Source: Candidatus Eiseniibacteriota bacterium (lineage in GTDB: Bacteria > Eisenbacteria > RBG-16-71-46). Taken from it: DNA of 64,000 nt. Shown piece after piece: positions 1 to 64,000 of this stretch. The translations under genes were made by a program, and so were the position numbers. The stretch covers positions 896,001 through 960,000 of the forward strand of contig OY970178.1 in the NCBI GenBank assembly GCA_963707915.1, in the 5' to 3' direction. Position 1 is the stretch's first letter, and every line of letters starts with the position of its first letter. The notes beneath the pieces are model-generated. The model made no database searches. It saw only the letters and a program-made list of their open reading frames with translations, and was not told the DNA's origin.

Positions 1-376
1 AGAGCAGCCCCACCACGCCGAGGAACAGCGCGAGGCTCGCGGCGTGGAAGGCGAACGCCGACTCGCCGCTGGCGTGGGCCAGCAGCCAGAAGTGAAGCTG
101 CCGACCCACCGGGCGCACGAAATTGCCGATCGGGTCGGGTGAGGTGAGCGCCCCCCAGAGCGTGTGGTTCCGCGCCTGGTCGAGGAACAGGTAGTCGTCG
201 GCGAAGAACGGCGCGCGCAGCGCCGCGCGCTGCAGCCACGCCGCGGCCAGCAGGATGAGCGCGAGCACGGCCGGCCACGGCAGCACCGGCCACGGCTGCC
301 GGGCCGCGGGTGCGGCGGACTCGCGGGGCCCCGCGCCGGCCCGGGCGCGGCGTGACGGTCGGGACTTCCGCTTCAC
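1..376 (-). CDS. 5' part (runs off the left edge) of a GT-C-fold/TMTC-like membrane glycosyltransferase-like protein
   Basis: Not in the ORF track. Translation from GTG at 376 gives MKRKSRPSRR...WPAVLALILLAAAWLQRAALRAPFFADDYLFLDQ...GNFVRPVGRQLHFWLL...AFHAASLALF. TM1 followed by a DD motif and an RP loop is typical of GT-C enzymes. Confidence 0.65.
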   Translation of the reverse strand, partial: MKRKSRPSRRARAGAGPRESAAPAARQPWPVLPWPAVLALILLAAAWLQRAALRAPFFADDYLFLDQARNHTLWGALTSPDPIGNFVRPVGRQLHFWLLAHASGESAFAFHAASLALFLGVVGLL

Positions 377-590
377 GGGGACGTTCGCCCGCGGCGCGCC
401 GGCAGCGGCCGCACGGCAACGGCGCATCGCACGATGTCGAGGGACCTGGGCTCCATGGGGATCCTCCGGGAGGAGCGGCGCGACGACCCTGGGAGCGGAC
501 GAGTGTAGCGCGGCCGGCCGGGCGGCGTGAAGCGACGACCGCCCTCCCGGACGGCGCGCCTTTGACTCAGGCGCACCGCGACGGATGCGG

Positions 591-596
591 TACAAT
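591..596 (+). promoter_or_regulatory. -10-like hexamer TACAAT, probably driving a leaderless transcript
   Basis: TACAAT lies 6 nt upstream of ATG 603, which has no Shine-Dalgarno sequence. Confidence 0.4.
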
Positions 597-602
597 CTCC
601 CC

Positions 603-881
603 ATGGGTCACACGGGTCACAGCCACCGGACGGCCACCGCCCTCCGGCTCGCCGCGCTGGTCGCGCTGCTCGGGGCACCCCCGCCCCCCGCGGCCCGGCA
701 GGCGAGCGCCACCGCGTCCGCCCACGCCGGCGCGACCATCGTGGCCGGGATGGGCATCGTCGTGCTCGCGAGCGCCGCGACGGATTCCGTCGCGACCTTC
801 ACTGTGACGGGCGACGGAAGCGCCGGCTGTTCCGTCATGCTCACGGGCGGCGGGTGCGAAGTGACGCTGGTCCACGACTAG
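603..881 (+). CDS. small secreted protein (92 aa), weakly DUF4402-like
   Basis: Signal-peptide-like N-terminus, then ASATASAHAGATIV...ATFTVTG...VTLVHD beta-rich segments with two Cys. Confidence 0.45.
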   Translation: MGHTGHSHRTATALRLAALVALLGAPPPPAARQASATASAHAGATIVAGMGIVVLASAATDSVATFTVTGDGSAGCSVMLTGGGCEVTLVHD

Positions 882-935
882 CCGGGTCGCGGCGGGACGG
901 ACCTGGGGATGTGATGGCCGCGGCCGGCGGGCGCC

Positions 936-1976
936 TCAGGCGGCGAACGCGACGCGGTTGCGCCCGTCCGCCTTCGCCCGGTAGAGCGCGCGGTCGGCGG
1001 CCTCGAAGATCCCCGGCGCGTCGGCGACCGCCGACGGCACGGCGGGCGTCGTCGCCACCCCCAGGCTGAGCGTCGCGCGCACCACTCCGGCCGCGGTCTC
1101 GAAGCGCTCCGCCTCGACCTTGCCCCGCATGCGCTCGGCGATGGTCCGCGCGGCTTCGCCGTCGCAGTGCGGCAGCACCACCAGGAACTCCTCGCCGCCG
1201 AAGCGACCGACCGCGTCGTACGGCCGCAGCGCCGCGCGCAGGCTCTCCACCACGCCGAGCAGCACCCGGTCCCCGGCGAGGTGACCGAAGGTGTCGTTGA
1301 CTTTCTTGAAGTGGTCCACGTCCGCCACGATCACCGACAGCGGCGCGCCCTCGCGCACCGCGCGCGCCAGCTCCCGCGCCAGCACCTCGAGGACCGCGTC
1401 CCGGTTCCAGACCCGGGTGAGCGGGTCCAGCATGCTGCGGCGCCGCAGCTCGTCGCGCTCCGCGACGATCGCGGCCTGGCCGTCGCTGAGCGCCTGCATC
1501 TGGAGCTCGTCCTGCACCCAGCCCGCCAGGAAGCGCAGCGTCTCGACGTCGGCCTCGCGCAGCCGGCGCGGCCGCGTGTCCATGACGCACAGCGTGCCCA
1601 CCTTGCTGCCGTCCGCGAGCCGGAGCGGGTGCCCCGCGTAGAAACGGACGAACGGCGCCCGGGTCACCAGCGGGTCGTCGCGGAAGCGCCCGTCCTCGAG
1701 CGTGTCCGGCACCACGAACGTGTCGTCACCCAGGATGGCGTAGGCGCAGAACGAGGTCGCGCGCGCGGTCCGGGCGGCGCGCCCGCGGTGGGCGGCCTTG
1801 AACCCCTGGACGCGCGAGTCCACCAGGGAGACCGATGCCATCGGCACGCGGAGGAAGCGTGCGGCCAGGCGCGTGATGCGCTCGAAGCGTTTCTCGGCCG
1901 GCGTGAACAGCGGCCCCAGCTCGCGCAGCGTGCGCGGAGAGAAGGCCGGGTCGGGCGTCAGCGGAACGTCGAACAT
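936..1976 (-). CDS. GAF-sensor diguanylate cyclase
   Basis: GAF motifs (RFERITRLA, SFCAYAI, FYAGHPL, GTLCVMD), DPLT, DVDHFKKVNDTFGH, an RPYD I-site and a GGEEF active site. GAGGAGGG SD upstream of ATG 1976. Confidence 0.92.
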   Translation of the reverse strand: MFDVPLTPDPAFSPRTLRELGPLFTPAEKRFERITRLAARFLRVPMASVSLVDSRVQGFKAAHRGRAARTARATSFCAYAILGDDTFVVPDTLEDGRFRDDPLVTRAPFVRFYAGHPLRLADGSKVGTLCVMDTRPRRLREADVETLRFLAGWVQDELQMQALSDGQAAIVAERDELRRRSMLDPLTRVWNRDAVLEVLARELARAVREGAPLSVIVADVDHFKKVNDTFGHLAGDRVLLGVVESLRAALRPYDAVGRFGGEEFLVVLPHCDGEAARTIAERMRGKVEAERFETAAGVVRATLSLGVATTPAVPSAVADAPGIFEAADRALYRAKADGRNRVAFAA

Positions 1977-2198
1977 CGCTCGTCTTCCCTCCTCTCGTCC
2001 CATCCCGGCGCAGCACGGCGCCCGGCCCGCCGCAGGCGGGCCCGACGGCGGCACCTGCCCTTCTGATGCAGGCGGCCGGTCCGGGGGCGCACCCGTTCAC
2101 GTCCCCGTGACACTCCGCCGGCGCCTGCGAGGCCTCGGTGGGTGGCGGTCGCCGCGGGCCGGCCCGGGCCCGCCCTGCGCCCCGCCGGGAACTGGGAT

Positions 2199-3651
2199 AT
2201 GCTGCGGCGCTGGGAGGTGCCCATCGTGCCCGTGGAACGGAAGGGTGACCGGCCGCCCCGACGCTGGCCGGCCCCGGAGTGGTTCGTATTCGGCTTCGTC
2301 GCTCTGATATTGGTCCGCCAGCTCCTGCTGCCCCCGATCGTGGGCCTGGCCGACAACGGTGACTTCGTGCGCGTGCTCGGCCCGCTCGGCCTGCAGCACG
2401 AGGCCACGCAGTGGAGCGAGCGATACTTCGGCTGGCTGGAGCAGACCTACGTGCCCGGGCCGAGCGAGCCGGCCCAGCTGCTGTCCTCGCAGCTGCTGCT
2501 GAGCGGGCTGGCGAAGGCGCTGGCCGGCCTGGGCTCGCGGGACGGGAGTCTGGATATCCGCACGCAGGGGGCGGTGCACCTGGTGCTCTACCTGCTGGGG
2601 ATCGCCCTGATCCTGCGGGCGGCCCGCACGTTCCGCCCTCCGGCGCGCGCGACGATCTGCGCAGCCATGCTGCTGGCGGCGACCGACGTGGCCTGGGTGG
2701 CGCCGCTGGCCTCGTTCTACGCCGAGGCCGCCACCCTGGTCTTCCTCGCCCTGCTCGTCGGCTTCGGCCTCCTGGCGCTGCGGGACGACCGCGCCCGTCC
2801 CTGGGCGCTGCCCGGATACTTCGTGGCGGCGGCCCTGTTCGTCGCGGCCAAGCCCCAGAACTACTTCCTCGCGCTGCCCCTGATGGCGCCGCCGGTCGCG
2901 CTCCTGCCACGCCTGTCCCGGGCGCGCGGGCGCGTCGCGGTGGTCGCGGCGGCCATCGCCATCGTGGCGCTCGGAGGGTTCCTGCAGACCCGGGTGCCGT
3001 GGGCGCAGCGCATCCGCAACCTGTGGAACGACGTCTTCTACACCATCCTCGCCGACTCGCCCGACCCGCGCGGCGACCTGGCGCAGTTCGGGCTGGGCCC
3101 GGAGCTGGCGCGCTTCGCCGGCGTGCCCGCCTTCGCGGACTCCATCCCGATCGAGGCGGTGACGGCGCCGCTTCGGGTTCGGTGACGTCCTGCGCTTCCA
3201 CGCGCGCCATCCCCTGCGCTTCCTGGGCACGGCCTCGGCGTGCGCGCGCAGCACTTTCGTCTGGCGCGACCCGCGCATGGGCAACTACACGCACGAGTCC
3301 GGCCGTCCGGCCGGCACGCTGGCGCGCGACTTCTCGGCCTGGAGCCGCGTCGAGGGCATGCTCCTGCCGCGCTCCCTGCTCTTCCTGGTCCTCTTCCTGG
3401 GCGGGGTGATGGCCGTGGCACTGGTCGAGGCGCAGCGCGCGGGCATGGCGACCGCGGCCGGGGGCACGGCGTGGATGTGCGCCGGGCTGGCGCTGGCGGC
3501 GGGCATGGAATTCGGCGTCTGCGTGGTCGGCGACGGCCTCTACGACATCGTCAAGCACCTGTACCTGTTCCAGCTGCTCTTCGACGCCTGCCTCTTCGCG
3601 GCGATCGCCTGGGCCATCGGCCTCGGCACCCGCGGGCTGTCGCGGCTCTAG
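2199..3651 (+). CDS. polytopic membrane glycosyltransferase, WsfD-like (GT-C type); frameshift near 3170
   Basis: PPIVGLADNGDFVRV motif, multiple TM helices, AKPQN. The reading continues in a second frame (FGFGDVLRFHARHP...MGNY...GDGLYDIVKHLYLF) to TAG 3651. Start codon uncertain. Confidence 0.7.
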
Positions 3652-3667
3652 GTTCGCCCCCCGCGAC

Positions 3668-5368
3668 CTACCACTCGCGGAAGATCCCCAGGCTCGCGCC
3701 GCGCACGATGTAGAAGGGCGTGTCGCCGTAGTCCACCTTGGCGTTCAGGCCCCACTGGGCGTCGAACCACTGCGAGTAGCCGAGGTTGAAACCGCTGCCG
3801 CGGTAGTCCACCAGCGCCTTCCCGGGGCCCACCAGCTGGTACGAGACGTTGCCCACGTCGTACCCGACGCCGATCGACAGGCGCCGCCAGACGACGTAGC
3901 TCAGCCCCACGCCACCCGAGGCCGACTGCGTGGCGCCCGGCTGCCCGATGTCGAGGCGCGCCTGCGCGCTGTAGACCCAGTGCGGCGTGTAGCGCACCAG
4001 GCCCAGGCCGACGCCGTCCGAGCGGTTCTCCCCCTTGCTCTGGATGCGCGTGTAGCCCAGCGTCGTGACCACGCCCGCCAGCGGGCGGCTCACCGCGGCG
4101 TCGAGCCGATAGCGGTTGGCGATGAAGTCGCCCGTGCCCGACGACGCGCCGAGCGTCACGCTGGTCTTGCCGAACCAGTGGGCGTACGAGAGCCCGCCGT
4201 CGAGGCTCTCGTCGCCGAAGCGGGCGGAGCGCCCGGCCTCGGCGCGCCAGGCCCAGCGCTCCGCGCGGCCCAGGCCGGCGCGCAGGAACTCCCCGTCGGA
4301 GTCGCCGTAGCCCTCGGTGTAGTGGCCCCAGGCGCCGCCGATCTCGATCGAGCGCGTCAGCGCGGGCGCGCCCCACGCGCCGCCCGCGCCCGCCGCGAGC
4401 AGCACCAGCGCCGCCCCGACCGCGGCGCTCCGCGCGCCGTTTCCGTTCGCCCCGCGGCCGCCGTTGCCGCCGCCGTTGCCGTTGCCGTTGCCGTTCCCGT
4501 TCTGGCGGCCCGCCCAGCGGGCATCCTCGGCGCGCATCGGGTTCCGCCAGCTCACGCCCCAGGCGTAGAACGAGATGAACACCAGCACGTTCACCGTCAG
4601 GCCGAAGACGAAGAACATGAGCGGCATGAACAGCAGCGACAGGTGGTGGATGACGTAGGCGTGCACCACGTACTGCAGCGGCACCAGCACGAGCATGTGC
4701 AGCATCGTCAGCAGCGCGAGCAGGGCCTTGCGCCAGAGGCTGAAGTCGAGCACGAAGTAGGTGAAGCCGAGCATCACCGGGATGAGCGAGATCAGCATGA
4801 GGTCCGCGATGAGCATCCCGTGGACGTAGCCGCTGCCGTCGTAGGGGAAGGCCCACGGCCAGAGCCCGAAGAACAGCTGTGCGCCGGCCTGGAAGAACGC
4901 GAGCAGGCGCAGCACGTAGCGCAGCGGCAGCCACCGCAGCGGCACCGCGAACGAACCGAGCCCGATGACCAGCACGAACGCCAGGCCACCCCACCACAGC
5001 GCGCTGCCCGGCAGGCCGGAGCCGTAGTGCAGGAACGGCACGTCGAACCGGAGCAGGCCGTAGAAGTCGTAGGGCACCAGCGAGACGTGGCCCGGCAGGT
5101 CCACCGCGCCGCGCCAGAACTCGAGCATGCCGACCCACAGGCGCGCGAGCGGACCGAGCAGCAGCAGGTAGGCGGCGAACAGCAGCAGCGCGAGCAGGGA
5201 CGCCGGCACCAGCTTCGCCGGCTGGACCGGCGAGACGCGCAGCGCGCGGTGGGCCGGGATATCGCCGCCGCCCCAGCCGCGCTGGCGCAGCCGCAGCACC
5301 TCGCGGCGCGTCGCGGCGTCGGCCCATGGGAGTTGCGCGTCCAGCAGCAGGTGACGCGAGGTCGCCAT
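3668..5368 (-). CDS. in-frame fusion: ~6-TM inner-membrane protein + Asn-Gly linker + internal signal-like segment + YaiO-family outer-membrane beta-barrel
   Basis: Residues ~50-275 are hydrophobic helices, followed by an NGNGNGNGNG linker and ARSAAVGAALVLLAAGAGGAWGA. The rest is amphipathic beta-strands ending GASLGIFREW (terminal aromatic residue). Confidence 0.7.
   Translation of the reverse strand: MATSRHLLLDAQLPWADAATRREVLRLRQRGWGGGDIPAHRALRVSPVQPAKLVPASLLALLLFAAYLLLLGPLARLWVGMLEFWRGAVDLPGHVSLVPYDFYGLLRFDVPFLHYGSGLPGSALWWGGLAFVLVIGLGSFAVPLRWLPLRYVLRLLAFFQAGAQLFFGLWPWAFPYDGSGYVHGMLIADLMLISLIPVMLGFTYFVLDFSLWRKALLALLTMLHMLVLVPLQYVVHAYVIHHLSLLFMPLMFFVFGLTVNVLVFISFYAWGVSWRNPMRAEDARWAGRQNGNGNGNGNGGGNGGRGANGNGARSAAVGAALVLLAAGAGGAWGAPALTRSIEIGGAWGHYTEGYGDSDGEFLRAGLGRAERWAWRAEAGRSARFGDESLDGGLSYAHWFGKTSVTLGASSGTGDFIANRYRLDAAVSRPLAGVVTTLGYTRIQSKGENRSDGVGLGLVRYTPHWVYSAQARLDIGQPGATQSASGGVGLSYVVWRRLSIGVGYDVGNVSYQLVGPGKALVDYRGSGFNLGYSQWFDAQWGLNAKVDYGDTPFYIVRGASLGIFREW
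4440..4502 (-). repeat. AACGGC/AACGGG hexamer repeats encoding the Asn-Gly linker
   Basis: The plus strand reads gccgttgccgccgccgttgccgttgccgttgccgttcccgtt. Confidence 0.8.
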
Positions 5369-5369
5369 C

Positions 5370-6494
5370 TCAGTTCGTTCCTTTCGCCGGCGCCACCGCT
5401 GCGCCCCCGCGCGGCAGCACCACGCCGCCCCCGTGCGCCCAGACCGTGCCGTGCACCGCGCTGCCGGCCTCGATCTCGAGGCAGCGCGCGCTGAGCGTCG
5501 TCGGCCGCTGCTCCGAGCCCAGCCTCGCCCCCGCCTCGAGCCGCCCGTCGCGCTCGGCGACCACCGGCCCGTGGATCTCGCACCCGCGCCCCACCACCAG
5601 GTCCCGCCCCGAGACCACCGAGCCCTCCACCTGCACCCCCGCCCCGAGGACCAGGTCGCCGTGACTCTTCAAGCTGCCGACGATCCGCGTGCCCTCTCCG
5701 ACCTGCAACTCGCCCGTGACCACCAGGCTGGACGTCACCAGCCGGTGCGCGGGGATCTCCAGCCGCTGCCGCACCAGCCAGCGCCCCGCGGCGTCCTCGA
5801 CCAGGTTCGGCACGTCCTTCGCCAGGTACGGTTCCAGCCCCGGGCGCACCGGCCCGGGCTCCACCGGCTCGCCGAACGCGACCGTCGGCGCGTGGAGACG
5901 CTCGAAGCGGCAGCCCTGCTCCAGCGACATGGCCACGTCCGCGGACGCGCGCCCGTGCAGCGCGCAGGACTCCCGCGCCAGCAGGCGCGCCCGTGCGTGC
6001 AACCAGCGCAGCGACCAGCAACCCCGGCCGAGCCGCAGGTCGCCGCCGGCCAGGATGGCGCGGCACACGCTCTCCTCGCCGACCTCCACGCTGCCGGCCG
6101 CGTAGGTCTCGCGCGGGAAGATCGCCCGGGACGGCAGGCCGAGGTCGCCGCAGCCGAGCACCACCGCCTCGCACGTCGGCGGGCCGGCCGGCGCGGTCGT
6201 GAGCGCGGGCATCGCCCCGGAGGGCAGCGCGAGGTACGGCGTGCCGTCCTCGAGCGTGCCGTTCACCGCAGCGCCGCCCGCCCGGCACGCGGCCAGGGCC
6301 GCGCCCAGGTGGCTCTCCACCCACGCCTGGAACGCCGTCGCGAAGTGCCGGATGTCGACGTCGGACGTGCGCACCACGCGCAACGGCTTGATGTCCGTGC
6401 GGCGGCGCGCCTCGAGCAGCGACGGCAGCAGCGGCAGGGCGGCCCAGCCCAGGAAGAGCGCGAGACAGGCCACGACCGTCAGGATCAAGGCCAT
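5370..6494 (-). CDS. membrane-anchored beta-helix protein, bactofilin/polymer-forming-cytoskeletal-like (374 aa)
   Basis: ATG 6494 overlaps the GT2 3' end. N-terminal TM (MALILTVVACLALFLGWAALPLLP) followed by RRR. Two blocks of ~17-aa repeats (e.g. LVVTGELQVGEGTRIVGSLKSHGDLVLGAGVQVEGSVVSGRDLVVGRGCEIHGPVV). Confidence 0.72.
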   Translation of the reverse strand: MALILTVVACLALFLGWAALPLLPSLLEARRRTDIKPLRVVRTSDVDIRHFATAFQAWVESHLGAALAACRAGGAAVNGTLEDGTPYLALPSGAMPALTTAPAGPPTCEAVVLGCGDLGLPSRAIFPRETYAAGSVEVGEESVCRAILAGGDLRLGRGCWSLRWLHARARLLARESCALHGRASADVAMSLEQGCRFERLHAPTVAFGEPVEPGPVRPGLEPYLAKDVPNLVEDAAGRWLVRQRLEIPAHRLVTSSLVVTGELQVGEGTRIVGSLKSHGDLVLGAGVQVEGSVVSGRDLVVGRGCEIHGPVVAERDGRLEAGARLGSEQRPTTLSARCLEIEAGSAVHGTVWAHGGGVVLPRGGAAVAPAKGTN

Positions 6495-7942
6495 TCTTCC
6501 CCCCCGTCGCGGTAGGCGTGCGGGTGCTCGGTCTTCTGCCAGCGGACCCGCGCGCCCGGCCGGCGCGGCAGCAGGATCTGCAGCAGGGTCTCGTGCGAGA
6601 TGGCGAAGAGGCCGACCAGGAAGCCCAGCATGATGAGCGGCAGCAGGCGCACCCGCGCACGCGAGCCGTCCAGGTAGGCGGCCGCGCTGATCTCGAAGAA
6701 GATGGCGAAGTTGCCCAGCGCGCTGTACGAGGTGACCAGCAGGATGACGATCAGGCCGGGCCGCGTCTCGCCCAGGTACCACAGTGCCATCGCCAGCAGC
6801 CAGCCCAGCAGCAGGACCGGCGACATCAGGTAGACGTTGAGCAGCAGCCAGCCGTCGAGCTTCTCGCGGAAATGCGTCCGCGGCCCCGTCAGCAGGTGCG
6901 TGGCGTGCGCCCACAGCGCCTCGTTGTGCCCCCGCGCCCAGCGCCGGACCTGCCGCATGCGCTGCGGCCAGGTGGCCGGCACCTGCTCGTAGCACTCCGA
7001 GCGGTTCTGGTAGACCGTCTTCCAGCCGCCGCGCAGCAGCCGGAACGTGGCGTCGGTGTCTTCGGCCAGCGTGTCCACGCGCCAGCCGCCGACGCTCTCC
7101 AGCGCCCTGCAGCGCACGCCGCCCACCGTGCCGCCGTACTGCGGCACGAGCTTGAGGTTCATGCGCGCCTGCTGGTCCACCTGGTAGCCGCCGGTGCGCT
7201 CGAGGTCGAGCAGCCGCGTGAGCAGGTTCTGGCCCACGTTGTGCGGCACGACGCGGCCCATCACCGCCCCCACCTCGGGGTCGAAGAACGGCGCCACCAG
7301 CTGCTTGATCAGCCCGTGCCCCGGGATGTAGTCGGCGTCGAACACCAGCGCGATGTCGGTGGTGACCAGCTTCATCGCGTCCCGCAGCGCCGCGGCCTTG
7401 CCCGGCTCGCCCTGCTTGCGGTGATAGGGCGCCACGCGGCCCGGGTAGCGCGCCGCGAACCCGTCGATGATCTCGCCGGTGCGGTCCTTCGAGCGGTCGT
7501 CGACCGGCAGGATGTGCAGCCGCCCGGCCGGATAGTCGACCTCGAGCAGCGCCGTGAGGACCGCCCCGATCACCGGCTCCTCGTCGTGGGCCGGTACCAA
7601 CACCGTCACCTCGGGCCAGTCGGCGGTGTCGATGTCGAGATACGGGTGGCGCTGGGTGCCATGCAGGCGGTTGAGCGTGAACCAGTAGTGGCGGACCACG
7701 TAGACGCAGATCAGCAGCAGGATCGCGTACAGCGGGTAGAGCATCGCCAGCACGTACCACGGGCGGGGGAAACGCTGGCCGAACGGGACCGGCGCGTCGG
7801 CGGACACGGCGAAGGCCACCGCCACGACACCCCACGCCGCGAGGGCGACGCCGAGAGCGGTCAGCCAGGTCCGCAGGTGGAATCGGACGCGTTCGCGTGT
7901 CACCAGGCGGCCCCCCGGATGCACAGAATCCCGATGCTCCAC
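6485..7942 (-). CDS. processive GT2 glycosyltransferase (cellulose synthase/PgaC-IcaA-like)
   Basis: VDDRS, GKAAAL, FDAD, LAEDTD and QVRRW (D,D,D,QxxRW), flanking TM helices, C-terminal WQKTEH. No PilZ domain. Start is GTG 7942 or GTG 7903. Confidence 0.9.
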   Translation of the reverse strand: MEHRDSVHPGGRLVTRERVRFHLRTWLTALGVALAAWGVVAVAFAVSADAPVPFGQRFPRPWYVLAMLYPLYAILLLICVYVVRHYWFTLNRLHGTQRHPYLDIDTADWPEVTVLVPAHDEEPVIGAVLTALLEVDYPAGRLHILPVDDRSKDRTGEIIDGFAARYPGRVAPYHRKQGEPGKAAALRDAMKLVTTDIALVFDADYIPGHGLIKQLVAPFFDPEVGAVMGRVVPHNVGQNLLTRLLDLERTGGYQVDQQARMNLKLVPQYGGTVGGVRCRALESVGGWRVDTLAEDTDATFRLLRGGWKTVYQNRSECYEQVPATWPQRMRQVRRWARGHNEALWAHATHLLTGPRTHFREKLDGWLLLNVYLMSPVLLLGWLLAMALWYLGETRPGLIVILLVTSYSALGNFAIFFEISAAAYLDGSRARVRLLPLIMLGFLVGLFAISHETLLQILLPRRPGARVRWQKTEHPHAYRDGGEEWP

Positions 7943-7963
7943 AGAATACTAAAGGAAGCCACT

Positions 7964-8647
7964 TCAAAATGCGACATAGATCTTGATCCCGCTGAACTGG
8001 ACGACCCCGTTACGCACGGCGAAATGGGGCTCGCGGTAGGTGCCCGCCGGGTAGGTCTTCTCGGAGCGGTAGAGGCGGACTCCGTCCAGCCAGACCTGCA
8101 CGCGGCCGTCGCGCACCGCGAAGCGCAGCAGGTGCCAGTCCCCCTCGCTCACCGGCCGGGACGGCTTGATGACGCGCAGGACGTAGTCGACCCGGTCCAC
8201 CATGTGCCGCGCGCTGACCCGCCGCTGGCCGCCGAAGAGCACGGCACCGCTCTCGTGGTGCAGTTCGCGGCTGTCCCGCGTGAGCAGGTGGGCTTCGGCC
8301 ACGCGTCCCGCGGAGTCGGGCAGGAGGCGCACGCGGGTCTCGAGCAGGAAGTCCCCGCCGTGGTCGAACGGGGTGAAGTAGACCGCGAAGTCACCGGCGT
8401 CGTCGCGTCCCTCGAGCACGCCGTCCACGACCCGCCAGTCGCCCCAGCTCCACGCGCCGGCGTACGGCCCCTTGCGCACCTCCCACGCCATGGCCTGCCG
8501 CCACGTGGCGCCGTCGAGCACCAGGTCCGCGTTCGGCAGCGGGCGGGGCACGCTCTCGTAGAGACGCCGCAACGGCGCCCGATCCGTGCGCAACCCCAGG
8601 ATCGCAAGCACGAGCAGAATGGCGGCCACAATCAATGCTCTTCGCAT
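7964..8647 (-). CDS. exported ConA-like/DUF1080-type (3-keto-disaccharide hydrolase-like) beta-sandwich protein
   Basis: Signal/anchor MRRALIVAAILLVLAILG; motifs WRVVDGVL, GDFLLETRVR, WHLLRFAVRDGRVQVWLDG, VQFSGIKIY. Confidence 0.65.
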   Translation of the reverse strand: MRRALIVAAILLVLAILGLRTDRAPLRRLYESVPRPLPNADLVLDGATWRQAMAWEVRKGPYAGAWSWGDWRVVDGVLEGRDDAGDFAVYFTPFDHGGDFLLETRVRLLPDSAGRVAEAHLLTRDSRELHHESGAVLFGGQRRVSARHMVDRVDYVLRVIKPSRPVSEGDWHLLRFAVRDGRVQVWLDGVRLYRSEKTYPAGTYREPHFAVRNGVVQFSGIKIYVAF

Positions 8648-8964
8648 CAGCCTCGGTCCCGGTCCACGTCACGCGGGGGATGCAGCATAACACCTCGGGC
8701 AAGCGACATCGCATGGGCGACGCCGGCTGCCGCGGCCGGGCCCGGCTCGCTCGGCCGCTGGTCACCGGCATCCAGCCGCGCTATCCTGCCCGTTCGGACT
8801 CGCACACGAGCGCCGCACCCTCCCGGGTTATCGGCACGCGCGAGCCGAGTCCGCAGGGGCAGGCCCGACGAATGGCGCGCGGAGGCCGGGGCACGGATCC
8901 GGCGCGCGGGCCGCGACGGGATCGCGCTCGAGCGACCCGGGGCGCGCAGACGGCTGCACGATGT

Positions 8965-9053
8965 GCCGGAGTGGCGGAACTGGCAGACGCGCGGGACTCA
9001 AAATCCCGTGAGGCTCAAACCTCGTGTGGGTTCGACCCCCACCTCCGGCACCA
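8965..9053 (+). tRNA. tRNA-Leu (anticodon CAA), class II with long variable arm, CCA encoded
   Basis: GCCGGAG/CTCCGGC acceptor stem, D-loop TGGCAGAC, anticodon stem CGGGA-CTCAAAA-TCCCG, GGTTCGACCCC T-arm, 3' ACCA. Confidence 0.97.
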
Positions 9054-9068
9054 ATACCACAACAAGTT

Positions 9069-9092
9069 AGGGCGCCCCTTGTGAGGCGCCCT
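9069..9092. terminator. hairpin downstream of tRNA-Leu, possibly a bidirectional terminator
   Basis: Inverted repeat AGGGCGCC...GGCGCCCT. Confidence 0.5.
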
Positions 9093-9268
9093 GGTCGTTG
9101 GAGTCGTCCAACGTAGCAGCTACCTGGCAACGGCATCGGCTTTCGCCGCACGTGCTGCCGCCGCCAACCGATTGAGTGTGGCGCAGAGAACGCAACGGGC
9201 AAGTCTGCGCGGGGCCTCGTGATTGGCCGGCGCGGCAGCTCGCGCGCGTCGCATTCATTCTGCTGGGC

Positions 9269-10045
9269 TCAATGGCCAACCGAAACGGGTGGCTCCGGGG
9301 TCCGACGTCTGAAGACGTAGATCGCCCAACCGAGCGTGTCTCGACCCCAGCGAAGGTATGCTGCCCTCTCCTTGGCTACTCGGCGCACAAGCTCCGGCAG
9401 ATCCGGGTCATCCGAATGCGAGCGCGCGTACTCGACCGTAGCGGCCCACTGCAGTCCTTCGTATCTATCCCAGTCGTCCTTGTTGCTCACAAGAGTGTGG
9501 ACGAGGTCGAGCCCCCGTTCCTCCCCCACCTCGACGTTGCCAGCGTGCGTCCCGAACGCCTCCCTCCCCTCGCCGAGGACCTGGAGGTACTCCTCAGATG
9601 GCTCCTGCAGCCAGTACGGCTCGCCCGTGATCACCCAGCCGCCGGGCACGACCATGCGTATGAGCGCATCCACAGTGCCGGCATGCCCTCCGTAGACCCA
9701 GCTGGCGCCAATGCAGGAGGCCACGGTGAAGCTGTGAGGCTCGTCCGGCTGGAAGTCGGCGCCGTTCATCTGAAGGAAGACGACCTGCGCGGCGGGCACC
9801 CGCACCCTGAGCCTACTTCCGGCTTCCGCAACGAAGAACGGTGAGAGGTCGATGCCCACGCAGCCGACCCTGTAGGCCTCGGCCAGGCGAGTCAGGAACT
9901 CGCCCTTGCCGCAGGCGATGTCGACCACGCGCGCGTTGGGCGGAAGCCGCAGCAGTTCCACAAGGCGGCCCAGCTTCTCCTCGCTCGTGGGATTGCAGAT
10001 CACGTGCTCGCGATGGGTGATGTCGTAGAACTTCCACGTGTCCAT
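9269..10045 (-). CDS. class I SAM-dependent methyltransferase (YjhP-like)
   Basis: HVICNP, motif I VVDIACGKGE, GIDLS, SCIGASW, PGGWVITGEPYW, DWDRYE. Confidence 0.88.
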   Translation of the reverse strand: MDTWKFYDITHREHVICNPTSEEKLGRLVELLRLPPNARVVDIACGKGEFLTRLAEAYRVGCVGIDLSPFFVAEAGSRLRVRVPAAQVVFLQMNGADFQPDEPHSFTVASCIGASWVYGGHAGTVDALIRMVVPGGWVITGEPYWLQEPSEEYLQVLGEGREAFGTHAGNVEVGEERGLDLVHTLVSNKDDWDRYEGLQWAATVEYARSHSDDPDLPELVRRVAKERAAYLRWGRDTLGWAIYVFRRRTPEPPVSVGH

Positions 10046-10068
10046 AGTCTAGTCTCGCGGCCCCCGAC

Positions 10069-11343
10069 TCACTTCCCCCAATTCACACCCAGGCTCGCCT
10101 GCCAGCCAGTCACGTCGTAGTCGGGCCGGTGGATCAACCGCTTGAACTCGGCGTACACCTGCTCCTCCTCGGCGTTCTTCGGATCTGCGCCATCACGGAA
10201 GCGTCCGCGTTGGGCTTGCAGCCACCGGGCCTCGAGAGTCCCGTGGAAGCGGTTCCAGATGTGGAACTGGTAGCCCGCCACGAACGTAACGCCGTAGCTG
10301 TAGTACGCGCCATCGGTCTTGACGTCGAGCGTGTCGAGCGTGGGCTCCTCCACGACGCGCAGGCGGATGGTCTCGTCGTTCTCGATGAACGCGATGCCCA
10401 GGCCGTAGTAGGCGCCGATTTCCCGCGTCCAGTCCCCACCGCGCCAGCGGCGCAGCACCTCGACCGTCGTGGGGACGCTGAGCACGTCCATAAAGTTGGT
10501 CTCCACCTTCACCGTCGGGTCGGTGACGTCCACCTTCGTGCGCGCAGACGAGAAGTTGAGCGCCGCGCGCGCGCCCCAGCACGGCCGGAACCAGTAGGAG
10601 TAGTCGAACCTCACTCCGCCGAGCGTGCCGTATACGCGGTTCATCTCGGACGCGGTCAGTTGGTGGCCGGTGCTGGATACGCCGACGAATCCACGCCAGG
10701 GCCCGTAGGGACTCGCGCGTTTCCAGCCGGGCGCCGACGCGGGCCCCTGCGGCGCGCCAGGCGAGGACGTGGTCGCGGTCACGAGTTCCTGGACCAGCGC
10801 CTTGACCAGGTTGAATCCGGCTTGCTGCGCGGCCTGCTCCGGCCGCAGCGGACCGGAGCACTTCCCCTCCTTCAAGAACCTCCACAACTCCCGTCCGGTT
10901 CGCGTGTCGGTGCACACGAAGCGCGCCTGCACACGTGCCTGCGCACCGAAGAAGCGCGCGAACGTCGAGGGCACGTCGATGTAGGTGATGGTGGTGGCGA
11001 GGTCAAGGCGCTGAGGTTCCGACGCCGGGCCGGGCGCGCCGGCCGCGGCGTCGGCGGCGGTCGTGTCGACGAGCGTGGAGACGGGGGCCGCGGTCTCCAC
11101 GACTCGTTCGAACACGCCTCGCTGGCTGAGTTGCTTGATGGCGCGGGCGCGCAGCATGACCTCGAGCCCGCTCGGGAAGCCCTGGGCGGCCGCATCGCGG
11201 TCCACCACGAACGGCGCCACACCGGCCACCGTGTAGGCGGCAAGCCTGCCCGCCGTCGGCTCGGCGGACGCACGGCTGCCGGTCGGGAGCAGCGCCGCGG
11301 AAAGGGCCAGTGCCAGAGCGAACCACGTGCGGGGATTCGGCAT
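10069..11343 (-). CDS. exported protein: N-terminal DUF4410-like alpha/beta domain + C-terminal outer-membrane beta-barrel
   Basis: GAGGAGG SD and ATG 11343; Sec signal; ARFFGAQARVQARFVCTDTRTG; P/A/G-rich linker; amphipathic strands ending GWQASLGVNWGK. Confidence 0.6.
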   Translation of the reverse strand: MPNPRTWFALALALSAALLPTGSRASAEPTAGRLAAYTVAGVAPFVVDRDAAAQGFPSGLEVMLRARAIKQLSQRGVFERVVETAAPVSTLVDTTAADAAAGAPGPASEPQRLDLATTITYIDVPSTFARFFGAQARVQARFVCTDTRTGRELWRFLKEGKCSGPLRPEQAAQQAGFNLVKALVQELVTATTSSPGAPQGPASAPGWKRASPYGPWRGFVGVSSTGHQLTASEMNRVYGTLGGVRFDYSYWFRPCWGARAALNFSSARTKVDVTDPTVKVETNFMDVLSVPTTVEVLRRWRGGDWTREIGAYYGLGIAFIENDETIRLRVVEEPTLDTLDVKTDGAYYSYGVTFVAGYQFHIWNRFHGTLEARWLQAQRGRFRDGADPKNAEEEQVYAEFKRLIHRPDYDVTGWQASLGVNWGK

Positions 11344-11659
11344 CGAACGTTCCTCCTCGGCCGCCGCGACATAACCGCTGCGGAGCGTGAGCGTAGGAAC
11401 ACTCATACGGGCAGATCCGACTATATGCCCGTCGTGGTCGCCCGCACCACGGAAAGTTCGCCCGCCTCGCCCGCCTCGCCCGCCTGGGCGCGAGCGAGCC
11501 GCGTACCGGTGACGCTGACCTCGCCCCGGTCACTCGGGCACTCACAACCCCGGAGGACCGAAGGACTCGTTACGCGTAGGACGGGGAGCCGGTCGATCGC
11601 GGCGGTGGCCGACGACGTCCCCGGCGACGATTGTCGGCCGGCGGGATCGCGTGCGGCAG

Positions 11660-12355
11660 CTACGAGCGGCCGAACTCCTCGTCCCCCGGCCGCTCGGCAT
11701 CTTCGGCGTGGTGCTTGATGACCCGCGCTTCGGTGATGAAGACGACCTCTTCGGCGATGTTGGTGGCGAGGTCGGCCACGCGCTCGAGGTTGCGCGCCAC
11801 CAGGATCAACTCCATCGCCCGGTTGATGGTCATCGGGTCCTCGACCATGAAGCCGACGAGATCGTGGAAGACCTGTCGGTTGAGGGCGTCCACCTCGTCG
11901 TCCCGGGCACACAGCCGCCGCGCACTCTCGGCGTCACGCCTCACGAACGCGTCCAGCGCCTCGTGCAGCATGCCGCCCGCGAGCCCGGCCATGCGCGGGA
12001 TGTCCACCAGGGGCTTGAGCAGGGGCTCGCCCGCCAGCCGGAGCACACCGCCTGCGATGTTCACCGCGTGATCTCCCACGCGTTCAAGATCGTTGTTGAT
12101 CTTGAGGCCCGCCGTGATGAACCTCAGGTCACGGGCCATCGGCTGCTGGAGCGCGAGCAGGCGCACGCATCGCTCATCGATGTCGATCTCCATGCGGTCG
12201 ATGACCTGGTCCTCGCCGAGGACCTCCTCCGCCAGGCTCACGTCGAGGCGGCGCAGCGCCTCGACCGCCTTGAGCACGATGCCCTCGGCGCGCCCGCCCA
12301 TGAGCAGCAGCTGCTCCTTGAGACCCTCCAGCTCGCGTTCGAAGTGTCGTTCCAC
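11660..12355 (-). CDS. phoU: phosphate signalling complex protein PhoU
   Basis: ALQQPMARDLR, DLERVGDHAVNIA, NLERVADLATNIAE. Confidence 0.96.
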   Translation of the reverse strand: MERHFERELEGLKEQLLLMGGRAEGIVLKAVEALRRLDVSLAEEVLGEDQVIDRMEIDIDERCVRLLALQQPMARDLRFITAGLKINNDLERVGDHAVNIAGGVLRLAGEPLLKPLVDIPRMAGLAGGMLHEALDAFVRRDAESARRLCARDDEVDALNRQVFHDLVGFMVEDPMTINRAMELILVARNLERVADLATNIAEEVVFITEARVIKHHAEDAERPGDEEFGRS

Positions 12356-12379
12356 GTCGGTCCCCTGTGGATCGCGGCG

Positions 12380-13120
12380 CTAGCCGAAGCGCCCGGTGAT
12401 GTAGTCCTCGGTGAGCTTCTGGCGCGGCCGGGTGAAGAGCTGGCGGGTCTCGCCCACCTCGATCAGCTCGCCGACGAGCATGAAGGCGGTGCGGTCCGAG
12501 ACGCGGGCCGCCTGCTGCATGTTGTGCGTCACCATCACGATGGTATAGCGCTCCTTGAGCTCGAGGACCAGCTCCTCGATGCGCGCCGTGGCCGTCGGGT
12601 CGAGCGCGGAGGCCGGCTCGTCCATCAGGAGCACCTCGGGCTCCACCGCCAGCGCGCGGGCGATGCAGAGACGCTGCTGCTGGCCGCCCGAGAGGGCCAG
12701 GGCCGACTTCCCGAGCCGGTCCCGCACTTCGTCCCACAGGGCGGCGTGCCGCAGGCCGGCCTCGACGCGCGCCTCCAGTTCGGCGCGATCCCGCAGGCCG
12801 AGCAGGCGCAGGCCGAAGGCCACGTTGTCGAAGATGGACTTGGGGAATGGGTTCGGGCGCTGGAACACCATGCCGACACGGCGGCGCAGCTCCACCACGT
12901 CGGTCGCGGCCGCGTAGACGTCGAGGCCCGAGACCCGCACCTCACCCTGCACGCGCACACCCGGGATGAGGTCGTTCATGCGGTTGAAGGAGCGCAGCAG
13001 GGTGCTCTTGCCGCAGCCCGAGGGCCCGATGATGGCGGTGACGCTGTGCGCGGGCACGTCGAGCGTGACCTGCTTGAGTGCGTGGTGCGGCCCGTACCAC
13101 AGGTCGAAGTCGCGTGTCAC
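12380..13120 (-). CDS. pstB: phosphate ABC transporter ATP-binding protein; true start may be GTG 13257 with a frameshift near 13150
   Basis: [57 protein letters not shown]. Confidence 0.96.
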
Positions 13121-13258
13121 GACGCACGGCTCCGCCGCCGCTGGCGCGTGGCGGCCCCCGCGGCGGCTCCTTCTTCGGCCGGCGCTGCATGGGCAGCCTC
13201 GACGCGCCGGTCCTCCGGCAGGATGGTGCGGATCGTGGGCGGGGTCTCCACCGTCACC

Positions 13259-14144
13259 TCAGTTCCTCCCCGGCAGGCGTCTGAGCGTGATGCGCAGGAC
13301 CGCCGAGAGCAGCGTCACCAGCATGAGCAATACGAGCGCCCCGGTCCAGGCCTGGCGGTTCCAGTCCTCGTAGGGCGCACGCGCGTAGTCGAAGATGAAG
13401 ACCGGCAGCGAGGCCATGGGCTGGTCGAGCCGCAGCGACCAGAAGCGGTTGCCGAGCGCGGTGAAGAGCAGCGGTGCGGTCTCGCCCGCAGCGCGCGCGA
13501 TCGCCAGCATGGTGGCGGTCACGATGCCGGCCGAGGCCGAAGGGATCACCACCTCCTGGATGGTGCGCCAGCTGCGGCGCCCCCAGCGCCAGCGACGCCT
13601 CGCGGTACGAGCGAGGCACGAGCCGCACCACCTCCTCGGTGGAGCGCACGATGGTCGGCAGCATCAGGATGCCCAGCGCCACGCCGCCGGCCAGCGCGGA
13701 GAAGCGCCCCATCGGGACCACGACCAGCCCGTAGGCCGCCACGCCCACCACGATCGAGGGCACGCCGGCCAGCACGTCGGCGGTGTAGCGGACCAGTGCG
13801 GCGAAGCGCCCGTGACCGTACTCGGAGAGCCACACGCCCGCGCCCACGCCGACCGGCACCGCGATCACCGCTCCGAGCCCGACCAGTACGAGCGTGCCGA
13901 CGATGGCGTTGGCCATGCCGCCACCGGACTCACCCACCGGCTTCGGCATGTGCAGGAAGAAGGCGAGATTCAGCGCGGGCAGCCCCTTCGCGAGCAGGTG
14001 CCAGACGATGAGCGCCAGGGGCAGGATGACGATGGCGGAGGCGATCCAGCAGGCCGCCAGGTTCGCGGCGTTCCACAGGCGGCGATCCCACGAGGGCCCG
14101 CTCGGCCACAGTCGCCTCAAGGTCCTAGGCCGCGCCGGAGACAT
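13259..14144 (-). CDS. pstA: phosphate ABC transporter permease PstA; frameshift near 13573
   Basis: GGGMANAIVGT, LAGVPSIVVG, REASLALGA. Continues in another frame with ARAAGETAPLLFT. Confidence 0.93.
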
Positions 14145-15120
14145 CGCGCCTCCCTCCCGTGGCCCAGTGCACGAGCACCCGGGCCACGGCGTTCACCACC
14201 AGCGTGAGCACGAACAGCACCAGGGCGATCTCGATCAGAGACGAGAGGTACAGGTCGCCCGTGGCCTCGGTGAACTCGTTGGCGATCACGCTCGCCATGG
14301 TCGAGCCGGGCGCGAGCAGCGAGGCGGAGATGCGGTTGCTGTTGCCGATCACCATCGTGACCGCCATGGTCTCGCCCAGCGCACGCCCCAGCGCCAGGAT
14401 GATCGCACCGAGGATGCCGGGCCGCGCGGCGTCCAGCACGACCCCGATCGCCTCGCTGCGGGTCGAGCCCAGCGCCAGCGCGGCCTCGCGCAGCGTCCGC
14501 GGCGTGGAGAGCAGGATCTCGCGCGAGAGCGAGACGATGGTGGGCAGCACCATCACGGCCAGCACGATCCCGGCGTTCAACATGCCGATGCCGAACGGGA
14601 AGCCCTGGAAGAACGGCAGGAACCCCAGGTGCCCGACGAGCCACGGCTCGACCACGGTGCGCAGGAAGGGCGCGAGCACGAACAGCCCCCAGATGCCGTA
14701 GACGATGCTGGGGATGGAGGCCAGCAGCTCCACCACGAAGGCCACCGCGTCGCCCACGCGCCGCGGCGCCAGCTCGGCGAGGAACACGGCCGCGCCGAGG
14801 CCAAGCGGTACGGCGAGCAGCATGGCGATGGTCGAGGAGACCACGGTGCCGTAAAGATACGGCAGCGCCCCGAATCTACCCGCGACCGGATCCCACTCCG
14901 TGGAGGTGAAGAAACGCCAGCCGAAGGTCCGGATGGACAGCCCCGAGCCGCGCGCCGACTCGTAGACGATGAGCGCGGCGATCACGAAGATGAGCAGTGC
15001 GAAGCTGGTCAGCAGCCCCCGGTAGGCTTCATCGGCAAACGCCCAGCGCCGCGCGGCCCCGGGCGGGCGTGCAGGCCATGGCGTGGCCACGGCCTGCGCG
15101 GGGACCGTCCGTTCGCTCAA
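14125..15120 (-). CDS. pstC: phosphate ABC transporter permease PstC
   Basis: WDPVAGRFGALPYLYGT, ELLASIPSIVYG, LGRALGETMAVTMVIGN; TTG start. Confidence 0.95.
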   Translation of the reverse strand: MSERTVPAQAVATPWPARPPGAARRWAFADEAYRGLLTSFALLIFVIAALIVYESARGSGLSIRTFGWRFFTSTEWDPVAGRFGALPYLYGTVVSSTIAMLLAVPLGLGAAVFLAELAPRRVGDAVAFVVELLASIPSIVYGIWGLFVLAPFLRTVVEPWLVGHLGFLPFFQGFPFGIGMLNAGIVLAVMVLPTIVSLSREILLSTPRTLREAALALGSTRSEAIGVVLDAARPGILGAIILALGRALGETMAVTMVIGNSNRISASLLAPGSTMASVIANEFTEATGDLYLSSLIEIALVLFVLTLVVNAVARVLVHWATGGRRDVSGAA

Positions 15121-15142
15121 CTCGAGAGTCCTTCCATCCCGC

Positions 15143-16213
15143 TCAGCGCCGGCCGAGCAAGGGCTTGCCGCCGGAGGTGAGCACCAGCACGTTCGCCTCG
15201 TTCACCTTGACCACCGCCTCGGGCAGCCGGGCGTAGTCCAGGGCCTCGACCATCTCCTGGCCGTCACGCATGGCCCAGCGGATGAACTCGGCCAGCGCAC
15301 GGCCCTTCGCCGGGTCCTTCTGTTCGCGGTACACGAGCAGGTAGGTGAGCCCCGAGATCGGCCAGGCGTCCGGCGCGGACGAGTTCACGATGGGCGCGCG
15401 CACGTCCTTCGCGAGCGCGGCGGCGGCACCCCCCACGGCCGCGGTCGTGGAGGCGAGAGTCGGCTCCACGAAGCGGCCGGCCTGGTTGCGCAGCACGGCC
15501 ACCGGCAGGCGGTTCTGCTTCGCGTACGCCAGCTCCACGTAACCGATCGCACCCGGGGTCTGGCGCACGAGACCCGCCACGCCGTCGTTGCCCTTGCCGC
15601 CCACTCCGGAGGGCCAGGAGACCGAGGTGTTGGCGCCCACCAACTTCATCCATTCGCCGCTCACCGCCGAAAGATACATCGTGAAGATGTTGGTGGTGCC
15701 GCTGCCGTCGGAGCGGTGCACCGCCAGGATCGGGGCGGCCGGCAGCGCCACGCCGGGGTTCACCGCCGCCACACGCTTGTCATTCCAGGTCGTGATCCTG
15801 CCCATGTAGATGGCGGTGAGAACCTCGGGGGTGAGCCTCAACCGCTCCCGGAGGCCGGGGAGGTTGTAGGCCAGGACCACGGCACCCGCCACGGTGGGGA
15901 AGTGAATCACCGGGCGAGGCAGCTCCTTGAGGCGGTCATTCGAGAGTGCCGCGTCGCTGGCCCCGAAATCCACGGTACCGGCCTTCACCTGCTGGATGCC
16001 GGCGCCGCTGCCGATGGACTGGTAGTTGATCGTGACGCCGGTCTTCTGTCGATAGGTGTCGAACCACTTCGAGTAGACGGGGTAGGGAAACGTGGCGCCC
16101 GCACCCGTGAGGTTCTGGGCCGCGGCACCCGTTACGTGCACGGCGCTGCCCAGCACCACCCCGGCGATGACCCACGCCGCCGCTACTGCCGCCTGCTTCA
16201 GCGAGCCCCTCAT
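15143..16213 (-). CDS. pstS: phosphate ABC transporter substrate-binding protein PstS
   Basis: AAAGGAG SD and ATG 16213; signal peptide; GAGATFP, YQSIGSGAG, DFGASD, HRSDGSGTT, GKGNDGV. Confidence 0.96.
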   Translation of the reverse strand: MRGSLKQAAVAAAWVIAGVVLGSAVHVTGAAAQNLTGAGATFPYPVYSKWFDTYRQKTGVTINYQSIGSGAGIQQVKAGTVDFGASDAALSNDRLKELPRPVIHFPTVAGAVVLAYNLPGLRERLRLTPEVLTAIYMGRITTWNDKRVAAVNPGVALPAAPILAVHRSDGSGTTNIFTMYLSAVSGEWMKLVGANTSVSWPSGVGGKGNDGVAGLVRQTPGAIGYVELAYAKQNRLPVAVLRNQAGRFVEPTLASTTAAVGGAAAALAKDVRAPIVNSSAPDAWPISGLTYLLVYREQKDPAKGRALAEFIRWAMRDGQEMVEALDYARLPEAVVKVNEANVLVLTSGGKPLLGRR

Positions 16214-16492
16214 GCGCTTTCTCCTTTCACCACCTCGGCGCTGACGCGCTCGACCGGGAGCCACCCGGTGGTCCATTCCCGCCCCGGCCACCGCCGCCGC
16301 CCGGGATCCGAACATCCGCCGCGCCCGCGCATGGAGGTCGGGCAGGGTGTGATGGACGCGGAAGAGACCGGGTGGGCGGCGGGCGATGGCGCGGATGAGG
16401 TTCGGCACCGCGGCCTTCGTCATGAGGGCCGGGCGTCCGCGGTGCGGTCGAGCAGTGGGCGGCTTCACGCCCAGAAGAACACCACGAACCGT

Positions 16493-16521
16493 GTTACGGC
16501 GCGGTTACCGCCCCATGACGT
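16493..16521 (-). promoter_or_regulatory. Pho box (three 11-bp-periodic half-sites) upstream of pstS
   Basis: The minus strand reads GTCAT-ggggcg-GTAAC-cgcgcc-GTAAC, matching PhoB GTCA(T/C) direct repeats with 11-bp periodicity. Confidence 0.75.
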
Positions 16522-16554
16522 CGGAGGAAATTCGACGGTCCGGGGCCGGCCGGC

Positions 16555-18320
16555 TCAGGCGGCGGGCGCCGGGCCCCGGGCCGGCTCGCGCGGGATCTCC
16601 ACGCGGAAGCGGCTGCCCTCGCCCGGCCTACTGTGGAGGGCCACCTCGCCCCCGTGCAGTCCGGCGATGTGCTTGACGATGGCCAGCCCCAGCCCCGTGC
16701 CGCCCTTCTCGCGCGAGCGGGCCTTGTCCACGCGGTAGAAGCGCTCGAAGACGCGCGGCTGGTCGCCCTCCGGGATTCCGCAGCCCGTGTCCTCGACCTC
16801 ACACCACACGCGCTCGTTCGCTTCCCCCGCCCGCACCCGCACTGCTCCGCGCTCGGTGTACTTCACGGCGTTGTCGAGCAGGTTCGCCAGGAGTTGCTCG
16901 ACGAGACCGCGGTCGGCGGTCACCGGCAGCGTCGGCCCCGGCTCGACCGCCAGCTCGAGCCCGGCCTTCGCGGCGCGCGATTGGAACGCCGCCGCCTGCC
17001 GCGCCACGGCATCGCGCAGGTCGAAACGCTCGAGGTGGAGCCGGGCGTCGGGCCGCTCCAGGCCCGCCAGCGTCAGCAGGTCCTCGGCGATGGCCTCGAG
17101 CCGCACCGCCTGATCGCGTATCACCTGCACGAAGCGCACCCGGTTCTCCGGGTCGTCGAGGCCGCCCTCCAGCAGGGTTTCCGCGTAGCCGCGCAGCGAG
17201 GTCAACGGGGTGCGCAGCTCATGCGAGACGTTGGCCACGAAGTCCTGGCGTACACGGTCGATGCGCTCGGCTTCCGAGAGGTCGTGCAGCACGAGCAGCA
17301 CCGTGCCACCGCCGGAACCCCCCAGCGACGTCGCGGTGGCATGCACGAGCCGCTGGTCGTGCGTCCAGAGCCGCAGATCCACTTCCTGCGTGCGTCCGCC
17401 TTCACGCACGGTCCGTACCAGCCCGACCAGTTCCGGTGAGCGCACGAACTCGGCCAGCGACGTGCCGGCTTCGGCCGGAAGCGGCGCTCCCGCCATCTCC
17501 GCGAAGCTGCGATTCATCCGCACGATGCGGCCCGTGCCATCCACCAGGACCACTCCGTCCGACAGGTGCGCCAGGATCTGCTCGCGCTCGTCGCGCTCGC
17601 GCTCCAATGCGGTGAGCCGCGACCGGCCCTCGGCCGCCATCTCGTTGAGTGCCCGCCCGAGCCGCCCCAGTTCGTCCGCGGGCTGCTCCAGGGCCCGCAC
17701 GGTGAGGTCACCGCGGCCCAGGCGGCGCGCCACCGCTTCGAGCTGACCCGTGCGTGCCGCCTGGCGCCGGGCGGCCCAGAGCACGACGGGCACGCTCAGC
17801 AGCAGCGCAAGCGCTGCGGCTGCCAGCGAGAGCCGGAGCAGGGACATGTCGAGGGCGCGCACCATCACGAGCGGCTCGGCGAGGCGCACGACTGCGACGG
17901 GGCTCCCGGCCGGGCCCGGAACAGCGACGTAGACCAGGTCGACGCCGAGCGTGTGGCTGTGACGCATCGAGCGCCCGGTACGGCCACGCAACGCGGCCCC
18001 CACCTCCGGCCGGCCCGCGTGATTCTCGACCGACGCCAGTCGCCCGGACGGGACTTCGGAGTCGCCCAGGACACGCCCCGCGCTGTCGATGAGCGTCACC
18101 CGATAACCCAGCGTCGTTCCGAGGCGGGCGGCCGTGGCCGCCCACTCGCCGGGCTGCGACAGGCCGGCCGCCACGTGCCGCCCCGCGCGCTCGAGGCTCT
18201 CGGCCGTCCGGTCCGCCACCCACGCGCGCTGCTGCCGAACGACCAGCAGGGTCATGAGGGTCAGGGCCACCGCCACGACCGCGACGTGCCACACGACCAG
18301 GCGCACCCGCAGGGAGGGAT

Positions 18321-18324
<4 letters not shown>
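16555..18324 (-). CDS. phoR: phosphate regulon sensor histidine kinase (sensor-HAMP-PAS-HisKA-HATPase)
   Basis: ENHAGRPEV sensor motif, HAMP DELGRL, DFVANVSHELRTPLTS, NLLDNAVKY, FERFYRVDKARSR, GGTGLGLAIVKH. Confidence 0.93.
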
Positions 18325-19025
<701 letters not shown>

Positions 19026-19339
19026 GGACCCTCCAGTCCGCGGATGCTACGGGCCGCCGGAAACCAACGTCAATCGGCTGTCAACGACAATCGCCCCGCA
19101 GCCGCCCGTCGACGCTCCCGGCGAACGCATGGTCCACCGGCTTGCCGGGACGGGTGAGGTCGACCGCGACCCCGCGATTTGCACGGAATTGACCGGCCCG
19201 GGGGCAACCCGGCCGCATCCAAACCGGTGCGAGCAACCGGGGGTCGTCGGTCGTCCTGCCGGTGCAGGCTCCTCGTCGACTCGAGAGTCGGAACCTGCAG
19301 CGCTGGCCCGATCGGACTCCGATCTCCTGGGAGGCGATC

Positions 19340-19966
19340 ATGCACAAGGCCAGAGCGCTTACCTCCTTCTGCGCGGGCACCCTCCTGCTCGCGCTCGCAC
19401 AGGTCCCGGCCTCGGCGCAGACCTGGACCGAGGTCGACGATGCCGGCGACCTGCCGGCCACGGCGCAGGGCACGGCCGGCGGCAATGCTCTCACGACCCT
19501 CTCGGGCAACCTGGGCACACCTGCGGACGTGGACATGTACTGCGTCGCCGTGACGGACCCGGCCGTGTTCGCGGCCTGCCTGCAGTGCGTCCTGCCCCAG
19601 GGTCCGAACCTCTGGATCTTCGACGCGAACGGCAAGGGCGTCGCGGCGAACACGCTCTGCCAGGCGGGGTGCAAGGGCGTGACCAGCCCTCTCATCACCG
19701 TCCCGGGGACCTACTACGTCGCCGTGGCGTACGACCAGGTCTATCCGTATTCCGGTGCCGGCATCATGTGGAATCCGGCCTACGCCGCACAGCGCGCGCC
19801 GGACGGCCCCGGCGCGGCCGGAGTCGTCTCATCCTGGGCCGGCAGCCCAGATGTGCAGCCCCAGAATCCGTACCAGATCACCTTCCTCGGCGGCACCGGA
19901 TTCTGCAGCGAGGTCGTGTCGGCCCGCGGCATGACCTGGGGAAGGTTGAACCAGATCTACCGTTGA
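19340..19966 (+). CDS. secreted PPC/pre-peptidase-like beta-sandwich protein with a C-terminal TWGxLxxxYR motif
   Basis: GGAGG SD; signal peptide ending ASA; WTEVDDAGDLP, DVDMY, LWIFDANGKGVAAN, PGTYYVAV; ends SARGMTWGRLNQIYR. Confidence 0.75.
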   Translation: MHKARALTSFCAGTLLLALAQVPASAQTWTEVDDAGDLPATAQGTAGGNALTTLSGNLGTPADVDMYCVAVTDPAVFAACLQCVLPQGPNLWIFDANGKGVAANTLCQAGCKGVTSPLITVPGTYYVAVAYDQVYPYSGAGIMWNPAYAAQRAPDGPGAAGVVSSWAGSPDVQPQNPYQITFLGGTGFCSEVVSARGMTWGRLNQIYR

Positions 19967-20037
19967 CGGCGTCTCGAGCGGTCCAGGTCCTTCCCTGCGG
20001 ATGCCCGGCCGGCGACGATGGAATGGAGTGACGCTGC

Positions 20038-20160
20038 TCAGCGCGTCGAGGCCCCCGCCTCGGCCGGCGCCGCGACGGCCGCGCTCTTCACGTACTTGTC
20101 GTACCACTCGATCACGCGCGCCCAGTAGTCGAGCACCGACTCCCGCGCCGCGGGCACGTG
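20038..20160 (-). pseudogene. orphan 3' fragment of an S9-family peptidase
   Basis: Translates HVPAARESVLDYWARVIEWYDKYVKSAAVAAPAEAGASTR*, which resembles the S9 C-terminus after the catalytic His. No upstream gene body. Confidence 0.55.
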
Positions 20161-20203
20161 CCAACCTCGGGATGCACGCCTGCACCCGCCACGCCCGGTC
20201 CCC

Positions 20204-21482
20204 GGTAGCGTCAAGAGTCATGTGTCAGGAGGAAGGGGGCTGAGGTTCCGGCCTTGTGGTTTTCGTAGGTGAAGACGGCGAACAGGATGCGCTCCATGGA
20301 GGTGCGGTCACTGAAGACCCCCATGGGGCGCGTTCTTCTGCGGACCTCGCGGAAGCGGCGTTCGATGGCGTTGGTGGTGCGGGTGGCCTGGCGCCAGGCG
20401 GAATCGTCGAAGGCGAAGAACGCCAGCAGGTCCTCGAGGTCCTGCTGCAGGCAGCGGACCGCGGCCGGGTAGCGGGTGTGCCAGCGGTCGACCAGGTGCC
20501 GGGCGGCCGCTCGTGCAGTGGTGCGGTTGACTGCGTGGCTGATGCGGTGCAGGTCGCGCTTGACCCGCTCGCGGTCGGTGTCTCGCACCTTGTCGAGGAT
20601 GTTGCGGGTCTTGTGGGCCCAGCAGCGGCCGACCCGGACCCGCGGGTAGACCAGCGGCAGCGCGGCGAGCAGACCGGCACCGCCATCGGTGGCGATCAGG
20701 GTGAGGCCCTCGCCGGTGAGCCCGCGGGCATAGAGATCGTTGAGGAACGCCTCCCAGGCCGGCTGGCTCTCGGCCGGGGCGAGGCGGAAGTCGAGGATCT
20801 CCTTCTTCCCGGCGAGCGTGATCCCGAGCGCCACCAGCACGGGCCGGCGCAACGCCCCGGCGCCGCTCTTGCGGGCCAGCACCACGCCATCGAGCAGCAC
20901 GGCCCGGTAACGGTTGGCGAGCGGGCGACGATGGAACGCGGCGGCCGCCTCATCCAGGCCCCGCGCCACCCGGCTCACCGTCGCCGGGCTGACCCGCTCG
21001 CCCAGCAGGGGCAGCAGCGCCTCGCCCACCTTGCGGGTCGAAAGCCCGAGGACGAAGCCGGCCAGGATCACCCGCTCGAGTTGGGGCACCCGCCGGGCAT
21101 AGCGGCCCAGCACGGCGACCGCGCTGTAGGTCCGGGAGCGTGGCACCTGCAACTCCAGGACGCCGACCTCATGCCACAGCCAGCGGCGGTAGCTGCCATT
21201 GCGGCGGTCAGCGACCCCGGCCGCGGCCAGTTCGGCGATCCGGTTGCCCACCAGGCCGTGCATCCGCTCCTCGATCACCCGCCGGACCGCGGCCTGGCTC
21301 GCCTGCCTCAGCTCGTTCCACTCCGGCGCCTGCACCGCCATCGACTTGAGCATCCGCACCGCCTGCTTCACACTGCGCACCGCAGCGACCTGCTGCATGG
21401 GGGTACCTCCTTGAGGTGGTTGGCCCTGCCTCTGTTGGAGTACCCCCTTCCTTGTCCCTGACACAAACACTGGTACATCACC
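20204..21482 (-). mobile_element. IS256-family insertion sequence (1279 bp) with 9-bp target duplication CCGGTCCCC
   Basis: Imperfect terminal IRs GGTAGCGTCAAGAGTCATGTGTCAGG and GGTGATGTACCAGTGTTTGTGTCAGG. CCGGTCCCC occurs at 20195-20203 and at 21483-21491. Confidence 0.93.
20211..21398 (-). CDS. IS256 (Mutator-family) DDE transposase
   Basis: AAGGAGG SD; RRNGSYRR, GLSTRKV, LLDG, ATDG, RCWAHKTRN, TTNAIERRFREVRRR. Confidence 0.95.
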   Translation of the reverse strand: MQQVAAVRSVKQAVRMLKSMAVQAPEWNELRQASQAAVRRVIEERMHGLVGNRIAELAAAGVADRRNGSYRRWLWHEVGVLELQVPRSRTYSAVAVLGRYARRVPQLERVILAGFVLGLSTRKVGEALLPLLGERVSPATVSRVARGLDEAAAAFHRRPLANRYRAVLLDGVVLARKSGAGALRRPVLVALGITLAGKKEILDFRLAPAESQPAWEAFLNDLYARGLTGEGLTLIATDGGAGLLAALPLVYPRVRVGRCWAHKTRNILDKVRDTDRERVKRDLHRISHAVNRTTARAAARHLVDRWHTRYPAAVRCLQQDLEDLLAFFAFDDSAWRQATRTTNAIERRFREVRRRTRPMGVFSDRTSMERILFAVFTYENHKAGTSAPFLLTHDS

Positions 21483-21555
21483 CCGGTCCCCCGCACCGTT
21501 GCAATCCCGCGCCAATGCGCACAGGATGGGGGCGCACGCCGGGGAGGGCTCGCAG

Positions 21556-22443
21556 TTGCAGCGTGACGCATGTCGTGGGATCTGGGTGCCGCTCGTGACC
21601 CCGTTCGTGGCGGACCGGCTCCAGCCGGACGCCGTGGCCCCGATGGTGGAGTGGTTGCTCGAACGCGGCATCGCAGGCTTCCTCGCGCTCGGCACCACGG
21701 GGGAGGCGCCGCACTGCAGCGATGACGAGTCCGTCGCGGTCGTGGACGCGGTGGTGCGCGCGGTGCGCGGGCGGGCGCCGGTGTTCGCGGGCAGCGGCCG
21801 GCCCGCGACCGCGGCGGCGATCGAGTGGACGCGCCGCATGGCCGGTGCGGGCGCCGACGCGGTGCTGGCCCTGACCCCGAACGCATACCGCGGCCGCATG
21901 GATGCCGCAGCCCTGGTCCGGCACTACCGCGGGCTGGCGGACGCGAGCCCGCTGCCCGTCTTCGTCTATCACATGCCGGACATGTCCGGCGTCGATCTCC
22001 CGGCCGGGACGCTGGTGGAGATCCTGGCGCACGAGAACCTCTGGGGCTTCAAGGACAGCTCGGCGGAGGGCGGGCCGCTGGCCGCCACGCTGGCGCGCGT
22101 GCCGACGCGCGGCTTCGTCGGCAGCGGCGCCCGCGTCGTCGAGGCGCTGGACGCCGGCGCCTGCGGCGCCATCCTGGCGGCGGCCCATGCGGCGCCCGAG
22201 GCCTGCGTGGCGCTCGAGGCCGCTTGGCGGGCGCACGACCGACCGCGCGCCGGTGCGCTGCAGGAGCAACTGCGCGGCCTGGTGGCGGCGTGGAAGGGCT
22301 GGGGGATCCCCGGGGTGAAGTACGCCGTGGCGGCACGCGGGCTGCCCGCGGGCGAGCCGCGCGCGCCGCTGCCGGCATGCCCCCCCGACGTGCGGGCGCG
22401 CATCGACGCGGCGCTCGCCGCGTTGGGCCATGCGCGGCCATGA
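21556..22443 (+). CDS. dihydrodipicolinate synthase/N-acetylneuraminate lyase family protein
   Basis: GIWVPLVTPF, LGTTGE, GADAVL, VYH, Schiff-base GFKDSS, PRAPL. TTG start with GGGGAGG SD. Confidence 0.88.
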   Translation: MQRDACRGIWVPLVTPFVADRLQPDAVAPMVEWLLERGIAGFLALGTTGEAPHCSDDESVAVVDAVVRAVRGRAPVFAGSGRPATAAAIEWTRRMAGAGADAVLALTPNAYRGRMDAAALVRHYRGLADASPLPVFVYHMPDMSGVDLPAGTLVEILAHENLWGFKDSSAEGGPLAATLARVPTRGFVGSGARVVEALDAGACGAILAAAHAAPEACVALEAAWRAHDRPRAGALQEQLRGLVAAWKGWGIPGVKYAVAARGLPAGEPRAPLPACPPDVRARIDAALAALGHARP

Positions 22444-22644
22444 GAGAGAGCGCGCCTGCGCCCTCCGGCCAGCGCGCTCTTGCTTGTTGGGCCGGTCCGT
22501 GCTGAGGTGGTGGCGGGTTCGCGCTCTTCCCGCACCAGACCGTGGGCACCTCCGACGCCCGCCCGTTGCCGTCCCGCAGCCCCGACCCGCTGCGCGGCCG
22601 CCGGAGCTTCCCAGCAGGCGGTGAATCGTCCCGCGGAGGCCGTC

Positions 22645-24312
22645 ATGCACAGGGCTGCTGCACTCTCGTTCGTGTGCCGGGGCATCTTCCTGCTCGTCCT
22701 GGGCTCCGGCTGCGCCGTGCGCTGCGCGACGGCGGCCGCGCTCGAAGGCTATTGCTGGCCGCTCTCGGCCGCGCCAGGCGACACGGTGGCCTTCATGGTG
22801 TCGAGCACCGCGACCTACCAGGTCACCTTCATGCGCTACCACCGGCTGAACGACGGCAACGTGGGCACGGCGCTGGCCACGCTGACGAACCTGCCCGCGG
22901 GCGTGCAGGCCGCGCCGGATTCCGGCTGGAAGGGCTGCAGCTGGGCCCCCAGCTTCCCGTTCGTCATCCCCGCCGACTGGACCTCGGGGATCTACGGGGC
23001 GGAGCTCTCCAGCCCGGGACTGACGACGTTCCGCATGTCGTTCGTCGTGAAGCCCTCCCCCAGCGCGCACGGGGACTTCGCGGTGCTCGCCAACACCAAC
23101 ACCTGGAGCGCCTACAACGACTGGGGCGGCCGGAGCAAGTACACCTCGACGCCCGGTCACGAGATCGGCTTCCTGCGGCCGAACCCCTACATCCACGCCA
23201 ACGGCGCGGGCGTGAACCACCTCACGCGGGCGGAGCTCTGGGTGCTGGACTGGCTGGCCTCGTGCGGATATGGCATCGATTCGTACTCCGACCTGGACTT
23301 GCACAACGGCATTCCCGGGCTCGACCTCTACAAGGGCCTCATCCTCCACACCCACCCGGAGTACTGGTCGGTCGAGATGATGGACCGGCTCGAGGGCTAC
23401 CTCGCCCAGGGCGGGTCCGTCCTCTACATCGGCGGCAACGGGATCTACGAGAAGGTCGTGTTCTCCTCCGACGGGACCCAGCTGACGTTCTTCCCCGAGT
23501 ACTGGAACGGCACGCGCGAGGCGCGCCGCCGCTCGTACTTCCGCAATCTCGACCCGCCGCGCCCCGAGCGCGCCGTGCTCGGCGTCGCCTACCGCTCGGA
23601 CGGCTACCAGACCTGGGCGCCGTTCCAGGTGCTCGACGCCGGCCACCGGTTCTTCGCGGGCACCGGCGTGTCGGACGGGAGCCTCATCGGCGCGTCGGGG
23701 CTGAACGGCGGCGGCGCGAGCGGCTGGGAGATGGACACCTCGATCCCGGGGCTCGCGGCGGACGGCGTCATCGTCGCGGCCTTCGGCAGTGACGACCGCG
23801 GCAGCCCGCCGGCGAACATCGCGCTGCTCGCGCGGGGGACGAACGCCGGCGGGTACGGAGCCGACATGACCTACTACCGGCACCCGGGCGGCGGCGGCGT
23901 GTTCGCGGCGGGCTCGCTGAGTTTCGGCGGCAGCCTGGTGATCGACCCGGTGCTCCAGCAGGTGGTCCGCAACGTGCTTGACGAGTTCCTCGATCCGCTC
24001 TCGGCGGTCGCCCCCGGCGTCCCGGGCAGCGTGAAGGCACCGGCCATCGAGATGGTCCGGCCCAATCCGTTCACCGCGAGCACCGCGTTCCGTTGCCGGC
24101 TCCCGCGCCCGGGCCGGGTGAGCCTGCGCGTGTTCGACGTCACCGGACGCGCGGTGCGCACGCTGGTCGACGAGATGCGGCCCGCGCAGGTCATGGAGAC
24201 GAGCTGGGACGGGCGCGACGACGCGGGCCGGATCGTGAGCGGCGGCATCTACCTGCTCCGGCTCAGGACCGGCGATCTCGACGAGAGCCGGAGGCTCCTG
24301 CGATTGAGGTAG
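22645..24312 (+). CDS. secreted N,N-dimethylformamidase beta-subunit-like protein with C-terminal FlgD-Ig/T9SS-like domain
   Basis: Signal peptide; IPADWTSGIY, NTWSAYNDWGG, HPEYWS, YIGGNG, GWEMD; tail PNPF...VFDVTGRAVRTL...WDGRDDAG...GIYLLRL. Confidence 0.8.
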   Translation: MHRAAALSFVCRGIFLLVLGSGCAVRCATAAALEGYCWPLSAAPGDTVAFMVSSTATYQVTFMRYHRLNDGNVGTALATLTNLPAGVQAAPDSGWKGCSWAPSFPFVIPADWTSGIYGAELSSPGLTTFRMSFVVKPSPSAHGDFAVLANTNTWSAYNDWGGRSKYTSTPGHEIGFLRPNPYIHANGAGVNHLTRAELWVLDWLASCGYGIDSYSDLDLHNGIPGLDLYKGLILHTHPEYWSVEMMDRLEGYLAQGGSVLYIGGNGIYEKVVFSSDGTQLTFFPEYWNGTREARRRSYFRNLDPPRPERAVLGVAYRSDGYQTWAPFQVLDAGHRFFAGTGVSDGSLIGASGLNGGGASGWEMDTSIPGLAADGVIVAAFGSDDRGSPPANIALLARGTNAGGYGADMTYYRHPGGGGVFAAGSLSFGGSLVIDPVLQQVVRNVLDEFLDPLSAVAPGVPGSVKAPAIEMVRPNPFTASTAFRCRLPRPGRVSLRVFDVTGRAVRTLVDEMRPAQVMETSWDGRDDAGRIVSGGIYLLRLRTGDLDESRRLLRLR

Positions 24313-24337
24313 CGCCCGACCCGGTCCGGGCGCGTCC

Positions 24338-25870
24338 CTAGAAGAAGCTCTTCCGGCGACGCGACGGCGTGCCGAGCAACGCCCCCATCAGGCCGCGCAT
24401 GACCTGCGTGGTCGCCCGCCCGGCGATCGTCTTGACCAGCGGCGACGAGAGCACGCCGCCGATCGCCGAGGGCTCGGGCCGCGCCGCCCGCCTGCCCGGT
24501 GCGGCCGCATCGGCCGCGGGAGCCGCGGACGCCGCGCGGGCGTCCAGCAGCTCGCGGGCGCTCTCCCGGTCGATCGCCTGCGCGTAGTGCTTCACCTGCT
24601 GCGAGGCCGACAGGCGCTGCGCCATCTCGTCGTCGGCGAGCGGCCCCATGCGCGACGCGGGCGGCACCATGCGCACCGCGAACGGCGGCGTGGGCACGCC
24701 GTTCGGCGCCAGCACGGTGACCAGCGCCTCGCCGGTGCCGAGCGTCGTGAGCGTCTCCTCGATCACGTAGAACGCGGTCTTCGGGAAGGTGCGCGCCGCG
24801 GCCCGCAGCGCCTGCGCGTCGTCGGGGGTGAACGCCCGCAGCGCGTGCTGCACCCGGTTGCCGAGCTGCCCCAGGACCTCCTCCGGGATGTCCTTCGGGC
24901 TCTGCGTGACGAAGAAGATGCCGACGCCCTTCGAGCGCACGAGGCGCACCACTTGCTGCACCTCCTGCAGGAACTCCCTGCTCGCGCCGTCGAACAGCAG
25001 GTGCGCCTCGTCGAAGAAGAAGACGAGCTTCGGCTGGTCGAGATCGCCGACCTCGGGCAGGTCGTGGTAGAGATGGGCGAGCATCCACATCATGAACGTG
25101 GAGAACAGCGCCGGCCGCTCCTGCACGTCGCCCAGCTCGAGCACGCTCACCAGGCCCCGGCCGTCGCGCTCCACCTGCAGCAGGTCGTCGATGGCGAACT
25201 CGGGCTCGCCGAAGAACGCGCCGGCGCCCTGCTGCTCCAGCTCGACCATCTCGCGCAGCAGCACGCCCACGGTCTGCTTCGACATGCCGCCGTAGTCCTT
25301 GAGCTGCTGCGCCCCCTGGTCGGACAGGTACTGCAGCACCGAGCGCAGGTCGGAGAAGTCGAGCAGCAGCAGCTTCTGGTCGTCGCAGTACTTGAACACC
25401 ATGGCCAGCACGCTCGACTGGGTCTCGTTGAGCCCGAGCACCCTGGCCAGCAGCAGCGGCCCGAACGACGACACGGTCGCGCGCAACTGCGCGCCCTTGC
25501 GGCCCGTGAGACTCAGGAACTCGACCGGGAACGGCGCCGCGCTCCAGGCATGGCCGGTGTCCTTGGCCCGCTGGAGGACCTTGTCGTTGCCCTCCCCGGC
25601 CGCGCCGATGCCCGACACGTCGCCCTTGATGTCGGCGAGAAACACCGCCACGCCCTGCGCCGAGAGCTGCTCCGCCATGAGCTGCAGGGTCTTCGTCTTG
25701 CCGGTGCCCGTCGCACCCGCGATGAGACCGTGACGGTTCATCATCGCGATCGGGATGCGGACGAGCGGCTCCGGATGGCACTCGCCCGCGTGGACCACTG
25801 CCCCCAGCGTGATGGTCTTGCCCTTCGCGGGGAACGCGCCGCGGGCGGCTTCGAGAACCTTTGGGTCCAT
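24338..25870 (-). CDS. DUF853/YjgR HerA-like P-loop ATPase
   Basis: NRHGLIAGATGTGKTKT, DIKGD, LPEVGDLDQPKLVFFFDEAHLLF, RSKGVG, QLGNRVQHALRAFTP. Confidence 0.93.
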   Translation of the reverse strand: MDPKVLEAARGAFPAKGKTITLGAVVHAGECHPEPLVRIPIAMMNRHGLIAGATGTGKTKTLQLMAEQLSAQGVAVFLADIKGDVSGIGAAGEGNDKVLQRAKDTGHAWSAAPFPVEFLSLTGRKGAQLRATVSSFGPLLLARVLGLNETQSSVLAMVFKYCDDQKLLLLDFSDLRSVLQYLSDQGAQQLKDYGGMSKQTVGVLLREMVELEQQGAGAFFGEPEFAIDDLLQVERDGRGLVSVLELGDVQERPALFSTFMMWMLAHLYHDLPEVGDLDQPKLVFFFDEAHLLFDGASREFLQEVQQVVRLVRSKGVGIFFVTQSPKDIPEEVLGQLGNRVQHALRAFTPDDAQALRAAARTFPKTAFYVIEETLTTLGTGEALVTVLAPNGVPTPPFAVRMVPPASRMGPLADDEMAQRLSASQQVKHYAQAIDRESARELLDARAASAAPAADAAAPGRRAARPEPSAIGGVLSSPLVKTIAGRATTQVMRGLMGALLGTPSRRRKSFF

Positions 25871-26097
25871 GTCGATCGACCTCCGGGTGGACGTCCGGTT
25901 CCATGCTAGCCACCTCCCCACCCTCGCGCAACGGCCGCCCCCGGCGGCGCGCCCACGACCGGCCTGCGTCGGAGCGCGGGCGTCCGGCGGCCATTGGCCA
26001 CGGGCGGCGCGGCCGCCTAGAGTCGGGTCGGACTCGCCCGTCGCGGCCCCGGCCTCCTGCCGGCCCGGTGGCGGGGTCCCCGGGAGAACGCGGAGCC

Positions 26098-26328
26098 ATG
26101 ACCGATCGGCAGCCCAACAACCCCCTGCACGGGGTCACGCTCGAGATGATGCTGCGTCAGATGGTGGACCGCTTCGGCTGGGACGGCCTGGCGAGGGACG
26201 TCCCGATCCGCTGCTTCCTCGTGGATCCGACCATGACTTCGGCGCTCAAGTACCTGCGCAAGGCGCCGCGCGCGCGCCAGAAGGTCGAGGAGACCTACGC
26301 GCGCTTCGTGGCCGGCCGCGCGCGCTGA
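26098..26328 (+). CDS. VF530/DUF2132 family small DNA-binding protein
   Basis: QPNNPLHGVTLE...GWDGL...IRCF..DP...SALKYLRK...AR.KVE. Confidence 0.88.
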   Translation: MTDRQPNNPLHGVTLEMMLRQMVDRFGWDGLARDVPIRCFLVDPTMTSALKYLRKAPRARQKVEETYARFVAGRAR

Positions 26329-27494
26329 CCGCGCGGCGTCGCGCCGGCCGGGCGGTCGACCGCCTCCGCCGGGATCACCTGGCCTTCGCGCAGGCGCACG
26401 CGGCGCATGACGATGCCCAGTTCGCGCTGGTAGCGGCCGACCAGGCGCACCTCCGGCTCGGTCAGCAGGGTGACCGCCTGCCCCTTCGCGCCCGCGCGCC
26501 CGGTGCGACCGACCCGGTGCAGGTAGGCCTGGCTCAGCGTCGGCACGTCGAGATTGAGGACGTGGGTCACGCCCGGGAGGTCGAGCCCGCGCGCGGCCAC
26601 GTCCGAGGCGACCATCACGCGCACGCGGCCGCTGCGGAAGTCGTCCATCGCCTGCTTGCGGTCGAGCTTCCGCGCGGTGGCGTGCAGCTCCACCGCCGGG
26701 ATCCGGTGATGGGCGAGCTGCGCGGCGACCCGGTCGGCGGTCGCCGCCTGGTGCGCGAAGACCAGGGCGCGCTCGGGGCGGAGCGCGTGCAGCAGCTTGC
26801 GCAGCAGTTCCGGCTTGTCGCGCTCCTGGCACACCAGGTAGAGGTGCTCGATGTCCTGGTTCACGGGCGTGGCCCCGGTCCGCAGGACCGTCAGCCCGGG
26901 CGCGAGCGCCGCGAGCGCGGCCGTGCACTCCGTCCGCTCCGTGGCCGACGCGAAGACCAGTTGGCGCCCGCCCGGCGCCGCCTGGAGCACGGCCTGCACG
27001 TCGGGCAGGCTCTCGGCGTCCATCAGGCGGTCGACCTCGTCGAGCACCACGCAGCCGATCGCCTGGGTCTTCAGCTTGCCCATCGCGACCAGGGCGCGGA
27101 TGCGGCCCGGCGAGCCCACCACGACGTGCGGTCGGGCCTTGAGCTTGTCGAGCTGGCGCTCCATCGAGGTCCCGCCGATGAGCAGCAGCGTGCGGATCGG
27201 CCGGCCGGCGTGCTGCGCGAGCTCGCAGCATTCCCGCTGGATCTGGATGGCCAGCTCGTGGGTGGGCGCCAGCACCACGACCTGCGTGGCCGCGACGCCG
27301 GTGTCGAGCCGCGCGAAGAGCGGCAGCAGGTAGGCCAGCGTCTTGCCGGTGCCGGTCTCGGAGTTGAGGTAGACGTCGCTGCCCCGCAGCAGCAGCGGCA
27401 GCGCCGCGATCTGGATCGCGGTGGGTTCGGTGATGTGCCGCTTCGCGAGAGCCGCGATCAGATCGGCGGGGACGTCGAGTTCCGCGAAGGTCAT
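26295..27494 (-). CDS. DEAD-box RNA helicase
   Basis: Q motif PTAIQ, TGTGKT, PTHELA, DEVD, SAT, DVAARGLD, HRVGRTGR. Confidence 0.95.
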   Translation of the reverse strand: MTFAELDVPADLIAALAKRHITEPTAIQIAALPLLLRGSDVYLNSETGTGKTLAYLLPLFARLDTGVAATQVVVLAPTHELAIQIQRECCELAQHAGRPIRTLLLIGGTSMERQLDKLKARPHVVVGSPGRIRALVAMGKLKTQAIGCVVLDEVDRLMDAESLPDVQAVLQAAPGGRQLVFASATERTECTAALAALAPGLTVLRTGATPVNQDIEHLYLVCQERDKPELLRKLLHALRPERALVFAHQAATADRVAAQLAHHRIPAVELHATARKLDRKQAMDDFRSGRVRVMVASDVAARGLDLPGVTHVLNLDVPTLSQAYLHRVGRTGRAGAKGQAVTLLTEPEVRLVGRYQRELGIVMRRVRLREGQVIPAEAVDRPAGATPRGQRARPATKRA

Positions 27495-27794
27495 GGAGGT
27501 GCCCGGTTGGAGGACGCGTAGCGCGGCAGGTCGGCAGCGTACTCCAAAGCAGCGGCGACTGCGTCACGGCCTGCGCCGACGCCGCGCGCGGCCGGCCCCT
27601 CCAGTGGCCCGGCGCCGCCTTTCGGGGCACCGGCCGGGACGCGGGCGCATCCCAACAGCGGGACGTCGCGACCGCAGACCTCCCCGATGGTCGCGACCCC
27701 GAATCGCAGGAGGGCAGCCTCGAACCACCCCGTGGTCACCCCGCCCCTTCCCGCTGTCGCCGGTTCCCGTTGGACACGGAGGCTCGACCCCCTC

Positions 27795-30449
27795 ATGCGA
27801 CGCCTGTCTCTCATCCAGTTCGCGGCCCTCGCCCTCCCGGCGTTCCTCGCGGCTCCGGCCGCTCGTGCCGCGTGGCCGACCAACCCGGCCATCAACACGC
27901 CGGTCTGCACGGCGAACAACTTCCAGGGATTCCTCGCCGCCGCGCCCGACAGTTGCGGCGGCGTCATCACGGCATGGCAGGACGCGCGCGGGACCGGCGG
28001 AGACACGCTGGTCTACATCCAGCGCGTCGACTTCTTCGGGCAGGCGCGCTGGACGCCGGGGGGATTCCCGGTCGCCCCGGTCTCGCCGGGAGCGCAGGGC
28101 CCGCCCTCCATCTGCCCGGACGGCGCGGGGGGCGCATTCGTCGCCTGGGGCGAACAACGATTGGCGACCCAGGCCCACGACGTCTACATCCAGCACGTCC
28201 TCGCCAGCGGCATCACGGACCCGGCCTGGCCGGTGGACGGGATCGCCCTCACCGCGATCCCGGGTCAGCAGTGGTACCCGGAGGTAGTGGCGGACGGCGC
28301 GGGCGGCGCCATCGCGGCCTGGTCCGACGAGCGCGGCAACGTGGACTATCGCCCCGATCTCTACGCGCAGCGCATCTCCGCCACGGGCGCGATCCTGTGG
28401 GCCGCCGACGGGGTCCCGCTGGTGGCCGAGCCGGGCGAGCAGCAGGTCTTCCACCTCGGCACCGTCGGGATGACGTACTACCACACGCTCGCCTCCGACG
28501 GAGGCGGCGGAGTCATCGGCGTGTGGCGGGATCTGCGCACCGGTCGTGGAGTGGAACGGGCGCAGCGGCTCGCCGGCCCCACCGGCGCCCCGATGTGGAC
28601 GCCGGGCGGCGTCGTCCTCGCGGCGACCAGCAACGACCAGGGGAACGCGTGCGTCGTCGCCGACGCCGGGCGAGCCATCTTCGCGTGGGAGGACGCGCGC
28701 GGCGGCGGCGGGTGTTGCGGCGGAGAACCCGACATCTACGCCCAATCCCTCTCCCCGGGGGGCGCGGTGCTGTGGGCCCCCGCCGGCGTCGCCGTCTGCA
28801 CTGCGCCACAGGTGCAGGACCTCCCGATCGCCGCGGCTGACGGACTGGGTGGCGCCATCATCGGGTGGACGGACGCGCGCGCGACCCCGACCCCGTTCGG
28901 TCCGGGGGACATCTATGCGCAGCGCCTCGACGCCGGCGGGACCCCGCTGTGGACCCCCGGCGGAGTGGCGCTGTGCACCGCCCCGGTCAACCAGTACGCC
29001 CTGGACATCGTTCCGGACGCGAAGAACGGCGCGATCGTGACGTGGATCGACGACCGCAATTCCGCGGGCTACTCCCTCTACGCGCAGCACGTGGATGCCG
29101 CGGGCACGACCCTCTGGGCGACCGACGGCCAGGTCGTCACCTCGAACGTGCTGGACCCCACCGCCGGCGGCCCGCGGGCCGTGCCGGACGGAGCGGGCGG
29201 GGCGGTCTTCGCCTGGGAGGATTGGCGGACCTCCGGTACGAACTACACGGACATCTACGCGCAGCAGGTCGGCATCTCGGGCCTGGTCGGCGTCCGCGGC
29301 CCCTCCCGCTACTGCCTGCCCGACGTCTGCGGTCACGCCTACGTGGACTTCGGTGACGCCCCCGAGGGGATCCCGGCGTACGCGTCCGGCGCGTTCGGCC
29401 ACTTCCCCACCTGCCTCGCGCAGACGGCGGCCGGGACCCAGGAGATCGCCTGCGGCGCCGCCCCGGGCACCGCACCGGGACCGACCGGCTACGTGCGGCA
29501 CGACGGCACTTCGCCCAACGCGGTCGGCTTCGGGCTGGGCTGCGGGCCCGCCAACGCCCAGGGGCTCGCGGTCGACAACGACCTGGACGGCACCGTGAAC
29601 GCGACCGCGTCCCCGCCCTTCGTCATCCCGAGCGAGACCAGCGCCTGCTCGCCCGCGGTCGCGTTGTACGAATACGAGCGTGGCGGCGGCGGGCTGTGGT
29701 TCGGCGCGGACGAGATCCCGGGGGATGCGGACGCCGGTCTCGCCACCCCGGACACGATGCCGGCGTGCCGCCTGGCCGCGCTGAAGTTCAAGGCCTGGAG
29801 CTGCGGGCAGGGGACGCTCACCGTGTACCTGAACGTTCTCGTGGACTGGAGCCAGGACGGTGACTGGAACGACGTCGTCGCGTGCGGCACTGCGGCGGGC
29901 CCGTCGTGCGTGCCGGAATGGGCGGTCAAGAACCAGGCCATCCAGCTGGTGCCGGGATGCAACGCGACGATGTCGCAGTACTTCACGGCGGGGCCCAACG
30001 CGGGCCCGTCCTGGATGCGCGTGACGCTCACGAGCTCGGCGGTCTCCGACGAGTTCCCCTGGGCGGGCTCCGCCAATGTCCCGGGAGGCTCGTTCCAGGG
30101 CGGCGAGACGGAGGATTATCCGGTGACCGTCGTCGCGCCCACGCTGGCCGTGGATGATGCGGGCCGGCCAGGCGCGCTGGCGTTCGCGGCGATCACGCCG
30201 AATCCGATGAGGGAGACCGCCGAGCTGCGCTTCACGCTCGCGCAAGCCGGGGACGTCGCCCTCGTCCTCTTCGACCTGGCGGGCCGCCGCGTGCGCTCGC
30301 TCGCCGCGGGCCGGTTCGAGGCGGGGAGCCACGAGGCCCGATGGGACGGCCGCGACGACGCCGGCGCCGTGGCGCCCAGCGGATTCTACTTCGCCCGGCT
30401 GGCGACGGAGGGCCGCACCCTGTCGCGACCCCTGATCCGGCTGCACTGA
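27795..30449 (+). CDS. large secreted protein: 8-repeat beta-propeller + GEVED-like domain + FlgD-Ig/T9SS-like C-terminal domain
   Basis: Signal ending ARA; eight DGxGGAxxxWxDxR...DIYAQ repeats; DFGDAPE, VDWSQDGDWND, GETEDY; tail PNP...WDGRDDAG...GFYFARL. Confidence 0.8.
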   Translation: MRRLSLIQFAALALPAFLAAPAARAAWPTNPAINTPVCTANNFQGFLAAAPDSCGGVITAWQDARGTGGDTLVYIQRVDFFGQARWTPGGFPVAPVSPGAQGPPSICPDGAGGAFVAWGEQRLATQAHDVYIQHVLASGITDPAWPVDGIALTAIPGQQWYPEVVADGAGGAIAAWSDERGNVDYRPDLYAQRISATGAILWAADGVPLVAEPGEQQVFHLGTVGMTYYHTLASDGGGGVIGVWRDLRTGRGVERAQRLAGPTGAPMWTPGGVVLAATSNDQGNACVVADAGRAIFAWEDARGGGGCCGGEPDIYAQSLSPGGAVLWAPAGVAVCTAPQVQDLPIAAADGLGGAIIGWTDARATPTPFGPGDIYAQRLDAGGTPLWTPGGVALCTAPVNQYALDIVPDAKNGAIVTWIDDRNSAGYSLYAQHVDAAGTTLWATDGQVVTSNVLDPTAGGPRAVPDGAGGAVFAWEDWRTSGTNYTDIYAQQVGISGLVGVRGPSRYCLPDVCGHAYVDFGDAPEGIPAYASGAFGHFPTCLAQTAAGTQEIACGAAPGTAPGPTGYVRHDGTSPNAVGFGLGCGPANAQGLAVDNDLDGTVNATASPPFVIPSETSACSPAVALYEYERGGGGLWFGADEIPGDADAGLATPDTMPACRLAALKFKAWSCGQGTLTVYLNVLVDWSQDGDWNDVVACGTAAGPSCVPEWAVKNQAIQLVPGCNATMSQYFTAGPNAGPSWMRVTLTSSAVSDEFPWAGSANVPGGSFQGGETEDYPVTVVAPTLAVDDAGRPGALAFAAITPNPMRETAELRFTLAQAGDVALVLFDLAGRRVRSLAAGRFEAGSHEARWDGRDDAGAVAPSGFYFARLATEGRTLSRPLIRLH

Positions 30450-30555
30450 GCCGCGGAGGCGGGTCGCCCGGCGCCGGGCCCGGGCGACCCGTCCGCACGC
30501 CGGCCGGTCGCGCGCCGACGCCGCGCGCGGCCGGCGGTCGCGAGCGCGGCCCCGC

Positions 30556-32889
30556 TCAGCCTCCGGCCTCCGGCACGCCGCGGACCCGCCACAGCCGCTC
30601 GGCGGCCAGGAGCCCGAACGCCGCCAGGTAGAGGGCCGCACCGGCCAGCAGCGCTACGCGGAACCCGTACGAGAACGCGCACAACACGATCAGCGTGGCC
30701 CCCAGCACGGAGCCGACGCCGTTCACCGCGAAGCCCCAGTCCACCAGCGGCCCGACGCGCAGCACGCCGCGCGGGAACGGCATGCCCATGAAGAAGCCGA
30801 GCGGGGCGATCAACGCCACGGTCACCAGCATCCGAGCGGACAGCGGCAGGACGCTCAGCGCCCCGGTGATGACCGGGAACACGCTCGCGTCGAGCAGCAG
30901 CCAGCCGGCGATGGCGAGAAACGCGGTGCGCGGCGCCACCCGGGCCGCGGACCGGCTGCCGACGCCCGCGGCCACCAGCAGCGTGAGCAGCACCGTCGCC
31001 GTGCCGTAGACCGAGGCGCCGAGGAACAGCGTGTACTTCTGGATCAGGATCACCTCGACCGACATGAAGGCCATCCCGACCAGCAGGAAGTAGAGCCACC
31101 CGGCGGCGGGCAGTCGCTCGCGGCTGGTCAGGTAGGGCAGCAGCACGAGCGGGAGCACGAGCACGCCGACCACGGCCAGGATGATGAGGATGATGAGCCG
31201 CGAGATCGGCAGCCCGGTGAGGTCGGAGTACGGGCTCACCCTGGCCAGCTTCTCCCGGGTGAGGTTGCGCCACAGCCCCATCTGCGCGATGAAGGGCCGG
31301 TCGTCGGTGCACGGCGAGACCGCGACGTGGGCGGTGTCCGCGACCGGCCGCCAGCCGCGGGTGACGATCTGGTTGATGATCCGGCCCTTGAGGGAGTCCG
31401 GCGCCGGGTACACCAGAACGATGTGTCCCCGGCGCTCGGGCGTGAGCGGACCGTACGCCCGGTAGCGGATCTCGTCGGTGAGCGGCCGCTTCGAGACCAG
31501 CAGGACGTGGCGGCGCAGCGCCGGCAGCCGGTAGACGGCGAAGTGCTCCTCCGGCTTCTCCACGCCCAACTGGCGGAGCGCGTCGATGACCTCGCTGACC
31601 AGCCGCGGCATGTACATCTGGTGCTCGATGGACAGGAAGCCGCCGTCGCCGAGGGCGTTCCAGTAGTCCTTGAAGGCCTCGGTCGTGAACAGGTAGTTCT
31701 CGGCGAGCGCGAAGGCACCGGAGCCGAGCGCCGCCCAGGTGTTCGAGCTGAGGGAGTAGATGACGTCGAACCCGCCGCGGTGGCGGCGCACGTAGCTGCG
31801 TGCGTCCTCGGTGACGACCTTCACCCGCGGGTCGCGGTAGAGATGACCCGAGTAGGCCGCGCAGGTGACGATCCGCCCGGCCGAATCCAGCGTGGTGGAG
31901 TCGCGCACCACGTAGCCCGACGGGTCCCCCACCAGCATCATGCGGTTGATCTGCGGGATGACCTCGACGGCGTGGACCTCGGCGGCCCCCTTCTCCAGCG
32001 CCTGCAGGACGTCGGAGCCGCCGCCCGAGCCGAGCGAGAGGAACCGGCACCGCGGGAAGCGATCCACCAGGTAGCCGACGTCGATGTCCCAGCGCGTGTA
32101 GGTGGTATCGCGTCCCAGCGTCTTCCAGTCCCCGTCGAAGGGGAGCACCGGGGTGTTCGCGACGTTGTCGATGTTGATGCCCCGGGCCTGGCCCTCGTAG
32201 TCGTAGATCTTGAGCTTGGCCATGGCGTCCCAGTGCCGGTAGATCACCGGGGCGCGTTCCTCGCGCCGCGCCTCGAGCAGGCCCTCCGCGCGCGCGCCGA
32301 ACGCGGCCGCCGCGACGACCAGCACGAGCGGGACCGCCTTCTGCCAGCCGCGGCCCGCGAGCAGCGCGGCGACCAGCGCCGGCAGCGGGACCCAGGCCAC
32401 CGCCGTCGGCGTGCCCAGCGCGTTCATCCCGGCGACCGCGGCGACCACGCCGAGGCCGGCTCCGAGCAGGTCGGCCATGTAGAGCTTCGGGATCTCCGCG
32501 CTGTCCTGCTTGAAGATCATCGACAGGGCCAGGCCGCCGAAACCGAACGGCAGCCCGAGCACGAGGATGGTCAGCACGAACCGGCCGATCATGGACCACT
32601 GGCTGAAGAGCAGCGCGAAGTCCACGCCGATGCGGAACGCGAGTGGCGGACCGATCAGCGCCGCCGCGCCTGCCAGGGACAGGACGAGGCCGAGATGGCG
32701 CTCGCGGTCGAGCCCGCGGATCAGGCGCAGGGCCAGCGCCCCGAGCCCGAGTCCCAGCACGGCGAGCGAGAGCGTCAGGAACGCGAAGGTGTAGAAGAAC
32801 TCGGCGGAGAACAGCCGCGTCCAGACGAGCTCCAGCGCGACGAGCGTGATCGAGACCAGGGCCACGACGAGCGGCTGCGTGGACTTCAT
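30556..32889 (-). CDS. polytopic membrane protein with a central spermidine-synthase-like SAM-binding domain
   Basis: LELVWTRLFS, LYMADLLGAG, LGSGGGSDV, AVEV, EDARSY, ENYLFTTEAF, GFFMGMPFP, WGFAVNG. Confidence 0.78.
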   Translation of the reverse strand: MKSTQPLVVALVSITLVALELVWTRLFSAEFFYTFAFLTLSLAVLGLGLGALALRLIRGLDRERHLGLVLSLAGAAALIGPPLAFRIGVDFALLFSQWSMIGRFVLTILVLGLPFGFGGLALSMIFKQDSAEIPKLYMADLLGAGLGVVAAVAGMNALGTPTAVAWVPLPALVAALLAGRGWQKAVPLVLVVAAAAFGARAEGLLEARREERAPVIYRHWDAMAKLKIYDYEGQARGINIDNVANTPVLPFDGDWKTLGRDTTYTRWDIDVGYLVDRFPRCRFLSLGSGGGSDVLQALEKGAAEVHAVEVIPQINRMMLVGDPSGYVVRDSTTLDSAGRIVTCAAYSGHLYRDPRVKVVTEDARSYVRRHRGGFDVIYSLSSNTWAALGSGAFALAENYLFTTEAFKDYWNALGDGGFLSIEHQMYMPRLVSEVIDALRQLGVEKPEEHFAVYRLPALRRHVLLVSKRPLTDEIRYRAYGPLTPERRGHIVLVYPAPDSLKGRIINQIVTRGWRPVADTAHVAVSPCTDDRPFIAQMGLWRNLTREKLARVSPYSDLTGLPISRLIILIILAVVGVLVLPLVLLPYLTSRERLPAAGWLYFLLVGMAFMSVEVILIQKYTLFLGASVYGTATVLLTLLVAAGVGSRSAARVAPRTAFLAIAGWLLLDASVFPVITGALSVLPLSARMLVTVALIAPLGFFMGMPFPRGVLRVGPLVDWGFAVNGVGSVLGATLIVLCAFSYGFRVALLAGAALYLAAFGLLAAERLWRVRGVPEAGG

Positions 32890-33276
32890 GCCGGGCTCCC
32901 CCGTGCGATCGCCCGTTTCCCGGGCGGCCGCGGCCGCGGCTGCGCGAGACGGGCGGTGGTGGTGCGACGCCTGCGAGCCCCCGTGCCGGCCTGCTGCCCG
33001 AGCGTTCCCCGGGTGATCGCCCGGGAAGCGCCGCTCGGGTGGCCGTCGAGGCTCCGTGATCGGAGTGACCACGTCCGATGCTAGGCCGGTGCGGGGCGCG
33101 CGGGGAGCGCCGCGCGGCGGGGGCGGGCAAACGCCGGACGGACGCCGCCGAAGCCCGGACCGCCGCCGGGGCCGCCGCCACGCCTCGCGCGCGTGCGCCG
33201 TCGGCGGGGAACGCCGCGCGGCGCGGCGCCCGGTGGGGCGTCCGCGCCGCGGGTGACCCGGCCGGCGGTCTTCCGG

Positions 33277-35950
33277 TCAGGCCGCCATCGCCTCGCCGTC
33301 CTCCGCCGCTTCGTCATCGCGAACGATGGCGATGGCCTCGCGCACGTCCGCCGTCATCTTCCGCTCGTCCCTCAGGCTCTCCATCACGGCGTCCGCCTGC
33401 TTCAGGAGGAACCGCAGCGAACCCGCCTTCTCGACCGCCTGGTCGACCATGGCCTTCTGCCCCTGGAGCGCCTCGAGGCTCGACCGGACGTCGGCCAGGA
33501 ACCCTTCCGCGCGCGCCAGCCGCTCCTCGGCCATGGTCATCTGCCGCCGGCGCTCGTTGAGCTCGTCGGTGGCGTTGCGAATCTCCTTCAGCCGCGCCAT
33601 GACATCGTCGAGCAGGCCGCGACTCTCCGCGATCTCCCGGCTGGCCGTGGTGATCGTGCGGACGTCGGCGGAGGTCTTCTCGGCCATCGTGAACATCCGC
33701 TCGAGGTCACCCTGGAGCGCCTGGACGGTGCCCTGGCGCGCGGCGATCTGCTCCAGCGAGCGGGAGACCGCCTCGTCCACGCGCTCCCAGTCCGCCAGCC
33801 GCGCCTCGAAGCGGTCGAGGCGCTCGTCGACGATGCGCAGGTCGGCCACGCGCTCCTCGAGCACGCCGGACGTCCCGGCCACGCCGGCCGCCCGCTCGTC
33901 TGCCGAGTCGAGCGCGGCGCCGAGCCGCCCGGTCAGGTCCTCGAGCTGCTGGGCCGAGGCCGCGGCGTCCTGCCGCAGCTTCGACACCCGCTGGAGCTTC
34001 TTCGCCGCCTCCTCCAGCGCGCGCTGCCGCTGGTCGAGCTCCTCCCCCAGCGCGCGGGTGCGCTCGGCCAGGCCCTCGACCGACTCGCAGCGCGCCTCGG
34101 AAGCCGCCACGGTCTTCGAGGTCAGCGCGGCCTTGCGCGACGCCTCGCGCACGCTGGTCACCACCTCGGCGACCGTCTGGCTGACGCGATCGGCCTCCTC
34201 GGCGTGCCCGGCGAGCGCGACGAAGCGCTGCTCGGCCGCCTCCGTGCGGGTCCGCAGCTGGCGGACCCGTTCGTCCAGGTCCGCGCCCAGGGCCCCGATC
34301 TCCGCGACCTGCCGGTGCAGGGCCTCGACGAACTCCCGCCGCGACTCGATCGACGCCATCGACTCGGTGATGCGCTGGGTCTGCTCCTGCACGACCCCGA
34401 GCGTCGGCACCAGGTCCTGCAGCCCGCCGACCTGGCCGCGCAGCTCCTCCAGCGACCGCTCCACGCCCGCCAGCCACGACCGGGTCTCCGACTGGCCCTT
34501 CCACATCCGCTCGAGCTCGCCGTGCGCCACCTGCGCCTGCTCGAGCGAGTCGCTCACCATGGCGTGGGTGCGGTTCAGCACCTCGAGGTCGACCAGCACC
34601 CCGTCCACCGTGGGCCGGGCCGCCTCGATCCGCGCGACCTGCGACTCGAGGTCGCGGGCCGTCCGGCCGGCCTCGTCGAGCTCCCGGCGGATGAGGTGGG
34701 CCTTCTTCACTTCCTCGTCGAGCTGGCCAGCCTCGGTCACGAGCCCGTCCACCTGGGCGGCCAGCGCCTGCGTCCTGGATTCCAGGTCGCTCACCGTCCG
34801 GCTCGACTCCTGCAGGTCCCTGAACCGCTGCTCGAAGTCCGCGAGCGTGCCGCGCAGGTCGGCGACGCGCTGGCTGACCGATTCGAGGCCCTTGCCCTCG
34901 AAGTCGAACCGCTCGACCGCGTTCTTCATCCCGTCCTGCGCCGCGGTCAGCTCGTGGCGGATGATCCCGACCTGCTCCTCGGTCTGGTTCTGGATGTGGA
35001 TGACCTCGGTGGACCGCTCCAGCACCTGCTCGTGCAGCGCCTTCAGCGCGGTGACCGCGTCCTGCATGGCGCCCAGGGTCTTCTCGTTCTCCTGCTGCTG
35101 CCGCACGCCGGCGTCGATCTGCCGCATCGAGCGCTCGAGGCCTTCGGCCTGCGAGATGGCCCGGTCGACGGCTTCGCGCTGCGCCTCCAGGGCCGAGGTC
35201 TTCTGCGCCAGCGAGTCACCCAGGGCCTTCAACGTCCCCAGTTCGCGCTTCACGGCGTCGACCGTCTGGCGGACGCCGTCCATCCCGCGCACCGCCTGGT
35301 CGACCCCGACGACCCGCCGCTCCTTGTCCTGCAGGTCGCGGCCGAGCTCGTCGCGCCGCCGGTCGAGCGCTTCCATCTTCGACGTGGCGAGCTTGTGCGC
35401 GTCCATGAGCCGCTCGTGCTGCTCGCGCAGGCGGGCCAGCTGTTCGCCGGTGCCCTCGACCTGCCCGCGCAGCGCGGCGGCCTCGTCCCGCAGGACCTGG
35501 AACGGCTTGTCGACCTCGAGGAACGCTTCCAGCCCGTCCTTCAGGCTGGCGGCGAGCTCCACCTTCCGGCTCAGTTCCTCGAACACCTCGCGGACACGCT
35601 GCGAGTCCTCGAGCACGGTGGCGAAACGGGACTCGGCCTGCTGCTGGTCCCGCGCCAGGCACGGCGGAGCGCTCGTCCAGCGCCTGGACCAGGGCCGAGA
35701 TCGGCGCGACCGCCTCGAGGCTGCGTTCCAGGTCGCGCATGCGCGCGTTCACCGCGGTGACGTCGCTCTCCACCCGGGCGATCGGCTCGCCGAGCTGTTC
35801 GAGCCGGTCGGCCGCCGCGCGCGAGTCGGGGATCAGGGCCTCGAGGCGTTCGCGTTCTTCCTGCATCCGCTGCAACAGCGCGCGCAGTTCCCCGGCGACG
35901 TCCTGGTCCTTCGTGCCGTCGCCGAACAGGTTCCTGAGGAGAGAGGCCAT
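33277..35950 (-). CDS. ~890-aa all-helical coiled-coil protein; frameshift near 35660
   Basis: ATG 35950 (MASLLRNLFG...LDERSA) continues into LARDQQQAESRFATVLEDSQ and the 779-aa E/R/L/A/Q-rich ORF. No Walker motifs or TM segments. Confidence 0.8.
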
Positions 35951-36080
35951 CGAGATACTCCCTGGGACGCGCCGCGCGGTCGGCCCGGTCCGGGCCGCCG
36001 CCGCGGCGATGAGGTGAGGTTCCCGCCCCCCATGGCCTGCCCACGGGGACCGAGGTCGCGGTCGTACGGCCAGGATCGAT

Positions 36081-36097
36081 TGCAAGAGACAGACCCT
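36081..36097 (-). promoter_or_regulatory. possible sigma54 (-24/-12) promoter for the coiled-coil gene
   Basis: The minus strand reads AG-GG-TCTGTCTCTT-GC-A (GG-N10-GC with TTGCA), about 130 nt upstream of the ATG. Confidence 0.3.
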
Positions 36098-36518
36098 TCC
36101 GCGGAAGCGCCGCCCCGAAATCGCCCACCGTTCCGCGCGGGGCGCCGCACGCCGCGCCCGGTCGTCCAAGCCACGATCGCAGAGCGACTTCGGGCGGGAG
36201 GCCCGCGCACCGCCGCTGCCGCCCGGGTGGCAGCCCGCCGGGCCGGGTCCGGGAGCGGGACTTCCGGGCGCCAACAATTGCACCGCGGGAACCGGGCATC
36301 CGGCCGGGAGCCGGTCGGTGGGCGGTCCCCGGCCGGGCACGGAAGCCGGCTCACGAGCGAGGCCGCCGCCATCCGTCAAGCCCGCGTGATTTCGTCTCCC
36401 GCCGGCACGAATCGAACTCCGCACACCCCGACCCGGCATCACGATGAGACAGGACGAGACTCCGGGGATGGGACATTCCGTTCCTCCCCGCTCGTAGTAC
36501 GAGCGAGGCGATCGAGCC

Positions 36519-37029
36519 ATGAGACCACGGATGTTCCCCGCGCCCGCGCTGCTGCTGCTGCTGGCTGGCGCTCCCGGCGGCCGCCCGGCCGGCCGCGCAC
36601 GCGCCTGCGCCCGGTGACGCCGCGCCCGCCTTCGACCTCCCCGCGCGCGACGGCACGGTCTCGCTGGACTCCCTGAGGGGACGCGTCGTGTACGTCGACT
36701 TCTGGGCCTCGTGGTGCGAGCCCTGCAGGCGCTCGTTCCCCTGGCTGGAGAGCCTGCACCGACGCTACGCGGAGCGCGGGCTCACGATCGTCGCGATCGA
36801 CCTCGACAAGGACCGGCACGCGGCGGACGCGTTCCTCCGGAGGTTCCCCGCCAGGTTCACCGTCGCCTTCGATCCCGCCGGGAGGACCGCCGAGGCCTAC
36901 CGGGTGTCCGCCATGCCGTCGAGCTTCCTCATCGGGCCGACCGGCGCCCTGCTGTCGTCCCACGCCGGCTTCGACCCACGCCAGGCCGCCGCGGTCGAGG
37001 CCCTCATCCAGGAGGCCTGCGCTCGATGA
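36519..37029 (+). CDS. TlpA-family thiol:disulfide oxidoreductase; frameshift near 36560 in the signal region
   Basis: PGDAAPAFDL, LRGRVVYVDFWASWCEPCRRSFP, AMPSSFLI. Confidence 0.9.
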
Positions 37030-37264
37030 CCCGAGCCACCGGACCGGCTCCTGCACGCCGCGCTGCTCCTCGCGCTCGCCGGCCTGGCCGGCGGATGCGC
37101 CGCGACCGCCGTGCGCCCGTGGGACCGCGACCTGCTCGCCCAGAAGCAGATGCGGCTCACGCCGCCGCCGCATGGTGAGCGCGGTGGATGACCACATCTA
37201 CTTCAGCAAGGAAGGCTCGACCGGCGGGATGGACGTCGGAGGCGGCGGCTGCGGATGCAACTGA
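37026..37264 (+). CDS. DUF4266-family small lipoprotein; two frameshifts
   Basis: Reconstructed as LLLALAGLAGGC-AATAVRPWDRDLLAQKQM...DDHIYFSKEGSTGGMDVGGGGCGCN*. Confidence 0.85.
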
Positions 37265-38524
37265 CCCCCGCGCTGCGCACCTCGTCGCTGCGCGCCCGGC
37301 TGGGCGCCGCTGCCTGCCTGCTGCTGGCGACCGGCGCGCCCGCGGTCGCGCGGGCGGAGTCCGGCGCGACCACGCAGATCGACGCCAGCGCGCTGCTCTA
37401 CGGCGAGAAGGGCCGCACGCACGTCGCGCGAGCCCACCGCGCGGATCACGCGCCTCTTCGCCGACGGCCAGTCGCTCTCGGCCCAGCTCGGCGTCGACGT
37501 GATCACCGGGGCCTCGCCGACCGGCGCCTCCCCCACCGAGACGGCCCAGACCATCACCAGCGCGTCCGGTTCGGTCACCACGGTCCCGGCCGGGCAGGTC
37601 CGGCTGAACGCGTTCCGGGACACCCGCACCGCCGCGGACCTCGAATGGCAGAAGCCGTTCCTGCGCTCCTTCCTCGCCACCATCGGCGGGCACGTGTCGC
37701 GGGAGAAGGACTACCAGCTCCCTCGGCGTCAACGGGAAGCTCGCGCTGGACCTCCTGCAGCGCCGCACCACGCTCACCGTGGGCGGCGGGGTCAATCGCG
37801 ACCGCGTGCTTCCCGACCGGGCGGAATCCCGGCCGGCCTGTCCGAGGAAGGCGCGGCCTCCGGCCCGGGCTCGTCGCCCAAGGACGTCTCCTCGGTGGCG
37901 CTCGGCCTGTCCCAGGTCGTCAGCCGCAGGTGGCTGGTGGGGCTGAACGCCACGCGCACGCTCGAGCGGGGCTACCTGACCGAGCCCTACAAGGTGCTGA
38001 GCCTGCTGGACGGCACGACCGGGCTGCCGACCGGCCAGCTGACCGAGCGGCGCCCCGCATCGCGCGAGCGGGGCAGCCTGCTCGCGAGCTCGGTCTACCA
38101 CCTGACCGACGACGTGGTCTTCCTCTCCTACCGCTACTACCGCGACGACTGGCGGATCCGCTCGCACACGCTCGACGCCCGCTACCGGCGCGAGCTGGGA
38201 GGCGGCCGCTACCTGGAGCCGCACCTGCGCTACTACTCGCAGTCCCCCGCGGCCTTCTACCGGTCCGCGCTGGTGGACGGCGCCCCGCTGCCGGAGTTCG
38301 CGACCGCCGACTACCGGCTGGGACCGCTGCGGAGCGCGACCCTGGGCGCGACCTTCGGCTTCCGCATCCCCGATCAGCCGGGCGAGTGGACCGTCCGCGC
38401 GGAGTACATCCGTCAGTTCGGCGACGGCCACCCGGCCGACGCCGTCGGCGTCCAGCGCGGGTTCGACCTCTTCCCCGCCGTCGACATCGGCTCGCTGCTG
38501 GTCGGCTACTCCATCGAGTTCTGA
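37255..38524 (+). CDS. DUF3570-family outer-membrane beta-barrel; frameshifts near 37430 and 37720-37815
   Basis: MQL start inside ATGCAACTGA; DVITGASP, FRDTR, SREKDY, GYLTEPYK, YRYYRDDWRIRSHT, ADYRL; ends YSIEF. Confidence 0.85.
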
Positions 38525-38532
38525 GGCGAGCC

Positions 38533-39457
38533 GTGTCCGCGACCCGCACGGCCCCGGCAGCTCGCGGTGCCGCCCGCACCTCGCTCGAGCGCGTCGAGGA
38601 CCATTTCGTCGGACGCTTCGTCGCCATGGCCAGCCCGTGCGAGTTGCTGGTGGACACCGACGAGCGCGCCGGCCCCGAGGCGCTGCTGCGCGTCGCCGAG
38701 CAGGAGGCGCGGCGCATCGAGCACAAGTTCAGTCGTTACCGGCGCGGCAATCTCGTCGATCGCATCAACCACTCGGGCGGCCGGCCGGTCCGCGTGGACG
38801 AGGAGACCGCGCGGCTCCTCGACTACGCCGCGACGTGCCACGAACTGTCGGACGGGATGTTCGACATCACCTCCGGGGTGCTGCGCCGGGCCTGGAAGTT
38901 CGACGGCGGCGACCGGGTGCCCGCCGAGGCCGAGGTGCGGGAGCTCCTCCGGCACGTGGGCTGGCACTCGCGTGACGTGGGCCGACTCGACGCTGACGCT
39001 GCCGGCGGGCATGGAGATCGACCTGGGCGGGATCGGCAAGGAGTACGCGGTGGACCGCATCGCGGCGCTGCTGGCGGAGCGGACCGGCGACGCGTTCCTC
39101 GTCAACCTCGGCGGGGACCTCTACGCCAGCGGCGCGCGGCGCGGCGGACGACCGTGGAGCGTGGGGCTCGACGACCCGGAACGCACCGGCGCGGCCGTGC
39201 TCTACCGCATCGACTTCGCCCGCGGCGGCCTGGCCACCAGCGGGGACGCACGCCGCTTCGTGCGATGGCAGGGGAAGCGACTCGGCCACATCCTCGACCC
39301 GAGGACCGGCTGGCCGGTCCGGGACGCCCCGCGCTCGGTGACCGTCCTCGACCGCACCTGCCTCGAGGCCGGCTCGCTCTCCACGCTGGCCTACCTGCAG
39401 GGACCGCGGGCGCGCGAGTTCCTCGAGCAGCAGGGCGTCGAGTTCCGGATCGTCTGA
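38533..39457 (+). CDS. apbE: FAD:protein FMN transferase; frameshift near 38968
   Basis: FVAMASPCE, IEHKFSRYR, SDGMFDIT; then IDLGGIGKEYAVD, VNLGGD, LATSGD, HILDPRTGWP. Confidence 0.92.
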
Positions 39458-39603
39458 AGGGGCGGCCCGCCCGGCCACCGCGGGAGCGGCGGCACGCGGC
39501 CGCTCCTGCACCCGGCCGGATTCCGCTCGCGGCCCAGGCCGCCCCGGTGGCATGATGTCCGCTGCCCGCACCGTCTCCACCTTCCGGCGGGCTGGAGGTC
39601 GGC

Positions 39604-41745
39604 TTGGCCGAGACGTTGCACAGGCCCGCCGCGCGCGAACGCGCGGGCGTCATCGGGTTGATCCTGCTGGGACTGCTCCCGGTCGTGGGCCGGTTCGCCT
39701 CGCCCACGCAGGCGTGGGGCGTCCACCTGACGGGCTACCTCCCGGCCGCCGCCTGGGCCGTCTCGATCGCCGGCTGGGCACTGCTGTTCGTCCCGGCCTG
39801 GCGGCGCCTCGTCGAGCGGCTCCTCTACGACCGCCTCGGCACCGCCCTGCTGGCCGCCCCGGCCAAGCGCGCGTGGCGGCCGGCGCTCGGCGTCCTGCTC
39901 GTCGCGGGCGCGGCGTTCTGGCTGCTGTCGACCCCGACGCACCTGCTGGGCGACGGCGTCCTGGTGGGCGAGATGGTGGGCCGCGGCGCGCGGTTCCGCG
40001 CCACCGACGGGATGGACTTCCTCCTTCACCGGCTCGTCCGCGAAGCGATCGCCCCGGTCGGTGACGTCGAGGCGGCCTTCCGGATCTACGCCTGGGGCAG
40101 CCGGCTGGCCGGGCTCCTCGGCGTGCTCGTCGCGATCCTCCTGCTGCGTCGCTGCCGCCTGCCCGTCCCGGCCCGCGTCCTGCTGCTGGCGCTCTGGCTC
40201 TGCTCCGCCGCGACGCTGCTCTATTGCGGCTACGTCGAGTCGTACGGCTTCCTGTCGGTGGCCCTCCTCGGCTTCGCCTGGTCGGGCGCGATGGCGCAGC
40301 GGGGCGAGGTCCCGTCGTGGCTGCCCGGTCTCTGCTTCGGCTTCGCGCTGTTCCTCCACTCCACCGCCCTGCTCGCGCTGCCGGCCCTGCTCTGGCTCGC
40401 GGCGCGGCCCGGTCCGGCGAAGGTCGCCCGCGGGCGATGGACGCTGGGCCTGCTGCTGCCCGCCGTCCTGCTGCCGCTCGCGGCGGTCCTCGCCCACGTG
40501 GCCCAGGGCTTCGACGCGGTCTGGCTGCGGCGCGAGTTCCTCGACAGCTCGAACCAGCGCTCGCTGCTGGTGGCGCTGCGCGGCGACCACTCGCTGCTCT
40601 CACCGGTCCACTGGAAGGACCTGGCCAACTGGGTCGTGCTCGTCGTGCCGGTGCCGGCCTGGCTGGTCCTGAGCCGCGCCGGGACCCTGCGCCGGCGCCC
40701 CGATGCGCCCGAGGTGCCCTTCCTGCTCGTCCAGGCCGCGTGCTTCGCGATCGCCCTGGTGCTGCTCGACCGCAAGCTGGGCGCCGCGCGGGACTGGGAC
40801 ATCTTCGCGCCGCACGTCGCGGGCCTGGGCTGGCTCGCGGTGCGGTCGTGGGAGCCGGAGAGCATCGCGCGCAGCCGCCCGGGGGCGTGGCCCGGCCTGC
40901 GCTTCGCCGCGCCCTGGGTCGCGGTCCTCCTCGCGTGGCCCTGGTTCGCGGTCAACGCCTCCGGCCCCGCCGCGCTGCGGCGTTTCGCGGAGGTCATCAC
41001 CGATTTCGCGCCCTACCAGCGCGCCTACGCGACGCAGGACCTGGCGAAGTTCCACCGCGACCGCGGGGACCTCGGGAACGCCATCCGGCTGGGCGAGGAG
41101 AGCGTGCGCATCTTCCCGCGCAATGCGCGCTTCCACGCCCTGCTGGGAACGGACTACGTGGCAGCCGGACGCATCGACGACGCCGGGCGACAGTTCGACG
41201 AGGCGCTCCGGCTCGATCCCGGAAATGGGGCGGTATTCGACATGACGGCGAAGCTCGCGCTGCGGCGCGGGGACTTCGCGGGCGCGCTCGATCTCTACCG
41301 CCGGCGCTCGCGGGTGAGCCCCGGCGACCCGGAGGTCTGGTCGGGACTCGGCTACGCCGCCATCCGGGTGCGGGACTTCGCGGAGGCGCGCGGCGCCTTC
41401 CTGCGCGCGGGCACGCTCGCGGACGACCCGCAGTACGACTACTACGCCGGCATCGCGTGCGCCTCGCTCGGGCGCTGGGACGAGGCGGTGGACCGGTTCC
41501 GCCGTTCGGTGCGGGGCGGCGGACCGGGGCAGTACCACTATGGCCTGGCGATGACGCTCGAGGCCCGCGAGGCCGTGCGTCGGGCCGCGGGCCTGGCGGT
41601 GGCCCCCGCGGCCCTGCGCGAGGCCGCGCAGGCCGCGGCCCGCGCCGTGCAGCTCGCGCCCGGGAATCCGCGGATCGCCTGGTACCGGGACCACATCGCC
41701 CGGGTCGTGTCCGGCCAGGAGCCCCCGGCGGTCGTGCCCCGCTGA
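39604..41745 (+). CDS. polytopic membrane protein (GT-C-like) with C-terminal TPR repeats
   Basis: GGAGG SD and TTG start; many TM helices; HLLGDG, CGYVESYG, GAARDWDI; TPR-like helices (FDEALRLDPGN, PEVWSGLG). Confidence 0.7.
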   Translation: MAETLHRPAARERAGVIGLILLGLLPVVGRFASPTQAWGVHLTGYLPAAAWAVSIAGWALLFVPAWRRLVERLLYDRLGTALLAAPAKRAWRPALGVLLVAGAAFWLLSTPTHLLGDGVLVGEMVGRGARFRATDGMDFLLHRLVREAIAPVGDVEAAFRIYAWGSRLAGLLGVLVAILLLRRCRLPVPARVLLLALWLCSAATLLYCGYVESYGFLSVALLGFAWSGAMAQRGEVPSWLPGLCFGFALFLHSTALLALPALLWLAARPGPAKVARGRWTLGLLLPAVLLPLAAVLAHVAQGFDAVWLRREFLDSSNQRSLLVALRGDHSLLSPVHWKDLANWVVLVVPVPAWLVLSRAGTLRRRPDAPEVPFLLVQAACFAIALVLLDRKLGAARDWDIFAPHVAGLGWLAVRSWEPESIARSRPGAWPGLRFAAPWVAVLLAWPWFAVNASGPAALRRFAEVITDFAPYQRAYATQDLAKFHRDRGDLGNAIRLGEESVRIFPRNARFHALLGTDYVAAGRIDDAGRQFDEALRLDPGNGAVFDMTAKLALRRGDFAGALDLYRRRSRVSPGDPEVWSGLGYAAIRVRDFAEARGAFLRAGTLADDPQYDYYAGIACASLGRWDEAVDRFRRSVRGGGPGQYHYGLAMTLEAREAVRRAAGLAVAPAALREAAQAAARAVQLAPGNPRIAWYRDHIARVVSGQEPPAVVPR

Positions 41746-41791
41746 CCCGGGGCCACCGCGCTTCCCCGGCTCCGGGGGCGGGGGCGGCCGG

Positions 41792-41851
41792 GGCCGCGCG
41801 AAAGCGGCCGCGCGAAAGCGGGTTGCCCCCGGGTCCGAGTCTGGCTACCCT
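41792..41851 (+). promoter_or_regulatory. perfect 14-bp tandem repeat abutting a sigma70-like promoter
   Basis: GGCCGCGCGAAAGC x2 at 41792-41819, then TTGCCC-N17-TACCCT at 41823-41851. Confidence 0.4.
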
Positions 41852-41936
41852 GACCGCGACTCCCCCGTCCGATCTCACCGTCGGCAAGCCCGGGGCTCTC
41901 CCCGGGCGCCCGAATGACCGCAAAGGAGATGGAGCC

Positions 41937-42809
41937 ATGCGCAAACCGGTCGTGATCGCCCTCATCGCCGTCGCCGTCGTGCTCGCCATCGTGGCCGCCG
42001 TGCTCTTCGCGAGATACCGCAAGGTCTCCACGGAATACACGAACATGCGCCTGGCGGAAGAGACGGCGCGGGTCGGCTACAGCGAGGCCTTCAACGCCAT
42101 CACCGAGATCCAGGACAGCCTGAACGCCATCGCGGTCGGCGACACCGCGGTGCAGATGCTCTCGGCCGGGGCCCAGTCGGAGCTGAAGGTGACCGAGGCG
42201 GTGCGCCGCCAGGCGCTCGACCGGGTGAACCTCCTCAACGCGAGCCTGAAGCGCAACAAGGAGAAGATCCGCAGGCTGGAGGCCACCTTGCGGAAGAGCG
42301 GCGTCAAGGTCGCCGGCCTGGAGAAGATGATCGTCACCCTCAAGCAGACCATGATGGAGAAGGAGGCCCTCGTCTCCCAGCTCACGGGCCGGGTGGACTC
42401 CCTCCAGGTCTCGGTCACCGGGTTGACGAGCGAGGTGCAGCGCGGGCAGGAGACGATCCGGGCGCGCGAGCAGTCCATCGAGGAGAAGCAGCGCGAGCTG
42501 GCGACCATCTACTACATCGTCGGCTCGAAGAAGGAGCTCACCACCCTGGGCTTCATCGTGGCGAAGGGCGGAGTGCTCGGCATGGGCAAGACCGTGGAGG
42601 CCACGGGCCGCTACACCGAGAGCTACTTCACCTCGCTGAACACCGACGAGGAGAGCATCATCCCCACCTCGGCGGCCAAGGTGGAGGTCGTCACCGCCCA
42701 GGCCCCGGCCAGCTACGAGCTGAAGGCGGTGGCCGGCCTGATGGAGCTCCACATCCTCGACGCCCGGGAGTTCCGCAAGGTGAAGCACCTCGTCATCATG
42801 ACGAAGTAG
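41937..42809 (+). CDS. membrane-anchored coiled-coil protein, similar to Bacteroidota Cbp1-like surface proteins
   Basis: N-terminal TM; EIQDSLNAI; long coiled coil; C-terminal YYIVGSKKEL...KGGVLGMG...LVIMTK. Confidence 0.65.
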   Translation: MRKPVVIALIAVAVVLAIVAAVLFARYRKVSTEYTNMRLAEETARVGYSEAFNAITEIQDSLNAIAVGDTAVQMLSAGAQSELKVTEAVRRQALDRVNLLNASLKRNKEKIRRLEATLRKSGVKVAGLEKMIVTLKQTMMEKEALVSQLTGRVDSLQVSVTGLTSEVQRGQETIRAREQSIEEKQRELATIYYIVGSKKELTTLGFIVAKGGVLGMGKTVEATGRYTESYFTSLNTDEESIIPTSAAKVEVVTAQAPASYELKAVAGLMELHILDAREFRKVKHLVIMTK

Positions 42810-42827
42810 CCCTCCGGCCGGGTCCGA

Positions 42828-42861
42828 CGAAGGCCCGCGGCGATCGTGCCGCGGGCCTTCG
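42828..42861 (+). terminator. stem-loop after the coiled-coil gene
   Basis: CGAAGGCCCGCGGC-gatcgt-GCCGCGGGCCTTCG. Confidence 0.65.
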
Positions 42862-42954
42862 CGCTTGCGGCCCGCAGGCGCGTCCGCGGGCCGGCGATGC
42901 CGCGCCTTGCGCACGGCCCATCCCGGTCGTAGCCTCCCGCGCAGGAGGTGCCCC

Positions 42955-44010
42955 ATGGACGACGAGTTGCCAGCCGATCCGCAGAACCTCGACCGACGCG
43001 ACTTCCTCCGCCTGGGCACCGCGGCCGGCGCGGGGATCCTGACCGGCGCCCTGGCCCGGCCCGCGGGCGCCGCGTTGCCCCCGCTCCCGGTGAACCCCCG
43101 CACGCCCGGGGCGATGCCGACGCGCAACCTGGGCCGCACCGGCTACCGCGTCGGCATCTTCAGCCTCGGCGGCCAGGCCGCGATCGAGCAGCCCGACAAC
43201 GAGGCGGTGGCCGTCCCGATCGTGGAGCGCGCGCTCGACCTCGGCGTGAACTACGTGGACACGGCCGCGGCGTACGGCGGCCCGCAGCGCTGGAGCCAAC
43301 GCTACATCGGGAAGGTGATGAAGCGCCGGCGCAAGGAGGCGTTCCTCACTTCGAAGACCGGCGACCGGACACGCGACGGATCGCTGCGCCTGCTCGAGGA
43401 GTCGCTGCGCCTGCTGAACACCGATCACCTCGACCTCTGGCAGATCCACAACCTCTCGCGCATGGACCAGGTGGAGGAGATCTTCGCGCCGGGCGGCGCC
43501 GTCGCGGCGCTGCAGCAGGCCCGCGAGCAGAAGATGGTGCGCTTCATCGGCGTCACCGGACACGCCGACCCGGACGTCCTGATGGAGGCGATCCGCCGCT
43601 TCGACTTCGACACGCTGCTGCTGGCGCTCAACGCGGCCGACCCGCACCACCTGAGCTTCGCCGAGAAGCTCCTGCCGGCGGCGGTCGAGAAGCGGATGGG
43701 CATCATCGGCATGAAGGTCCCGGCCCGCGGCCGCATCCTCGCGTCCTGGACGCCGCCGCCGCTCGAGCAGCAGCGCGAGATCGAGCGGCCGGCGCGGCCC
43801 GGCACGCTCCAGATGCGCGAGGCGCTGTACTACGTGCTGTCGCTCCCGGTGAGCACCGTCATCGTGGGTTGCGACTCGGTGGCCCAGGTCGAGGAGGACG
43901 TGGCGCTGGCCCGCTCCTTCACGCCGCTGAGCCCCGACCAGATGGCCGCCCTGACCGCGCGCACGGAGCCGATCGCGAAGCAGGCGCTCTCCTTCCGCCG
44001 CTGGTCCTGA
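42955..44010 (+). CDS. Tat-exported aldo/keto reductase
   Basis: AGGAGG SD; twin-arginine signal DRRDFLR; RNLGRTG, YVDTAAAYG, TSK, DLWQIH, IGVTGH, IGMK. Confidence 0.9.
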   Translation: MDDELPADPQNLDRRDFLRLGTAAGAGILTGALARPAGAALPPLPVNPRTPGAMPTRNLGRTGYRVGIFSLGGQAAIEQPDNEAVAVPIVERALDLGVNYVDTAAAYGGPQRWSQRYIGKVMKRRRKEAFLTSKTGDRTRDGSLRLLEESLRLLNTDHLDLWQIHNLSRMDQVEEIFAPGGAVAALQQAREQKMVRFIGVTGHADPDVLMEAIRRFDFDTLLLALNAADPHHLSFAEKLLPAAVEKRMGIIGMKVPARGRILASWTPPPLEQQREIERPARPGTLQMREALYYVLSLPVSTVIVGCDSVAQVEEDVALARSFTPLSPDQMAALTARTEPIAKQALSFRRWS

Positions 44011-44012
44011 GA

Positions 44013-44050
44013 CGACCGCCGCCCGGCCCCTGCAACGGGCCGGGCGGCGT
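44013..44050. terminator. stem-loop between the convergent AKR and S9 genes
   Basis: CGCCGCCCGGCCC...GGGCCGGGCGGCG. Confidence 0.5.
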
Positions 44051-44085
44051 CGCGGGCGCGCGTCGGCGCCTCCCCCGCGATCCCG

Positions 44086-46138
44086 CTACTTCTTCGTCCA
44101 CTGGTCGAGCCAGCCGATCACCGTCTCGTGCCAGAGGATGCTGTTCCTCGGCTTCAGCACCCAGTGGTTCTCGTCGGGGAAGTAGAGGAACCGGCTCGGG
44201 ATGCCGAGCCGCTGCAGCGCGGTGAACGTGCTGATGCCGTTCACGTAGGGGATGCGGTAGTCGCGCCCGCCGTGCACCACGAGGGTCGGGGTCTTCCAGT
44301 TCTTCACGAAGTGGACCGGGTTCTGCTTCTCGTAGCCCCGCGGGTTCGACCACGGCGTGCCGCCGTGCTCGTACTCGGGGAACCACAGTTCCTCGGTGCC
44401 GAAGTACGCCGCACGCTCGTCGAGGTTGCCGTCGTGGGTCACCAGGCAGCGGAAACGGTCGGGCCAGTTGCCCGCGATCCAGTTGGTCATGTAGGCGCCG
44501 TAGGACGCGCCCAGCGCCGCCACGCGCGTGCCGTCCATCCACGGGTAGCGCTGCAGCGCGGCGTCGAGCCCCCTCTTCAGGTCCTCGAGCGGCTTGCCGC
44601 CCCAGTCGTCGCGGATCGCGTCCTGGAACGCCTGCCCGTAGCCGGTCGAGCCGTGGAAGTCCACGGCCACGGTGGCGTAGCCGGCGCCGGCGTAGGTCTG
44701 CGGGATTCCAGCGGTAGTGGAAGTCGTTGCCGAAGGAGCCCTGCGGACCGCCGTGGATGAGGAAGGCCACCGGGTACTTCTTCGCCGGATCGAAGTCCAC
44801 GGGCCTGACGACGGTGCAGTAGACCAGGTCGCCCCGGGCGCCCTTGAACGTGAACTGGTCCGGCTCTCCCATCTTCGCCGCGGCGACCTTCTCGGCGTTG
44901 ATGCGGGTGAGGGTGGCGACGTCGCCACCGTCCGGGCGCACCGAGTAGAGCTCGGCCGGGGACCGGAGGTTCTCCTGGGCGTATGCGACGCGCTCCGGGC
45001 CCACCGAGATGGACTTGATCGTCCCCTTGTCCACCACCGTGCGTACCGCGCCGCTCGCCACGTCCACCGCGAAGAGCGAGCCCTGTCCGAGGTTGTCGGC
45101 CACGGCGTAGAGGGACCTTCCGTCCGGCGCCCAGGCGATCGCGGAAGGCGAGCGGTCCCACGCCTCGCTCAGCACCCGCGCCGGGCCGTCGGGCCAGGGC
45201 ATGAGCACGATGCGGAAGCGGTCGGCCTCGAATCCCGGGATCTTCATGGCGAGATAGGCGAGCGTCCTCCCGTCGGGCGAGAACGCCGGCTGCGTGTCCC
45301 ACGCGCGGTTCGCGGCGGTGAGGACGCGCGGCGGCGCCGAGCCGTCGAGCGGCACGGCGAAGAGGTCGAAGTTCGTGGACCAGGCCTCCTCGCGTCCGGC
45401 CGCCTTCGCCGAGAAGACGACGGACCGGCCGTCGGGGTGGATCGCGAACTCCTCGGCGCCGCCGAAGGGCTTGCTCGGGCTGTCGGCGTCCATCGCCTTC
45501 ATCAGGTCCACGGCCTCGCCGCCCGAGACGGGCACGACGAACAGGTGGGAACGCCGGCCGTCGTTCCAGGCGTCCCAGTGGCGCACGAAGAGCTTCTCGT
45601 AGATGCGCCCGCTCGGGCCGGCCTTCTCCGTCGCCTCCGTCGCCTCGAGCCGCTGCTGCGTCTCCGCGGGCCCGGCGCCCGGGAAGACATCCATCGCCAC
45701 CACCAGGTGCGCGTCATCCGGGGCGGCCTGGAAGGCGTTGACGTCGAGCGGCAGCCGGGTGACCTGCTCCGCCTCGCCGCCCGTCACCGGGATGCGCCAG
45801 ACCTGCGAGGACCCCGACCGGCTCGAGAGGAACCAGACCGACCGGCCGTCGGCCGCCCAGCGCGGGTCCGAGTCGCCGGCCTCGTGGGAGGTGAGGCGCC
45901 TGAGCCCGACGCCGTCGGAGCCGACCAGCCACAGGTCGGTGCGCCGGCGATCGTGCTCCAAGTCGGTGCGGCTCAGCACGAAGACGACCAGCCGGCCGTC
46001 GGGCGAGACCCGCGGGTCGGAGACGCGATCCATCGCGAGCAGGTCATGGACCGAGAACGGGTGGGGCGCCGTCGCCGGGGCGGCGATCGCGGCCAGCGGA
46101 GTGCCCAGCATCCACAGCAAGAGGACCGCACGGAACAT
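44086..46138 (-). CDS. secreted S9 family peptidase (dipeptidyl-peptidase 5-like); frameshift near 44705
   Basis: Signal peptide; SPDG propeller repeats; IHGGPQ; GASYG nucleophile; HGGRDYRIP; FPDENHWVLKP. Confidence 0.93.
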
Positions 46139-46433
46139 GGAGACCTCCAAATGAGGGTGGACATTCGATCGACGAACGATGCATCCTAGCGCGGAGGGCA
46201 TCGCGGGGACCATCGCGCGGAACCTCGGCGCGGGGCATCGAAGTCGGCGGAACCGTCGGTGCGACGGCCCGGCGGCTCCGCCGCTGGCGCCGACACCGCG
46301 GTCCGCCCCGCGCAGCCCTCCCGAATCGGGTGAAGCTGCGCGTGCAAGTCGCCGATAAACAATGGACTACCGTTCGTCCGGACGGCGCGCGCGGTGAACC
46401 ATGGACCTGGCTGCATCCAACGAAAGGCTCCCG

Positions 46434-46928
46434 ATGAGACCCCTCGCACTGCTCTTCCCTCGACGCGCCGCCGCCACGCTCGTCGTGGCCTGCCTCGGGC
46501 TCCTGTTCTGCGTCCCCGCCCACGCGCGGCCCGCGCACCGGGCCGTCAAGCGCCGGCCGCCGGCCGTCGTCCAGGCGAAGCCGGTCACGCCGCCCGCCGT
46601 GGCCGTCGCCGCATCCCCGGTCGGCGCCGCCGGGATGATCGTGAGCATCGACCCCGAAACCGGCGCGCTCGTGGTCCCCACCGCGGATCAGGTGCGCCAG
46701 CTGACCGGGGCCGAGCGGACCGGGCTGATGCGCACGTCCGAGGGACTCACCGAGGTGCGCCTCCCCAACGGCGCCGTGATGGTGGACCTGCAGGGCCGCT
46801 TCATGGAGTTCAGCCTCGCGCAGATCGACGCCACCGGCCGGCCGCACTTCTTCGGCGTGAATGACGAGACCGTGCTGCGCGCGCTGCTGGCGCGACGCGT
46901 CCCCACCCCCGCCCTCGAGGAGAAGTAG
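46434..46928 (+). CDS. small secreted protein that precedes the PA-domain protease
   Basis: Signal ending AHA; GMIVSIDPETGALVVP...LPNGAVMVDLQGRFM; stop 2 nt before the next ATG. Confidence 0.7.
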   Translation: MRPLALLFPRRAAATLVVACLGLLFCVPAHARPAHRAVKRRPPAVVQAKPVTPPAVAVAASPVGAAGMIVSIDPETGALVVPTADQVRQLTGAERTGLMRTSEGLTEVRLPNGAVMVDLQGRFMEFSLAQIDATGRPHFFGVNDETVLRALLARRVPTPALEEK

Positions 46929-46930
46929 CC

Positions 46931-48865
46931 ATGACGACGCGCATCCTCCGTCCTCTGCTGCGGCTCCTCCCGGCGCTCGCGATCGTGTTCGCCGTCGCCA
47001 CGACCCGAGCGGCGACCATCACCATCGTCAACATGGACGGCGCGGGCGAGGGCTTCAATGACCCGACCCCGGCGGTCCCGGTGGGCGGGAACAGCGGCAC
47101 CACCGTCGGCCAGCAGCGCCTCATCGTCTTCCAGCAGGCCGCGGCCATCTGGGGCGGCATCCTGCCGAGCGCGGTGGAGATCCGGGTCACCGCCGCCTTC
47201 AACCCGCTCAGTTGCACCTCCACCACCGCGGTGCTGGGCAGTTGCGGCGCAACGCAGATCTACCGGGACTTCGCCGGCGCCGAGTTCGCCGGGACCTGGT
47301 ACTGCAAGGCCCTGGCCGACAAGCTCGACGGCACGGATCTCAATCCCGCCAGCGCGGACATGAACGCCCAGTTCAACACCAACCTCGGCGCCACCGGTTG
47401 CCTGGACGGCACCTTCTGGTACTACGGGCTCGACCACAATCACGGGACGAGCATCGACCTGCTCGTCGTCCTGCTCCACGAGATGGGCCATGGGCTCGGT
47501 TTCCAGACCTTCATCAACGGCACCACCGGCGCGCTCTTCAGCAGCTACCCGGACATCTTCTCCAAGTTCCTCTACGATCAGACCACGGGGCTCCACTGGG
47601 ACGAGGAGTCGGCCGGCCAGCGCGCGGCCTCGGCGATCGTGCCCTACAAGCTGCTCTGGGACGGCGCGGCGACGAAGTTCATGGCCCCGAACACGCTGCA
47701 GTTCGGACGGGCCGTCCTGCGGGTGAACGCGCCCGCGGGGATCGCCGGTGACTACCCCGTGGGGACCGCCAGCTTCGGGCCTGCGCTCTCCAGCCCGGGC
47801 GTGACCGCCCCGGTGGTGCTGGCCGACGACGGCGCCGCTCCGACCAGCGACGCCTGCACGGCGCTCATCAACGGTGCCCAGGTGGCCGGCAAGATCGCCA
47901 TCGTGGACCGCGGCACCTGCAACTTCACGGTCAAGGTCAAGGCCTGCCAGGACGCGGGCGCCGTGGGCGTCATCGTCGCGGACAACGCCGCCGGTTCCCC
48001 GCCCGCGGGGCTCGGCGGCACGGACGCCACCATCACCATCCCCGCGGTGCGCGTCACGCAGGCCGACGGCGTCACGCTCAAGGCGCAGATCGCCTCGGGG
48101 CTCAACGTCACCCTGCTGGCCGACCCGGCGCTGATGGCCGGGGCGGATTCCCAGGGCCGGGTGATGATGTACACGCCGAACCCGTTCCAGTCGGGCTCGT
48201 CGGTCTCGCACTTCGACGTGTCCTGCACGCCCAACCTGCTCATGGAGCCGGCGGTCAACGCCGACCTGACCTCGAGCGTCGACCTCACCCGCTTCGCGTT
48301 CGAGGACATGGGCTGGCTGCCGCGCACCACGTCGGTGATGGTCTCGCTGGTGAACGCCCTGGTCGTCGACGGGGCGGTCCAGATCACCTGGCAGATCGAC
48401 GGCGGCCTCGAGGCGACGGTCGAGCGAAGCCACGGCGACGGCGCGTGGCAGGCCGGCCCCCGGCTTTCGGTCGACGGCACCGGCCGGATGGAATACCAGG
48501 ACAGCGACGTGGTCCCGGGTCAGCGCTACGGCTACCGGCTGGTGCTGCTCGACGCGGGCACCGAGGTCCGCGCCGGCGAGGTGTGGGTGGACGTGCCGCT
48601 CGGCAGCCGGCTCGCGCTGCGCGGGGCGGCGCCGAACCCGTCGCGGGGCGGATTGAGGATCGCGTTCACGCTGCCGTCCGCCGGGCCGGTGCGGCTCGAG
48701 TTGTACGACGTGGGCGGCCGTCGCGTGCTGGAGCGCACGCAGGCCTTCCCCGCCGGCAGCCACGTCACGGACCTCGGCGACGCAGACCTCGCCGCCGGCG
48801 TCTACCTCGTGCGGCTCACCCACGGCGGCCAATCGCTCACATCGCGCGCCTGCCTGGTCAGGTGA
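46931..48865 (+). CDS. secreted zinc metalloprotease with PA domain and C-terminal FlgD-Ig/T9SS-like domain
   Basis: GEGFNDPT, HEMGHGLGF zincin motif, PA domain (GKIAIVDRGTCNFTVK), GSSVSHFD, LMEP; tail PNPS...YDVGGR...GVYLVRL. Confidence 0.88.
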   Translation: MTTRILRPLLRLLPALAIVFAVATTRAATITIVNMDGAGEGFNDPTPAVPVGGNSGTTVGQQRLIVFQQAAAIWGGILPSAVEIRVTAAFNPLSCTSTTAVLGSCGATQIYRDFAGAEFAGTWYCKALADKLDGTDLNPASADMNAQFNTNLGATGCLDGTFWYYGLDHNHGTSIDLLVVLLHEMGHGLGFQTFINGTTGALFSSYPDIFSKFLYDQTTGLHWDEESAGQRAASAIVPYKLLWDGAATKFMAPNTLQFGRAVLRVNAPAGIAGDYPVGTASFGPALSSPGVTAPVVLADDGAAPTSDACTALINGAQVAGKIAIVDRGTCNFTVKVKACQDAGAVGVIVADNAAGSPPAGLGGTDATITIPAVRVTQADGVTLKAQIASGLNVTLLADPALMAGADSQGRVMMYTPNPFQSGSSVSHFDVSCTPNLLMEPAVNADLTSSVDLTRFAFEDMGWLPRTTSVMVSLVNALVVDGAVQITWQIDGGLEATVERSHGDGAWQAGPRLSVDGTGRMEYQDSDVVPGQRYGYRLVLLDAGTEVRAGEVWVDVPLGSRLALRGAAPNPSRGGLRIAFTLPSAGPVRLELYDVGGRRVLERTQAFPAGSHVTDLGDADLAAGVYLVRLTHGGQSLTSRACLVR

Positions 48866-48938
48866 GACCCGGCGCACCCGCGACGCGACACCGCTGACTC
48901 CCGGGCGGCCACCTCGGACCGAGGTGGCCGCCCGCTCG

Positions 48939-51900
48939 TCAGGCGCCGCGCGCGCCCCCCTGCCATACCCGCGCCACGAGCGCGGCCCCGTCCTCGATGA
49001 GCGTGTAGAGGCAGGGCACCAGCACGAGCGTGAGCACCGTGGACGCCGCCAGGCCGCCCATCACGGTGCGCGCCAGCGGGAAGTAGAGGACCCCGCCCGC
49101 GTTGCTGCTGCCGACCGCCAGCGGCGCCATCCCGAGGACGGTGCACAGCATGGTCATGAGGATCGGGCGCAGCCGGTGCTCCGAGGCCTCGAGGATGGCC
49201 CGCGTCCGCGCCACGCCCGACTGGCGCAACTGGTGGATGTGGTGCACCAGGACGATGCCGTTGTTCACCACGATGCCGACCAGGATCAACAGCCCGATCT
49301 GCGACATCAGGTTGAACGGGCTGCGCGTGAGCAGGCAGGTCGCGGCGATCCCTACGAAGGCGAACGGCAGCGCGAACATGATGGCGAAGGGGTGCAGCAG
49401 CGACTCGAACAGGCCGGCCATGACCAGGTAGACCAGCACCAGCGCCAGCAGCAGGTTCACCAGCATCTCCTGCTGGGTGCGGCTCTCCTCTTCGAAGGCA
49501 TCGCCGAAGGACCAGCTGTATCCGGTCGGGAAGCTCATCGCGTTCATCGTCCGGCTCGCCACCTTGCGCAGCTCGCCGCCACGTTTCGCGTCGTAGTTGG
49601 CCCGCACCGACAGCACCGAGCGCCGTTGCTGGCGCTCGACGCTGGTGGGCGTGCGCACCGTCCGGAAGTCGGCCAGCGCGCCCAGCGGCACGGTGCGCGC
49701 CGCACCGTCCGCCGGGTCCAGCGCCGTGAGCGGCAGGTCCTCCAGCCCGTCGAGGCTGGAACGGTCCTCGCGGCGCAACTGCGCCTGCACCTGGACCTCG
49801 CCCTGGGGGCTGCGGTAGCGCGCCAGCGGGCGGCCCCGGAAGAAGCCGGCCACTGCGGCCCCCACGTCACCGGTCGAGAGGCCGGCCTGCGCCACCCGCT
49901 CCCGGTCCACGACCACCTCGACCTGCTCGCGGCCCTTCTCGCCGCCCACCACGACGTCGGTCAACCCCTCCACGGCGGAGAGCCGGCGCCGCACCTCCTC
50001 GCCCAGCTGCACCAGCCGCGGGCCGGGCTCGCCGTAGAGACGCACCGCCAGCCGGGTCGCCCCGGACTGGCTCTCGTTGTCCTCGAGGCGGAGCGTGAGC
50101 CCGGGCAGCTGCGGCAGCCCCGCGCGCAGGGCCGCGCGCAGGCCCCGCGCGCCCTCGTCGTTCGCCTTCTCGTCCGCGAGGTACGCCCGGGTCGCGGCGT
50201 AGTTGCCGGTGTAGTACGAGTAGACCGACTTCACGTGGAGGGAGTCTCGGCGGGCGTGGACCCAGTCCTCGACGCGCGTGACGTACCGCTCGACCTCCCG
50301 GTGGTTCAGGTTGTCGGCGAACTCGTACTCGATGCTCACCGCCTCGACCTTGTTGCCGGTGAAGGCGCTCTTGTCCACCGGGATGAACATCAGCACGGCG
50401 GCCAGCATCACCGCGCCGGCGATGCCCACCGTGGCCGGCCGGTGCGCGAGCGTCCACCCGAGCACGCGGTCGTAGAGGGCGGCCAGCCGGACGAGCCAGG
50501 CCGACGACGCCCCGACCTCGGCGTTGAGCACCCGCCCCATCGCGAGCGGGATCACGGTCAGCGACAGGAACAGCGAGCAGACCAGCGTGAAGATGATGGT
50601 GCGACCGACCTCCCCCACCCAGATGGTGACCTGCGTGCGCCCCCCCAGCACGAGCGGCAGGAAGACGATGATCGACGTCACGGTGGACGAGACCACGGCC
50701 GGGAGCACCTCGCGGCTGCCCCGGAGCGCGGCGCGCAGGCGCGGGGCCCCGCGCTCCCGGTGCCGCTGGATGCTCTCCAGGATCACCACCGCGTTGTCCA
50801 CCAGCATGCCCACCGCGAGCATCAGCCCCATCATCGAGAGGATGTTGAGCGAGCGCCCGCCGAAGTAGAGCATGGCCATCGCCGCGAGCAGCGCGCAGGG
50901 GATCACCGTCGCCACGACCAGCGTCGTCGTGAGCCGGCGCAGGAAGAAGAACAGCACCAGGATCGCGAGGGCCGCGCCGACCAGTCCCGCGTGCAGGAGG
51001 CCGTCGAGCGAGTTGCGGATCTCCTTGGCCTGGTCGGTGAAGGTCAGGACGCGGATCCCGCGCAGCGCCGGGTCCGACCCGATCTCCCGGAGGACGCGGT
51101 TCGCCCGCTCCGCGACGGTCACGCTGTTGGCGCCCGACTCCTTGACGACGTTGAGCCCGATGGCGCGGCTGCCGTCGAGGTGGCGGCCGTAGTCGAGGTC
51201 GGGCTCGCGCAGCGATACGGTCGCCACGTCCTCCAGCCGCAGGCCCGTGTCGTTCACAGGGTACTCCTCGAACTCCCGCAGGGAGCCGAACTGGTTCACC
51301 ACGCGGAGCGGCATGCTCGCGTCCCGCCGGCGAAGCACGCCCGCGCTCAGGCTGCGACTCGAGGCGTCGAGCCGTTGCAGCAGCCGGGCGGCGTCCACCC
51401 GGTGCCGCTGGAGGTCGGCGAGCCGGAAGTCGATGCGCACCTGGGGCGGGTCCACGCCGTAGAGCTCGACCTTCGCCACCCCGGGCACCCGGCGCAGCGG
51501 ATCCGCGACGTGCCGGTTGAGGAGCTCGTAGTCGTGCGACAGGTCCCGATCGGCGGCGATGCGGCACTCCAGCACCGGGATGTCGGAGGTCCGGAACGAG
51601 TTCACCGTGATGAGATCCACGTCCGGCGGCAGCTGGTCGCGGATGCGCTCGAGCTTCTCGCGCGCTTCCGCGCGGCGCGCGCCCATGTCCTCGCCCCAGT
51701 CGAATTCCACGCTGACGTTCGCCCCGCTCGCGGACGAGCTGGACGAGATGCGTCGCACCCGGCTCAGCGTGGCCAGCGCCTCCTCGGCGGGCCGCGTGAT
51801 CCGCTCCTCCACCTGGGCGGGCAGCGAGTTCGGGTACGGGATGGCGATCTCGAGGACCGGCCGGCTCACGTCGGGCAGGAACGCCAGCGGCACCCGCGGG

Positions 51901-51986
51901 GCCGACAGCGCGCCCAGCACCAGCAGGCACACCACCACCATGCTGGCGGTGACCGGGTTCTTCAGGCTCCAGCGCGGGAGGTTCAC
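48939..51986 (-). CDS. RND efflux permease (AcrB/MdtC family)
   Basis: 12-TM RND layout; GANSV, VGMLVDNAVVILE, FESLLHPF, VNNGIVL, RLRPILMT. Confidence 0.95.
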   Translation of the reverse strand: MNLPRWSLKNPVTASMVVVCLLVLGALSAPRVPLAFLPDVSRPVLEIAIPYPNSLPAQVEERITRPAEEALATLSRVRRISSSSSASGANVSVEFDWGEDMGARRAEAREKLERIRDQLPPDVDLITVNSFRTSDIPVLECRIAADRDLSHDYELLNRHVADPLRRVPGVAKVELYGVDPPQVRIDFRLADLQRHRVDAARLLQRLDASSRSLSAGVLRRRDASMPLRVVNQFGSLREFEEYPVNDTGLRLEDVATVSLREPDLDYGRHLDGSRAIGLNVVKESGANSVTVAERANRVLREIGSDPALRGIRVLTFTDQAKEIRNSLDGLLHAGLVGAALAILVLFFFLRRLTTTLVVATVIPCALLAAMAMLYFGGRSLNILSMMGLMLAVGMLVDNAVVILESIQRHRERGAPRLRAALRGSREVLPAVVSSTVTSIIVFLPLVLGGRTQVTIWVGEVGRTIIFTLVCSLFLSLTVIPLAMGRVLNAEVGASSAWLVRLAALYDRVLGWTLAHRPATVGIAGAVMLAAVLMFIPVDKSAFTGNKVEAVSIEYEFADNLNHREVERYVTRVEDWVHARRDSLHVKSVYSYYTGNYAATRAYLADEKANDEGARGLRAALRAGLPQLPGLTLRLEDNESQSGATRLAVRLYGEPGPRLVQLGEEVRRRLSAVEGLTDVVVGGEKGREQVEVVVDRERVAQAGLSTGDVGAAVAGFFRGRPLARYRSPQGEVQVQAQLRREDRSSLDGLEDLPLTALDPADGAARTVPLGALADFRTVRTPTSVERQQRRSVLSVRANYDAKRGGELRKVASRTMNAMSFPTGYSWSFGDAFEEESRTQQEMLVNLLLALVLVYLVMAGLFESLLHPFAIMFALPFAFVGIAATCLLTRSPFNLMSQIGLLILVGIVVNNGIVLVHHIHQLRQSGVARTRAILEASEHRLRPILMTMLCTVLGMAPLAVGSSNAGGVLYFPLARTVMGGLAASTVLTLVLVPCLYTLIEDGAALVARVWQGGARGA

Positions 51987-51993
51987 GGCCCGC

Positions 51994-54900
51994 TCAGCGG
52001 CTGCGGTCCAGCGTCGCGTAGACCACCGGCAGCACGATGAGCGTGAGCAGCGTCGCGCTCGTCAGGCCGCCCATCAGGGTGAGCGCCAGCGGCGCGCGCA
52101 TCTCGGCGCCCTCGCCGATGCCCAGCGACATCGGCAGCAGCCCGAGCACCGTCACGAGCGCGGTCATGAGGATGGGGCGCATCCGCACCTGGCCCGCCTG
52201 GATCAGCGCCTCGATCTTCGGCACGCCGCGCGCGCGCAGCTGGTTCGCGTAGTCGACCAGCACGATGCCGTTGTTGGTCACGATCCCCGCCAGCACGATC
52301 AGGCCGATGAGCACCATCACGCTGACCGGAGTGCCGGTGAGCAGCAGCGTGACCACCACGCCGGCCACTGCCATCGGCATGGTGAACATGATCACGAACG
52401 GGTGGAGCAGCGACTCGAACTGGCTGGCCATCACCAGGTAGACCAGGAACACCGCGAGCAGCAGGGCCAGCCGCATCGAGGCGAACGACTCCGCCAGCTC
52501 CCGGTTCTGCCCGGCGATCGTCACCTTCGCGCCCGGCGGGACCTGCAGGTCGCGGAGCGAGCGCTCGATGTCGGCAGCGGCCGACGCCAGGTCGCGGCCC
52601 ACGAGGTTGCCGGACACCAGCGCCGCCCGCTGCTGCGAGATCCGGCGGATCTCGCTGGGCCCCCTCGCCACCGATACGCGGGCGACCGCGCCCAGCGGCA
52701 CGGTCCGCCCCTGGTTGCGGCCCACCTGGAGGTTCGCGAGCTCGGCCACCGCCGAGCGCTCGTCCTCGCGGGCGCGCACCCGCACTTCCAGCTTGCGGTC
52801 CAGGTCGCTGAACTGCGTGGACGGGTCGCCCTGCACGGCGCTGCGCACCTGGCGCGACGCCGCCGCCGGGTCGAGGCCCATGGCGGCCAACTGGTCGCGG
52901 TCGAACGCGATCTGCACTTCCGGGTCCCCGAGCCGCATGGACGACTCCACGTCCCGGATCCCCGGGAGCCGCGCGACGCGCCGCGCCACCTCGCCCGACA
53001 GCGTGCGCAGCGTGTCGAGATCGTAGGCGTAGATCTCGACCTCGACCGGGTTCTTGAACGTGAACAGCGCGGGCCGGCCGAACTCGTAGGCCAGCCCGGG
53101 GGTGCCGTTCATGGCGTCGCGCAACCGGGCGGCGACCGCCGCCTCCGCGCGGCCGTCGGTGGCGCTCTTCAGGGCGACCGCGACCTGGCCACGGTTGGCC
53201 TCGCGGGCCGAACCCGCGAACGCGCTCAGGTCGGTCTGGCCGGCGCTGGTGTAGACGAACCGCACGCGCGGGTCGCCCCTCACCGCGCGCGCGATGCGCT
53301 CGAGCGTGGTATCCGTCACCGGCAGCGACGTGCCCTCGGCCAGCCGCACGTTGAAGTAGAACTGCCCCTGCGTGACGGCCGGGAACAGGTTGCGCGGGAG
53401 CAGCAGCCCGAGCGCGAGCGTGACCGCGAGGCCGCCGGCCGAGAACGCGAGCACGCGGCCGGGATGCTCGAGCGCGCGGCGCGCGACGACCGGGTAGCCG
53501 CGCTCGATCCAGGCGTAGCCGGCGTCGAACGGCCGCAGCAGCCATTCCACCGCCGGCCGGACCCACCGCCCGGCCCGGCCCGCGCCCCGCACCAGCGTGC
53601 GGGGCAGGAAGAGCAGCGCGAAGGCGACCCCGCGCATCGCTCCCAGCCAGCGGCCACCGCGGGCGGCCGGGGCCGCAGCCGGCACCGGCGCGGCGCTCCC
53701 GGCTCCGCGGCCGCTCAGTGCCGAGAGCGTCGGCACCAGCGTCAGCGCCACCGCCAGCGAGCCCAGCATCGAGAACGTCACGGTGAGCGCCTGGTCGCGG
53801 ATGAGCTGGCCCGCGAGTCCCTCGACGAAGACCAGCGGCAGGAACACGGCGACCGTGGTGAGCGTGGATGCCACCACCGCGCGGGACACCGTGGCGGCGC
53901 CCTGCGCGGCGGCCTCGCGCGGCGCGAGGCCTTCCTGGCGCTTGCGGAAGATGCTCTCCAGCACGACGATCGAGTCGTCCAGCAGCCGGCCCACCGCGAG
54001 CGCCAGGCCCCCCAGCGACATGATGTTCAACGAGAGCCCGAGGCGGTACATGAAGATGAAGGTCGCGAACACCGAGACCGGGATCGAGAGCGCGACGACC
54101 AGCGTGGTGCGGAGCTGCCGCAGGAAGGCGAACAGCACCAGCACCGCGAGCAGGGCGCCCTCCCAGGCCGAGCCGGTGACCTCGTCGACGGCGTTCTGGA
54201 TGAACCGCGACTGGTCCGCGACGGTCACGAGCTTCATCTCGGGCGGCAGCTCGAGGCGCGCGAGCCGCCGCTGGACCGCGGCCGCCACGGCGACCGTGTT
54301 CGCGTCGCCCTCCTTGTAGACCGAGAGCTCGACCGCCTCCTGCCCCCCGAGCCGGACGATCACTTCGCGGTCCCGGCCCCCGCGGCTCACGGTGGCCACG
54401 TCGGCCACGCGCACCACGCCCGCCACCGCGCCCGCCGCCGACGCCGACGCCGGAGCCCGGCGCACCGCCAGGACGACCTCGCCGATCTGCTCGGGGCTCT
54501 TGAACTCGTTGGTGGCGCGGATCAGGTACTCGGCCTGGCCCTCGGTGAGCGAGCCGCCGGCGAGGTTGACGTTCTCGTCGGCGAGCCGTCGCGTGACGTC
54601 CGCCAGCGAGAGGCCCAGGGCGGCGAGCCGCTCGGAGTCCACGTCGACCCGGATCTCCTCCTCCACGCCGCCCACCACCTTGACCGCCGCCACGCCCGCC
54701 GCGCCCTCGAGGTCGGTCTTCACGGTGCGCTCGGCGATGCGGCGCAGCCGCTGCAGGTTGCCTCCCCCGGAGAGGCGCAGCCGCAGGATCGGGTCGAGCG
54801 AGGGGTCGAAGCGGAGGATGGCCGGGCGCTTCGCCTCGCGCGGCAGCGTCACCAGATCGAGCTTCTCGCGCACCGAGAGCGACGCCAGGTCCATGCGCGT

Positions 54901-55194
54901 GCCGGTGGAGAACTCGAGCGTGACCTCCGACTGGCCCGGCCGCGACACCGAGTGGAGCCGCACCAGGCCGGCCACCACGCCCACGGCCTCCTCGACCGGG
55001 CGGGTGACGAACTGCTCGACGTCGCCCGGGGCGGCGTCCGGCAGGTCGGTGCGGACGGTCAGGGTGGGATAGGAGATGTTCGGGAGCAAGTCCACCGGGA
55101 GGCGCGAGCCCGCCACCAGGCCGAAGAGGACCACGCCGACCACGGCCATGAGGACCGTGACCGGCCTGCGGATCGACCCGTCCGTGAGACGCAT
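51994..55194 (-). CDS. RND efflux permease (AcrB/MdtB family)
   Basis: RRPVTV, LPVDLLP, DANTV, LLDDSIVVLE, STLTTVAVFLP, QFESLLHPF, RMRPILMT. Confidence 0.95.
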   Translation of the reverse strand: MRLTDGSIRRPVTVLMAVVGVVLFGLVAGSRLPVDLLPNISYPTLTVRTDLPDAAPGDVEQFVTRPVEEAVGVVAGLVRLHSVSRPGQSEVTLEFSTGTRMDLASLSVREKLDLVTLPREAKRPAILRFDPSLDPILRLRLSGGGNLQRLRRIAERTVKTDLEGAAGVAAVKVVGGVEEEIRVDVDSERLAALGLSLADVTRRLADENVNLAGGSLTEGQAEYLIRATNEFKSPEQIGEVVLAVRRAPASASAAGAVAGVVRVADVATVSRGGRDREVIVRLGGQEAVELSVYKEGDANTVAVAAAVQRRLARLELPPEMKLVTVADQSRFIQNAVDEVTGSAWEGALLAVLVLFAFLRQLRTTLVVALSIPVSVFATFIFMYRLGLSLNIMSLGGLALAVGRLLDDSIVVLESIFRKRQEGLAPREAAAQGAATVSRAVVASTLTTVAVFLPLVFVEGLAGQLIRDQALTVTFSMLGSLAVALTLVPTLSALSGRGAGSAAPVPAAAPAARGGRWLGAMRGVAFALLFLPRTLVRGAGRAGRWVRPAVEWLLRPFDAGYAWIERGYPVVARRALEHPGRVLAFSAGGLAVTLALGLLLPRNLFPAVTQGQFYFNVRLAEGTSLPVTDTTLERIARAVRGDPRVRFVYTSAGQTDLSAFAGSAREANRGQVAVALKSATDGRAEAAVAARLRDAMNGTPGLAYEFGRPALFTFKNPVEVEIYAYDLDTLRTLSGEVARRVARLPGIRDVESSMRLGDPEVQIAFDRDQLAAMGLDPAAASRQVRSAVQGDPSTQFSDLDRKLEVRVRAREDERSAVAELANLQVGRNQGRTVPLGAVARVSVARGPSEIRRISQQRAALVSGNLVGRDLASAAADIERSLRDLQVPPGAKVTIAGQNRELAESFASMRLALLLAVFLVYLVMASQFESLLHPFVIMFTMPMAVAGVVVTLLLTGTPVSVMVLIGLIVLAGIVTNNGIVLVDYANQLRARGVPKIEALIQAGQVRMRPILMTALVTVLGLLPMSLGIGEGAEMRAPLALTLMGGLTSATLLTLIVLPVVYATLDRSR

Positions 55195-55204
55195 CGAGGG
55201 TCGC

Positions 55205-56284
55205 CTAGAGCCGGACCGGCCTGATGCGGGCGCCCTGCTTCAGGCCCCCCTGGCCCACGGTGACGACGCGGTCGCCCGCGGCGAGCCCGGCCAGCACCTG
55301 CGCCGTGTCCCCCGAGACCGCCCCGACCCGGACGGACCGGCGCACCACGCTGTCGCCGCTCGCCACGAACACGAAGTCCTCGCCGTCCTCGGAGATCATG
55401 GCGCGCTGCGGGACGAGGACCACGTTCGCGTGGCTCCCGGTGCGCAGCCGCACGCGGACGAAGCTGCCGGGCCGCAGCAGTCCGTGCGGATCCCGCACCT
55501 CGAGCGTCACCTTGAACGTCCCGTTGGCACGGTCCACGACCGGGTTCACGAGCGCCACGCGGGCCTCGAAGCTGTGTCCGGGGAGCGCGTCCAGGGTGAG
55601 GACCGCGCCCTGGCCGGCCCGCACCCGGGCCGCCTCGCGCTCGGGGAAGTAGAGCCGCGCGAGCAGCGGGTTGAACTCCTCGACCCGGAAGCAGTCGCGG
55701 CCGGGCGTGACGGTCTCGCCCACGTTGACCATGCGGGCGGTCACCCGTCCCGCGAAGGGCGCCGTCAGGCGGGTCTGCGAGAGGGCGTACCGGGCCTCGT
55801 CGAGCGCGACCGCCGCGTTCCGCCGGCGCCACTCGAGATCGTCGGTCTCCTTGTCGCTCAGGAACCCCTGCTCGCGCAGCTGCCGGCCCCGCTCGGTCTC
55901 ACGCTCGGCCAGGTGGGCCGCGATCTCGGCGCGCTCGACCGCGAGCCGGGCGGCGGTGTCGTCGATCCGGGCGAGCAGGTCCCCCTTGCGCACCCGGTCG
56001 CCCTCCTCGGCCGCGAGCTCCCTCAACTGGCCCGGCGCGGCCGCCACCAGGGTGGCGCTGCTGCGGGACTCCAGCGTGGCGGTGGTCTCGAGGAACGTGG
56101 TGATGCTGCCGTGCTTCACCTCGGCCAGCTCGACCGGCGCGGCCAGCGCCGCGGCGCTGTCGCCCTTCTTCCTGCCGTTGCCGCGGGCATTCCGGGCCAG
56201 CAGCACCGCACCGACCCCGACACCGACCACGACGATGGCCACGCTCGTCCAGAACACCGTGCGGCGCCAGCGGGGACCAGACAT
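55205..56284 (-). CDS. RND periplasmic adaptor (membrane fusion protein)
   Basis: GGGAGG SD and ATG 56284; TM anchor; EEGDRVRKGDLL, APFAG, PVVDRANGT, LRPGSF, GLAAGDRVV. Confidence 0.93.
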   Translation of the reverse strand: MSGPRWRRTVFWTSVAIVVVGVGVGAVLLARNARGNGRKKGDSAAALAAPVELAEVKHGSITTFLETTATLESRSSATLVAAAPGQLRELAAEEGDRVRKGDLLARIDDTAARLAVERAEIAAHLAERETERGRQLREQGFLSDKETDDLEWRRRNAAVALDEARYALSQTRLTAPFAGRVTARMVNVGETVTPGRDCFRVEEFNPLLARLYFPEREAARVRAGQGAVLTLDALPGHSFEARVALVNPVVDRANGTFKVTLEVRDPHGLLRPGSFVRVRLRTGSHANVVLVPQRAMISEDGEDFVFVASGDSVVRRSVRVGAVSGDTAQVLAGLAAGDRVVTVGQGGLKQGARIRPVRL

Positions 56285-56328
56285 GCCAACCTCCCTCCGG
56301 GGGTTCGAAGCGGGACTCGCCAGGGGGG

Positions 56329-56356
56329 TTACGCAAGCGGGACGCACGAAGTTGCA
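56329..56356 (-). promoter_or_regulatory. ECF-sigma-type promoter upstream of the RND operon
   Basis: The minus strand reads TGCAAC-N17-CGTAA, 45 nt upstream of the MFP start. Confidence 0.55.
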
Positions 56357-56398
56357 GGGCTGCGCCGCGGCAGCGGCGGGCCGACCGCGGGTCCCGCC

Positions 56399-58123
56399 TC
56401 AGCGCGGCGGGGCGACCGGGGCCGCCGCCGAGCCGGCCCGCCGGTCCAACTGCACGATGATCGAATCCAGCCCGTTCATGATCCGGACCGTGGTGGCCAG
56501 CGGATGGCCGGTCGCGCGCGCCCGCGCGACCAGCCGCCGCGCGCCCTCGACGTCGCGCGCCATGAGCTTGGTCGTGGCGGCGAGCACTCCGGTCTCCGGG
56601 TCCGGGACGAGGTCGAAGGCCTGCTCATAGCGGCGAGCCGCCAGGACGGGGTCCTCGTCGTCCATCGCCTGCTGGCCCAGGAACAGGCAGAGCGGGCCGC
56701 GCTGCGGCGGCGGCAGAAGGGGCAGCAGCGCCTCGGCCCGCCGCAGCCCGGTGCGGCGGTCGGCGTGGACCGCGAGCCACGAACCCGCCTGCAGGACGAG
56801 CACCGGCACCAGCACGAGCAACCCCGCGCGCAGGCGCGGCCCGGGGCGCGAGGCCAGCAGCAGCACCGCCCCCACCGTCATCGTCATCCCGGCGGCCACC
56901 CCGAGGTCCCACTCGCGGTAGGCGCCCAGGCCGTTCGCCGCCGACATCTCGAGCCACTGCACCGCCAGCAGCGGCAGCGCCGCCACCGCCAGCAGCCACG
57001 CCCGGGGATCGCGCAGGAAGGCCGGGAGCGCCCGCCCGCCGGCCACGAACGGGGCGGCGAGGGCGAGCGGAGCGACCAGCAGGAGCGCGTTCAGCAGGTC
57101 GGCCGACCGCGCCACGCTCGGCGCGCCGCCGGCCCCCAGCAGCAGCTCGGCGTCGAGCGCGACCTGGGCCGCTCCCCCGCCGACCGACGACCCGAGCCAC
57201 GCCGCGCCCGCGGCCAGCGCGCCGAAGACCAGCAGCCACCGTCGCGCCGCCGGCAGGTCGCCCGGGAGCGAGGGACCGAGCGCGCGCCACAGCAGCACCG
57301 GGGCCAGCACGAGTCCGATGCGATGCGCGAGCAGGACGGCGAGCCAGGCCAGCGCGACGGCGGCGGCCCGACCGCGGGTGCCGAGCGGGGCGAGCAGCGC
57401 GAGCCACCACCACGCCACGGTCACCAGCACCAACCCGGCCACCTCCGCGTAGCCGGCGAAGGACAGGAGGCCACCCGCCAGCGCCAGCGCCGCGAACATC
57501 GCCGGGCGATCGCCGGGCGCCACCCCGAGCCGCGGCAGCAGCCGCGCCAGCGCGGCGAAGAAAGCGAGCGCCAGGAGCACCGAGAGGCAGGCCACCGCGT
57601 CGGCCGCCGTCAGCCCGGCGCGCACCAGCGCCACCGGGATGAGGAGGTCCACCGCGAGGTCCAGCGGGGCGGCGTGGATGCGCCGGGACCACTCGAGGAT
57701 GGAGACGCCCGGCGTCCCCGCCGCGAAGCCCTCCACCGACCGCAGGCGCAGGTCGGTGTCGGCGAGCACGTGCGCCCGCTCGCGCAGCGGGAACGCCAGC
57801 AGCAGGGCGAGGCCGAGCGCCACGGCGAGCCAGGTCCAGCGCCCGCGCGGACGACGCGCGGCCAGCGCCGTCACGGCGGCGACCGCGGCGGCCGCGGCCA
57901 GCAGCCCGATCCGCGTGGCGACCCCGACGCTGCGGAAGCCGTTCAGCGCCCAGCCCCACCCCGCGTCCGCGGGAGCGAGCAGCAGCGCCGCGCCCCAGGC
58001 CAGGGCCAGCCCCAGCGCCGCCACCGGGGCGCGCGCGGCGGCGCCATGCGTCCGCCCGGCGGCCCCGCCGGGTGCCACCCCGCTCGAGCGCGTCTTGCCG
58101 TGCGCCCGGCGCGGCTGGCTCAT
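56399..58123 (-). CDS. polytopic membrane protein, paralog of 39604..41745 (GT-C-like, short TPR-like tail)
   Basis: ATG 58123 overlaps the M2 stop (ATGA). Motifs HVLADTD, FAGYAEVAG, GAYREWDL, YEQAFDLVP. Confidence 0.68.
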   Translation of the reverse strand: MSQPRRAHGKTRSSGVAPGGAAGRTHGAAARAPVAALGLALAWGAALLLAPADAGWGWALNGFRSVGVATRIGLLAAAAAVAAVTALAARRPRGRWTWLAVALGLALLLAFPLRERAHVLADTDLRLRSVEGFAAGTPGVSILEWSRRIHAAPLDLAVDLLIPVALVRAGLTAADAVACLSVLLALAFFAALARLLPRLGVAPGDRPAMFAALALAGGLLSFAGYAEVAGLVLVTVAWWWLALLAPLGTRGRAAAVALAWLAVLLAHRIGLVLAPVLLWRALGPSLPGDLPAARRWLLVFGALAAGAAWLGSSVGGGAAQVALDAELLLGAGGAPSVARSADLLNALLLVAPLALAAPFVAGGRALPAFLRDPRAWLLAVAALPLLAVQWLEMSAANGLGAYREWDLGVAAGMTMTVGAVLLLASRPGPRLRAGLLVLVPVLVLQAGSWLAVHADRRTGLRRAEALLPLLPPPQRGPLCLFLGQQAMDDEDPVLAARRYEQAFDLVPDPETGVLAATTKLMARDVEGARRLVARARATGHPLATTVRIMNGLDSIIVQLDRRAGSAAAPVAPPR

Positions 58124-59947
58124 TCCCAGCCGATCTGCCGGCCCCGGTTCTGCTTCTCGAGCCAGGCCATGAGCGGCTTGAAGTACTCGACCATGGCGCG
58201 GGTGGACAGCTCCTCGCCGGTCGCGTCCCGCAGCACGGTGCGCCATTCCGCGGTCGCGCCCCGGCGCATCATGCCCTGGAAGAAGGCGCCGACCCGCGGG
58301 TCGCCCGCGTAGTTGCAGGCCCGCGGGTCCGACTTCAGGATGCGGCGCGCGATGTGGTCGTTGAGCTGGTACGAGAGCACCGTCGCCACCGTGTACGAGT
58401 AGTAGTAGGCCGGGGCGTCGGTGATGTGGGTCTTGGTCGCGGCGTCGCAGTACTCCTCGCCGCGCGGCGACGGCGGCTCGACGCCCTGGTAGTCCGCCAC
58501 GTACTTCCACCAGCGCTCGTTCCACTGGTCGGGCGACAGCTCGTTGGCGTAGAGGTCGGCCTCCCAGTGCGTCATCACCCCCGAGCCCCAGAACATGAAC
58601 GGGAGGTTCGCCAGCGCCAGCGTGAGCAGCGGGGCGATCGGGTCGGCCGGCTTCCCCTTCGGCGCCAGGCCGAGCGACTGGAGGTACGGCGTCTGCCGCG
58701 CCGCCATCTCGCCCACCGTGGCCATGCCCTCGTGGAAGGACGGGCTGGCGCCGGTGCGCAGCAGCGGCGGGACCTCGGGACGGGCGTAGTTGAGGTCGTA
58801 GTAGCGCGTGCCCCAGCTCGTGGTGCGCCGTGCCGAACCACTGCTCGTTCGCCTCGACGCTCATCAGCGAGCGGATGTCCTGGTCGAGGTCCACGTGCCA
58901 GCACGAGGCGTGCGTGTTCTTCTTGCGCGCGTCACCGGCCGGGACCGGGTAGAGGTCCGAGTTCTTCCAGAACGACGCCGGCAGCGGGCCCATGCCCAGT
59001 CCCGACCAGAAGCCTTCGGCGGTCTTCACGACCCACTCGCGATCGTGGCTCTCGATGGCCGCATCGAGGCCGACGGGGGCCGCCATCGCGTTCCACTCCT
59101 GCGACCAGCGGTTCGGGATCCAGTGCGCGGGGATGCGCTTCGGCACGGGCTGGCCGTACTTCTTCGCCAGTTCGTACTTCGCCCAGGTGTGCAGCTGCAG
59201 GTAGAGCGGCCGGAGCTCGCGCAGGAAGTCCTCGTTCAGCTTCAGCATCTCCGCGGTGGTCATGTCGTGCCCCGCCACCTGCAGGGCGAAGTAGTCGTGG
59301 TAGCCCAGCTCCCGCGCCACCCCGTTGCGCAGCTCCTGCAGCTTGACCAGGCCGGGCTTCAGCGCCGGGCCCGTCTGCTTGGACGCCTCCCAGACCGCGA
59401 GGCGCTGCGGCAGGTCGGTGAGCTTCTCGAGCCGGTCGTCGATCTCGTTCACGGTGATCGGCTTGCCGTCCAGCGTGAAGGTGAAGCCGTTCAGGGTCGA
59501 GGCCTGCTTCGTCTCGGCCTCGATGCGGGCCCGCGACCAGCTCCGGGTTGGTCATCGGCCCCTCGGCCGCGTTGAGCAGCACGCGCTCCAGCTGCCGGAC
59601 CGTGAGCGGCTCGAGCTCGGCCCGCTGCTCGAGCAGCGCCTTCGCCTCGGTGATCACCGCGGGATTGCCGTTGAACGCCGCCCGCGCCTTGCCGGCCGCC
59701 TCGGCGGCGGCATCGTGGGCGGGCGACACGTCGGTCGACGGCGTCCCACAGCGCGCGCGACTCGACCGTGTAGACCGCCTGGTAGGCCGACGTTGACCAG
59801 GTCGAGGAAACGATCGGCCCGCTCCTGGACGGCGGACCGGGTGGCGGGCTGCGCCTGCGCGCAGCGCGGGACGGCGGGCGGGAGCAACGTGACCGCGGCG
59901 ACGAGCAACGTCGCCGACATCCGGGCGAACGGGTTCCAGCGATCCAT
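58120..59947 (-). CDS. secreted M2 family metallopeptidase (ACE-like peptidyl-dipeptidase); frameshifts near 59790, 59740, 59533 and 58805
   Basis: Signal peptide; RPLYLQLH, IPAHW, NRWSQEW, HASCWH, AHHELGH, FHEG, WNERWW, DAATKTH, YYYSY, YFKPLMAWL. Confidence 0.92.
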
Positions 59948-60226
59948 CGGCGGTCTCCTGCGGGAGCGGCGCGGCGGCCCGGACGGAGCCCCGACGGCCC
60001 GGCGGCCCCCCGCGCACGGAAGGCGGGAACGTAGCAGATGCGGCACCGCGGAGCGCCGGGAATCGGAACCAGCGCGGGCCCCGGACCGACGGCCGCGCCG
60101 GGCGCGGCGGCGACGCACAATGGGGTTGACAGGGATTCCGCCCGGGGGTTCCATCCGCTCGGATCGGGGGCCGAGCCCACCGCCGCGCGGGGGGCGGACG
60201 GCTCCACCCCATCACCGGAGGACGAC

Positions 60227-60598
60227 ATGCATTGTCCGCGCTGCAGGACCGAGTACGAGCCGGGCGTCACGCGGTGCCCCGATTGCGATCTCGCCCTGGC
60301 CGAGGGCGCCGCGCCGCCGGAGCGGGACGAAGCCGAGTGGGTGGACCTGGTCACGGTGCTCGAGACCGGCGACCCGTCGCTCCTGCTGGTGACCAAGTCG
60401 CTGCTCGAGGCGGAGGGCGTGCCCTGCTTCGTCGAGGGCGTGGGGGTCTACGAGGGGCTCGGGGCGGGGCGCATCGCGAGCGCCGACCTGCCGATGGGCC
60501 CCGGCAAGCTTCGCGTCCATCCGCAGGACGTGGAAGCCGCGCGCGCGCTGCTGGCCACCCTGCCACCCTTGAGCGAGACCGCGGAACCGGAGGCCTGA
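60227..60598 (+). CDS. zinc-ribbon + DUF2007 (PII-like) protein
   Basis: GGAGGA SD; CPRC...CPDC; KSLLEAEGVPC; LRVHPQDVEAARALL. Confidence 0.8.
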   Translation: MHCPRCRTEYEPGVTRCPDCDLALAEGAAPPERDEAEWVDLVTVLETGDPSLLLVTKSLLEAEGVPCFVEGVGVYEGLGAGRIASADLPMGPGKLRVHPQDVEAARALLATLPPLSETAEPEA

Positions 60599-60815
60599 CG
60601 GCGGCACAGGCCGTTGAGGCGCCTGGACCTGCGCCGGGCCCTTCATGCGGGACGCGAGCAGCGCCCCTGCCCACCCGCTCCACCGCCGACGGCCGACTCC
60701 CGGCGCCGCCGCGGGCGGTCACCGCGCCCGAAGTGCTAGCATGCGCCATCTCTCGAAGCGGTGCGCGCCACGCCTCGTACGGGCGCACCCCCGCCCTCCT
60801 CCAAGGAGCCTTCGC

Positions 60816-62720
60816 ATGAAGCGGTACCGGTTTCCCCTGATCCTCGCAGCCCTGCTCGCGGCCGTGCTCCTCGCCCCCGCCGCCCGCGCCGAGGAACGCG
60901 CGAACGTCCCCGAGAAGCTCAAGTGGAACACCGCCGACCTCTACACGTCCGAGGACGCCTGGTACCAGGCCAAGGACGCCGTCGCCGCGCGCGTCCCGAA
61001 GATGGCCGAGTTCCAGGGCAAGCTCGGCGAGTCCGCCGCCACCTTCTTCGCCGCCATTTCGGCCATGGAGGACGTGGACAAGGACCTCACCCGGCTGCAG
61101 GTCTACTCCAGCATGCGGGGAGACGAGGACACGCGCCTCGCCAAGCCGCGCGAGATGAACCAGGCGGTCGAGCAGCTGGCGGTGCAGTTCTACTCGACGA
61201 TCTCCTACATCCGGCCCGAGATCCTCGCGCTGGGCGCCGAGAAGGTGAACGGGTTCCTCGCCGCCGAGCCCCGGCTGGCCCCCTACAAGCCGATGCTCGA
61301 CGACATCCTGCGCTACGCCCCGCACACGCTGAGCGCGCCCGAGGAGAAGGTCGCTTCCCAGGCCGAGCTCATGGCGGACAACGCCGGCAGCGCGTACCGC
61401 ACGTTCAAGGACGCGGACATGCCCTACCCCGAGATCACGCTCGCGAACGGGGACAAGGTCCGGCTCGACGCGCAGGCCTACACGAAGTACCGCGCCAGCG
61501 CGGACCGCGCGGAGCGCGACCAGGTGTTCGAGGCGTTCTTCTCGTGCTTCAAGTCCTTCGAGCGCACGTTCGGCACGACGCTGTACGGCGAGGTCAAGAC
61601 CCACCTCTTCAACAAGGACGTGCACAAGTTCGACTCGTCGCTCGAGGCCGCGCTGTTCAACTCGAACGTGCCGGTCACCGTCTACCAGCAGCTCATCTCG
61701 CGACGTGCACGCCAACCTGCCCACGCTGCACCGCTACCTGAAGCTGCGCCAGCGCATGATGGGCGTGGATCAGCTGCGCTACGAGGACCTCTACGCCCCG
61801 ATCGTCAAGAAGGTGGACCTGCGCTACACGCCCGAGCAGGCCACGGACCTGGTGCTCAAGGCGGTCGCGCCGCTGGGTCCGGCGTACGTGGACACGCTCA
61901 AGACCGGCTTCGAGAACCGCTGGGTGGACTTCGTGCCCACCACCGGCAAGCGCTCGGGCGCGTACAGCACCGGCGCCTACGGCGTGCACCCCTACCAGCT
62001 GCAGAACTTCACCGGGCTGCTACGAGGAGGTCTCGACGCTGGCCCACGAGTCGGGCCACTCGATGCACACCTACCTCTCCGACCAGAAGCAGCCGTACGC
62101 CACCCACGACTACAAGATCTTCGTGGCCGAGGTGGCCTCGACGCTGAACGAGAACCTGCTGCTCCACTACATGCTGGGCCAGACCAAGGACCGGGACACC
62201 CGCCTGTTCCTGCTGGGCAGCGCCCTCGACGGCCTGCGCACGACGCTCTTCCGCCAGACGCTGTTCGCCGAGTTCGAGCTGAGGATCCACGAGCTGGCGG
62301 AGCAGGGCGAGCCGCTCACCGGCGAGAAGATGAGCGAGCTGTACCTCGGGCTGGTCAAGGACTACTACGGCGACGCCCAGGGCGTCTGCAAGGTGAAGGA
62401 CCTGTACGGCGTCGAGTGGGCCTACATCCCGCACTTCTACTACAACTTCTACGTCTTCCAGTACGCCACCAGCATCACGGCCTCGGCGCAGATCGCCGCG
62501 AACATGCGGGCGGACGCCGCGCTCAGGAAGCCGGTCGCGAAGAGCCGCGACGCCTACCTGGCGATGCTCTCCTCCGGCTCGTCGAAGTACCCGATCGACC
62601 TGCTCAAGGTCGCGGGCGTGGACATGACGACCTCCGGCGCCGTTCAACGCGGCGATCAAGGAGATGAACGGCATCATGGACGAGATGGAGAAGCTGCTCG
62701 CGGCGCCGCCGCAGAAGTAG
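60816..62720 (+). CDS. pepF: secreted oligoendopeptidase F (M3B); frameshifts near 61700, 62018 and 62635
   Basis: Signal ending ARA; KWNTADLY, RWVD, GKRSGAYS, TLAHESGHSMH, FVAEVASTLNE, FRQTLFAEFE, IPHFYYNFYVFQYAT. Confidence 0.92.
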
Positions 62721-62743
62721 CGGCGTCTCCACGCGCGGACACC

Positions 62744-62777
62744 GACCGCCGGGCCCGGGGGCCCGGCGGTCCTGTTT
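62744..62777 (+). terminator. intrinsic terminator after the first pepF
   Basis: GACCGCCGGGCCC-gg-GGGCCCGGCGGTC followed by CTGTTT. Confidence 0.65.
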
Positions 62778-62966
62778 GCCGCCCGGCGACGGCCCCGGAG
62801 CGCGTTCGTCCGGCCGAACCGCCCGTTCGGCGGCAGACCTGTCGCCCGGCCCGTCCCGTCCACTAGGATGCCCGGCGCCCGGGATGCGGCACGCCGCATC
62901 CGGGCCGCTCGCGTCCGGCGCCAGCCGGGCGCGGCCGAGGGATCGTCCCCAGGCAAGGAGCTTCGC

Positions 62967-64000
62967 ATGAAGTCCCATCGTCCGGCCGTCGTCCTCGCCG
63001 CCCTCGCGGTGGCGGGCTGTCTCGTCACGCCCGCCCGCGCCGAGGAGCGCGCCAACGTCCCCGAGAAGTACCGGTGGCGGACCGCGGACCTCTACCCGTC
63101 CGAGGCCGCCTGGCTGCAGGCCCGGGACGACATCGCCGCCCGCGTCCCGAAGCTGGCCGCGTTCCAGGGCCGGCTCGGCGAGTCCGCCGGCGTCTTCCAC
63201 GAGGCGCTGGCCACCCGGATGGACGTGGACCGCGCGCTCTACCAGCTCCGCATCTACGCCACGCTGCGCAAGGACGAGGACGCGCGCCTGGGACGGCCCA
63301 ACGAGCTCTTCCAGATGGCGAACAAGCTGCTCGTGGACTACTCCTCGACGATCTCCTACATGCGGCCCGAGATCCTCGCGCTGGGAGCCGAGAAGGTCCA
63401 CGGCTTCGTGGCCGCGGACCCGCGGCTCGCAGCCCTACCGCCCCTGGCTCGACGACATCCTGCGCTACGCGCCGCACACCCTGGGCGCCGCCGAGGAGAC
63501 GGATCGTCTCGCAGGCCGGCATCATGGCGGGCGCGCCCTCGCAGACCTACGACATCTTCAAGGCCGCCGACATGCCGTACCCCGAGGTCACGCTCTCGAC
63601 CGGCGAGACGGTGCGTGTCGACGACGCGGCCTACACCCAGTATCGGGCGCTGCCGGACCGCGCCGACCGCCGCAAGGTCTTCGAGGCCTTCTGGTCGAGG
63701 CACAAGGAGTTCGAGCGCACGCTGGGCACCACGCTCGACGCCGAGGTCAAGACCCACCTCTTCGAGAAGGACGTCCACCGCTACCCGTCCTGCCTCGAGG
63801 CCTCGCTGTTCGAGTCGAACATCCCGGCGGGCGTCTACCGGCAGCTCGTCGCCGACGTACACGCCAACCTGCCCACGCTGCACCGCTACCTGAGGCTGCG
63901 CCAGCGCATGATGGGCGTCGACACGCTGGGCTACGAGGACCTCTACGCCCCCATCCTCAAGGAGGTGGACCTTCGCTACACGCCCGAGCAGGCGGTGGAC
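62967..64000 (+). CDS. pepF: second secreted oligoendopeptidase F paralog (5' part, runs off the window); frameshifts near 63432 and 63502
   Basis: ARA-EERANVPEK.RW.TADLY, STISYMRPEILALG, ADMPYPE, EVKTHLF, HANLPTLHRYL; collinear with the upstream copy. Confidence 0.9.

Follow-up and report, generated by a model that had tools for sequence, protein, structure and literature searches.

The locus examined here raises the question of whether one gene can supply proteins to two different membranes. The stretch of DNA that was analysed (64,000 nucleotides from a Candidatus Eiseniibacteriota bacterium; hereafter, the window) contains an open reading frame in which, according to an initial annotation made from the sequence alone, an inner-membrane protein is joined through an internal signal peptide to an outer-membrane barrel. 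We analysed the parts of this frame, its counterparts in relatives, and the operon to which it belongs, and considered what the fate of its product may be.

Anatomy of the fused open reading frame

The frame (P0001) is uninterrupted, starts with ATG on the minus strand, and has the 566-residue length originally assigned to it. Hydropathy analysis gave six hydrophobic segments (about residues 53–75, 124–143, 155–174, 185–207, 215–240, and 243–272), and six transmembrane helices were present in two AlphaFold2 models with mean pLDDT values of 90.0 and 91.3 (residues 50–88, 122–141, 144–169, 178–203, 211–243, and 245–272), in agreement with the earlier reading of about six helices ending at FYAWGVSW. 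The Asn-Gly repeat linker expected after this motif was located at residues 290–303, where TRF detected a (GCCGTT)x7 repeat (4460–4501), and the pLDDT was below 50 for residues 294–314. The signal-like segment ARSAAVGAALVLLAAGAGGAWGA (residues about 313–334) shows the basic, hydrophobic, and small-residue layout of a signal peptide, as had been proposed: R313 is followed by a hydrophobic core (315–326) and a small-residue zone (326–334) containing several possible cleavage sites. AlphaFold2 modelled a helix at residues 310–325. Only two arginines, R305 and R313, precede the hydrophobic core in the window protein.

Table 1. Features of the fused frame and of the other operon genes in the window
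Feature	Position	Strand	Remarks
Whole fused open reading frame (P0001)	3668..5368	minus	566 aa plus stop; ATG start
Arg-rich N-terminus, predicted cytoplasmic, residues 1–49	5222..5368	minus	nearly invariant H40-R41
Predicted six-TM inner-membrane domain, residues 50–272	4553..5221	minus	periplasmic beta-hairpin at 94–114 (AlphaFold2)
Predicted cytoplasmic tail and Asn-Gly linker, residues 273–312	4433..4552	minus	amphipathic helix 277–291
M278 ATG, candidate internal start	4535..4537	minus	no SD core; Met in 4 of 10 aligned relatives
Putative retained barrel signal peptide, residues 313–334	4367..4432	minus	aligns with N-terminal signal peptides of split orthologues
YaiO-family 14-strand barrel, predicted outer-membrane, residues 335–566	3671..4366	minus	ends FREW; TIGR04390
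Upstream gene, 379 aa	5370..6509	minus	N-terminal TM helix and beta-helix domain
Processive GT2 synthase, 485 aa	6485..7942	minus	DxD at D202/D204, E294-D295, Q331..R334-W335
First gene of the operon, 227 aa	7964..8647	minus	N-terminal hydrophobic segment and 3-keto-disaccharide-hydrolase/DUF1080-like domain

The six-helix domain

Charge bias places the N-terminus, the loops 144–154 and 208–214, and the tail on the predicted cytoplasmic side. The family-mean number of K and R is 10.2 in the N-terminus (residues 1–52), 5.3 in the tail, and 2.1 and 1.7 in these two loops, and is 0.3 and 0.2 in the loops 175–184 and 241–242. Because the charge distribution, the AlphaFold model, and the other fusions in the family agree, the linker is put in the cytoplasm; the count of helices, the charge bias, and the model thus uphold the initial argument that an even number of helices would return it there. 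H40 and R41 are kept in at least 90% of 105 sequences.

Neither the domain nor three typical stand-alone members of its family matched a family in Pfam or NCBIfam. A fold search with the domain alone against 48,161 solved chains identified no relative, the best match being a designed helical protein with a Z of 9.7, which is in a range common for helical bundles. Kinship with exosortases (PF09721), a protein-atlas lead with a score of 0.78, was rejected on profile evidence: a PF09721 scan matched the real exosortase at genome positions 336850–337614 and left the fused gene unmatched, and hhalign gave a probability of 0.2% between the N-domain profile and the exosortase alignment. The unnamed six-helix family, which is now defined, is widespread, with 337 cluster representatives at E ≤ 1e-3. 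In other members, the domain is followed within the same protein by a GT2 synthase (in P0066) or by a zinc ribbon (in P0147), and in P0019 a beta-helix protein is fused in front of it.

The barrel domain

The second half is classed as a YaiO-family barrel with a predicted outer-membrane location. TIGR04390 (positions 2–230 of 230) matched residues 340–566 with 84.3 bits (cut-off 32), and PF19413 matched the barrel with 35.2 bits (cut-off 23.9). The family membership rests on the profile because a pairwise BLASTP comparison with E. coli YaiO gave no significant similarity (E = 3). The barrel sequence had 0 matches among PDB chains at E ≤ 1. AlphaFold2 modelled 14 strands across residues 337–565 (block pLDDT mostly 92–98), and Foldseek matched the barrel to porins, with the 14-strand OmpG as the best solved match (target TM-score 0.62–0.69). 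The C-terminal Trp of the FREW ending, an aromatic BAM signal, agrees with the beta-barrel with a terminal Trp recognized initially, and the ending is common to P0002, P0003, and the loci L002 and L004. A YaiO-family scan of the organism's own genome found the fused gene as the sole copy (87.2 bits).

The first strand begins about 5–10 residues after the hydrophobic segment. As so short a distance separates the two, an uncut protein would be unable to reach the outer membrane, and on this inference we rejected an uncut, envelope-spanning protein.

Split and fused forms in relatives

Among the window and 11 related loci, the halves are in different frames at eight and fused in frame at three (the window, L002, and L004), and L007 is scrambled by frameshifts. 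At each of the eight split loci, the barrel frame opens with a separate ATG or GTG that overlaps the stop of the gene upstream; the overlap is 4 nt at five loci, 29 nt at two, and 11 nt at one. A basic-hydrophobic-AxA signal peptide comes after this start. The internal hydrophobic segment of the window protein is homologous to these N-terminal signal peptides, and the alignment with the split orthologues indicates a Sec signal peptide directly before the YaiO barrel that has become internal.

The initial annotation had asked whether the halves are separate genes elsewhere and fused in close relatives. They are separate at 8 of the 12 loci, and fusions were found in L002, L004, and a fourth fused locus, L017, which is from a different genus and 42% identical; however, the nearest relatives of the window (82–88% identity) are all split, and the window fusion is a singleton. 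Altogether, in-frame fusions were found at four loci, that of the window included, and in nine database proteins. A full-length YaiO domain stood behind the six-TM domain in 8 of 20 scanned representatives, and each of the 10 junctions inspected (P0001, P0002, and the eight representatives) has a linker with basic residues, along with a hydrophobic core and a site of small residues. The 12 fused rows in a tree built from 146 N-domains require at least five state changes, and all five are imposed by branches with good support. An all-fused clade of six (SH-aLRT 98) is deeply diverged, its longest path amounting to 1.73 substitutions per site. Judging from these sequences, the relatives usually keep two overlapping genes, which have been fused several times. 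A literature search on YaiO in the outer membrane and on internal signal peptides gave no paper on such a fusion among the matches listed.

The junction in the assembly

A fusion found in one assembly may be a consensus error that gives a continuous frame where the real genome has two genes. Some observations are in line with this explanation. The assembly does carry single-base indels, as had been noted, and these break frames next door: the neighbouring PMT_2-like gene is split between two frames in the window and occupies one frame in L002, L004, and L005. There is also a hexanucleotide repeat inside the junction. A search of public runs for 66 sampled words of the source gave a best run share of 0.12, and thus no source reads. 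Contigs of four public runs at 80% likeness contained relatives' fragments only; one of these, a 382-nt contig of X1, spans 4391..4473 with 93 letters versus 81, and this difference of 12 favours neither explanation.

The junction itself nevertheless points elsewhere. Between common anchor codons, the window has 141 nt and the nearest split relative, L001, has 215 nt; 71 of the 74 nt missing from the window form one gap across the stop/start overlap, and this gap takes out the stop, the start, and the ribosome site present in L001. Since the 74-nt difference removes all three elements, a one-base assembly error is excluded as the cause, and the one-base-error scenarios were rejected after all three frames had been examined. 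A difference of 1–2 nt would be expected of such an error, and homopolymers of 5 or more are absent from the junction. A one-base shift in the linker would give an other-frame stop only after the hydrophobic core and a barrel without a start, and like in-frame fusions occur in independent assemblies. We consider the artefactual fusion suggested in the initial annotation highly improbable.

Possible internal initiation

The frame may instead be continuous, yet the barrel may be made from an internal start, either the in-frame ATG of M278 (4537–4535, as originally noted) or a non-canonical codon, with the long form as a by-product. The M278 codon lies 35 codons ahead of R313, and the ancestral arrangement used a start inside the upstream gene. 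In the fused L004, SD-like cores were found at two of the six in-frame starts, both GTG, and internal initiation in some fused forms is conceivable on this ground. In the window, however, an SD core is missing from all three in-frame starts close to the junction; at the split loci, such a core precedes five of the eight true barrel starts. The methionine is present in fewer than half of the aligned relatives (Table 1), split and fused alike, and the fused P0003 lacks any Met in the matching tail. In L017, the four in-frame starts lie in or after the hydrophobic core, and no ATG, GTG, or TTG is in frame ahead of it. Initiation at M278 would also make a signal peptide of about 57 residues, which is atypical. 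The internal start proposed earlier thus fares poorly, and we regard production of the barrel in this way as unlikely.

The operon and its synthase

The operon is conserved and consists, in order, of a DUF1080-like gene, a processive GT2 synthase gene, a gene for a membrane-anchored beta-helix protein, and the fused gene, whose ATG the stop of the beta-helix gene precedes by 1 nt. The order GT2, beta-helix protein, six-TM domain, and YaiO holds in 12 of 12 loci, with the contigs of L002 and L007 ending before GT2, and the position of the 379-aa beta-helix gene is kept in all 12. The DUF1080-like gene was found in five of the eight loci with a GT2 match reaching the GT2 N-terminal region. In the window, the 227-aa gene scored 25.0 bits with PF06439, just under the cut-off of 26.8, and the Bactofilin match of the 379-aa gene was weak (21.6 bits, under the cut-off of 27.9). 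The synthase matched PF13641 with 107.5 bits, matches of the PgaC/NodC/CelA type were partial, and the seven motif residues listed in Table 1 are invariant across nine sequences.

Judging from its genes, the operon is of the synthase-dependent exopolysaccharide export type. A Pfam scan of the four operon proteins (E ≤ 0.1) listed neither a TPR scaffold nor a c-di-GMP receptor domain such as PilZ or MshEN. These features are common, though not universal, in synthase-dependent exopolysaccharide systems, and the operon would therefore be a variant of such a system. It was found in four of seven other genomes of the genus and not in G001 (96% complete), G002 (54%), or G004 (93%), and it is accessory within the genus.

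A complex prediction with the GT2 synthase and residues 1–295 of the fused protein gave a score of 0.80, and the best of three controls gave 0.00; the mark used for these predictions is one that 116 of 157 solved complexes attained, against 2 of 215 mismatched pairs. The prediction runs share at least 77% of contacts, the partner pLDDT is at least 79, and residues 40–48 lie within the predicted interface, suggesting that the six-TM domain probably adjoins the membrane part of the synthase. Because gene order, gene fusions, and the complex prediction all point to it, the six-helix family is likely a membrane partner of a GT2 polysaccharide synthase.

Proposed fate of the fused product

We think it reasonably probable that the fused product is a precursor cut by signal peptidase I, and we infer its export, its cleavage, and a 1:1 output of the two products. 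Each part of the initial annotation that was open to checking was upheld. The same genome encodes signal peptidase I (151 bits) and BamA (475 bits). The gene would have arisen by a recent in-frame fusion of two adjacent, normally translationally coupled exopolysaccharide-operon genes. One would have encoded an inner-membrane protein of six helices whose two ends are both cytoplasmic, and the other a YaiO barrel with its own signal peptide. A deletion would have taken the upstream stop and the barrel start, together with the ribosome site of the barrel and the greater part of the basic region of its signal peptide. The ribosome would make a single 566-aa chain, whose linker would remain cytoplasmic after the sixth helix. 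The old signal peptide would then enter the membrane as helix seven, oriented in-to-out, and start the export of the barrel part by Sec. Signal peptidase I would cut within the small-residue zone, around residues 328–335, and the released barrel would pass to BAM and the outer membrane, while the inner-membrane product would retain the signal peptide as an additional C-terminal helix.

The deletion may, on the other hand, have been recent and damaging, leaving a chimera that is unexported or uncut, a lost barrel, and an operon decaying in this strain. The loss of most of the basic n-region is in line with this explanation, as is the accessory nature of the operon; furthermore, the window fusion is a singleton among split close relatives, and thus there has been little time for selection to test it. 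Against decay, the deletion spared the reading frame, and the hydrophobic core, small-residue zone, and full set of 230 barrel codons are intact, as are the other operon genes. The same architecture has been kept over deep divergence elsewhere in the family and is thus workable. We consider a damaging deletion improbable and favour the processed precursor.

Comparison with known systems

The yaiS-yaiP-yaiX-yaiO cluster of E. coli K-12 resembles the window operon in that the barrel gene is the last in a same-strand cluster with a glycosyltransferase. In the E. coli annotation, yaiP encodes a putative glucosyltransferase and yaiX a putative acyltransferase, with yaiO beginning 1 nt after yaiX. 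However, E. coli YaiO is a stand-alone 257-aa precursor, whereas the window barrel is fused behind a six-TM protein, and no six-TM protein is listed in the E. coli cluster.

A closer parallel for the processing is FbcH of Bradyrhizobium japonicum, the cytochrome b/c1 precursor, in which one gene is said, in work attributed to Thony-Meyer, James and Hennecke in 1991, to give two proteins. The product is reportedly a polytopic inner-membrane protein that continues, after an internal signal sequence, into a second protein facing the periplasm, and it is reportedly processed. The window protein shares with it the single frame, the polytopic protein ending in the cytoplasm, the signal peptide, and the exported protein, with cleavage presumed for the window protein. 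Both FbcH products stay inner-membrane subunits of one complex, whereas the second product of the window gene would be an outer-membrane barrel needing BAM, and the FbcH proteins are unrelated to those of the window.

The PgaCD-PgaA, NfrB-NfrA-YbcH, and BcsA/B-BcsC systems likewise combine a processive GT2 (DxD, ED, and QxxRW) with an outer-membrane barrel. PgaD is a small membrane partner that binds the synthase PgaC, and the window six-TM protein is predicted to bind its GT2 in the same way. The genes of these systems overlap or abut as well; nfrB and nfrA, for example, are given as overlapping by 14 nt in the cited passage (PMC8669469). In contrast to these systems, the window barrel is a YaiO-type barrel with 14 strands and not a large TPR-porin, its partner belongs to an unnamed family, and the barrel is fused to this partner. 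An inner-membrane domain and an outer-membrane barrel domain are also encoded by one gene in the 'pABC permease' of Thermotoga maritima, which has LptF/G-LptA-LptD domains (Sexton et al. 2023, PMC10160955). This protein is described as envelope-spanning with an LptA-like bridge, and the cited passages mention no cleavage; the corresponding gap in the window protein is about 5–10 residues.

Implications

We lean towards the view that the fusion represents a recurrent, selectable design of diderm bacteria, in which an inner-membrane subunit and the outer-membrane barrel belonging to the same machine are joined by way of the signal peptide that the barrel has retained. Signal peptidase I would then take on the processing of a polyprotein, cutting behind a domain of six helices, and what remains of the signal peptide would stay for good with the inner-membrane partner as its seventh helix. 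The barrel would be freed beside its synthase, which would fix the stoichiometry and possibly also where the barrel is assembled. Within the family, the window gene would be a young case of the design and the deeply diverged fused clade an old one. If the product is cut as proposed, the design would be family-wide and repeatedly evolved, and the precedent of the cytochrome b/c1 precursor would be extended to proteins bound for two different membranes. The family would also offer a natural system for studying how Sec and signal peptidase I handle a signal peptide after six transmembrane helices, and whether co-synthesis places an outer-membrane pore opposite its inner-membrane synthase.

The fused gene and its predicted protein

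The fourth and last gene of a tight four-gene minus-strand operon is a single ORF containing every feature listed in the initial annotation: six TM segments running to FYAWGVSW, an Asn-Gly linker, a signal-peptide-like segment, a barrel, and Trp as the last residue. The C-terminal part matched TIGR04390 (YaiO barrel) with 84.3 bits (cut-off 32) over positions 2–230 of 230, and the protein also matched PF19413 (35.2 bits; cut-off 23.9). No family in Pfam or NCBIfam matched residues 1–280. Pairwise BLASTP of the barrel against E. coli YaiO was not significant, and therefore the assignment to the YaiO family rests on the profile. A sequence search of the barrel gave no PDB match, and Foldseek placed it among porins and autotransporter barrels, the best target being the 14-strand OmpG (TM-score 0.62–0.69).

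Features of the fused gene, its operon, and other loci considered here
Feature	Position	Strand	Description
Operon gene 1		minus	227 aa; DUF1080-like
Operon gene 2		minus	485 aa; GT2; partial PgaC/NodC/CelA-type matches
Operon gene 3	5370-6509	minus	379 aa; one N-terminal TM helix and beta-helix domain; Bactofilin 21.6 bits, under cut-off
Operon gene 4 (fused gene)	3668..5368	minus	566 aa; ATG start 1 nt past stop of beta-helix gene
Six hydrophobic segments			in fused gene; last ends at FYAWGVSW; hydropathy
Asn-Gly run	residues 290-303; 4460-4501		in fused gene; encoded by (GCCGTT)x7
Basic, hydrophobic, small-residue segment	~residues 313-334		in fused gene
PMT_2-like membrane protein gene	2142-3651	plus	two frames, 2142..3185 and 3277..3651; break near 3165-3185
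GGDEF-type ORF	936-2054	minus	372 aa; ends in diguanylate cyclase sequence, GGEEF in translation
Exosortase	G000:C1:336850-337614		window's genome; PF09721 198.6 bits
Homologous pair in L007	L007:646-2370		long-read MAG; frameshifts in both halves

A word-indexed search with the fused protein found 10 proteins including the query; two were fused (512 and 573 aa), and seven, of 311–325 aa, terminate in a conserved tail soon past the Asn-Gly run. Among the window and 11 related genome loci, the halves share one frame without a stop in three (the window, L002, and L004) and lie in different frames in eight; several frameshifts break the pair in L007, which was excluded from the fused/split counts and from the trees. 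Each of the eight split loci has a separate start codon for the barrel, ATG or GTG, that overlaps the stop of the upstream ORF; the overlap is 4 nt in L001, L003, L009, L010, and L011, 11 nt in L008, and 29 nt in both L005 and L006, and a normal N-terminal signal peptide follows. The two halves are normally two genes. Since the split barrels start with their own signal peptide, what looks like an internal signal peptide in the window is the one that formerly stood at the N-terminus of the barrel. The distance between the same anchor codons is 141 nt in the window versus 215 nt in L001, and a single gap in the DNA alignment, reaching from the upstream tail across the stop/start overlap into the basic beginning of the signal peptide, accounts for 71 of the 74 missing bases. 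Because 74 mod 3 is 2, the deletion exactly merges the two frames.

Whether this continuous frame is an assembly artefact is a fair question, as the neighbouring PMT_2-like gene, which occupies one frame in L002, L004, and L005, is spread over two frames here, probably through a one-base indel in the assembly or a recent frameshift. No public sequencing run was found to contain the source organism. The junction, however, lacks any homopolymer of five or more, and if the frame is shifted by one base at any point of the linker, it stops only past the hydrophobic core, leaving the barrel without a start.

Topology and proposed maturation

In family averages, K+R residues number 10.2 in residues 1–52, 2.1 and 1.7 in the short loops 144–154 and 208–214, 5.3 in the tail, and 0.3 and 0.2 in loops 175–184 and 241–242; the 48-residue loop 76–123 has 2.7 K+R and 3.7 D+E. 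AlphaFold2 modelling of the full protein (124-row alignment, mean pLDDT 90.0) gave six long helices with a hairpin in loop 94–114, followed by an amphipathic helix (277–291), a low-confidence linker (294–314), a helix (310–325), and 14 strands. The six-TM domain modelled alone gave the same outcome (pLDDT 91.3, pTM 0.85). In the family members P0066 and P0147, the domain is followed by a GT2 synthase and a zinc ribbon, respectively, and in P0019 it is preceded by the beta-helix protein; these arrangements are compatible with both domain ends being cytoplasmic. From the charge pattern, the six-helix model, and these fusions, the linker is predicted to be inside, with the old signal peptide oriented to export the downstream part; the even TM count that was expected to return the linker to the cytoplasm is borne out.

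The precursor would insert six helices, and the retained signal peptide would act as a seventh, in-to-out helix initiating export of the barrel part. Signal peptidase I would then cleave at about residues 328–335, yielding a seven-helix inner-membrane protein and a barrel freed for BAM. We infer export and cleavage, and consider this course of events fairly probable and the most likely one. The uncut protein would be unworkable because the first strand comes about 10 residues or fewer past the hydrophobic segment. The same genome encodes signal peptidase I (151 bits) and BamA (475 bits). The overall interpretation of the initial annotation, an inner-membrane protein and a barrel joined via an internal signal peptide, is supported, with cleavage as its conditional part.

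Less probably, the barrel could be made from an internal in-frame start, for which ATG 4537 with a weak SD had been put forward. No SD core precedes any of the three in-frame start codons near the window's junction, against five of the eight true barrel starts in split loci, and Met278 is present in 4 of 10 aligned relatives. In the other fused loci, SD cores were found at none of four in-frame starts in L002, at none of four in L017 from another genus (all four in or after the hydrophobic core), and at two of six in L004.

Recurrence of the fusion

Within the window's genus, the gene is fused in the window's own genome (G000), G003, and G007 and split in G005 and G006; no match for it was found in G001 (96% complete), G002 (54%), and G004 (93%). 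G021, from another genus (42% identity), has the fused form without the Asn-Gly linker. An exhaustive search with residues 1–300 gave 337 cluster representatives (E ≤ 1e-3). The complete six-TM domain was present in 136 of 158 matching proteins examined, 117 of which end at most 40 residues past the domain, while five have tails of 41–150 residues and 14 tails of more than 150. When 17 long and three typical family members were scanned for domains, a full-length YaiO domain (67–87 bits) was found in eight. At all 10 junctions of the six-TM and YaiO domains examined (the window's protein, P0002, and those eight), the barrel is preceded by the FYxWxxSW motif together with a basic linker, hydrophobic core, and small-residue site.

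On a first tree, built from 21 N-domains, five changes of state were required, of which well-supported branches forced at least three. A second tree was built from 146 rows, comprising the 136 complete proteins, the window, and nine locus translations; L007 was omitted because of its frameshifts, L001 and L002 because they nearly duplicate P0006 and P0002, and the remaining 22 proteins because they were incomplete. For the 12 fused rows of this tree, five changes were needed, all forced by well-supported branches, and the tree contained an all-fused clade of six (SH-aLRT 98; maximum path 1.73 substitutions per site). Because the trees need repeated state changes, the fusion is recurrent. It is old and maintained in one lineage, and that of the window is a singleton, its relatives at 82–88% identity being split.

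Further fusion partners of the six-TM domain are zinc-ribbon segments (P0147 and P0074), a DUF11 protein of 1496 aa that carries a T9SS sorting tail (P0092), and another domain led by a signal peptide (P0157).

Operon context and function of the halves

Residues D202/D204, E294-D295, and Q331..R334-W335 of the GT2 protein are invariant across nine sequences, and, judging from its sequence, it bears the hallmarks of a processive synthase. The order of beta-helix protein, six-TM domain, and YaiO barrel is kept in 12 of 12 related loci, with GT2 upstream in 10, which is every locus whose contig extends that far; L001 and L004, placed in the window's genus, are from Candidatus Eisenbacteria, and loci at greater distance are from Gemmatimonadota. 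The window's genome has a single YaiO copy. The GGDEF-type ORF lies outside the operon because it is located beyond the convergent PMT_2-like gene; it might be connected with control of the synthase by c-di-GMP. The beta-helix protein also gave weak, below-cut-off matches to left-handed beta-helix parts of LpxD-type acyltransferases; a putative acyltransferase is also the annotation of the E. coli gene directly preceding yaiO, which may be a parallel.

Complex prediction of GT2 with residues 1–295 scored 0.80, versus 0.00 for the best of three controls; of 157 solved complexes, 116 attained the mark for this score, versus 2 of 215 mismatched pairs. Contact agreement among the runs was at least 77%, with partner pLDDT of at least 79. 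The predicted interface comprises H40-R41, P249, and Y268-W270 of the six-TM domain and residues 385–446 of the synthase. The modelling supports binding of the six-TM domain to the GT2 synthase.

A fold search found no convincing relative of the six-TM domain; the top hit, with Z 9.7, was a designed protein. A protein atlas suggested an exosortase (score 0.78), but neither of two follow-up tests bore this out. A true exosortase is encoded elsewhere in the genome, which therefore has a second, unrelated polysaccharide-linked sorting system.

Comparison with known systems

The yaiO gene of E. coli K-12 also closes its cluster (yaiS-yaiP-yaiX-yaiO), lying 1 nt past yaiX. FbcH of Bradyrhizobium japonicum is reportedly a cytochrome b/c1 precursor, and by analogy the fused precursor would work alike. 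In Thermotoga, a published inner-to-outer-membrane fusion is described as envelope-spanning rather than as cleaved (PMC10160955). Our literature searches found no paper describing such a six-TM–YaiO fusion. The operon belongs to the synthase-dependent exopolysaccharide systems of the NfrB-NfrA type (PMC8669469), but differs in that a Pfam scan of the four operon proteins found neither a TPR scaffold nor a c-di-GMP receptor domain.

Follow-up and report, generated by a model that had tools for sequence, protein, structure and literature searches.

Synthase-dependent systems such as those for cellulose, PNAG, alginate and Pel are central models of biofilm matrix production, and the Pga system is controlled by c-di-GMP. 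To our knowledge, all four of these systems rely on TPR proteins to cross the periplasm, and c-di-GMP acts as a switch in most of them. In cellulose synthesis, the processive GT2 BcsA is paired with BcsB, a membrane-anchored periplasmic carbohydrate-binding partner. The uncharacterized E. coli cluster yaiS-yaiP-yaiX-yaiO encodes a GT2, a beta-helix-type protein and a YaiO barrel, and a deacetylase is encoded close by. In the E. coli system formed by NfrAB and WecB, an outer-membrane protein accompanies the GT2 synthase; PMC8669472 places it under c-di-GMP control and postulates that its polymer, the NGR glycan that serves as phage N4 receptor, is based on ManNAc and fed by a UDP-GlcNAc 2-epimerase.

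Here, we analyzed a four-gene locus in a 64,000-nucleotide stretch of DNA from a Candidatus Eiseniibacteriota bacterium (the window). We think it fairly probable that the four genes encode a single envelope-spanning synthase-dependent machine, in which the fourth product is cleaved and the polymer probably contains N-acetylhexosamines.

Four packed genes around a membrane GT2 synthase

ORF analysis places four adjacent genes, g1 to g4, on the minus strand between positions 3668 and 8647, in reading frames backed by GC3 frame analysis. g1 (7964-8647, 227 aa, ATG start) is followed after 21 nt by g2 (6485-7942, 485 aa, GTG start), which overlaps g3 (5370-6494, 374 aa, ATG start) by 10 nt, and a single nucleotide separates g3 from g4 (3668-5368, 566 aa, ATG start). 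These coordinates agree with the tight co-directional packing described in an earlier note on this DNA, and profile searches with Pfam and NCBIfam likewise bear out its statement that PilZ, TPR and deacetylase families are absent from the four genes.

The g2 product is a predicted membrane GT2 synthase with two N-terminal and three C-terminal helices and a cytoplasmic GT-A domain, matching Glyco_tranf_2_3 at E 1.4e-30 and ending ~35 residues past the last helix. The full D,D,D,QxxRW set and the membrane helices previously ascribed to it were found, the motifs reading DAD202, EDT (D295) and QVRRW331, and residues D149, D202, D204, D295, Q331, R334 and W335 do not vary among 58 sequences. In a pattern check, all 15 module GT2s examined carried QxxRW, as did PgaC, NfrB and BcsA, whereas YaiP and ArnC did not, in agreement with the proposal that g2 is processive. 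TPR domains occur in 2 of the 120 GT2 homologues listed. As a processive GT2, g2 would polymerize a nucleotide sugar and thread the chain across the inner membrane.

Upstream, g1 encodes an N-terminal membrane anchor and a ConA-like/DUF1080 (3-keto-disaccharide-hydrolase-like) domain, whose match to PF06439 (3keto-disac_hyd/DUF1080; E 2.2e-5, 25 bits) lies below the cut-off of 26.8. P0352, in which DUF1080 and GT2 are fused and which itself scores 37.4 bits against PF06439, aligns through its N-terminal 225 aa with the full length of g1 (35% identity, E 7e-47); P0321, P0376 and P0379 are fusions of the same kind. In the fused forms, a positively charged N-flank is followed by a first helix, the domain, a second helix and the GT domain, and the g1 domain is probably periplasmic. 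On that side of the membrane, this lectin/glucanase-like domain may bind or trim the emerging chain, a role resembling that of BcsB.

A conserved module that differs from described systems

The order GT2, beta-helix, six-helix, YaiO is kept in 11 of 11 genome loci wherever the contig allows. We compared 91 loci in all, including 11 genome loci and the best 80 of 570 metagenome relatives. Within this set, with L007 left out as frameshifted, YaiO adjoins the six-helix gene in 47/47 loci whose flanks reach at least 900 bp on either side, and the GT2 and beta-helix genes are both present in 25/25 loci with at least 6.5 kb upstream. The same four genes are kept in two different gene orders, and natural fusions join the parts of the module pairwise, including beta-helix with six-helix in P0019 and six-helix with GT2 in P0066. 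Co-occurrence in other genomes, which had been anticipated, extends across phyla: the module was found in Eisenbacteria-like bacteria, Gemmatimonadota and other poorly studied phyla, and is common in metagenomes from soil and sediment (one metagenome scan gave 570 relatives), with a patchy distribution in its own phylum (6/206 genomes). By sequence comparison, the GT2, beta-helix, six-helix and YaiO genes are thus a conserved module, and our literature search found no paper describing it.

PgaABCD and IcaADBC resemble the module in having a PgaC-like GT2 with 2+3 helices (PgaC is 25% identical to g2, E 2e-22), a small synthase-bound membrane partner, an outer-membrane barrel and a CE4-like gene, the latter found here in distant relatives. 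However, PgaC_IcaA, the top NCBIfam match of g2, is reached at only 108.4 bits against an equivalog cut-off of 422.3, the six-helix partner has no similarity to the two-helix PgaD, the YaiO-type barrel carries no TPR, the module has a bactofilin-like subunit and a DUF1080 domain in addition, and the window cluster lacks a deacetylase, no CE4 family having been found in it. In BLASTP, neither PgaD nor PgaA was significantly matched by g1, g3 or g4. The likeness to NfrAB and WecB extends to the epimerase gene, which lies within the operon in most distant relatives of the module, whereas NfrB matches g2 at E 1e-3 over 121 aa only, nothing matches NfrA (990 aa, compared with a 230-aa barrel here), g2 has no detected counterpart of the c-di-GMP-binding C-terminal domain of the NfrB type, and the E. 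coli nfr region (ybcH, nfrA, nfrB) has no annotated six-helix or beta-helix partner. As for the yai cluster, YaiP shares 24% identity with g2 (E 7e-10) but has no QxxRW in a pattern search, YaiX bears the annotation of a putative acyltransferase, the six-helix gene is absent, and the kinship of YaiO with the g4 barrel is seen via the family profile only. BcsA also matches g2 (E 9e-15), but the module has no PilZ domain, BcsB homologue or BcsC-type TPR barrel. In these profile and BLASTP searches, none of the accessory subunits belonged to the Bcs, Pga, Pel, Alg or Nfr systems, in keeping with the distinct synthase-type machine that had been proposed.

The polymer and its destination

By our own reading of the neighborhood tables, 18 of the 25 long loci contain a UDP-GlcNAc 2-epimerase gene and 16 of them contain a CE4-like gene; Pfam matches in relatives reach E 1e-96 for the epimerase and, for the CE4-like gene in L088, 24.1 bits against a cut-off of 23.1. 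Judging from these distant relatives only, the polymer is probably N-acetylhexosamine-based, of the GlcNAc/ManNAc type. No epimerase, CE4-like or GH-like gene was found in the window cluster, where the branch to which it belongs has a DUF1080 gene and a GT-C-like neighbor instead; because its accessory genes are different, the polymer of this branch may differ as well. Three epimerase genes lie elsewhere in the source genome, unlinked to the cluster. The earlier description of a minimal system devoid of a deacetylase therefore suits this lineage but not the wider family, which usually has both the CE4-like and the epimerase gene.

CE4-like and GH-like genes are typical of secreted-polymer systems, and their presence in relatives argues against a glycan or glycolipid that stays bound to the cell, or a glycan of the periplasm, with YaiO as an anchor or an unrelated pore. 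Several observations would suit such a product: g1 to g4 encode no TPR or other periplasmic bridge, YaiO has no known published function, its gene figuring mainly as a PCR marker in the 25 papers listed of 65 with the word, and large membrane proteins adjoin the cluster, namely a GT-C-like transferase in 7 of the 91 loci (best 80 of 570 relatives included) and X680 in 7 further ones. Yet the processive motifs, QxxRW among them, do not vary, and YaiO, besides its adjacency in every informative locus, is repeatedly fused to a synthase partner, so that we regard a cell-bound or periplasmic product as unlikely. In the exporting machine that we favor, the YaiO barrel would let the chain pass across the outer membrane.

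A bactofilin-like beta-helix protein

The g3 product (5370-6494) is predicted to contain an N-terminal transmembrane helix, a further helix and two right-handed beta-helix domains, of which the second (~231-360) is bactofilin-like. Its match to Pfam Bactofilin (PF04519; E 2.8e-4, 21.5 bits) is below the cut-off of 27.9, which some homologues exceed (P0172 with 29.4, P0266 with 32.3). In the AF2 model (pLDDT 93.8, pTM 0.85), residues 244-342 superpose on the Thermus bactofilin 6ria_A with Z 7.6 and an rmsd of 1.7 Å over 88/90 aligned residues at 25% identity, which fits a bactofilin-like right-handed beta-helix core. The g3 protein departs from bactofilins by its true N-terminal transmembrane helix, its extra beta-helix domain and the location of its gene inside a glycan-synthase operon.

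The sequence score against bactofilins is, however, no stronger than that of the g3 profile against the left-handed acyltransferases GlmU and LpxD (E about 0.007-0.014), and g3 could instead modify the sugar or polymer enzymatically, for instance as an acyl- or acetyltransferase, in a cluster parallel to E. coli yaiP-yaiX-yaiO, where YaiX, the putative hexapeptide acyltransferase, is encoded between the other two. Some sources label g3 homologues "predicted acyltransferase (DUF342 family)," and weak LbH_EIF2B and Hexapep matches occur among them. Structure speaks otherwise, since left-handed acyltransferases fit the g3 model at an rmsd of ~11-12 Å; moreover, the g3-family profile matches a YaiX fragment with a probability of 1.5%, and no acyltransferase family passed any Pfam or NCBIfam cut-off, making an enzymatic g3 quite unlikely. 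Of the "bactofilin-like scaffold" that the earlier note had seen in g3, the fold is thus supported by the superposition, while the scaffolding remains a role that g3 may play.

A six-helix partner predicted to bind the synthase

The N-terminal part of g4 (residues 1-284; 4517-5368, minus strand) is an inner-membrane domain with six helices and a periplasmic beta-hairpin (94-114). It has no Pfam or NCBIfam match and belongs to an unnamed family that comprises 337 cluster representatives at E<=0.001. The AF2 model (pLDDT 91.3) shows six membrane helices and returned no PDB match (Foldseek, VIA). With six helices, both ends of the domain lie on one side of the membrane, and they must be cytoplasmic because the signal peptide that follows has to work; the beta-helix domain joined to the six-helix domain in P0019 is consequently also cytoplasmic. 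We thus picture g3 as held by a single-helix anchor, with its two-domain beta-helix and bactofilin-like end on the cytoplasmic side, where it would probably hold or cluster synthase complexes.

Prediction of a complex between g2 and the six-helix domain gave an ipSAE of 0.81 (median of 3 runs), compared with 0.00 for the best of 3 controls; at least 70% of contacts agreed between runs, and the partner pLDDT was at least 81. The same mark was attained by 116/157 solved complexes and 2/215 mismatched pairs, counts that apply only roughly because self-made alignments were used. The predicted interface takes in the nearly invariant H40-R41 segment, and the modeling supports binding of g2 to the six-helix protein. 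In this arrangement, the conserved cytoplasmic residues 40-48 and three membrane helices of the six-helix domain would pack on the C-terminal helices and active-site face of g2.

A neighboring cyclase

A GAF-GGDEF cyclase is encoded at 936-2054 on the minus strand, and the intact GGEEF and RxxD sites attributed to it were located (GGEEF at 286, RPYD at 277). The GT-C-like gene lies beyond the 3′ end of the operon, as had been stated, but on the opposite strand: it converges on g4 (stops at 3651 and 3668, 16 nt between) and separates the operon from the cyclase. Control of the machine by this cyclase through c-di-GMP, suggested in the earlier note, would accord with the intact sites and with known synthase systems, often c-di-GMP controlled, as PMC8669472 illustrates for Nfr, and binding of the PgaCD type, at an interface invisible to sequence, leaves no domain trace. 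Nevertheless, none of the 91 related loci (including the best 80 of 570 metagenome relatives) has a GGDEF gene, the convergent gene intervenes, no PilZ, MshEN or GGDEF I-site family was found in g1 to g4 with Pfam and NCBIfam, and no c-di-GMP riboswitch was found. The link thus finds no backing in these data, and we consider such control very unlikely.

Fusion through an internal signal peptide

The C-terminal part of g4 (residues 340-566; 3668-4351, minus strand) is a YaiO-family outer-membrane beta-barrel domain (TIGR04390, 84.3 bits, cut-off 32; PF19413, 35.2 bits, cut-off 23.9). Between the two domains (residues 285-339; 4352-4516, minus strand) lie an Asn-Gly repeat linker, encoded by (AACGGC)x7 at 4460-4501, and a signal-peptide-like segment with the hydrophobic core AAVGAALVLLAA followed by AWG|AP. 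In split relatives, the YaiO gene begins at this point with its own signal peptide, and a charged, hydrophobic segment of AxA type is kept in 10/10 fused six-helix and YaiO proteins examined.

Such fusions account for 6 of 19 long proteins scanned, and the two genes are separate in 17/20 loci with the same order and in 58/58 with the reverse order. The fusion of an inner-membrane protein to an outer-membrane barrel, previously taken as a design feature, is accordingly a minority, secondary state in which the YaiO signal peptide is retained. The six-helix gene and yaiO are joined here through YaiO's own signal peptide, which most likely still acts as export signal and signal-peptidase I site; if it does, two proteins result.

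The fused frame is very unlikely to be an assembly indel artefact hiding two genes. Such an artefact would suit the neighboring GT-C gene, which has a frameshift in this assembly when compared with the single ORFs of L004 and L005, so that indel errors are possible in this region; it would also suit the repeat-rich, GC-rich stretch at the junction and the split state of the closest genome locus (L001). However, independent fused frames exist in L002, L004, L028 and ten library proteins, the gene occurs in four other genomes of the genus, three of which have open frames of 541, 577 and 632 aa, and the 6-nt repeat unit means that slippage preserves the frame.

Implications

Neither the TPR nor the c-di-GMP accessory parts of the cellulose, PNAG, alginate and Pel systems were found in the module by sequence; instead, it would bring a cytoskeleton-type beta-helix and a membrane protein without a known fold into the synthase complex. 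More tentatively, the bactofilin-like protein and the six-helix protein, with its new fold, may be obligate subunits of a widespread, so far unstudied class of polysaccharide synthase complexes, the bactofilin-like protein polymerizing beneath the membrane to order synthases in arrays and the g4-type polypeptide being cut at its internal signal peptide in some lineages so as to yield an inner-membrane subunit as well as the outer-membrane pore, a possibility that we hold to be doubtful in its entirety. The locus makes it possible to test whether a bactofilin-like protein can serve a glycan synthase alone, and it places the YaiO barrel family in a functional context for the first time. It also provides a natural example of how one reading frame may encode both an inner-membrane protein and an outer-membrane barrel by means of an internal signal peptide.

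Gene Layout of the Cluster

Because the G+C content of the window is ~72%, it contains many spurious ORFs, and true frames were chosen with a codon-position G+C filter. The cluster comprises four minus-strand genes: g1 (7964-8647, 227 aa), g2 (6485-7942, 485 aa), g3 (5370-6494, 374 aa) and g4 (3668-5368, 566 aa), with a gap of 21 nt between g1 and g2, an overlap of 10 nt between g2 and g3, and a gap of 1 nt between g3 and g4. Upstream lies a tRNA-Leu(CAA) gene (8965-9053, plus strand); further upstream, 9269-19046 holds a methyltransferase gene, a protein of 445 aa that weakly matches a beta-barrel, and a PhoU/Pst ABC transporter/PhoR-PhoB-like phosphate cluster, none showing any sign of belonging to the module. 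Downstream, a PMT_2/GT-C-like gene on the plus strand (2067-3651; weak match, E 0.0015) is convergent with g4, the two stops lying at 3651 and 3668, and beyond it is a GAF-GGDEF gene (936-2054, minus strand). The operon anatomy is thus as described in the earlier note, except that the GT-C-like gene lies on the opposite strand, between the cyclase and the operon. In the window the reading frame of this gene breaks in two between 3167 and 3172, compared with a single ORF of 539-577 aa in three related loci (L002, L004 and L005); the gene is either a pseudogene or the product of an assembly indel.

Conservation of the Module

A pattern scan of species-representative genomes yielded 11 loci, labelled Candidatus Eisenbacteria, 'Fibrobacteraceae' MAGs and Gemmatimonadota, all of which keep the order GT2, beta-helix, six-helix, YaiO where the contig allows. 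A HMMER search of 1.84 billion proteins with the six-helix domain, the N-terminal inner-membrane part of g4, gave 337 cluster representatives at E<=0.001, mostly of 260-300 aa and standing alone, and a metagenome scan gave 570 relatives. Using local profiles, we analyzed the best 80 of these 570 together with the 11 genome loci (91 loci; L007, which is full of frameshifts, was left out of locus counts). In all 47 loci whose flanks reach at least 900 bp on each side, YaiO adjoins the six-helix gene, and all 25 loci with 6.5 kb or more of upstream sequence contain both the GT2 and the beta-helix gene. Moreover, the same four genes are carried in two different orders, which argues for function over inherited neighbourhood. 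The module is patchy in the window's phylum (6 of 206 genomes, 5 of the 6 in the window's genus, the window itself included). Of 19 long six-helix relatives scanned, six are fusions with YaiO; P0019 combines the beta-helix protein and the six-helix domain in one chain, and P0066 combines the six-helix domain and a GT2. These natural fusions tie the module parts together.

Other partners were also seen. In P0092 (1496 aa), DUF11 repeats plus a Por secretion tail are attached to the six-helix domain; in P0147, the domain is joined to a double zinc ribbon. A conserved 621-684-aa membrane protein with no Pfam match, X680, follows YaiO in seven loci of window-like order (L009:12995-15031, L010:4727-6781, L008:11754-13619 and four more loci). 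No mutual homology was detected between X680 (Gemmatimonadota loci), the GT-C-like genes and the CE4-like genes of more distant loci (hhalign probabilities <1%).

The GAF-GGDEF cyclase of the window is intact, and the earlier note had linked it to the operon through c-di-GMP. Nothing in the results supports such a link: a GGDEF gene was absent from all 91 loci searched, family searches of g1-g4 found no c-di-GMP receptor domain, and in an Rfam scan of 1-12000 only the tRNA was over threshold, with no riboswitch.

The Fusion of Six-Helix Domain and YaiO Barrel

The g4 protein begins with a ~285-aa part that matches no family; an Asn-Gly repeat and a hydrophobic stretch then lead into a YaiO domain (residues 340-566; TIGR04390, 84.3 bits versus a cut-off of 32). 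The Asn-Gly run of the linker is encoded by an (AACGGC)x7 repeat (4460-4501, minus strand), whose length differs among relatives. Some g4 homologues are full-length, and many, of 311-325 aa, stop just past this linker. Among the 10 readable genome loci, the two domains form a single frame in L002 and L004, and are encoded by separate genes, YaiO having its own signal peptide, in L001, L003, L005, L006 and L008-L011. In the larger locus set, the six-helix part precedes YaiO in 20 loci, 3 of them fused and 17 split, and follows it in 58, none of them fused. Both domains are present in 10 of 12 long library proteins, always separated by a charged, hydrophobic segment of AxA type; the remaining two have the six-helix domain and no YaiO match. 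At the same junction, g4 of the window reads ...ARSAAVGAALVLLAAGAGGAWG|AP....

The frameshift between 3167 and 3172 in the neighbouring GT-C-like gene, set against the single ORFs in L004 and L005, leaves some slight room for the fusion in the window being an assembly artefact, but of the four further genomes in the genus that carry a g4 homologue, three also show long open frames. The inner-membrane/outer-membrane barrel fusion proposed previously is genuine but secondary, most loci being split. Since the AF2 model of the six-helix domain has six membrane helices, both of its ends should lie on one side, and this side must be the cytoplasm if the signal peptide that follows is to work. In the simplest reading, fused g4 would be exported from an internal signal peptide and cut by signal peptidase I.

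The Synthase and Its Predicted Partner

The g2 protein is a GT2 (Glyco_tranf_2_3, E 1.4e-30) with two N-terminal and three C-terminal helices, whose DxD, ED and QVRRW motifs are invariant across 58 homologues. Its best named relative is PgaC/IcaA, at 108 bits versus an equivalog cut-off of 422; by BLASTP it matches PgaC (25% identity, E 2e-22), YaiP (E 7e-9) and NfrB (E 1e-3), and the nearest solved chains are the archaeal GT2 6yv7 (E 9e-17) and BcsA (E 9e-15). In a quick tree with E. coli PgaC, NfrB, BcsA, YaiP and ArnC, the reference branches are saturated (lengths 7.6-10) and nothing is placed, so that motifs were relied on rather than the tree.

The AF2 model of the six-helix domain (pLDDT 91.3, pTM 0.84) has a beta-hairpin in the first external loop. 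Foldseek returned no PDB match at E<=0.001, and VIA, run against 48,161 chains, gave helical hairpins only (best Z 7.5); the domain was therefore assigned no fold. An exosortase identity (Atlas score 0.76, 37% of cluster members) was rejected, the score being below the tool's 0.9 line and the nearly invariant residues including no Cys.

Complex prediction for g2 and the six-helix domain gave an ipSAE of 0.81 (median of three runs), compared with 0.00 for the best of three controls. Of 157 solved complexes, 116 attain this mark, as do 2 of 215 mismatched pairs; the counts are approximate here because the alignments were custom-made for this analysis. The runs share at least 70% of contacts, with a partner pLDDT of at least 81. 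On the g2 side, the predicted interface involves the three C-terminal helices (385-446) and cytoplasmic residues 313-329 near QxxRW, and on the other side helices and residues 40-48 of the six-helix domain, including the nearly invariant H40 and R41. As we know of no complex like this one, passing by recall of a training complex seems unlikely. The predicted binding expresses model confidence and is not a measurement.

The Beta-Helix Protein and g1

The g3 protein carries a single helix at its N-terminus and matches Bactofilin weakly (21.5 bits versus a cut-off of 27.9). In its model (pLDDT 93.8, pTM 0.85), a membrane helix (2-30) and a further helix (50-73) precede two beta-helix domains. Only VIA picked up the bactofilin likeness, aligning residues 244-342 with Thermus bactofilin (Z 7.6, rmsd 1.7 A, 88 of 90 residues), and Foldseek found nothing at E<=0.001; left-handed acyltransferase rows all have an rmsd of ~11-12 A, and the first beta-helix domain has a merely generic likeness to ice-binding-protein-type helices (Z 6.9, rmsd 3.2 A). 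By sequence alone, bactofilin and LbH enzymes are not separable for g3. A likeness to YaiX was dismissed (profile comparison probability 1.5%). The charge pattern past the anchor helix and the P0019 fusion indicate that the beta-helix is cytoplasmic. Bactofilins elsewhere have a scaffold or clustering role, and by analogy g3 may serve as a scaffold or cluster complexes. In the non-subscription literature searched, no bactofilin tied to a synthase operon was found; in the papers examined, bactofilin appears only as a morphological comparison or reference.

In g1, a hydrophobic helix at the N-terminus is accompanied by a weak 3keto-disac_hyd/DUF1080 match (25 bits versus a cut-off of 26.8). The protein shares 35% identity (E 7e-47) with the first 225 aa of P0352, a DUF1080-GT2 fusion whose DUF1080 score is above cut-off. 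About half of the 120 best GT2 homologues are 600-770 aa long, and a precomputed list gives PF06439 in 4 of the 120. Such DUF1080-GT2 fusions have a positively charged N-terminus, a helix, the DUF1080 domain, a second helix and the GT domain, a layout that would make DUF1080 periplasmic. In the close GT2 homologues P0317, P0357, P0371 and P0388, a C-terminal SPOR domain or TPR repeats stand in place of DUF1080; other periplasmic attachments therefore occur in this GT2 family.

Placement Among Known Systems and the Putative Polymer

The cluster is predicted to work like a synthase-dependent secretion system, having the two core features of such systems: a processive GT2 and, encoded in the same operon, a barrel. 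It has no TPR scaffold and no recognisable c-di-GMP receptor, and it lies outside the Pga, Bcs, Nfr and yaiSPXO families. No description of the module was found in the non-subscription literature searched, within the limits of which two of its subunit families have no described function; among the matches listed, yaiO appears mainly as a PCR marker, and the papers found on YaiO together with glycosyltransferases were irrelevant.

In the window's branch, accessories are limited to g1 and the adjacent GT-C-like gene. Most loci are more distant, with six-helix domains of 33-42% identity, and their genes run epimerase, GT2, beta-helix, optional GH-like gene, CE4-like gene, YaiO, six-helix. The epimerase gene is a clear UDP-GlcNAc 2-epimerase (E ~1e-96), and the CE4-like gene (~625 aa) has a weak Polysacc_deac_1 match (24.1 bits versus a cut-off of 23.1, in L088). 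By our reading of the locus maps, the epimerase is present in 18 and the CE4-like gene in 16 of the 25 long loci. In addition, a gene of ~340-380 aa with a weak, below-cut-off MGH1-like glycoside-hydrolase match (24.7 bits) lies within the module or next to it in 16 of 91 loci (L037:4174-5196, L050:4182-5219, L061:1470-2609 and others) and may be the module's hydrolase.

The epimerase and CE4-like genes of the relatives point to a ManNAc/GlcNAc-type, partly deacetylated polymer for the family. For the window's own cluster this reading is less secure; three epimerase genes occur in its genome, each distant from the cluster. The family polymer would then resemble PNAG, as well as the ManNAc polymer postulated for the E. 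coli Nfr system (PMC8669472).
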